The notes: a model not told the origin generated them from the sequence alone. A DNA stretch of 32,000 nt from Candidatus Kuenenia stuttgartensis (GCF_900232105.1 NZ_LT934425.1:1440001-1472000), one strand, 5' to 3'; shown: positions 1-32,000, counted from the first letter of the stretch. A program made the numbers and translations.

Positions 1-253
1 ATCGCAATTTTCATATACCTTCCTCATACTCTGCGAAAATGGATCTTCATCAAAGAAACAAAGCCTCAGATACTGAATACCAAACGCACTAATATGCAAC
101 AATTACATATTAGAAATCACTACAGCATTAATTTTAGCAAATTATCTGTTTAATTACCAAGCAAAATTACTGAAATAACCGCCGGGTTACTATTTATAGT
201 TTAAGTTTTTTATAAATCTTTATTCTTCATAATACTTTCATGGAACATGACAA

Positions 254-760
254 CTACTCCAGACCCAGCTTTGCCCTCAACCCCTGATCTTTCCTGGAAA
301 CAGCATTAGAGAGTTGCTTTTTATACATAACTATTTTTTGCCTCAAAGCCGGATTCGCAACACTTAATATCTGTATTGCCAGTATTGCGGCGTTAATTGC
401 CCCTGCCTTTCCAATACCCATGGTAGAAACGGGGACGCCAGATGGCATTTGTACGGTAGAAAGAAGCGAATCCAAACCTCCCAATTCTGGCGTTGGCATA
501 GGAATTCCGATAACAGGAACAGGCGTCAGGCTGGCAATTACCCCTGCCAGATGTGCAGCCCCCCCCGCCCCAACAATGATTACTTCGTATTTTTTTTCGG
601 CTTCCAAAGCATAAGAATGGGCACGTTCCGGTGAACGATGGGCAGATATGACATTTACATCGAAATCCAATCCAAATTCTCTTAACGTTTGTACAGCCTC
701 TTTAATTATTGGCACGTCTGAATCACTACCCATTACTATACCAATCTTTTTCATTTTCAT
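254..760 (-). CDS. purE: N5-carboxyaminoimidazole ribonucleotide mutase (class I PurE)
   Basis: 168-aa ORF with PurE hallmarks: GIVMGSDSDVP near the N-terminus, SAHRSP, and VGAGGAAHLAGV. The true start may be the third-codon Met (MKKIGIV). Confidence 0.9.
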   Translation of the reverse strand: MKMKKIGIVMGSDSDVPIIKEAVQTLREFGLDFDVNVISAHRSPERAHSYALEAEKKYEVIIVGAGGAAHLAGVIASLTPVPVIGIPMPTPELGGLDSLLSTVQMPSGVPVSTMGIGKAGAINAAILAIQILSVANPALRQKIVMYKKQLSNAVSRKDQGLRAKLGLE

Positions 761-815
761 AATTTATCCGCCCAAAAAACCGGTAAATCAATGTATTTGA
801 ATACCCTCACCGTTT

Positions 816-848
816 AACCCTGACAGGGTTCCAAACCCTGTCAGGGTT
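816..848. repeat. Twin 15-nt palindromes: AACCCTGACAGGGTT (816-830) and AACCCTGTCAGGGTT (834-848). They are reverse complements of each other.
   Basis: Read directly. Lies between the fdhA stop (927) and the purE start (760). Neither strand has a clean U-run after it, so I do not call it a canonical terminator. Confidence 0.6.
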
Positions 849-926
849 GTTTCATTCATATACTGGTGAAGCATATATACAATCGCTGCTATATCTCTGA
901 AATAAAAATATAATCGTAGTGTTTGT

Positions 927-3617
927 TTACATTTTCTCTACCTTAACGGCACACACCTTATACTCCGGTGTAAGCGCAAGCATATCTTCTCCAGGCCCAG
1001 TTAACACATTCGTCGGTGTTTCAGGATAATGGAAGGACAGGAATACGCTTCCCAACCGGGATTTCTCCGTTAACTCCGTCTTTACTTCCAGCGAACCTCG
1101 CCTCGAAGATACTTTGACCTTCTCGCCTGATTTTATATCCAGTTTCGCCGCATCCGCCGGATGTATTTCCATAAACTCCTCAGAGTTTATGGCGCATATC
1201 TCCGGATTCCTCAAGGACATCGAACCATTATTATACTGATACAGCCGCCGACCGGTTGTCAGCAATAACGGATACTCCTCGTCCGGCAATTCTTCTGAAG
1301 GGGTATACATCAGGTCGTTAAACATCCCCCGCCCCCTTTTAAAGGTGTCTTTATGCAGTATCGGCGTTCCGGGATGATTCATGTCCCACACAGGCCACAC
1401 TAACCCGTCTCCCTCCAGACGCTTGTAATTAATACCCGCCATATCAGGCGTCAGCTTCGCTATCTCATCCATAATCTCACTCGGATGATTATAACTCATA
1501 GGGTATCCCATTGCCGTGGCGATTGAACAAATAATATCCCAGTCCGATTTCGTTCCCTCCGGCAACGGTATAGCCTTATGTAGCCTCCGTACTCTTCTCT
1601 CCGCATTGGTAAACGTACCATCCTTCTCAAAGTAACAACTCGTTGGCAATACCACATGCGCAAGTTTCGCCGTCTCTGTCATGAATAGCTCCTGCACTAC
1701 CAGAAATTCAAGCTTGCTTATTGATGCCCTTACCTTGTTTATATCCGCCTGTGATATCGCCGGGTCATAGCCTATTATATACATCGCCTTCAAATCCCCG
1801 GATTCTATCGCACGGTACATCTGCGGCTCTTTCAAACCGGGCTTCTCCGGAAGCTTCTTTACCTTCCATGCTTCAGCATGCTTACGGTTGGCTTCCGGAT
1901 CGTCCACCCTCTGGTAACATGCATATACGTCCGGCAATGCACCCATATCACACGACCCCTGTACGTTGTTCTGCCCACGCAGAGGGTTTATACCCGTATT
2001 CGGACGCCCAACATTCCCGGTTATTAGCGCCAGATTCGCCAAAGACATTACCCCGTGTGAACCCGCCTTGTGCTCCGTCATCCCTAACCCGTAAATGATC
2101 ATACCCTTGTTCGTACCCGCATACATCCTTGCGGCTTTTATTATGTCTTCCTTCGGTACCCCGGTAATCGCCTCCGTCTCTTCAGGGGTATATTTGCTTA
2201 CTACCTGCTTCAGCATTTCAAAGTTCTCGGTACGCCTTTCTATGAAGTCGTCATTCTGCAATCCCTCTTTTATGATTACGTGAAGGAGTCCGTTTATGAG
2301 CGCCACGTTTGTCCCTGCCCTTAACTGAAGGTGTATATCCGCATATTTGACCAGTTCTATTTTTCTGGGATCTATTACGATGAGTTTCGCTCCGTTCTGC
2401 CTCACCGCCTTTTTTATTTTTAACGCGGCTACCGGGTGGGCTTCCGTCGTGTTGGAACCGCTCACGATGAGCACTTCAGCGCCTTCAATATCGGCCAGTG
2501 AGTTTGTTGCCGCTCCGCTCCCAAGCGCAGCCCTCAGCCCCGTTACCGAAGGCGCATGACATACACGTGCACAATTGTCCATATTATTGGTGCCCATTAC
2601 CACACGTGTAAATTTCTGGGCAAGAAAGTTTTCCTCGTTTGTACCCCTCGATGAACTCAGACACCCGAACGAATCCGGGCCGTACTTTTTCTTTATCTCC
2701 GAAAATCTCTTCGCCACAAGGCCGATTGCCTCTTCCCAGCTTGCTTCCCGAAACGGTTCGTTTATGTTATCACGCACAAGCGGCGTTTTTAAACGATCCT
2801 TGCTTGAATAAAATTCAAATCCATACCGCCCCTTAACACAGAGGCTCCCATAATTGGGCGCAGAGTTTATATCCGCCGTTACTTGTAATATTTCATTGTT
2901 TTTTATATGGAGCACCAGACTGCAACCCACCCCGCAATAAGAACATACCGTCCTCACTTTTCTGGTCTCCCATGAACGCGCCTTCTTCATTACCGGCTTG
3001 TCCATTAACGCCCCCACCGGACAGACGGATACACAATGACCGCAGAACACACAACCCCCGTCCTGCATCGATTTCTCAAAGGCGGTTGATACCCTTGTCT
3101 TTATCCCACGATCCGAAAACGTCCACACATGCTGCCCCTGCACTTCATCGCATATCCTGACACATTTGCCGCACATTATGCACTTGTTCATGTCACGGTA
3201 AATGGCAGGATTAGACTCGTCAGGCGCAGGCACGGGATTCTGCTTCACAAACCGCGATGTCTTTACGTCATACTCATACATCAGGTTCTGCAGGCTACAC
3301 TCCCCCGCCTTGTCGCAGGTAAGGCAATCATTGGGATGATTCGACCAGAGCAATTCCAGATTCAGCCGCCGGGAACGCAGCACCGCTTCGCTCCGGGTTG
3401 ACACCTTCATGCCCTCCGATACAGGCGTCGCACACGAAGCCGCCAAATTGTCCTTCCCTTCCACTTCCACCACACATATCCTGCACGCCCCCGATGGCTT
3501 CAACCGCGGATCATGGCATAGTGTCGGTATCCGTATCCCAACCCGACGTGCTGCTTCCAGTATCGTCTGCGAAGGGTCTGCCTCCACACGCTTCCCGTCT
3601 ATTATTACTGTTGTCAT
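927..3617 (-). CDS. fdhA: Formate dehydrogenase catalytic (alpha) subunit. Molybdopterin oxidoreductase with an N-terminal NuoG-like Fe-S module; cysteine type.
   Basis: 896-aa ORF. The N-terminus has a 2Fe-2S pattern (CHDPRLKPSGACRIC) and 4Fe-4S clusters (CIMCGKCVRIC, CVFCGHCVSVCP). It is followed by a molybdopterin domain containing NCARVCHAPSV, which aligns to the E. coli FdhH ARVUHGPSV active site with Cys in place of Sec. AGGAGGAG lies just upstream of the ATG. Confidence 0.88.
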   Translation of the reverse strand: MTTVIIDGKRVEADPSQTILEAARRVGIRIPTLCHDPRLKPSGACRICVVEVEGKDNLAASCATPVSEGMKVSTRSEAVLRSRRLNLELLWSNHPNDCLTCDKAGECSLQNLMYEYDVKTSRFVKQNPVPAPDESNPAIYRDMNKCIMCGKCVRICDEVQGQHVWTFSDRGIKTRVSTAFEKSMQDGGCVFCGHCVSVCPVGALMDKPVMKKARSWETRKVRTVCSYCGVGCSLVLHIKNNEILQVTADINSAPNYGSLCVKGRYGFEFYSSKDRLKTPLVRDNINEPFREASWEEAIGLVAKRFSEIKKKYGPDSFGCLSSSRGTNEENFLAQKFTRVVMGTNNMDNCARVCHAPSVTGLRAALGSGAATNSLADIEGAEVLIVSGSNTTEAHPVAALKIKKAVRQNGAKLIVIDPRKIELVKYADIHLQLRAGTNVALINGLLHVIIKEGLQNDDFIERRTENFEMLKQVVSKYTPEETEAITGVPKEDIIKAARMYAGTNKGMIIYGLGMTEHKAGSHGVMSLANLALITGNVGRPNTGINPLRGQNNVQGSCDMGALPDVYACYQRVDDPEANRKHAEAWKVKKLPEKPGLKEPQMYRAIESGDLKAMYIIGYDPAISQADINKVRASISKLEFLVVQELFMTETAKLAHVVLPTSCYFEKDGTFTNAERRVRRLHKAIPLPEGTKSDWDIICSIATAMGYPMSYNHPSEIMDEIAKLTPDMAGINYKRLEGDGLVWPVWDMNHPGTPILHKDTFKRGRGMFNDLMYTPSEELPDEEYPLLLTTGRRLYQYNNGSMSLRNPEICAINSEEFMEIHPADAAKLDIKSGEKVKVSSRRGSLEVKTELTEKSRLGSVFLSFHYPETPTNVLTGPGEDMLALTPEYKVCAVKVEKM

Positions 3618-3690
3618 GTCTCCTCCTGCATTTTATAACAAAATAATGATTCCTCTGTATTTTTCATTGTTCTGAAAAAACAAAAAATTA

Positions 3691-3912
3691 GGTCACAATT
3701 TAGCTTTCCGAAAGATATGCTCTATAGCCTTACAATTTGTGCTTTATAAACAATGTCGTATAAATTAGGCCTTCAGCAACTTTCTCGATGTAGCGCGAAG
3801 TGCCACTTCGCTCGCGACGAAGCAATCGCTTCGTCCTACAAGCTTGAAATTCCTATACGTTAAGTTCAGCACGGACAAACAGCGTTTGTCCGTGCCATCC
3901 TATTATCAATTT
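3691..3912. repeat. Degenerate member of the palindromic intergenic element family (element D), in the nuoF-fdhA spacer
   Basis: The arm-like GGTCACAATTTAGCTTTCCGAAAG (3691-3714) matches the element C arm at about 20 of 25 positions. Internal hairpins: 3795-3811 (GCGAAGT/ACTTCGC), 3817-3836 (GACGAAGC/GCTTCGTC) and 3869-3895 (GCACGGACAAAC-AGC-GTTTGTCCGTGC). TATCAATTT (3904-3912) is shared with the sequence abutting the right arm of element C (21308-21316). Confidence 0.55.
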
Positions 3913-3924
3913 AAATTCCACATT

Positions 3925-5583
3925 TTAGGCAGACGCTTTTTTAGCGATATTTTCTTCATACTCATTTTTAAAGTACTGCAGCGTAGAAACAACGGGATTC
4001 GCAGATGTTTGTCCCAGTCCGCACAGCGAAGACGTCCTGGTTGCTTCCGCCAGTTCTTCCAGAAGGCCAATATCTTCTCTTTCCCCTTCCCCGTTTGCTA
4101 TCCTCGTCAGTATCTCCAGCATCCGCTTAGTACCTACCCTGCACGGAGTACACTTCCCGCATGATTCATTCTGGCAGAATTCCATGAAATACCTCGCTAT
4201 CTCTACCATAGAGGTGGTTTCATCCATGATAATAAGTCCCCCGGACCCCATTATCGCCCCAACCTCTTTTACCGATTCATAATCAATCGGCGTATCAAGG
4301 TATTGCTCAGGCACACATCCGCCCGAAGGACCTCCCATCTGCGCCGCCTTGAATTGCCGGCGACGGGGTATGCCTCCGCCTATTTCAAACACCAGCTCAC
4401 GAAGCGTTGTTCCCATCGGCACTTCTACCAGTCCCGTATTGTTTACACTGCCCGCCAGTGCAAATATCTTCGTCCCCTTGCTCGACTCCGTTCCTATTGC
4501 GCTGAAATACTTCGCACCCTCAAGGATTATTACCGGAATATTTGCCAGTGTTTCCACGTTGTTTATATTCGTTGGCTTTCCCCACAATCCGCTTACCGCA
4601 GGAAAAGGAGGACGCGGACGCGGCATCCCGCGTTCACCTTCAATAGAAGCAATCAATGCCGTCTCCTCGCCGCATACAAATGCACCTGCACCCATTTTTA
4701 CTTCTATATCGAAATGGAATCCGCTCCCTAATATATTCTCCCCCAACAATCCAAGTGACCGGGCATCGCCTATGGCTATCTTCACATGTTCCACGGCAAT
4801 AGGATATTCTTCCCGCACATAGATTATCCCCTTCCCGGAACCTATAGCATAACCGCAAATCAACATCCCTTCAATTACAGAATGAGGGTCTCCCTCAAGC
4901 ACCGCACGGTCCATAAATGCACCAGGATCCCCTTCGTCTCCGTTACAGATAACATATTTCTCGTCACCCACGGCATTTTTTGCAGACTCCCACTTCTTCC
5001 CCGTCGGAAATCCGGCCCCGCCACGTCCCCGCAGACCGGATGCCTTCACCTCTTCAATTACTTTGTCAGGGGACATGCCGGAAAGTACTTTCTCAAGGGC
5101 GACATACCCATTCCTCAAAATGTATTCACTTATCTTTTTCGGGTCGATTACCCCGCAGTTCCTTAATACAATCTTTTTCTGCTTTTTGTAAAAGGATATG
5201 TCTTTCCGGTAGGGTACCCGTTTTCCATCTTCCGTGCAGCAAAGCCTTTCAATGATTTCCTCCTTAAGGACTGTCCTGGAAACTATCTCATGCACGTCAC
5301 TCTCCGTGACCCTGCCGTAAAATACCCCCATTGGCTCTACCGTTACTACAGGCGCCCTTGTACACAATCCCTGACAGCCGGTATCCACCACTTCCACCCT
5401 GTCTTTAAGGGACTGCATCTCAATTTCCGCCTGAAAGGTTTTGTACACTTCCCAGGCCCCCAACGCCCGGCAACCTGTCGTACAAATTAAAATACGTATT
5501 TTCTCCCCGCTGCTTTTTTCCGCTTCCAAAGATTTTCTATACCTTTTCAGGGCATCAATGCTATTCAATTTTTCCATTAACAC
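3925..5583 (-). CDS. nuoF: NuoF/FdsB-like NAD(H)- and FMN-binding Fe-S subunit with an N-terminal thioredoxin-like 2Fe-2S domain
   Basis: 552-aa ORF with GLRGRGGAGFPTGKKW, GAGAFVCGEETALIASIEG and a C-terminal 4Fe-4S motif ESCGKCTPCRVG. GGAGGAG lies upstream of the ATG. Confidence 0.88.
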   Translation of the reverse strand: MLMEKLNSIDALKRYRKSLEAEKSSGEKIRILICTTGCRALGAWEVYKTFQAEIEMQSLKDRVEVVDTGCQGLCTRAPVVTVEPMGVFYGRVTESDVHEIVSRTVLKEEIIERLCCTEDGKRVPYRKDISFYKKQKKIVLRNCGVIDPKKISEYILRNGYVALEKVLSGMSPDKVIEEVKASGLRGRGGAGFPTGKKWESAKNAVGDEKYVICNGDEGDPGAFMDRAVLEGDPHSVIEGMLICGYAIGSGKGIIYVREEYPIAVEHVKIAIGDARSLGLLGENILGSGFHFDIEVKMGAGAFVCGEETALIASIEGERGMPRPRPPFPAVSGLWGKPTNINNVETLANIPVIILEGAKYFSAIGTESSKGTKIFALAGSVNNTGLVEVPMGTTLRELVFEIGGGIPRRRQFKAAQMGGPSGGCVPEQYLDTPIDYESVKEVGAIMGSGGLIIMDETTSMVEIARYFMEFCQNESCGKCTPCRVGTKRMLEILTRIANGEGEREDIGLLEELAEATRTSSLCGLGQTSANPVVSTLQYFKNEYEENIAKKASA

Positions 5584-5603
5584 TTCTCCTCCATTCCTAA
5601 TAG

Positions 5604-5741
5604 AAATGTTGAATTTTAAATTCTGAATTCTGAATTAAAATTAATTTAATATTGTAACTGTTTAGTGTAATCTATTTAACTACCGAAGCACAACTCGCTT
5701 CCGAAAAGTTGAATTCTGAATTAATTTAAAATTTAACATTT
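5604..5741. repeat. AT-rich inverted-repeat element (element E) in the nuoE-nuoF spacer
   Basis: AAATGTTGAATTTTAAATTCTGAATTC (5604-5630; TGAATT continues to 5636) matches the reverse complement of 5711-5741 (AAATGTTAAATTTTAAATTAATTCAGAATTC) with one mismatch and a 4-nt gap. It contains TTCTGAA heptad copies and a partial family arm, ATTGTAACTGTTTAGTG (5651-5667). Confidence 0.55.
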
Positions 5742-5756
5742 AAAATCTAAAATTCC

Positions 5757-6227
5757 CTAATAACTCTTGAGAATTTCCTCGGTTTTTTCTTCAGTCAATT
5801 TCCCATAATAGCGGTCGTCTATCATCATTACAGGCGCCAAAAAACACGTGCCTAAACATGCTACCGTTTTATGGGTAAATTTATAGTCAGGTGTTGTTTC
5901 GCCTTCTTTTACCTGCAGGACGTCTGCTATTTTCTCCCCGATGTCCGGGGCGCCCTTTATGTGGCAGGCAGTGCCGGCGCACAGCCTGACGGTATGCTTT
6001 CCTCGGGGAACCAGCGAAAATTGCGAATAAAAAGTCACGACTCCGTATATCCTGCTCAACGGTATGTCCGTCCGCACCGACACTTCTTCCATTGCCGTCA
6101 GGGGCAAATATCCGTACTCCTCCTGCATCTCCTGTAATATCGGAATTAAATCGTTTGACGCGGCACGGGAAAGAATGGCATGACATTTGTCTAAATTAAA
6201 TGATAATGAATTTGCTTCGTCCGACAT
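5757..6227 (-). CDS. nuoE: NuoE/FdsG-like 2Fe-2S ferredoxin subunit
   Basis: Four-Cys pattern: CAGTACHIKG ... CLGTCFLAP. The ORF track starts at 6245, but the first six codons contain AAGGAG 8 nt before the second Met, so I place the start at 6227 (MSDEANS...). Confidence 0.85.
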   Translation of the reverse strand: MSDEANSLSFNLDKCHAILSRAASNDLIPILQEMQEEYGYLPLTAMEEVSVRTDIPLSRIYGVVTFYSQFSLVPRGKHTVRLCAGTACHIKGAPDIGEKIADVLQVKEGETTPDYKFTHKTVACLGTCFLAPVMMIDDRYYGKLTEEKTEEILKSY

Positions 6228-6295
6228 AATTCCCTCTCCTTGCATTTATGTCAATGGTAATAAAGAAAAGTAAACGTCTGATGGTTTTATAAAAC

Positions 6296-6325
6296 CCCGC
6301 AAATCACATACTATCACTTTGCGGG
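6296..6325 (-). terminator. Candidate intrinsic terminator (minus strand)
   Basis: An 8-bp stem (CCCGCAAA / TTTGCGGG) with a 14-nt loop. On the minus strand it is followed by GTTTTATAAAA. It sits at the end of the decayed permease remnant and upstream of nuoE. Confidence 0.35.
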
Positions 6326-6749
6326 AGAATGGCCTTGTATCACAACAACATCAGAAACAATACAAATTCCGCTAAATATGTCTTTTGCAAAAGCGCTTAA
6401 AGAGTCCCACCCTTTTTCGCCAGAAATCAGGCCTATTAACAGGTTGCCTGTTATAAGCAGCACTGAACCGTCCGGATTCCGCCATGCAGGGTATTCAAGT
6501 TATACACCGGAACAAACGCCGCCATGAATATCGCAGTGCCAGGGACATGATAACCGCATGGTTGACGCCTGTCTTATTTAATTCTACTCCGCCGTGAAAT
6601 CCTATGGCAAATAGCAGATAAAGCGAAAATAGTTTGGGTAAAGGCTCAGGAATTTTAATATCTGATTTGCAAAATGATGCAATCATCCCCAGGGAGAAAA
6701 ACAAGGCCGGCGGATGCAACAAATTATCAATAATAATAGAAACATTCAC
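6314..6749 (-). pseudogene. Decayed remnant of an SbtA / Sbt_1 (DUF897) family sodium-dependent bicarbonate-transporter-like permease
   Basis: The 84-aa ORF (6495-6749) reads LLHPPALFFSLGMIASFCKSDIKIPEPLPKLFSLYLLFAIGFHGGVEL, which matches my recollection of the SbtA N-terminal pattern. After a frameshift it continues AIFMAAFVPVYNLNTLHGGIRTVQ. After a second shift it reads LLIGLISGEKGWDSLSAFAKDIFSGI, which resembles a much later part of the family. This implies an internal deletion plus at least two frameshifts. Confidence 0.5.
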
Positions 6750-6913
6750 TTGCGTTCTCCTTTACTTTTCCAGATACACGAAAAAGATATTTTCTTTCCC
6801 AACATTTACATTGTCCTGCCTGATCATCCACCACCCATACCATATTAATAGACAAATTGAAGAACGCCAGTTGGAGGGTATTTCCGGTTTTCAATTTTAG
6901 CGCTGCCTGTACA

Positions 6914-7122
6914 CTATAGTCAAACAAATCTGGTTTTAGAAACTTAGCGGTAATTTGGCTTTTTGAAAAATGGAGGCGAAGCATTTGCCTGCGTACAGTA
7001 TAACTCCTTCAACATAGCGGGGTTGGCGTATGTACAGCATTTTACGTCTCTCTCTTATATGCAGGCAAATGCTTCGCCCCTACCCAGAATGTTTTTCGAA
7101 AAACAGATTTATTAGACTATAT
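6914..7122. repeat. Nested palindromic intergenic element (element F)
   Basis: Outer arms: TATAGTCAAACAAATCTGGTTTTAGAAAC (6915-6943) against the reverse complement of GTTTTTCGAAAAACAGATTTATTAGACTATA (7091-7121), about 80 percent identical. Inner family arm: GGTAATTTGGCTTTTTGAAAAAT (6949-6971). Core: an 18-bp perfect stem, GGCGAAGCATTTGCCTGC (6975-6992) with GCAGGCAAATGCTTCGCC (7061-7078). Confidence 0.7.
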
Positions 7123-7158
7123 TTGCCTGTCTTAATTTAAATATCGCAGGTAGAGAAA

Positions 7159-7200
7159 CAAAAAAAGCCGCACAACGATATTGCTTTGTCATTGTGCGGC
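7159..7200 (-). terminator. Candidate intrinsic terminator (minus strand)
   Basis: A 9-bp GC-rich stem, GCCGCACAA (7167-7175) with TTGTGCGGC (7192-7200). On the minus strand a run of six T then GTTTCTC follows. It lies about 230 nt downstream of the DUF2294 gene stop, so the transcript it ends is unclear. Confidence 0.45.
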
Positions 7201-7430
7201 CTATCCATTGACAGACGATAAAAAAAATCGCCCCTCAAGTTTCTGCCCCGAAATCGGCTTAAAAGTATACTGATGCTATATGAAAATTCTATGAAGTCAA
7301 GAAAAAATAATAGCGCCAAAATGGAATATCCCTTTACGAATTTTATTATGGGCAGGCATGGTCACAAAGGCGTTTTGCGGCAGGTGGAAAAACCCGTTTT
7401 TCTCTTGAAATTATCGTGTTGCACTTCTTT

Positions 7431-7799
7431 TTACTCCAGCTTTGGCGGAGAATCGAGGGTAAATAAAACAACTTTTTCTCCTGTTCTGGTGCTGATATCG
7501 GTATGTAAGCTTATTGTTTTTTGATTTGTAATGGATTCCACAACAGCTTCCAAAAGCGGCCGCCCTTTTTCCAACAAGGCAATTCTCATCTGTTTTATCA
7601 ATGTTCTTCCATTGGCAATATCTACGGGATTGGCAAGCTGGTACTCTGCTTTTGTAAGAACGCCTTTTAGCCTGACCAAAACCAAGTCATCAACAATATA
7701 GGTTTTTGCTTCCAATGGTCCCCTACCCATGTATTCTTTTTCGAATTTAATGATCGCTTCACTAATTTCAGCCTCTATTTGCCCTTTGGTTTTTTTCAT
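7431..7799 (-). CDS. DUF2294 (MpsC-like) domain protein
   Basis: The 122-aa ORF reads KGQIEAEISEAIIKFEKEYMGRGPLEAKTYIVDDLVLVRLKGVLTKAE ... SLHTDISTRTGEKVVLFTLD. This matches the DUF2294 family pattern as I recall it. Confidence 0.65.
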   Translation of the reverse strand: MKKTKGQIEAEISEAIIKFEKEYMGRGPLEAKTYIVDDLVLVRLKGVLTKAEYQLANPVDIANGRTLIKQMRIALLEKGRPLLEAVVESITNQKTISLHTDISTRTGEKVVLFTLDSPPKLE

Positions 7800-7848
7800 A
7801 ATACTTCTTTATTAAAAAGGTAAAAATATCAATACTCGTAAAATTATT

Positions 7849-7921
7849 TACGAAGTACGACTTACGGCTTACGATTTGGGATTTGGGATTTTAAATCGTA
7901 CCTCGTAAATCGTACATCGTA
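7849..7921. repeat. Heptad-repeat palindrome (element I) just downstream of topA
   Basis: Four tandem heptads TACGAAG TACGACT TACGGCT TACGATT, then TGGGATT x2, then four inverted heptads AATCGTA CCTCGTA AATCGTA CATCGTA. About 23 of 28 arm positions are complementary. It is followed by GTTTTCCCAAAACAGATTTAT (7931-7951), which resembles the right outer arm of element F. Confidence 0.7.
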
Positions 7922-7966
7922 TCCTGTAATGTTTTCCCAAAACAGATTTATCTCTGGCGATATGCC

Positions 7967-10288
7967 TTATTTATTTGAACTGTCTGTTTCATTTTCACTT
8001 GTTGGTTCTTCGCCGGCAATAGGCAGCTCCTTTGAAATATAATCACAATCAGGGTATTTGCTGCATCCGAAGAATATGCCGCCTTTTTTTGAATAACGCT
8101 GTATTAAGTCTCCACCGCATTCATCTCTTGGGCATTTTATACCCGTAGGGAGGGATTTTATATTTCTGCATTTGGGATAGCCGGAGCATCCCATAAATCT
8201 ACCTTTTTTGCTGAACCGGATGACCATCGGACTTCCACATTTTTCACATTTTTCGTTTGTTGGCTCAACCTTTGTGGTTTCTCCCGTCAGAGATTTTGTG
8301 TTTTTACAATTAGGATATGCCGAACAAGCCATGAATTTACCATGGCGACTGGTTTTAATAATCATAGGGCTACCACATTTTTCACAAGCCTGATCAGACG
8401 TCTCCGGAGGCGCTGCCTCCCCTTTTTCGTCTAATGGCATCGTATTTTTACATTCCGGAAATGCGGAACAACCAAAGAATTTCCCATGCCTTCCCCATCT
8501 GATTACCATGGGTTTACTGCATAGATTACAAATCCGGTCGCTTTCCTCCGGGGTTCCTTTTACGCTTTTCATTTCACCAATAGCTTTTTCCAAATCAATC
8601 TTAAAGGGTTCGTAAAACTCCTTCAGCACGGTCAGCCAATCAATTTTTTTTTCCTCAATCTTATCCAATTCATCTTCCATGTGTGACGTAAAATTTACAT
8701 CCATTATTTTTTGAAAATGTTCTATCAGTTTTTCGGTAACCAATATCCCCAGTTCGGTTGCATAAAAAGCGCGTTTCTCCTGTTTCACATATCCGCGGTC
8801 CTGAATAGTTGAAATAATCGTGGCATAGGTACTTGGCCTTCCTATCCCCATTTTTTCGAGAGTCTTTACCAGAGACGCTTCTGAATAACGCGGCGGAGGC
8901 TGGGTAAAGTGTTGTGTTGGCAAAAGTTGTATTAATTCAAGAACATGGTCTTTCTCCAGTGGAGGCAGTATTTGCTCCTCCCGGTCAACTTCGTGCCCGG
9001 AAATAAGTGTATGCCCGTCAAATAAGAGTTCCCTGCCCCTTGTCTTAAAAATATACCGGTTGGAAGTGATTTCCACGTCAGTAATCGCATACAGCGCCGG
9101 TTTCATTTGGCTTGCAACGAATCTCTTCCATATAAGTTCATACAGTTTATGCTGGTCCTTTGTAAGAAACTGCTTTATGGATTCAGGGGTATATTCCAGA
9201 TATGTCGGCCTTACTGCCTCATGTGCGCCCTGGGTGCCCTTTTTATTAGAGGCATATATATTGGGTTTTTCAGGGAGATAGTCTTTCCCGTAATTGCTTT
9301 CGATAAAATTTCTACATGACGTTAATGCATGGTCTGATACATGAAAAGAATCTGTCCTCATATAGGTGATTAATCCCGCAGGACCATCAGCGCCAACATC
9401 AATGCCCTCATAAAGTTGTTGCGCAATCAACATGGTCTTTTTTGCGCTGAATTGCAAACGAGTAGATGCCTGTTGTTGTAAAAGGCTTGTAGTAAATGGC
9501 GGGGGCGCATTATTGCGTTTTGTTTGTTTCTTTATGTTTGTGATAATAAATGATGCATTCTGCAGTTTTTCGGTAATTTCCTTTGCCTGCTGTTCATTTT
9601 TTATTTCTATATTTTTGTCTTCTAATTTTTGCAGAAGGGCTTTGAAGGGTTTTATGTCGTCAGATTTTTTATCCCCGGAGATGGTCTTTAACTCTGCGGT
9701 TATTTTCCAATATTCATGGGGTTTAAATTCGTTGATTTCTTTCTCACGTTCTACGATAAGTCTGACTGCAACGGATTGAACACGGCCTGCGCTTAATCTT
9801 TTAGCAATTTTTTTCCACAGGAGAGGGCTTATTTTATAGCCAACAATGCGGTCAAGTATTCTTCGGGCCTGTTGCGCATTTACCTTTTCCATATTGATAG
9901 GGCCATATTGTTTAAAGGCTTCCTGGATAGCGTCTTTTGTAATTTCGTTAAAGGTAACGCGGCGTATTTTTTCAGGGGGGATATCCAACACCTTGTACAA
10001 GTGCCACGCAATCGCTTCTCCCTCACGGTCAAGATCGGAGGCTAAATAAACCGTGCTGGCTTTTTTGGAATCGCTGATTAATTCCTTAATTAATTTTTCT
10101 CTACTGGGAATTACTTTATATTCCGGGGTAAAGTCGTTTTCAATATCTACGGAGAGTTTTTTCGCAGGAAGGTCCCGTACGTGACCCATGGAGGATTTCA
10201 CGAAGAAAGAAGCATCGAGGAACTTACTTATGGTTTTAGCTTTCGCAGGCGATTCAACGATTACCAGGTTTGTTTTAGACTTGGCCAT
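7967..10288 (-). CDS. topA: DNA topoisomerase I (type IA) with four C-terminal C4 zinc-ribbon repeats
   Basis: 773-aa ORF. Toprim N-terminus (LVIVESPAKAKTI, DLDREGEAIAWH), the active-site region ITYMRTDS, and four repeats of CxxC...GC(S)xxPxC in the C-terminal 200 aa. Confidence 0.93.
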   Translation of the reverse strand: MAKSKTNLVIVESPAKAKTISKFLDASFFVKSSMGHVRDLPAKKLSVDIENDFTPEYKVIPSREKLIKELISDSKKASTVYLASDLDREGEAIAWHLYKVLDIPPEKIRRVTFNEITKDAIQEAFKQYGPINMEKVNAQQARRILDRIVGYKISPLLWKKIAKRLSAGRVQSVAVRLIVEREKEINEFKPHEYWKITAELKTISGDKKSDDIKPFKALLQKLEDKNIEIKNEQQAKEITEKLQNASFIITNIKKQTKRNNAPPPFTTSLLQQQASTRLQFSAKKTMLIAQQLYEGIDVGADGPAGLITYMRTDSFHVSDHALTSCRNFIESNYGKDYLPEKPNIYASNKKGTQGAHEAVRPTYLEYTPESIKQFLTKDQHKLYELIWKRFVASQMKPALYAITDVEITSNRYIFKTRGRELLFDGHTLISGHEVDREEQILPPLEKDHVLELIQLLPTQHFTQPPPRYSEASLVKTLEKMGIGRPSTYATIISTIQDRGYVKQEKRAFYATELGILVTEKLIEHFQKIMDVNFTSHMEDELDKIEEKKIDWLTVLKEFYEPFKIDLEKAIGEMKSVKGTPEESDRICNLCSKPMVIRWGRHGKFFGCSAFPECKNTMPLDEKGEAAPPETSDQACEKCGSPMIIKTSRHGKFMACSAYPNCKNTKSLTGETTKVEPTNEKCEKCGSPMVIRFSKKGRFMGCSGYPKCRNIKSLPTGIKCPRDECGGDLIQRYSKKGGIFFGCSKYPDCDYISKELPIAGEEPTSENETDSSNK

Positions 10289-10382
10289 TAGGATACCTCT
10301 GAAAATAAGAAAAATTTAAACAGGATGGACAATTTGTGTCAAGATATTTTTACATCGTTATACATTATCGTTCTTTTTGCAG

Positions 10383-10521
10383 GTTTTTTCGGAAATTTAA
10401 CGGTAAAATGCATGCTTAACAGAGATCAGAGATCAGAGATCAGAGGTCGGCGGTCTGAAGCCTGGTGTCTGACTTCTGACTTCTGATCTCCGGCTTTTGC
10501 AATCCTATTTGTTTGACTATA
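10383..10521. repeat. Heptad-repeat palindrome with family arms (element H), in the divergent topA/rpsT spacer
   Basis: CAGAGAT x3 plus CAGAGGT (10420-10447) face the inverted heptads GTCTGAC TTCTGAC TTCTGAT CTC (10468-10490). Left flank: GTTTTTTCGGAAA (10383-10395). Right flank: ATTTGTTTGACTATA (10507-10521), the exact reverse complement of the element F 15-mer at 6915-6929. Confidence 0.7.
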
Positions 10522-10541
10522 CATTTTCCAGTGTTTTACTA

Positions 10542-10570
10542 TTGACATTATGTTATGAGTTAAATAAAGT
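10542..10570 (+). promoter_or_regulatory. Candidate sigma70-type promoter for rpsT
   Basis: Perfect -35 TTGACA (10542-10547), a 17-nt spacer, then TAAAGT (10565-10570; 4 of 6 to TATAAT). It lies about 70 nt upstream of the rpsT ATG. Pattern match only. Confidence 0.3.
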
Positions 10571-10637
10571 ATATTCCTGTGGAAATCAAAATAATTTATT
10601 TTTCTTTCGTATTTAAGTTAAGAATAGGGAGGGTGTA

Positions 10638-10922
10638 ATGCCAACAACAAGCTCTGCGAAAAAAAGACTGCGACAGGATGAGACTCGCAATTTAATTAAC
10701 AAGTCAAGGAAAACCGCGTTAAAGACCCAGGTAAAAAAGTTTTTAACGGCATTACAAAGCAAGGATATTCAGGCCGCCGAAGCTGAATATAGCCTGACCG
10801 TAAAGAAAATGGACAAAGGCGCTGCAAAAGGCATTTTGCATAAAAACAATGCAAGCAGAAAAAAGTCTCGTTTTGCAAAAAAACTAAACGATTTAAAAGC
10901 ATCTGCAAAACAAGATGGTTAA
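10638..10922 (+). CDS. rpsT: 30S ribosomal protein S20
   Basis: Basic 94-aa ORF starting MPTTSSAKKRLRQDETRNLINKSRKTALKTQVKKF, the typical S20 N-terminus. GGGAGGG Shine-Dalgarno lies 5 nt upstream. Confidence 0.92.
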   Translation: MPTTSSAKKRLRQDETRNLINKSRKTALKTQVKKFLTALQSKDIQAAEAEYSLTVKKMDKGAAKGILHKNNASRKKSRFAKKLNDLKASAKQDG

Positions 10923-11190
10923 CCGGGGTAATAAACAACGAAAGTTGCAGGCCAGAAACAAACAAGGATGAAGGCTGTGGGATAAATTTGAGAATTGCCC
11001 TACTCTTTCCAAATTCATCCTTCATTCTTTTCTTCCATAAGATGCATTCGTTTAGAATTTCAAATCATTTTGTCATTAGCATTTGTTTCGGATTTCACTA
11101 TTAAATACCTTGCCAAAAATGCAAAGAAATTTTTGCGAAGGATTAATGCTTGCCCTATCATTGGCTGGCTGGTGCGGTTATTGTTACCCA

Positions 11191-13317
11191 TCATTTTCTG
11201 GAAACAAATGATTCCGCCACAAGAATGCCGAGCGCGAGCAACAAGAGAACGCCCCAGAGGGTCGTTTTCGCTTCACCCCGAACCACTTCACGCCGCTCGC
11301 CTGAACTGGAAGACCTTACCATCACATTCGTTTCTCCCATAAGCGCGGTAATCTCTTTTTCACTGATCTTTTCAAGATTGGATTCTGATGCGTCAACATT
11401 TACCGGGAAGTAAAAAAGGTTCTGCTGTTGCGATGTATCATTGATAAGAAACGAATACACGCCCGGCAAATGGGTTTCATGATAAACAAAATATTTTTCA
11501 TTATTAATCACTTGTGGCGGTAAAAGGGTTTTTACCCCCCCGGGATTGGTTGTTTCCAAATTGCCGACATCGTATGGGGCTGGAAATTGCCAGTTTTGCT
11601 CCACAAGAATTTCTTGTTTGGTTTCACCTGTAGTACTGCCTGATATATACCGGCAAAGCTGCTGAATAAGAGGGACAAAAAGAGGTTTTACCGGTAGGTC
11701 TGTCCAATCTCTGTCGATAGAGGAGGCAATGAGCGCCACTCTTCCCTTGCCAACCTGCCTTTCAACAATGGCAGGAGTATTGTCGGAAAAGGAAAGCACC
11801 GTTTTCGCTCCTTCTAATGGGGCGGGCTCTACATAAAAAACCTGATGAAAGCTGACCGATGTCAACATATTAATATTCGTTTCGGATAGAAAACGCATTG
11901 CCGGATGCATTACCCCGGATATCTTTAGACTAAGCGGCTGTTCCTCGGTAATCAGTACATTCCCGGTAAAGATTTTTTTTGTGTAAAGCCGGTGCGGAAG
12001 CAGCGCCTCAAATGAATTGTTGTAATAACTACCTTCTACCTTATCGCCGAGTGAAAAAACGACCGCCCCGCCGTCTTTTACAAATCTTTCCAACTCCTCG
12101 ATCTTTTCATAGGGCAGCATTTCAACATTACACAAAAAGACGATGTCAAAATCTTCAAATACCATACCCTCCACTTCGTGTATTGAACAAATGACCGGCT
12201 TGAGCGAGGAAACGTGTCCACGCGCCGGGTTTAAGGCTTTTTCCAGATAAAATGTTTCGCTTTCATAGATATTTGTTTTGGGGTCTCCGTCAATTAACAA
12301 CACATCAAGTTTTTGTTCCTCATTAATGGCAAAATATCGTTTATTATCAGCGATTAAATTATCTTCGGGTATTTCAATCCAGCCAAAGTGGTTGCCCTTC
12401 TCCACCTTGAAGCTAAATTCTTTTACTTCCTGAGAATACGCCTCAATATTGAAAAATCCCTGTACCACTTTTTTTTGGTCTACATATACCTGCGCTAACA
12501 GGTTTTTTATTTTTACCGGCGAATAATTAGAAACTGTTGCCTTAAAAGACACGTCTCCGCTCTTATTGAACACATTGTTTTGGAATTCCAGTCCCGTAAC
12601 AGCAATATTCCCGTAGTCCTTTCCTTCCGACACATTTATTATGTGAACGCCGGTGATATTATTTTGCAATTTTTGCTGCCCGTCATGAAACCATTTAAGG
12701 TCCCAACCATTTCGTGTTAAATCGGTAATAATAAATATCTGTTTAATGGGCGTTTCATCGGACATTAATATTTCAATTGCCCTGTCCAGGGCGGACGTAA
12801 TATGTGTGGTTGAATACCCGGGGCGTAAATTTTCGATGACAGTAAGGAGGTTTTCTTTATCATATTCAAGTTCAGGCACAATCATTGAATTTGCCAGCGA
12901 ACAGCCAATGACGGCCGCCTTATCATCCTTCGTTAATTGCCCGATAATATTCCTTGCCGTATTTTTGGCAGCATGGAAAAGGGGCTTGCCTTTTTCCGCA
13001 TATTGCATACTGTAAGAATCATCAACAATGATAACATTACTGGTGGGGTTTTTTCCGTCGTTACCGCCGCCAATATTTTTGACAAAGGGTCTGGCAAGTG
13101 CCATGGCAAGAAAGGCAAACAAACATGCCCGTAGAATAAGGAGTATCAACTGCCGGAGTTTGAACTTTACATAGATACGTTTATTGGATTGGAGTAAGAA
13201 ATCTATCGCCGCGAATCTGTGGGATATCGCCTTCTTTTTATTGAAGAGGTGGATGATAACAGGTATACAAGCGCCCAGGACGCCAAATAATAAAAGCGGA
13301 TTGAGAAAGGAAATCAT
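11191..13317 (-). CDS. BatA-N (aerotolerance-regulator N-terminal, double-TM) domain membrane protein with a VWA-like domain
   Basis: 708-aa ORF. The N-terminus FLNPLLLFGVLGACIPVIIHLFNKKK plus a second TM helix fits the BatA_N pattern. A MIDAS-like motif, VIIVDDSYSM, follows. There is a C-terminal TM helix (LWGVLLLLALGILVAESF). Confidence 0.75.
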   Translation of the reverse strand: MISFLNPLLLFGVLGACIPVIIHLFNKKKAISHRFAAIDFLLQSNKRIYVKFKLRQLILLILRACLFAFLAMALARPFVKNIGGGNDGKNPTSNVIIVDDSYSMQYAEKGKPLFHAAKNTARNIIGQLTKDDKAAVIGCSLANSMIVPELEYDKENLLTVIENLRPGYSTTHITSALDRAIEILMSDETPIKQIFIITDLTRNGWDLKWFHDGQQKLQNNITGVHIINVSEGKDYGNIAVTGLEFQNNVFNKSGDVSFKATVSNYSPVKIKNLLAQVYVDQKKVVQGFFNIEAYSQEVKEFSFKVEKGNHFGWIEIPEDNLIADNKRYFAINEEQKLDVLLIDGDPKTNIYESETFYLEKALNPARGHVSSLKPVICSIHEVEGMVFEDFDIVFLCNVEMLPYEKIEELERFVKDGGAVVFSLGDKVEGSYYNNSFEALLPHRLYTKKIFTGNVLITEEQPLSLKISGVMHPAMRFLSETNINMLTSVSFHQVFYVEPAPLEGAKTVLSFSDNTPAIVERQVGKGRVALIASSIDRDWTDLPVKPLFVPLIQQLCRYISGSTTGETKQEILVEQNWQFPAPYDVGNLETTNPGGVKTLLPPQVINNEKYFVYHETHLPGVYSFLINDTSQQQNLFYFPVNVDASESNLEKISEKEITALMGETNVMVRSSSSGERREVVRGEAKTTLWGVLLLLALGILVAESFVSRK

Positions 13318-13417
13318 TCAAAAATTCTACCATATGCTCCGGAGAAAATGAAGGAGAAAAGCATTGAATGCTTTTTATCGGAAGGGTTTAAGGTTAATAT
13401 TATTCATCATTTCATTC

Positions 13418-13831
13418 TTAAACAGCCAAATATCTGAAATCCAATACTTCATTTATCAGCTTAAAATCCTTTTCATTCTTTGTCACCAGAATAGCTCCAA
13501 TGTCTCTTACTGATACAGCAATAAGGATATCGGCAAGAAGATTGCGAATTCTTAAGGAATCAATCTTTTTGTCTCTTCTTAATTTCAGCATTACATCTCC
13601 TGTGGCATACCATTGTTTTTCACTTACGCTTATTACTGTGAAATTTTTTTTTATCTGTTCGATGAGCTTTTGTTCCTTTTTGTCAAAAGACCCCGAAAGC
13701 AATTCCATCAAAACTATAGCGCTGAATGTGATGTGATAATACTTATTCAGATTTATAAATATATCCTGAACAGTACCTTTCCTGAAATGCTCAATGAGAA
13801 AAGATGTATCAAGAACTGCTTTTTGCCTCAT
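13418..13831 (-). CDS. vapC: PIN-domain ribonuclease toxin (VapC family)
   Basis: 137-aa ORF. The N-terminal VLDTSFLIEHF carries the first PIN acidic residue, and further conserved acidic positions occur in LMELLSG and LADILIAVS. A small antitoxin-like ORF lies immediately upstream. Confidence 0.75.
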   Translation of the reverse strand: MRQKAVLDTSFLIEHFRKGTVQDIFINLNKYYHITFSAIVLMELLSGSFDKKEQKLIEQIKKNFTVISVSEKQWYATGDVMLKLRRDKKIDSLRIRNLLADILIAVSVRDIGAILVTKNEKDFKLINEVLDFRYLAV

Positions 13832-14024
13832 TTAGTCCCTCGAAATAAAACTTACCGCCTGTTCGTTCAATAAACTTTCTCATCTTTTCCTGGTAGATAA
13901 CCTCGGAGAGCGCTGTTTCTATAGCCTCCGTTTCTGTCTTCGTTTTCAGTATCTTTTGTGCGTCCTTAATCAGATTTTCATCCAGCCTGAAATGTTTTGC
14001 AACTTTTTTTATTACATTCTGCAT
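13809..14024 (-). CDS. VapB-like antitoxin
   Basis: The track ORF starts at 14081, but AGGGGG lies 7 nt upstream of the Met at 14024 (MQNVIKKVAKHFRLDENLIKDAQKILKTKTETEAIETALSEVI). That pattern resembles the DUF2191-type VapB motif. The 3' end overlaps vapC by 23 nt. Confidence 0.6.
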   Translation of the reverse strand: MQNVIKKVAKHFRLDENLIKDAQKILKTKTETEAIETALSEVIYQEKMRKFIERTGGKFYFEGLNEAKSSS

Positions 14025-14229
14025 AATGTACCCCCTGCTATAATAGCGGAAAAATCGCAGCATTAAAAGACATGTATACAATTTATAATAATGTGGCTAC
14101 AATGTCAAATACAATGTGAGAGCATGGGGGGTGCGGATTAAGGCAACATCCAGGCCCGTGCTAAACAATATTCACATATTCAGTTGTCCAAAAAACTTTT
14201 CGACATGCAACTTCTATACAATATATAAT

Positions 14230-14328
14230 GTAGGGGGCGAAGCATTTGCTATAAATTGACATAAATGCGTTCATACCCAAACGGACAAATGCTTCGCCCC
14301 CTACTTTTTAAAAAAACTAAATTGTTAC
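14230..14328. repeat. Palindromic element G: a 19-bp perfect stem followed by a family arm
   Basis: GTAGGGGGCGAAGCATTTG (14230-14248) pairs with CAAATGCTTCGCCCCCTAC (14286-14304) across a 37-nt loop. It is followed by TTTTTAAAAAAACTAAATTGTTAC (14305-14328), which has 2 mismatches to the consensus arm. The stem sequence is nearly identical to the element F core. Confidence 0.75.
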
Positions 14329-14353
14329 GGTTCCATTGGTATAAAGTACAACC

Positions 14354-17300
14354 TTAAGAAAGAAGCTTCGCTACCTTTTCAAGATTTTGTCGTGCCTCTT
14401 TATAGCCGGCATCTATCGCTAATGCCTTTTCAAAACAGCGCCTTGCTTCGCCGTGCATCTTTTTCTTGTAATAGAGTACGCCTAAATTATTGAACACAGA
14501 GGCTTCTTTGCCGTTTAATTCAATAGCCTTTTTAAGAATTGAAATCGCCTCATCCGGTTTATCAATGCTCGCATAAACAAGACCAAGATTATTATATGCA
14601 TCGAAAAAAACGGGATGGTATTCTATGGCTCTTTTATAGGCGTCAATGGACTCCTGATATGCACCTTTCTGAAATAACCCATCTGCCTTGTTCAATAATT
14701 CCATCTCTCCAGAAATACTGGATGTTTGGCGACAGAGGTTGTCTTTGGTATAACGAAGTACAGGTACTTTTCTCAAATATTCGATACGTTCTTTGATTTT
14801 ATTTGCCGACATTTCCCATGTCCAATTGTTACGGATATCAGGGCTAATTTCTTTCCCCAGTGTTCGTATTTCCCCGGGATGTTCATAGGCGTAACGCATC
14901 TTTGCCTTCAGGTCATTAATATCGACCTCGTAAAACCACAGATTGTCAACCGTTGGCCTGTTTCCCACCCTCTTCTCTTTTGATATCTTTTTGTTTGCCT
15001 GTACCAACAGACTGTTGTTTTCATTGCAGAAGTCGAGGCAGGCGCCGCCATTCGTAACAATTGCCGGTATGCCGCACGCCATTGCCTCTAAAATCGGCAA
15101 ACCGAACCCCTCCCCGCGGTATGGATGGACGAAGGCATTGCAGGCGGTATATAGCCCGACGATTTCATCTTCGGACAGTATTTTCTCAATGTATTCAACC
15201 TCAGGGACCCCTTTCGCCTGTCGTATCCTTTCGATTTCTTCCCGGAAGGTTTGGCCTGCGTAAAACGAGTTTCCCCCCATATCCTTTATGATAAGGCAGA
15301 CGTCATCCGAATCCTTAAATGTTTCGAGATATGCCTGCAGGAGTAGGTCGATGCCTTTTCGATAGATCGTGCCGCCTACAAATAAGAATCTGAATTTCTT
15401 CTTTGTTGTCAATTGATACGGTTTCGCATCCGGATGAAACCTTTCAGGATTAATGCCGTTTGGTATAACAACAACCCTTTCGGCAGGAACGCCGCTTTCA
15501 ATATAGACCTGTCGAACATACTTGCTGGGTACCCACATCTCATCTACTTGTGCTGAAAATACCCGTACCCATTCTTCAGGCAGGCTGCCAAATTCCCACG
15601 GTTGAATAATTACCCAGTGTCCTTCCTGTGGAGGGGTAAGGTTTGGCGGCCAATGGTGTCGGACGTGAATATCGATCTTGCCGGTAAGCGGTTTGTTAAT
15701 ACACTCAGCAAGCGCTTTAAAACGAGGGTCAGCCTCAGTACCGAACTGATCGGGTTCGTAAGGGAGCAAAGAAACTTCGTAGCCGTCCCTGATAAGTTGT
15801 AAACAGAGTTCCCTGTTAATAAGCGCCAGGGAGTGAGTGACAAACTGCGAGCCTTCCCAGACAATGCCAGGTTTGCCCGCAGCCGCTTTACCGGAATCAC
15901 GTTTTATTACAACCCCATTCCATTCCTCAACATACTCTGGCAAGACACGATGGGGGTCATCCAATACGAGCCTTATTGGTTTTTTCTTACTCACTAGATT
16001 GCGGATAATCGTTTGTTCATAATCTTCATTTGGTGAAATCCCGGCCTCAACAGTTTCCAATGATGGCTGCCATTTTAATTTTTTAGGTGAATCATTCATC
16101 ATTTTTTTAAATGCATCAACGATCACTTCCGGCAGTAAGTTGTTCATACATTCTATATTACATTTGGTTCTCCAGTAACATGAGAGACACGGGAGTGCTT
16201 CATTTCGTATTGGAGTAAAACATTCAGTTGCAGGATTACCTAACAGTTCAGGGCTTGTAAGGCCGCATATTAAAAGTGTTGGTTTGCAGCAAAAATTGTG
16301 TCCGATGTGGAAAAATGCGCTATCGATGGTTATGAATGCATTACAATGTGAAGAAATGGCGATCTGATTTCTTAAAGAAATCTGGCGGGACGTACAGTCA
16401 TAAACGAGAGGATTTTCCTTAGCAAGAGGATCCTTCCCGAACAGGATAAACCGTGCCCCGTCAAATTGCCTGCTCAACAGCGAGATTACCTTTTCCCCGT
16501 GGGGATAACTTCTCTTGATATCCTTATCAGTGGTAAAATGAAGGCCAATGAGCATGCCGCCTGACGGTGAAAATGTCCTTACCTCCTTTTGCGCCCATTC
16601 TCGTTCTTCCGGTGTGATGGTATATATGATTCCCCTTTGTCCAAGCCTGACGCCTGCAATGTTTGCCATGATGTCCATTAGGCCTATGCCGTTGTAATAT
16701 TCAGGCAGGTTGGCAATAACGTTATTGTAATCGATTATAATGTCGGTTTTTGGGACGGAAATTTTATTGACAATATCCGGCACAAAGGCGGAGACGGCCT
16801 GATGTCCACGAAATACGGCTTCTACAACATGATTTCCTGACAAATAAATCCGGATATGGGGATATCTTTTCTTTATCTCCATGACGATAGCAGTCAGATA
16901 CAGGGCGTCCCCTATAGCGGGAGCACACCGGATTAGAAGTGTGGATGCGCGTTCGTAGTTCCGATTCCAGAACTGCTCATTGAAAGAGGATTTAAATTGG
17001 TTCAACCTTTTCATACACTTTTCGGCCTTCAGGTAAGTAATTATATTTTGGATTGTACCGGTCAGCATTGTTTTGGAAAAGGCAGCCTCTATTTTTTTGC
17101 GGGCTGCCTCGCCCATCCTCCGGCAGAGATCCCGGTCTCTGAAAAGCATCATTACATAGTTCTCGAATTCATCCTCGTTTGCCGCTATGAAACCGTTGAC
17201 GCCATGTTCTATCGGCGAGCTTGCCGCTATATTTGCAAGAGCTATCGCAGGCACCCCGTATGCCATAGACTCCACAATCTTTATCTGCTGTCCGGTACCC

Positions 17301-19189
17301 CCGATAAGCGGGCAGATGGTAAATGGCGTATGCAGATACAATGATGAGACGTCATCAACAAACCCTCTCGAACGGATGCCAGTGGTTGATGGTATCTGTT
17401 TTGAGCCGTCGCCTGTTATTTGCAATTCAAATTGCGGTTCATTCTTCAACAACCGGGGCAGTATTTTCATCGCGAAAAAGGCATACCCCTGCATATTAAA
17501 GAGATTGTCACCGATAGCAAAAAGGGGTGAGCCGGAATACGTATTATTCAGGCGCTGCGGCTCATAAGCCATAGGTATATAAAACGGCTTTGTTTGTCCC
17601 GTATTGGCCTTTATGCAATTGCGCTCAAATACAGAAAGTGCAATTGTGCCGTCAAACAGGTCATAATATTTGTATTCAGATTCATCCGCTGATAACTGCC
17701 GTTTGCTAAAGTAGTCTATATTGGCAATTTGTTCATAATTCTGGTTTTTGAAATCCACCAAAAGGGCATCGGCCATTTTCCTGTTGAGAGTCACAAGGTC
17801 ATGAACCTCTATCAGTTTTATACGTGACGAAAAGGCGGTATTCCTTACAAGACCGGCATAATATGAATAGTTGACCCAGACAACATCAGGATCGAATGAA
17901 CGGCATACCTCGCTCAATGCATGGCATAAACCCGGTGGTATAAATATGCCCGATTCGACAAAATTCTTTTTCAGCGCCTTCTTTTCTTCGATGTATTTCT
18001 TATCACTGGCTGTACCGTCATACAGAAACAGTTGTATACGCCGTTTCCTCATTTCGGAAACAAGTTGTTCTGGCCATTCATTGTCAGGATAGATCCTTGT
18101 AGCAAACAGGGTAATATCGTAGTTCATACTGTAGAACGCCTCGACAATGGAAAGCGTACGACGATGCGCTCCGGTTCTGGGCGGAAACGGATTATGAGGC
18201 AAAAAGATCAACACCTTCCCGTTCCGTTTTTCATGACTCTTGAACGGCCATATCCGCAGGTGTCTTCTTCCAAGCCATTTTCTGTCAGCGGTAACAGGAC
18301 GCATCCCCGTTTCCCGCAGGGGAGGGTCCTGAAGTGTAAGGGCGTCTTTCCACTTTTCAACAAACTTAATCCTGTTGATTTCAAGATATTTTTTGAAACC
18401 GGAAGAAGTATCGTCTCCTGCGGTTATTGATTCATGATGTATAACAACCGAATTGGGTGCATACATAACGGTATATCCTTTTTCCCTTGCCGCAAAGCAC
18501 AAATCGGTTTCTTCATAATAGGCAGGACTATACCGATGGTCCATCCCCCCGATATTTTCAAATAGCTCCTTTCGTACAAGCAGGCATGCCCCGGAACAAT
18601 AGTCAACCTCACAGGCATCATTGAAACCCTCTTCGTACGGATTGCCTCCGCGCCCGAAGTTTGAGCCGCTGCCGTCACAGAATATAATGCCCCCGGCTTC
18701 CTGCAAACGTCCATCAGGGTATACAAGTTTTGATCCCACAATCCCGATTTTGCTGTCGGATTCTGCAAGTTTTACCATCGATTCCAGCCAGCCTGGTTGT
18801 GGTTCAGTATCGTTGTTAAGAAACACCAGATAATTGCCTTTGGCAATCTTTGCACCCTGATTGCAGGCACTAGTGAAGCCCATGTTTTCCTGATTAGTAA
18901 TGACCTCCAGCTTATTTATCATGCGCTTTAAAAACTCCGGAGTTTCATCAGAGGATGCATTATCTACTACAATAATCTCATAGATATCTCCAGGAGTATT
19001 TTTGAATAACGCTTCAAGACATTTCTTTGTATATTCGACTTTATTGAAAACCGGGATGATAATGGAGGAGATAACGCCGGATTTATTGCCTTGCGGGGAA
19101 TGACACCTTATTGACTTTTTATCATTCTGATGGAGTGAAACGGATGAAGAATTCATGAGAACCTTTTTGTTTTCATTGTTATTTGTCAT
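14354..19189 (-). CDS. Multidomain glycosyltransferase: GT2 + GT-B (GT4-like) + GT9-like + GT4, with C-terminal TPR repeats
   Basis: 1611-aa uninterrupted ORF. Residues ~40-290 are GT2 (IIIPVFNKVEYTKKCL, VVDNASSDET, FLNNDT, YYEETDLC). Residues ~320-720 are a GT-B fold ending in a Glycos_transf_1-like stretch (ESMAYGVPAIA...GVNGF). Residues ~740-1010 are heptosyltransferase-like (GDALYLTAIVMEIKKRYPHIRIYL). Residues ~1075-1460 are GT4 (GEGFGLPILEAMACGIPAIVTNGG). Residues ~1500-1611 are TPR (AYNNLGLVYA..., FNNLGVLYYKK...). Confidence 0.85.
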   Translation of the reverse strand: MTNNNENKKVLMNSSSVSLHQNDKKSIRCHSPQGNKSGVISSIIIPVFNKVEYTKKCLEALFKNTPGDIYEIIVVDNASSDETPEFLKRMINKLEVITNQENMGFTSACNQGAKIAKGNYLVFLNNDTEPQPGWLESMVKLAESDSKIGIVGSKLVYPDGRLQEAGGIIFCDGSGSNFGRGGNPYEEGFNDACEVDYCSGACLLVRKELFENIGGMDHRYSPAYYEETDLCFAAREKGYTVMYAPNSVVIHHESITAGDDTSSGFKKYLEINRIKFVEKWKDALTLQDPPLRETGMRPVTADRKWLGRRHLRIWPFKSHEKRNGKVLIFLPHNPFPPRTGAHRRTLSIVEAFYSMNYDITLFATRIYPDNEWPEQLVSEMRKRRIQLFLYDGTASDKKYIEEKKALKKNFVESGIFIPPGLCHALSEVCRSFDPDVVWVNYSYYAGLVRNTAFSSRIKLIEVHDLVTLNRKMADALLVDFKNQNYEQIANIDYFSKRQLSADESEYKYYDLFDGTIALSVFERNCIKANTGQTKPFYIPMAYEPQRLNNTYSGSPLFAIGDNLFNMQGYAFFAMKILPRLLKNEPQFELQITGDGSKQIPSTTGIRSRGFVDDVSSLYLHTPFTICPLIGGTGQQIKIVESMAYGVPAIALANIAASSPIEHGVNGFIAANEDEFENYVMMLFRDRDLCRRMGEAARKKIEAAFSKTMLTGTIQNIITYLKAEKCMKRLNQFKSSFNEQFWNRNYERASTLLIRCAPAIGDALYLTAIVMEIKKRYPHIRIYLSGNHVVEAVFRGHQAVSAFVPDIVNKISVPKTDIIIDYNNVIANLPEYYNGIGLMDIMANIAGVRLGQRGIIYTITPEEREWAQKEVRTFSPSGGMLIGLHFTTDKDIKRSYPHGEKVISLLSRQFDGARFILFGKDPLAKENPLVYDCTSRQISLRNQIAISSHCNAFITIDSAFFHIGHNFCCKPTLLICGLTSPELLGNPATECFTPIRNEALPCLSCYWRTKCNIECMNNLLPEVIVDAFKKMMNDSPKKLKWQPSLETVEAGISPNEDYEQTIIRNLVSKKKPIRLVLDDPHRVLPEYVEEWNGVVIKRDSGKAAAGKPGIVWEGSQFVTHSLALINRELCLQLIRDGYEVSLLPYEPDQFGTEADPRFKALAECINKPLTGKIDIHVRHHWPPNLTPPQEGHWVIIQPWEFGSLPEEWVRVFSAQVDEMWVPSKYVRQVYIESGVPAERVVVIPNGINPERFHPDAKPYQLTTKKKFRFLFVGGTIYRKGIDLLLQAYLETFKDSDDVCLIIKDMGGNSFYAGQTFREEIERIRQAKGVPEVEYIEKILSEDEIVGLYTACNAFVHPYRGEGFGLPILEAMACGIPAIVTNGGACLDFCNENNSLLVQANKKISKEKRVGNRPTVDNLWFYEVDINDLKAKMRYAYEHPGEIRTLGKEISPDIRNNWTWEMSANKIKERIEYLRKVPVLRYTKDNLCRQTSSISGEMELLNKADGLFQKGAYQESIDAYKRAIEYHPVFFDAYNNLGLVYASIDKPDEAISILKKAIELNGKEASVFNNLGVLYYKKKMHGEARRCFEKALAIDAGYKEARQNLEKVAKLLS

Positions 19190-19198
19190 TAAATTTGC

Positions 19199-19455
19199 TG
19201 TAACACTTTAGTTTTTTGAAAAATTCCAGGGAAAAATGATAACCCCAAAGGGGTAATATGATTATAGAAAACACAGTAAAACCACGCCTAATCCCGAAGG
19301 GATGACATAATCGCCACGGTTAGGTGTTTTATGAAAGGTAACACAGATAAAATTATATCACCCCTTCGGGGTTAATTACGGGTTTTTCGCATAATTTCTA
19401 TAATCATTTCATCCCTTCGGGATTATTGGGATTTTTCAAAGAACTAAAATGTTAC
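19199..19455. repeat. Nested palindromic element A, with family arms and four mini-hairpins
   Basis: Left arm: TGTAACACTTTAGTTTTTTGAAAAAT (19199-19224). Right arm: ATTTTTCAAAGAACTAAAATGTTAC (19431-19455), with 2 mismatches over the 25 nt. Interior hairpins: ACCCC-AAA-GGGGT (19242-19254), ATCCC-GAA-GGGAT (19291-19303), ACCCC-TTC-GGGGT (19360-19372) and ATCCC-TTC-GGGAT (19411-19423). Their flanks mirror each other (ATGATTATAGAA / TTCTATAATCAT). Confidence 0.85.
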
Positions 19456-19465
19456 CTTTTTCTTG

Positions 19466-20458
19466 TTAGAGCAGTTTTTCAATTTCTTCCAAATTCTTCG
19501 ATATTTTCACCGCTTCCTTTATTGACTCCAGCTTCTCTATCGCTGCTATTTTCCCGATACGCTTCAGAAGCCTTAGACCTTCAACTCCGTACTTTAGTTC
19601 CAAACCTATCTCTATCGCCTCTATCAGACCCTCCATCCTCCCCTTCCTCTCACCTTCCGCTCTGCCTTCCATCCTACCGGCTATTTTGCCCTTTTCTATT
19701 AATCTGGCTGCTATTGTCATGCTTAATCTACCTCCTTCTTCCGATATCTCTTTTAGGGTATCTATTACCCTTTCTTCCTCTATATCCGACGCATAGTACA
19801 AATACCTGATCACACTTTCCAGAAACTTTAATCCTTCACCCTCTTCAAAATACTGCTTCCCTATTTCAAAGAATGCCTTTAGCTTGTCTCCCAGAATTTT
19901 GTCATTATATATGTTCCTCATTAATAACATGGTTATTTGAAGGGATACCCTTCTAAATACCTTGTCCTTTATTTCCTCGTTACTGTAGAAACTCAGATCA
20001 GTCAGCAGATATTCAAATTCCGGTATAAATCTAAAAAATACCTCGTCTATCCCTTCAAAATAGTCTCTGAATCGCCTGACTTTCCACGTCTCTTTGCCAT
20101 GATACAATATTACCGGAATTACCGGTATGAGCCTTTGCATCTGCTTGCTGTTTGCTGCCCATATCTTTAAAAGGTATTTCATCAACTGAAGATATGGACA
20201 TACTGCGGCATAACTCTTATGCTCAAATAAAAGGGTTATCCGGAGTTCTTTGTCTTTACAGAAACAGGTGTATACAATGTCTGAAAAATGTTCTTTGAGT
20301 TCCTCGTCGATATATGAGTTATTATCCTGTGTTAAAGTGGCTAAATCCAGCTTTTTTAAAATTTCCGGAGGAAACGTCCCGCTAAGAAAATCGATTGCAT
20401 TCTCCCGTATGGAAAATGTCTCTTTGAAGAATTTGTCGTGTGGGTTGAAAACCTACAT
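19466..20458 (-). pseudogene. Rpn-family PD-(D/E)XK recombination-promoting nuclease / putative transposase, with an in-frame TAG at codon 2
   Basis: The track ORF (19466-20185) starts at a TTG. The same frame stays open upstream to 20452 and reads VFNPHDKFFKETFS...HFSDIVYTCF...ITLLFEHKSY. That is the canonical Rpn N-terminus, including the D...E-x-K nuclease core. An ATG at 20458-20456 is preceded by AAGGGGGG 9 nt upstream and followed directly by TAG (20455-20453). Confidence 0.6.
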
Positions 20459-20462
20459 AAAA

Positions 20463-20490
20463 GTAACCCCCCTTAGTTTTTTCTGTAAAA
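20463..20490. repeat. Family-arm-like sequence abutting the Rpn gene start
   Basis: GTAACCCCCCTTAGTTTTTTCTGTAAAA shares GTAAC, the exact 10-mer TTAGTTTTTT and a trailing AAAA with the consensus arm TGTAACACTTTAGTTTTTTGAAAAAT. Confidence 0.45.
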
Positions 20491-20617
20491 GCCATTTTGC
20501 CACATGGATATCATCTCCTTTTCTATGCTTGCCTGTCTTGCCATTGTTTCACATTACACATATCATGTAAATATTGTCAATAGTCCAGATGTGACCCCAT
20601 TCTACCATGAGAGTAAA

Positions 20618-20642
20618 ATACCACAAGCAGGATGCTTGTGGT
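20618..20642. repeat. Isolated perfect hairpin: 11-bp stem with a GGA triloop
   Basis: TACCACAAGCA-GGA-TGCTTGTGGTA, inside a ~300-bp gap with no convincing ORF. The architecture and loop match the core hairpin of element C. Confidence 0.6.
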
Positions 20643-20765
20643 ACAATGTACAATTAGTTAACAAAAAATCGGGAATGCCCCTCCCCATTCTTAAGAAATG
20701 TTGCGTACCCAATAGGGAAAGGAAAAGCCTGATGTACCGACTTTGATCATGTGGAAAACTTTTAT

Positions 20766-21131
20766 TTATTTCAAAGTAACTGATGCTACCGTAATGCGAT
20801 TCTTCCCATGTTCATCCTGAATGTGTACGTTTATTATTTGTTTTTTGATATCCGGGTATAATTCAAGTTTTCTTTTTATCAATAAACGAAGGTCTTCTTC
20901 CACTGCTTTCAACATATCTTTTCCATTGGCAGGATTGAGCCTTTTCCATTCCTTCAGATATTTCTCTATTGCCTCTTCTCGTTTCTGTTCATTTAAGCAG
21001 GCTATGTTCCATGCGGTAGCAGCGCTATTTAAGAGTTGTTGCTTATGCTCAATATCTTCACCCAGCGAGAGGTATTCCCTTGCAAAATGCTCTACCATTT
21101 CAGAAATCTTTTCTTTTTTTCCTTCCTTCAA
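20766..21131 (-). CDS. Hypothetical protein
   Basis: 121-aa charged ORF with no low-complexity sequence. TTG start preceded by GAGGGGG 5 nt upstream. The alternative Met 12 (MVEHFAREYL) is possible. I recognise no family. Confidence 0.5.
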   Translation of the reverse strand: MKEGKKEKISEMVEHFAREYLSLGEDIEHKQQLLNSAATAWNIACLNEQKREEAIEKYLKEWKRLNPANGKDMLKAVEEDLRLLIKRKLELYPDIKKQIINVHIQDEHGKNRITVASVTLK

Positions 21132-21208
21132 TTTTTCCCCCTCTGTTTATGACGAACTGTTATCTGTTCCCCTTGTTTTTCCCTTGTTCTCTATAAGCCT
21201 TCAAAAAT

Positions 21209-21338
21209 TGTAACAATTTAGCTTTTTGAAAATATGTTGCAGTTTAGTTTTGGGTGGCACGGACAAACGGAGTTTGTCCGTGCCACCCATATTGAGCTAA
21301 AATATGTGTATCAATTTTCAAAAAACTAAAGTGTTACC
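21209..21338. repeat. Compact palindromic element C: family arms plus a 17-bp hairpin core
   Basis: Left arm: TGTAACAATTTAGCTTTTTGAAAAT (21209-21233). Right arm: ATTTTCAAAAAACTAAAGTGTTACC (21314-21338). Core: GGGTGGCACGGACAAAC-GGA-GTTTGTCCGTGCCACCC (21252-21288). Confidence 0.85.
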
Positions 21339-21435
21339 AAAAATTCATCCTGTCAGCATACTCATTTACCATCCCTGCATTAAATACTTCTTCTTTTCAT
21401 AGGTATCAAGCACTAAAGCACAATCTTCCCAATGA

Positions 21436-21681
21436 ATGGGCTTAATGGTTGTTCTTAGCCATTCAGCGCTTGCAACATTCAAAAAATGGTTTTACAGATT
21501 TGACGCTGAAGAATGTGGCAGACAAATTGAGGAAGACATCCTTGCCTGGAAACTGGACAAATTAGCCGAAAAATCTATTGGAGATCAACATGGGGCAGGA
21601 GTAAAGAAACAAAATGTTTTTAATTGTATATATGGAAATAATAAATACTATTATCTTGCCGTAAACAAAATGAATTGCTGA
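21436..21681 (+). CDS. Hypothetical small protein (weakly supported)
   Basis: 81-aa ORF with no recognisable motif and no clear SD. It lies between element C and the IS. It could be non-coding. Confidence 0.25.
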   Translation: MGLMVVLSHSALATFKKWFYRFDAEECGRQIEEDILAWKLDKLAEKSIGDQHGAGVKKQNVFNCIYGNNKYYYLAVNKMNC

Positions 21682-21744
21682 TTATTATTCTTTTGGATTC
21701 AAATAGTTACGAATATTGTGGCTGTTATCAAACGTCTCTTATTT

Positions 21745-23629
21745 AGTGTCTGAACGAAAACTATCTTTTTTATGCAAGATTCTTTCTCTGAGCAAATTTA
21801 AATTTTTTTAAATTGCCCCTTTTTCAACTTTTTCTTCTACGCTTTAATCTATGATACGGTTGTTTTATTCATTTCCCTCGTTTTTACCATCTTTTCATGT
21901 TCTCCGGACATACTATCCCTCATGGATTTTTATTCGAGAGTGTTTTTACGCTGCCTTACGTACTGTTTCTTTTTCTTCCCGGACTTTCTTCTGCAATATA
22001 CTCCCCATCGTGTGCAAATTTGCCGCCAGCACTCCTAATGCGCAGTATCTTTTAAATCCTTCTATCCCTTTGTCTAAGCATCTGTCCAGCCCATGATGTT
22101 CTAACCGGTTAATATCTGACTCCACCGCTGAGTGCTTGTGCCTGAGTTTTTTAAATGTACTCTCCGATTCTTCTTCTGTCTCCGCCTTATTCCTTTTTCC
22201 TTTCTTCGGTATGATCACTTTCGGTATATAAAGACTTATCAGTTCCTTGTATTCCTTCTTGTAAAAACCCTTGTCTGCACTTATACTTTCTATCTCTTCT
22301 TCACCAAACAAATTTAATAGCTTGTCTGCTAACGGCAGAATTAACGCCACATCTGCTTCTTTTTCCACTACTTGGTGATATCCGATAAACCCCCATTGGT
22401 CACTTGCTATCACCAGATTGTGGCCTAATTCCACCCTCTTATTCGCCTTCCCTTTACTCAACCATTCTGTGTGTGGTTCAAACAGTGAATATACCTTTTC
22501 CCCTACCGGTATTTGCTCTTCCTTGATAATTCTCCTCTCTACCAAATCTCTGTGCTTCTCCAGCATCTGATAAAAATATTCCATCGACTCCAATGCCTCT
22601 TTCTGCATTTCTTCCGCACCCGTTGTTAATATTTTTTCGTACACCGCTATTATGCTCGCACCTATCTTCTCACTTAATCTCTTTGCTAATCCAAGATACT
22701 CTTTTACTTGCTTCTTAACCGCCTCCTCTTTCTTGTTTCCACCACCACTTGCCGCTTTCGAACTACTCCTCATCAGACTCTTTAGCTCTTTCCTCCAATT
22801 CTTTACCTTTCTCCATCCTTTCCCGTTCAATACCCCTCCCTCTATAAATGCCTCTATCCCATCAAGGCACTTCCTACCCGCATCCCACAGCAAATTCATG
22901 TCCGTAGGAAAATGTACGTTTGTCTCCACCACATACGTATCCGTCTTTATGCGGAGCTTCTCCTCCCGTCCGTTCTTTGCCAGCCTCTGGCCTGCCTTTA
23001 CCACCACATCATTAATCTTCCCCAACGTCTCCTCATCGAGCAATCTTACGTTATCCTTGATGCTTTGCAGCGAATACTTCTTACCCCTCCCAAATACGGT
23101 ATCTACTCCCATTATCTGACGAATCAGACTATGGTGATTCACCATATCTTCCAACCTGTCATAATCCGCATCTAATCCCAATCTCACCACTCCTATTACC
23201 ATTATCTGCCATAACTCCATACCATTACGCCCTGTCTCTTTCTTCCCACCCTTTACCTTTGCTTCCAATACCCTGAATACTTCCTCTCGTAATTCCTCTG
23301 TAACAAATATGTATTGTAATGCCCTCAAAATCGGCGCTAACTCATCCCTGCTCTTTTCGGGAATTTCTACCTCTGATATTGGTGTGCTTCCAAGTCTCCT
23401 TTGCGGCTCGAATCTTTTTCTCATGGCGTGGCAGTTCTCCTTTTGATGACTCTGTTTTTCTGATGTTTTGGGCGAATGTTTGTCTCTTTTCACCCCTTGG
23501 TACCCTCGCTTCCCTTATTCTACGCCCTAAGTTTAACATCTACTCACTATACTTTCAACCCTTCATGCAGATACTTTCAACCTCCTTTACCACGTATTTC
23601 AAGGCTTACAGCGTTTTCGTTCAGACACT
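21745..23629 (-). mobile_element. Insertion sequence (about 1.9 kb) with 17-bp perfect terminal inverted repeats and a 4-bp target duplication
   Basis: AGTGTCTGAACGAAAAC (21745-21761) is the exact reverse complement of GTTTTCGTTCAGACACT (23613-23629). Both ends are flanked by ATTT (21741-21744 and 23630-23633). One long transposase ORF lies inside. Confidence 0.85.
21946..23493 (-). CDS. DDE-type transposase; family not assignable by eye (IS4/IS5-superfamily or ISNCY-like)
   Basis: 515-aa ORF fills the TIR-bounded element. It is basic and charged, as transposases usually are. The true start may be the internal Met (MRKRFEPQRRLG). Confidence 0.75.
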   Translation of the reverse strand: MKRDKHSPKTSEKQSHQKENCHAMRKRFEPQRRLGSTPISEVEIPEKSRDELAPILRALQYIFVTEELREEVFRVLEAKVKGGKKETGRNGMELWQIMVIGVVRLGLDADYDRLEDMVNHHSLIRQIMGVDTVFGRGKKYSLQSIKDNVRLLDEETLGKINDVVVKAGQRLAKNGREEKLRIKTDTYVVETNVHFPTDMNLLWDAGRKCLDGIEAFIEGGVLNGKGWRKVKNWRKELKSLMRSSSKAASGGGNKKEEAVKKQVKEYLGLAKRLSEKIGASIIAVYEKILTTGAEEMQKEALESMEYFYQMLEKHRDLVERRIIKEEQIPVGEKVYSLFEPHTEWLSKGKANKRVELGHNLVIASDQWGFIGYHQVVEKEADVALILPLADKLLNLFGEEEIESISADKGFYKKEYKELISLYIPKVIIPKKGKRNKAETEEESESTFKKLRHKHSAVESDINRLEHHGLDRCLDKGIEGFKRYCALGVLAANLHTMGSILQKKVREEKETVRKAA

Positions 23630-23668
23630 ATTTAGTATTTTTTAATATCCGTGATAATCCCTGTTTAA

Positions 23669-23746
23669 TGGTCGGGGCGACTGGATTTGAACCAGCGACC
23701 TCGACGTCCCGAACGTCGCGCTCTAGCCAAGCTGAGCCACGCCCCG
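23669..23746 (-). tRNA. tRNA-Pro (anticodon CGG), CCA encoded
   Basis: The minus strand folds as a cloverleaf: acceptor CGGGGCG/CGCCCCG, D arm GCTC..GAGC, anticodon stem CGACG/CGTCG with loop TTCGGGA, variable AGGTC, T arm GCTGG-TTCAAAT-CCAGT, then discriminator A and CCA. Total 78 nt. Confidence 0.9.
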
Positions 23747-23761
23747 CACCATTTATATATA

Positions 23762-25479
23762 ACCTAAATCCTGCAAACGATTTTCGCAATGCGAAAATCA
23801 GTATTTTCCACTACCAAGATTGGCAAAAAGCGATAACAGATATCCGTTTTTTAGCAATTGTGGTAGCGCTATTGTACTACTTTAAACAAAAAGACATGGG
23901 AAATTGTCGGAAACGTGCTCTCTGATGCAATGAAAATCAAGATAGGGATGTACTGTCTCCATCTGCGGTATACTTACCACTCTCAAAAGACTAAAAAAAC
24001 GAAATACAACGTCGGTTTTCTACTGAAAAACTACATCCAGTGACATGCGTTCCCACTTTTCCCATTCCTCCTGATGGAGAAATTTCTCCGGCAATTTTAA
24101 TGTCATCTGCCGGCTTCTCTCCACCAGTTTCCCTGCCACACGGATTAACCACAGTCTCATCGTCTTTACTTCCCACTGTTGTATCACTCCACCACTGAGC
24201 AATCCCATCCACTTCAAAAGATTATACGCTAACACCGCACACTGAAATAGCGCAGCATTGGCCAAAAATTCACCCGTACGTATGTGCCCCGCATTCATCT
24301 GTCCTTTACTCTCTTCTATCAAAGTCTCGCAGGTAGCCCTCTTTCCATAACAACGATGCGCTTCCATCGGACTTAACCGCTCCGTTGTAACGTAACAAAA
24401 ATACTCATACACGGACACTTCTACTAATTTCTTTTCTCTTTTGACCAATTGCCGCACTGCCACAAAACGTCTCGCACGATCCCACCCTGCACATCGATAC
24501 CAAAATTCAGCCTGTTCCCATCCTGGCTCCCCTTTCACCTCATTCCATTTCTGCCCTTCAAGCAATCCTTCCAGATTCTTCAGCTTTACCTTAATCAGAT
24601 ATCCCGCCAATATTGACTCAAGGTATTCAAGTAATTCTCCGGTAAAAAAACCGCTGTCTCCCCGAAATACCACCCTTACCCCCTTATTCATGTACGCCAT
24701 ACATTCCTTCATGAACTCTACTACTCCGTTACTCGTGTAGGCGCTTCCACAGCGGAACCAACTATGTAATACCTCCTTTGTTTCTGCAATAAATGCCATT
24801 AAGGGATGATACGCCTTCTGCCCCTTCTTGTGCGGATTATATCCTACCTCTGCACCCTCCTGTTTCCCATATACACCATCTACGGTAGAATCAACATCTA
24901 TCCATACTTCGCAAAGAGCACTCCTGAGTTTATGGCCTGATCTCACCGCACGCTTCCATATCTTTCCCCTAAACCGGTGGATCACCCCCGTCAGTTCCAC
25001 TATATCTCCCTGACTCGCCAGCTTCATAATACGTCCTATCGTAGTATCTACAGGTACCTCTTTCCACCCGGACATCTTCTTCAATACCTCATCTGTACAC
25101 ACCTTCATCACCTCTACCATCGATGTCGCCCCTGCTATCAACCCTATCACTACCATTTGTACCGCATCGATAAACTGATACCGGGCATTTGCTCCACGAT
25201 CCTTATGGACCGCTTCATGGACTCTCTCCCGGAACATCAGCTTACCCATAAAATTCAATACCGGTAAAAGCCCTGCATGTACCGTTAAGCCTTTCCCGCT
25301 CATCTCTGCCTTGATTTTCGGTTGTCTTTTGCTGTATTTTTTTGCTATATTCTTCATCGAAATGGTGAATCTCCTTTCAGGTGTTTTTTGTTATCAATAT
25401 ACCGCCGAATACCTTGGAAATCCTACCATTTCAATCCTATTCCTGCAACAAGGCTTTGCCTTGTTTGCAGGATTTAGGT
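23762..25479 (-). mobile_element. IS1380-family-like insertion sequence (about 1.7 kb)
   Basis: 17-bp perfect TIRs: ACCTAAATCCTGCAAAC (23762-23778) and GTTTGCAGGATTTAGGT (25463-25479). Size and transposase fit IS1380. Only a 3-bp ATA repeat flanks it, which is not decisive in AT-rich flanks. Subterminal hairpins lie at 23779-23799 and 25442-25471. Confidence 0.8.
24020..25357 (-). CDS. IS1380-family DDE transposase
   Basis: 445-aa ORF. The N-terminal GKGLTVHAGLLPVLNFMGKL resembles the ISEcp1-type NLTSNAGL motif. Length is typical of the family. Confidence 0.7.
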   Translation of the reverse strand: MKNIAKKYSKRQPKIKAEMSGKGLTVHAGLLPVLNFMGKLMFRERVHEAVHKDRGANARYQFIDAVQMVVIGLIAGATSMVEVMKVCTDEVLKKMSGWKEVPVDTTIGRIMKLASQGDIVELTGVIHRFRGKIWKRAVRSGHKLRSALCEVWIDVDSTVDGVYGKQEGAEVGYNPHKKGQKAYHPLMAFIAETKEVLHSWFRCGSAYTSNGVVEFMKECMAYMNKGVRVVFRGDSGFFTGELLEYLESILAGYLIKVKLKNLEGLLEGQKWNEVKGEPGWEQAEFWYRCAGWDRARRFVAVRQLVKREKKLVEVSVYEYFCYVTTERLSPMEAHRCYGKRATCETLIEESKGQMNAGHIRTGEFLANAALFQCAVLAYNLLKWMGLLSGGVIQQWEVKTMRLWLIRVAGKLVERSRQMTLKLPEKFLHQEEWEKWERMSLDVVFQ

Positions 25480-25489
25480 ATAACATTGC

Positions 25490-25516
25490 GATTATTGGAA
25501 TTTTTTCAAAAAACTA
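25490..25516. repeat. Truncated family arm beside the IS1380-like element
   Basis: GATTATTGGAATTTTTTCAAAAAACTA matches the right end of element A, GATTATTGGGATTTTTCAAAGAACTA (19421-19446), at about 24 of 27 positions. It lacks the terminal AAGTGTTAC. Confidence 0.6.
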
Positions 25517-25542
25517 CTCCAGACATGAGTTTGTAAGAAGTT

Positions 25543-27783
25543 TTATTTTACCTCAAGCACTATTTTTTTTACAGCAATATTTCCTGCAAGATCGAAGACA
25601 TTGATGACAACGGTATAGTTGCCCCGAAGTAGAGGTTCTGTTGTAATTCGAAAGGATTCCCGCAGGGAATCAAAAATCCCGTCAACGGGATTGGCGGGCA
25701 GCCATTCCTGCCCATCGACAGCATATTGAACCTTTACTATCTCACTGTATTCGTCCTGCGCAGAGCCGGTGATAATACCCCTTCCCTCCGGGGTAACATC
25801 AACCGTTATTGGCCCGGCGATTATAGGTTTTGAATTATCAATTATCAAGGGCTGCTGCAATGTTGCTTCAGAACTAAGTGCTGTTTCCGGCGGATTATCC
25901 GGATAATCGCCGGCTTCTAATTTGATTTGATACCTTCCGTCCGGCAGGCGCAGGGTATCCCATGTATACGAACCCTTGTTTTGATTACTTTTAGTAAGTA
26001 TTTTCCATGTATACTCGTCCATGCCTTTGTAGGAAACCGTAATCTGCAATGTGTCGTTATTTGGATCCTCTATTTCCCAAAGAATCTTTTTCTGTGCAAT
26101 TTCATGGTGTGGTTTTTGGGAGGATGGCAATTGAGACGTTGCTTCTGCTAAAGAACCATTTTTTGCTTGTGAAGGTTTTTGCGGCGAAGGAATATCCTTT
26201 TCTATCTCAAACATAATAATATTTGGCGGCTGGTTTTTCGGCAGATAGGACAAAGAGACCCTCTTTAAAGAAGGGGAGATTGCTGCATTTTCCGTTTGCA
26301 ATGTTGCCCTGTACTGAATAAAACGGGCAGGGGAATTTGTAATTTTTGCCCAAGGCGAGGTTCCGGACAATGACCAGTCACTCCAGGTTGCATCAGGTTT
26401 TTCAGAATTTCCCGTTCTGGTGGCCATGGTAATTTTAGTCGATGGCGGTTCTGCGCATGACCATGAAATATTTCCCCATGACGACAGGGATGATGTATCC
26501 AATACATTCGAGAGGAATGTGCCGGATTTCTCATATGCCGGCAATATCTTATACACCCTTCCCTCATTTCCAGAACCGACGTATAATTCGTTACGGTCAG
26601 TAATCCGGCAACAAAGCAACTGTCCAACTTCTGCTGCCGCAATACGGATAAACGAGGCATCACTAAAAATTTTATATATAGCGGATTCATTTCCAGTAAC
26701 TACAAAAAGATTTCCTTCTGCATCAAACACCATATCGAAAATGAATGCCTGTTCTATCTCGAAAATTTTTTCCGCAAACCCTTCTTCAGTGATCTTGTAA
26801 ATATAATTTGGTTTAAACGGGCTTCCTATCGTTTTGTGTTGCAGTCCAGATCTCTGCGAAGGATGTGTTTTCTGTTGAATATATGCCGTTTTAGTAACAG
26901 TTAGTTCATCCGGAATATTAAGGTCCCAGGCTTTTCCCTCTTTGAATGGAGATGCAATTACCGTTGTTTCTCCGACGGTTTTTGCCATGGGTGATTTAGG
27001 CATTGCCATCTGTGTGCCCGACGCAGTACCCGCATATATATTGCCGGAATAATCAATGGCAAGACAATGTATTTCCTCCTCTTCCGCATCGTAAAGTACA
27101 TGAGCGTTCCCGTTGTTGTCTATTTTATATATAAGGCCATTTGGTTCTGTCGCTACATATATGTTATTGTTTTTATCAAGTACGACGTCTAAAAGATTTG
27201 TTTCCGGAGAATCGAAAAGAATATCCGGGCATCCTTCTGGTGAGATTTTAAACAACAGGCCTTCATCTCCTGTTGCCACAATGAGATTGAAATTGCTGTC
27301 TATTTCCATATCCCATATATAGGAAACGGGCAGGCTGCAAAATACCGAACATTCCCCTTCTTTGCTGATTTTATAGATTATGCCCCTTGGCGCAGTACCG
27401 GCGTATATATTACCGTCTTTGCCGGCAATAATACTTTGCACATATAATTCCGGCGACCTGAAGATCTCTGCCGCTCCGGCATTGTCTTTTATGGAGTAAA
27501 CCGTTGCCGGGTCTCCGGCGCCAATGAATATGCGGCTTTGTTCATCCTGGGCGATTGACCATACGTAGGTATTATCAATGCCCTGAATGGTTTCTGTTTG
27601 AGGGGAAAGAGATAGCTCCCCTTTGCTGTGGATAGAAATGTTCTGATAGTCGCCTTTTTTAAAATCATACTCAGTGGATTGTGACCATGTATGGGTGGTC
27701 GTAGCGTTTGCAAAGGGGATCGATAGAGAGGAAAAAAGGAATATGGCTATGACTTGATTGCACGATGATAGAATCGTATTCAT
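25543..27783 (-). CDS. Secreted beta-propeller repeat protein with a C-terminal Ig-like domain
   Basis: The Met at 27783 gives a signal peptide (MNTILSSCNQVIAIFLFSSLSIPFANA) and begins 4 nt after the upstream stop. The blade-like motif recurs: NIYAGTAPRGIIYKI, NIYVATEPNGLIYKI, NIYAGTASG, NLFVVTGNESAIYKI, ELYVGSGNEGRVYKI. The C-terminus reads GNYTVVINVFDLAGNIAVKKIVLEV. Confidence 0.75.
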   Translation of the reverse strand: MNTILSSCNQVIAIFLFSSLSIPFANATTTHTWSQSTEYDFKKGDYQNISIHSKGELSLSPQTETIQGIDNTYVWSIAQDEQSRIFIGAGDPATVYSIKDNAGAAEIFRSPELYVQSIIAGKDGNIYAGTAPRGIIYKISKEGECSVFCSLPVSYIWDMEIDSNFNLIVATGDEGLLFKISPEGCPDILFDSPETNLLDVVLDKNNNIYVATEPNGLIYKIDNNGNAHVLYDAEEEEIHCLAIDYSGNIYAGTASGTQMAMPKSPMAKTVGETTVIASPFKEGKAWDLNIPDELTVTKTAYIQQKTHPSQRSGLQHKTIGSPFKPNYIYKITEEGFAEKIFEIEQAFIFDMVFDAEGNLFVVTGNESAIYKIFSDASFIRIAAAEVGQLLCCRITDRNELYVGSGNEGRVYKILPAYEKSGTFLSNVLDTSSLSSWGNISWSCAEPPSTKITMATRTGNSEKPDATWSDWSLSGTSPWAKITNSPARFIQYRATLQTENAAISPSLKRVSLSYLPKNQPPNIIMFEIEKDIPSPQKPSQAKNGSLAEATSQLPSSQKPHHEIAQKKILWEIEDPNNDTLQITVSYKGMDEYTWKILTKSNQNKGSYTWDTLRLPDGRYQIKLEAGDYPDNPPETALSSEATLQQPLIIDNSKPIIAGPITVDVTPEGRGIITGSAQDEYSEIVKVQYAVDGQEWLPANPVDGIFDSLRESFRITTEPLLRGNYTVVINVFDLAGNIAVKKIVLEVK

Positions 27784-27787
27784 AATG

Positions 27788-29608
27788 TTATTTAACCAAT
27801 ACGTGTATGCTTTGTTTACCGTTAAGAACATATTTAGTCGGAACCTTAGTAATTATTTCCCCCATAAGAGGTCCGATGCCGCTTTGACCTACATTATTCA
27901 TAATAGAAAAAATGGATTGAGGAAGCGAAGGAAGACCTTCTCCTTTATAGGTTAACCCATTTTTAGAGAGAAGGACGCGTACAATGAGATTGTTGTTTCT
28001 TTCCATATCGCAGACGTCGTCCAAAAGCTGTTCAAAATTAACAGGCAAATGCCTACCTGCAGCCCTTCCCATATCCAATGATTTGCTGAATTTCGCATCG
28101 CATGCCGTAATCTCAAGAAGGTCACCGGGGAGGACGTCTTCCGGGATTTTGATCTGAATTGTCTTGTAAATATCGTTTCCGGTGTAAGGCTTTAGCAATA
28201 CGTCCAAAGATAATTCATCTCCCGGTCGTACATAGTTATTTCTTGCCTGAATTGCTTCGATAGACGCAGTTTGCCGCAAATTCAGGATGTTAATCTTCAG
28301 ATCAATCTCCTGAACGGTAATTTCCTGAAACTGATTGTTGATAACCATTGCAAAGCATTGTGCAATTTCGTCGATAGAGAACCATGTCTGGTTAAATTCA
28401 TAATAGCTGTTTTTTAATATCAGTGGTTTCTCATATCCGTCAATCTTTGCGAAAAGCTGTATGTCAACGCACCGTTCACCCAATTTTTTTTCGGTGGCGG
28501 CAACAGCGCCCTGAGCCGCCATTAAAACAAGCACCGGTGTGAGCAGTTTGTTGTCCACAATTTCGAAGCTATATTCAATGTTTTGCGTGCCGTCAACTGC
28601 TATGCGACAGGGAATCATGCGGGAAAATGTGCCAATAGTACCGGCAACTCCCGATCTCCTGTCCTGATTAATCTGTCCGATTATTTCAACCGGCGACGCC
28701 ATTTTTACTGAATTGGAGTGACTGCTGAGGATTGCAAATACATGCGCCGTTGCCATCGGAATGTTCGTGGTTCCCGCATGCAAAAAGGGGTGTCCGAAGG
28801 CAAGTACCTGATCGCCATCAACATACGTAACCGTACCCACTACAGCGGCATTCAGGTCTCCTTTGATCAGCACTGCGGCTACCGATGCGCCTGGAACCAG
28901 CCTGGTTGGGTATGTCGCCGATGTTGCTGCATAGCTTCCGCCTTGCAGGGGGTACAAATTGTACGCGCTAAAAAAAGGGTTCATTTCTTCCAATGCCCTG
29001 CCTGAAAACCCTGATACTATTAAAGGAGAAATTATTGGCGCAATTTTTATCCCATGTCCCGGATGGTTTATCGCTTCATCCTGAATTTTTGGCAATGATG
29101 TTTGCGGTATTATTTCACCGGTATTTGCGGGCGGTAATGGAAGCTCCCATTCGGGCGAGGGGAATAATTTACTGCCATTTTCTTCAGGGAGATCGAACAA
29201 TGTACTTTTCATCTCATTTATTGGCGACACACCGGCAATCGCTTCTTTTGAAAAACTCCACCCATAGGCGACGGCGCCAATCAAACGATTATCTATGTAA
29301 ACAGGGCTTCCGCTCATACCTGCAATGATGCCGGTTTCTTCAAGAGGACCACCTGTCATTTTGATCAGAATAAGATCTGCCTTTGTTTCCCAATTTTTTA
29401 AGACGCCTAAAACCTCGACGCTGAAATTTTCAATACTATCACCGGAAAATACCGTCTTACCAAACCCTTTCATCCCGGGCTTGATCTCGTCGATACCCAT
29501 GAAACTTTCCTGTGCAAGGAGGGATTGAGGATTGGATAACGAAGCAAAAAAGGCAGATGCCGCAAAAAAAACGAATAAAAAATACCTGTTCAACGATAGA
29601 GATTTCAT
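27788..29608 (-). CDS. Secreted SpoIVB-type (peptidase S55-like) serine peptidase domain protein
   Basis: 606-aa ORF with a signal peptide (FLFVFFAASAFFASL). The N-terminal domain reads GFGKTVFSGDSIENFSVEVLGVLKN...LILIKMTGGPLEETGIIAGMSGSPVYIDNRLIGAVAYGW, with a GMSGSPVY serine motif that I recall from S55 domain proteins. Confidence 0.6.
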   Translation of the reverse strand: MKSLSLNRYFLFVFFAASAFFASLSNPQSLLAQESFMGIDEIKPGMKGFGKTVFSGDSIENFSVEVLGVLKNWETKADLILIKMTGGPLEETGIIAGMSGSPVYIDNRLIGAVAYGWSFSKEAIAGVSPINEMKSTLFDLPEENGSKLFPSPEWELPLPPANTGEIIPQTSLPKIQDEAINHPGHGIKIAPIISPLIVSGFSGRALEEMNPFFSAYNLYPLQGGSYAATSATYPTRLVPGASVAAVLIKGDLNAAVVGTVTYVDGDQVLAFGHPFLHAGTTNIPMATAHVFAILSSHSNSVKMASPVEIIGQINQDRRSGVAGTIGTFSRMIPCRIAVDGTQNIEYSFEIVDNKLLTPVLVLMAAQGAVAATEKKLGERCVDIQLFAKIDGYEKPLILKNSYYEFNQTWFSIDEIAQCFAMVINNQFQEITVQEIDLKINILNLRQTASIEAIQARNNYVRPGDELSLDVLLKPYTGNDIYKTIQIKIPEDVLPGDLLEITACDAKFSKSLDMGRAAGRHLPVNFEQLLDDVCDMERNNNLIVRVLLSKNGLTYKGEGLPSLPQSIFSIMNNVGQSGIGPLMGEIITKVPTKYVLNGKQSIHVLVK

Positions 29609-29782
29609 GCGGAAACTCTACCAAATTTAACAATTTATTGTCAAGCTATAAAAGAAGTTGAAATACCCCGATTAAGCATTTAAACTATACTCTCACATTA
29701 TAATCTATTCAAAGCACAGCAAAACCGCAATCATAAGTTAGGTTGGATTTTAAAAGATATAAACCCAACGGCATTCATTTTT

Positions 29783-29851
29783 ACCCGCCCCTCTAACCCC
29801 TCCCAGGAGGAGAATAGACAAGTCCCCTCTTAGGAGGGGTTAGGGGTGGGT
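29783..29851. repeat. C-tract / G-tract long hairpin next to element B
   Basis: ACCCGCCCCTCTAACCCCTCC (29783-29803) pairs with GGAGGGGTTAGGGGTGGGT (29833-29851). This is a 19-bp pairing with one G-T wobble and a 2-nt bulge. Confidence 0.6.
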
Positions 29852-29876
29852 TTGTTTATTGCTTGATTAAAAATAT

Positions 29877-30176
29877 TGTAACACTTTAGTTTTTTGAAAA
29901 ATGTATTACCTATAAGCTCCGTAGGAGCAGCCTGTTTGTAGCAAAATAGAATATTATAACAGATCGTAGAGACAGGTTTGAAACCTGTCTCTGCAATTAG
30001 GAGCGACCTGTCTCTTGTAAATCCATATTAAACAGGTCTGCCTGAATACGGACAGGTCGCTCCTACGGAGCTATTTACCTTATTGAATTTTATTGCGCTA
30101 CAAACAGACTGCCCCTGACGGGGCTACATGGTATTTTTTCTATAACGGGAATTTTTCAAAAAACTAAAGTGTTACA
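29877..30176. repeat. Nested palindromic element B (300 bp) with perfect 26-nt arms
   Basis: TGTAACACTTTAGTTTTTTGAAAAAT (29877-29902) is the exact reverse complement of 30151-30176, and the left arm is identical to that of element A. Interior complementary pairs: 29915-29928/30059-30072 (14 bp), 29932-29942/30097-30107 (11 bp) and 30000-30012/30051-30063 (13 bp). Local hairpins lie at 29968-29992 (12-bp stem) and 30111-30124. Confidence 0.9.
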
Positions 30177-30209
30177 AAATATTGAAATTTATGAACGTAG
30201 ATTTATATT

Positions 30210-30842
30210 ATGCCTTGTAACACCTCCAAAATAACACAGATACTTGACGTCCGAAATCAAGACCTTTACTGGACATCTATTGAAATAGCTGCTAAAGCTT
30301 TGAGGAACGGCGGGATAGTGGCTTTCCCAACGGAGACCGTATATGGCCTGGGCGTTCATAAGGATAATCCAGAAGCTATCGAACGGCTTTATGAGGCAAA
30401 GAAGAGGCCTGCAGAAAAGAGGCTGACCCTGATGATTGCCGATATCGGGGAAGTGGAACTATACGCGGGCGCTGTTTCTGATGTGGCAAAAAGGTTGATG
30501 GAGTCTTTTTGGCCGGGTCCCTTAGCGATTATTTTTCCGCTGAAGGATGGCTCAGACATTTGCGTAAGATTGCCCGATAATGCCATCGCAAGAGACTTAA
30601 TCCGCACCGCAAATATTCCGGTAGCAACTACCAGCGCAAACACTTCAGGGCATCCGCCGTCAACGGATGCATCACAAGTAACGGCATATTTTAAGGATGA
30701 AATCGACTTCATACTGGATGGCGGACCAACACCATCACACGAGCCTTCAACGGTTGTCAAAATAAAAGATGGAGTATGTGAGGTCGTTCGGCATGGCATT
30801 ATTCCCGAAACAACTATTCGAAATTGTCTTAAAAAATATTGA
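30210..30842 (+). CDS. tsaC: L-threonylcarbamoyladenylate synthase (TsaC/YwlC/Sua5 family)
   Basis: 210-aa ORF with GGIVAFPTETVYGLG, FWPGPL and ATTSANTSG motifs typical of the YrdC/Sua5 domain. Confidence 0.88.
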   Translation: MPCNTSKITQILDVRNQDLYWTSIEIAAKALRNGGIVAFPTETVYGLGVHKDNPEAIERLYEAKKRPAEKRLTLMIADIGEVELYAGAVSDVAKRLMESFWPGPLAIIFPLKDGSDICVRLPDNAIARDLIRTANIPVATTSANTSGHPPSTDASQVTAYFKDEIDFILDGGPTPSHEPSTVVKIKDGVCEVVRHGIIPETTIRNCLKKY

Positions 30843-30894
30843 GAATCGGGATAATTTTTTTGTACATTTTTTTATGGAAGATTGTGAAACGACA

Positions 30895-31347
30895 ATGAAG
30901 ATTGCAATAGCATCAGATCACAGAGGGTATGATTTTAAAGAACGTATTAAGGTAACATTGAAGGAATTAGGCCATTCCGTAACGGATTTTGGCACTTCAT
31001 CAAAATCGGAGTCCGTGGATTACCCCGATTTTGGAATGAAGGCGGCGCTTTCGGTGGGACACGGGGAATGCGACAGGGGTATTTTAATCTGCGGCACCGG
31101 AATAGGTATGTCGCTTGTAGCAAACAAGGTAAGGGGCGTCAGGGCGACTTTATGCCACAATCTTTATACGGTAGAAATGAGCAGACGGCATAATGATGCC
31201 AATGTACTGTGCATCGGTGCGGATATTATCGACGAAGAACTTTTGGAACAAAAAGTAAAACTATGGTTAGAAACGCCTTTTGAAGGGGGAAGACACGCCC
31301 GCCGTTTGGAGAAAATAGTGGAACTGGAAAATGGAGGCGGAATTTAA
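30895..31347 (+). CDS. rpiB: Ribose-5-phosphate isomerase B
   Basis: The track ORF starts at 30769 and overlaps tsaC. The canonical RpiB N-terminus MKIAIASDHRGY begins at 30895. Other motifs: ICGTGIGMSLVANK and GGRHARRL. Confidence 0.88.
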   Translation: MKIAIASDHRGYDFKERIKVTLKELGHSVTDFGTSSKSESVDYPDFGMKAALSVGHGECDRGILICGTGIGMSLVANKVRGVRATLCHNLYTVEMSRRHNDANVLCIGADIIDEELLEQKVKLWLETPFEGGRHARRLEKIVELENGGGI

Positions 31348-32000
31348 TTCCCCATATGGACTACCTCCACGCCATTTGGGATTGTAAAGGTGAATATTTT
31401 TGAGTCAAGCTGGCTGTTTACAATGATATCAGAAAGCGTGATGCCCATTGCGGTATTGTATGTGGGCCAACGGACGTCAATTCTTTGCGGCAGCCGGCAA
31501 CTATCGAAATCAGAATAATCGGTAAATACTGCCTGCAGCCGGACAGAACCGTCCGGATTAAATGTTTCACATCGAAATGTATCCGTGTTACTCCTGTTAA
31601 TCAACAATTTCCCTTTAAGATTTATTTTGCCTTCATTCGTATCTATCGCGTAAATGATCCAATAATAAGGCCAGATTTCCAATACCGTACTCTCGCCGCC
31701 CAGAATATTTTTAAGATTAAATAACCCTGCCATATCATTCGGTGAAATGCCCATTCCTGATGAATTCACTTTATGCAAGGCGTTGCTGGAACCTGTGTAA
31801 ACCTTTTTTTCCGAGGGGACATAAATCCAAAAGGTATTGCCGTCGGTAGACATATCAAATAGGGTAGTCGCCAGTTTTGAGCCAATGACACGCAGATGAT
31901 TTGGCGTTTCATACACTATCAGGCCGGTGCATGTAACAGGCCCTTTTGATTCAGGCGCGGTTAAGGTTATTTTTGCCTTTGCCCGAAGCGTAGTAAGTTT
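31344..32000 (-). CDS. LolA-like / DUF4292-like outer-membrane lipoprotein (partial; 5' end outside the window)
   Basis: The frame stays open from 31916 up to the window edge (KLTTLRAKAKITLTAPESKGPVTCTGLIVYETPNHLRVIG...). The pattern resembles LolA-fold proteins. The family call is tentative. Confidence 0.55.
   Translation of the reverse strand, partial: KLTTLRAKAKITLTAPESKGPVTCTGLIVYETPNHLRVIGSKLATTLFDMSTDGNTFWIYVPSEKKVYTGSSNALHKVNSSGMGISPNDMAGLFNLKNILGGESTVLEIWPYYWIIYAIDTNEGKINLKGKLLINRSNTDTFRCETFNPDGSVRLQAVFTDYSDFDSCRLPQRIDVRWPTYNTAMGITLSDIIVNSQLDSKIFTFTIPNGVEVVHMGN

Follow-up and report, generated by a model that had tools for sequence, protein, structure and literature searches.

The window analysed here, a stretch of 32,000 nucleotides from Candidatus Kuenenia stuttgartensis, carries an fdh cluster, the genes fdhA, nuoF and nuoE, and genes for a YhgA-like protein, a large glycosyltransferase, an S55 peptidase and a Sua5/YrdC-like protein. 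Between them lie copies of a short repeated arm that brackets hairpin-rich, non-coding DNA.

A repeated arm in inverted pairs

The arm is about 25 nt long, with the consensus GTAACAnTTTAGyTnTTTGAAAA, and conservation is lost abruptly beyond its outer G; taken singly, the arm is no palindrome. Searching the window with a 27-mer and allowing up to eight mismatches recovered nine copies, against a mean of 0.24 in shuffled sequence:

3690 (+), 6945 (+), 14304 (-), 19198 (+), 19431 (-), 21208 (+), 21313 (-), 29876 (+) and 30151 (-): 27-mer arm copies

The exact 26-mer is found at 19199 (+), 29877 (+) and 30151 (-), with two mismatches at 21313 (-) and with three at 19431 (-), while shuffled sequence gave no 26-mer match of such quality. 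This confirms the dispersed repeat described in the original prediction (whose copy at 21314 is the one given here at 21313), together with its three inverted arm pairs of about 258, 130 and 300 bp. As for the degenerate copies it had listed, those at 3690 and 6945 are indeed arms, but the sites at 5651, 20463 and 25490 are half-arm matches only, with local alignment scores of 11, 12 and 15 over a background 95th percentile of 10; they may be remnants. Assemblies carrying this end, among the matches listed in a genome scan, include those of Planctomycetota, of Desulfobacterota type and of Sumerlaeota.

In all, the window holds three intact and three decayed element copies, the intact ones being small (128-298 bp) and non-coding. 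They are listed below as the MITEs that we take them to be (no strand assigned unless given), with the two marginal candidates last.

29878..30175: intact MITE, 298 bp (predicted as 300 bp), with perfect arms at 29878-29902 and 30151-30175
29870..29877: left 8-bp target-site duplication of the 298-bp MITE, AAAATATT
30176..30183: right 8-bp target-site duplication of the 298-bp MITE, AAAATATT
21210..21337: intact MITE, 128 bp (predicted as 130 bp), with arms at 21210-21233 and 21314-21337
21202-21209 and 21338-21345: perfect 8-bp duplication of the 128-bp MITE, CAAAAATT
19200..19455: older MITE, 256 bp (predicted as 257 bp), with arms at 19200-19224 and 19431-19455
6945..7116: decayed MITE, both arms degenerate (the right one at about 7093-7116), with the long hairpin GGAGGCGAAGCATTTGCC...GGCAAATGCTTCGCCCCTAC
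14231..14330: truncated MITE, right arm at 14304-14330 together with hairpin GTAGGGGGCGAAGCATTTGC...CAAATGCTTCGCCCCCTAC
3692..3900: decayed MITE between fdhA and nuoF, with a left-arm remnant at 3692-3716 (8 mismatches) and internal hairpins
5652..5666, plus strand: candidate outer half-arm remnant, TTGTAACTGTTTAGT, 13/15 matching; marginal
25502..25516, minus strand: candidate inner half-arm remnant, exact 15-mer TTTTTCAAAAAACTA; marginal

From the 298-bp element it is 34 bp to the start codon of the Sua5/YrdC-like gene (30210) and 270 bp to that of the S55-peptidase gene (29608), both genes having the element upstream. Folded as single-stranded DNA the element reaches -75 kcal/mol (z -13.8), and its core clusters with that of a differently sited copy in Kuenenia sp. 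Bin_40 (L009:619-919); with this one, copies of the class beyond the window are present in L131, L132 and L009. The core of the 128-bp element is a single long hairpin, GGGTGGCACGGACAAAC...GTTTGTCCGTGCCACCC, and the whole element folds at -38.6 kcal/mol (z -10.2). The 256-bp element, with three differences between its two arms and a fold z of -7.4, occupies the entire spacer from the YhgA-like stop codon (19466) to the glycosyltransferase start (19189). Both of these shorter elements were found in all Kuenenia strains examined.

The decayed copies extend this picture. At 6945-7116 a hairpin sits beside an arm, a layout that recurs in a 150-bp Brocadia MITE class; at 14231-14330 no left arm is recognisable; and at 3692-3900 the right arm is lost, a hairpin GCACGGACAAAC...GTTTGTCCGTGC remaining at 3869-3900. 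The proposal that such elements fill most of the long spacers, those inside the fdh cluster included, is partly right: in the fdhA-nuoF spacer hairpin modules run from the left-arm remnant at 3692 to about 3900, and the nuoF-nuoE spacer has a half-arm only.

Target-site duplications and filled and empty sites

Flanking duplications were scored in 93 inverted arm pairs, namely those of the window and of loci L007-L126 among the matches listed. In the exact register of the element boundary, the flanking 8-mers matched at 7 or more of 8 positions for 56 of the 93 pairs, and in registers shifted by 1-3 bases such matches were seen for 0-3 pairs. Two of the three window elements have perfect 8-bp duplications, 21210-21337 (CAAAAATT) and 29878-30175 (AAAATATT). 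For the 256-bp element the duplication is unconvincing, its flanking 8-mers AATTTGCT and CTTTTTCT matching at 5/8.

Comparison of strains reveals four Kuenenia contigs (L131, L134, L136 and L140) that share 99.6-99.9% identity with the window in the flanks but precisely lack the 298-bp element and one target copy, the empty site consisting of one GAAATATT. The element is present in two others (L132 and L133), and another copy of this subfamily, at L132:5919-6216, just outside the window, is absent from L131. The comparison of filled and empty sites that had been suggested with the original prediction thus yields both allele types for this element. These precise sites show that the elements have recently moved in Kuenenia stuttgartiensis, and the MITE-like layout and the intergenic, mobile-looking character first attributed to them are borne out.

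The arms bound full-length IS66-family insertion sequences

Elsewhere, the same arms enclose coding DNA. At L095:3753-6121 (2369 bp) an ORF for a DruA-like protein and a gene for an IS66 DDE transposase (PF03050, E = 3.7e-37) lie between them, and the same layout is found at L127:2034-4398 (2365 bp), here with a perfect 8-bp duplication, CAATATCT. On the NCBIfam model NF033517 (IS66 family equivalog; cut-off 180) this transposase reaches 245 bits. Among metagenomic loci encoding it, 56 of 80 have both arms, 2346-2373 bp apart, and the host contigs of the arm-bounded ISs of 2.35-2.37 kb are Desulfobacterota-type. An intermediate form was also recovered, an internally deleted IS in which a DruA fragment is fused to the right end (L053). 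All full-length copies seen carry the Desulfobacterota-type arm TTTAGCnnTTTGAAAR and not TTTAGTTTTTTGAAAA. On short metagenomic contigs the flanks of these ISs matched at 7 or more of 8 positions in only 7 of 52 cases. Perfect duplications on some longer contigs, L168 and L184 among them, lead us to assume that this low rate comes from chimeras formed when a multi-copy repeat is assembled.

IS66 elements have inverted repeats of 20-30 bp beginning GTAAGCG and make 8-bp direct repeats (PMC11946415), and both GTAAGCG... and GTAACCG... ends have been reported (PMC12888890). The window arms are the terminal inverted repeats of an insertion sequence of the IS66 family. The layout had originally been said to match no nameable element; this does not stand, the elements being MITEs whose arms bound full-length IS66-family ISs and whose 8-bp duplications are those of IS66. 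Since the arms bound such ISs, the outcome that had been named as counting against the original prediction, that the arm is the terminal repeat of an IS, is in substance what was found.

We therefore regard the window elements as very probably non-coding MITEs with IS66-family ends, mobilised by an IS66-type transposase. In the mechanism that we propose, an IS66-type DDE transposase supplied in trans would bind both ends, each starting 5′-GTAAC, and the element would be inserted at an 8-bp target, rich in A and T and roughly symmetric (consensus S-A-W-W-W-T-T-B), which is then duplicated on either side of it. Many unrelated non-coding interiors would have been mobilised in this way, and amplified as separate subfamilies, because recognition would need only the ends.

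Variable cores and their folding

Clustering the cores of 89 short elements gave 32 clusters, the largest with 20 copies. The cores had been described as swappable cargo between conserved arms. Variable, self-folding cores within conserved arms are indeed what is seen, but they are better read as MITE subfamilies, 32 in number, with one common transposase-recognition end, each amplified together with its own core. That the cores are rich in hairpins was borne out by the whole-element folds of the three window elements given above, and the cores also fold strongly once the arms are removed (median z -4.9; z below -2 in 93%).

Compared with the interiors of the ISs in L095 and L127, the cores showed no significant similarity. 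Hence they did not arise by simple deletion from either of these two copies, and the notion that they are internal-deletion remnants of a full-length IS was rejected on the same comparison with the two ISs. Such an origin is not required of MITEs that have only terminal repeats in common with their parent. We also rejected the idea that the hairpin modules (GGCACGGACAAAC... and GGGCGAAGCATTTGC...) form an independent repeat family inserting into arm pairs: nearly all their occurrences in Kuenenia loci adjoin an arm, which makes them parts of intact or decayed MITEs. Targeting of insertion to places beside hairpins was likewise rejected: the 60-nt element flanks, at -9.0 kcal/mol, fold no better than controls 600 nt away, at -10.3 kcal/mol (p = 0.07, opposite to what such targeting would give), and differ simply in a higher AT content.

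The strong self-folding of the cores may aid transposition, or may reflect how the MITEs originated. A more far-reaching proposal starts from the strong folding of almost all cores in more than 30 unrelated classes. This could be a mechanistic requirement of the DruA-associated IS66 subgroup, for instance for a fold-back, cruciform or single-stranded transposition intermediate in which the two ends meet, or could stem from a fold-back route of MITE birth. In addition, Brocadiaceae may have MITEs alone, mobilised in the absence of a resident cognate IS by a transposase that is divergent or was acquired transiently. We consider this combination unlikely.

Alternative explanations

Three other readings of the repeats were weighed. 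The elements are strictly intergenic and hairpin-rich, with strongly folding cores, and some lie within apparent operons (the fdh cluster and the YhgA-like/glycosyltransferase spacer), as would be expected of REP/BIME-type host repeats in which the arms either bind a host protein (IHF- or gyrase-like) or form stems that stabilise mRNA, and in which spread is due to a RAYT-type enzyme or to recombination and not to a DDE transposase. Against this, 8-bp target duplications lie precisely at the element boundaries, the same ends bound a transposase-encoding IS, the single arm is not palindromic, and presence/absence polymorphism is precise, with one target copy at the empty site. The REP/BIME pattern was thus not found (with the window's main ORFs as the scope for a RAYT), and as an account of origin this reading is contradicted and very improbable, while exaptation of individual copies is possible. 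The very negative fold z-scores could instead suggest a family of structured ncRNA genes, with the arms as closing stem and the cores as variable functional domains. Yet the cores are unrelated between classes, a perfect duplex of 25 bp with target duplications is the signature of a transposon, and the copies have no consistent orientation with respect to neighbouring genes, those at 14304 and 19431 facing the 3′ ends of opposite-strand genes. At gathering threshold, Rfam returned only tRNA-Pro, and scans by E-value returned only sub-threshold miRNA-precursor hairpin models; a known RNA family was rejected, as no Rfam family reached threshold for the elements, and we give the ncRNA reading hardly any credence.

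The same low standing applies to a reading of the arm as a conserved promoter or operator motif, with inverted pairs as divergent promoters. Forward copies do lie upstream of minus-strand starts at 19199 (10 nt from the ATG), 21209 and 29877, and the copy at 30151 is 34 nt upstream of a plus-strand ATG, but since the minus strand carries nearly all genes of the window, an upstream position is not informative. At 14304 and 19431 the copies point into gene 3′ ends, and the arm has no sigma-70-like hexamer pair at usable spacing; on these two grounds, inconsistent orientation and want of a usable hexamer pair, the promoter reading was rejected. Moreover, the motif is identical across phyla (among the matches listed) and bounds an IS, and strains without the 298-bp element keep both neighbouring genes intact.

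Relation to known systems

The reading as IS66-type MITEs can be set against what is established for each of these groups. Like IS66 family members, the elements have terminal inverted repeats of about 25 bp with a 5′-GTAA start and an 8-bp target duplication, and the transposase of their full-length relatives passes both the NCBIfam IS66 equivalog and the Pfam DDE_Tnp_IS66 thresholds. They differ in that canonical ends read GTAAGCG... and the arms here GTAACAnTTTAG..., in that canonical members have tnpA, tnpB and tnpC whereas this subgroup has one upstream DruA-like (PF14236) gene, in a transposase less than 30% identical to annotated plasmid IS66-family transposases, and in that the window elements are non-coding.

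Bacterial MITEs may have only terminal repeats in common with their parent IS, as do the Correia elements of Neisseria. An IS982-related MITE of Cardinium (PMC9769881) is another such case. The elements described here resemble bacterial MITEs in being small, non-coding, intergenic and multi-copy, with terminal inverted repeats and target-site duplications, in their strong fold-back potential and in their filled and empty sites between strains. What sets them apart is an IS66 parent family, one end combined with unusually many unrelated core classes (32 among 89 elements) and the occurrence of that end in Planctomycetota, Desulfobacterota-type and Sumerlaeota assemblies alike (among the matches listed). 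We found no description of IS66-derived MITEs in the searchable literature, and nothing specific in the literature on MITEs in anammox bacteria or on DUF4338 with IS66. With enterobacterial REP/BIME they share a dispersed, intergenic distribution of palindromic modules, sometimes within operons; however, a REP unit is a short, imperfect palindrome, goes with a RAYT (Y1) transposase and makes no target duplication, whereas the terminal repeats here are long and non-palindromic, duplications of 8 bp are present and the parent encodes a DDE transposase. The elements are of a kind already known, that is, real but ordinary mobile DNA, and they do not overturn current understanding.

Search for a transposase source in Brocadiaceae

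A tblastn search of all loci with TnpC and DruA found, among the matches listed, no full-length IS with these arms in Brocadiaceae loci, and an all-against-all comparison of solo-arm interiors yielded no Brocadiaceae full-length IS. Scanning metagenomes for a left end of Brocadiaceae type gave zero matches, and a protein-guided metagenome scan recovered no Brocadiaceae full-length IS, its result being negative or uninformative on the organism. No Brocadiaceae were present among the ten closest full-length representatives in a search of a representative library and of cluster names.

A transposase source may act, or may recently have been active, within Kuenenia itself. K. stuttgartiensis MBR1 has an expressed IS66-family transposase gene, KSMBR1_3038 (PMC7438415). 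This gene is a possible candidate for the source, which does not imply that it belongs to the DruA-associated subgroup. Mobilisation from within the genome, if true, predicts a DruA-like and TnpC pair bounded by GTAACAnTTTAGTTTTTTGAAAA.

Significance

For transposon biology, these results link a MITE family to an IS66 subgroup with a DruA-like accessory gene, with an end sequence common to phyla that co-occur in anoxic habitats. For annotation, most of the long, hairpin-rich spacers of Kuenenia and Brocadia genomes that lacked an explanation can be put down to these elements, which should be masked prior to searches for regulatory RNAs or promoters. Elements lie 34 bp from the start codon of the Sua5/YrdC-like gene and 10 bp from that of the large glycosyltransferase gene. 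Being polymorphic between near-identical K. stuttgartiensis strains and close to start codons, such elements are candidate causes of strain-specific expression differences and are usable as strain markers.

Arm pairs of the window and their target-site duplications

The source of the window is the anammox planctomycete Candidatus Kuenenia stuttgartiensis, and nearly all genes of the window lie on the minus strand. Its TopA is identically encoded on CP049055.1 and on several further Kuenenia assemblies, and, aligned with the window, the topA-bearing Kuenenia loci are 98.5-99.8% identical to it.

Features of the window
19200-19455, 21210-21337 and 29878-30175: inverted arm pairs
21748-23636 and 23764-25478: two unrelated DDE-transposase insertion sequences
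23669-23746: tRNA-Pro, with one of the two DDE transposases on either side
Glycosyltransferase gene, product of 1611 aa
Further genes: fdhA/nuoF/nuoE-like cluster, topA, BatA-like, YhgA-like, S55 peptidase

The 26-mer arm recurs exactly at 19199(+), 29877(+) and 30151(-), with no matches in shuffled sequence, and close variants are present at 19431(-) and 21313(-). With a 27-mer query and up to 8 mismatches, nine copies were found in the window against 0.24 expected; the additional copies proposed at 5651, 20463 and 25490 proved to be half-arm matches only, near noise level. All three inverted pairs were recovered, and as single strands these elements fold far more strongly than shuffled sequence, with z-scores of -7.4, -10.2 and -13.8. 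The original prediction was real and well observed, except in holding that the elements could not be named: they are MITEs whose ends are of the IS66 type.

When one genome per species was scanned with the arm query GTAACANTTTAGYTNTTTGAAAA, at least 120 stretches matched. Those listed lie in Brocadiaceae and also in Desulfobacterales, Thermodesulfobacteriota, Syntrophaceae and Sumerlaeota assemblies, mostly as inward-facing inverted pairs spaced 26-400 bp apart. When all copies are aligned, conservation ends sharply at the outer G and right after GAAAA. Among the matches listed and the window, 56 of 93 pairs show agreement at 7/8 or better between the 8 bases directly outside the two arms, while shifting the register by 1-3 bases leaves only 0-3 pairs at this level. 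This in-register match is the decisive result. In the window, CAAAAATT stands on each side of 21210-21337 and AAAATATT on each side of 29878-30175. The element at 19200-19455 looks older, since its flanking 8-mers agree at only 5/8 and its arms have diverged too. Reconstructed target sites are AT-rich and roughly symmetric (S-A-W-W-W-T-T-B).

A parent insertion sequence of the IS66 type

Published descriptions of the IS66 family give inverted repeats of 20-30 bp that begin with GTAAGCG, together with direct repeats of 8 bp (PMC11946415; PMC12888890 has more repeat examples). By these descriptions the arms display both family hallmarks, inverted repeats and an 8-bp duplication, but their sequence beyond GTAA differs. 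In a Deltaproteobacteria MAG (L095) these arms recur with a spacing of 2369 bp. Between them lie a DruA-like ORF of 296 aa (PF14236, E = 1.2e-37) and a DDE transposase of the IS66 family (PF03050, E = 3.7e-37; 245 bits on NCBIfam NF033517, cut-off 180). A second full-length copy was located on a 29-kb contig (L127), and four further MAG loci hold partial copies adjoining arms at contig ends.

Features of the full-length insertion sequence
L127:2034-4398: second full-length copy, between an FTHFS gene and crcB, with a perfect 8-bp duplication, CAATATCT
L095:3843-4733, L127:2136-3014 and transposase-encoding loci L141-L220: DruA-like gene, 5' of the IS66-type transposase gene and overlapping its start

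Both arms stand 2346-2373 bp apart in 56 of the 80 metagenomic loci encoding this transposase, and 62 of 66 near-full-length hits retain an intact DruA-like ORF. PF14236 was formerly DUF4338, its name deriving from a Druantia defence protein; our literature search found no connection between DUF4338 and IS66. The DruA-associated transposase is less than 30% identical to annotated IS66-family transposases on plasmids. Flanks agree at 7/8 or better in only 7 of 52 metagenomic full-length copies, whose contigs are mostly 2-3 kb long; we assume that this shortfall reflects chimeric flanks in collapsed repeats, as some longer contigs (for example L168 and L184) show perfect duplications.

All full-length copies found carry the TTTAGCnnTTTG arm variant, and the Brocadiaceae MITEs carry TTTAGTTTTTTG. 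No full-length Brocadiaceae insertion sequence with these arms was found in Brocadiaceae loci, metagenome scans, a representative search or solo-arm interiors. An IS66-family transposase of K. stuttgartiensis MBR1, KSMBR1_3038, has been reported as expressed (PMC7438415). MITEs are a kind of element already known; of those with IS66-type ends, the literature searched apparently holds no description for anammox bacteria.

Two rearranged loci were also seen: two left arms in direct tandem ahead of a DruA-like gene (L070:7188-7236), and an internally deleted copy in which a DruA fragment is fused to the right end (L053:4128-4705), a possible intermediate towards a MITE.

Mobility in Kuenenia

Filled and empty sites, which the original prediction had proposed to seek between strains, do occur. 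The spacer between the Sua5-like and S55 peptidase genes measures 601 bp in the window and two Kuenenia contigs (L132, L133) and 294 bp in others (L131, L134-L140). What the short alleles lack is precisely 29878-30175 together with one copy of the target. The sequence at the empty site is ...GATTAGAAATATTGAAATTC..., in flanks 99.6-99.9% identical to the window. Other copies of this 298-bp subfamily lie nearby at different sites, with 92-96% identity. One of them, L132:5919-6216, just past the high end of the window, is absent from L131 (L131:6517-6527) and constitutes a second presence/absence polymorphism between two K. stuttgartiensis lineages; Kuenenia sp. Bin_40 has a further copy at a different site. 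The MITEs have been active recently and are shared widely among anaerobes.

The two insertion sequences beside tRNA-Pro, with ends GTGTCTGAACGAAAAC... and CTAAATCCTGCAAAC..., are both missing from L131 and L134, where tRNA-Pro sits in a stretch of ~114 bp with the same flanks as in the window.

Cores, decayed copies and neighbouring genes

Stripped of their arms, 89 short elements have cores that form 32 sequence clusters, the largest being a 150-bp Brocadia/Kuenenia class with 20 copies in the sample. Each core class thus moves with its own arms as a subfamily; contrary to the swappable cargo of the original prediction, a locus does not exchange its core. They resemble neither interior of the two full-length insertion sequences tested (L095, L127). 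Armless cores fold with z below -2 in 93% of cases (median -4.9), and this consistent self-folding is the sole feature here that exceeds a textbook MITE. Seemingly independent hairpin modules (for example 3869-3900) nearly always lie beside an arm or arm remnant, which identifies 3692-3900, 6945-7116 and 14231-14330 as MITEs that have decayed or been truncated.

The gene for the 1611-aa glycosyltransferase has its annotated ATG 10 bp from one MITE end (19189-19224 region). Another MITE end (30176-30210 region) is 34 bp from the Sua5/YrdC-like ATG, a gap filled by a sigma-70-like match, TTGAAA-16-TATATT (30182-30209). These MITEs may plausibly affect expression.

A GC-rich inverted repeat (ACCCGCCCCTCTAACCCCTCC...GGAGGGGTTAGGGGTGGGT) occupies 29783-29854, ~20 bp left of the insertion site of the MITE at 29.9 kb, and similar hairpins lie directly outside MITEs at two Brocadia loci (L012, L040). 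Tested in general, the flanks of MITEs were not enriched in hairpins. For the YhgA-like (Transposase_31) gene at 19466-20185 the called length is 239 aa in the window, 215-238 aa in some strains and 314-330 aa in others (L003, L004, L131); the gene may be truncated or frameshifted in the window strain. In L003 (GCA_015075145.1), the equivalent of window 927-5583 has fdhA and nuoF called as many short fragments, which look like assembly frameshift errors and not biology.
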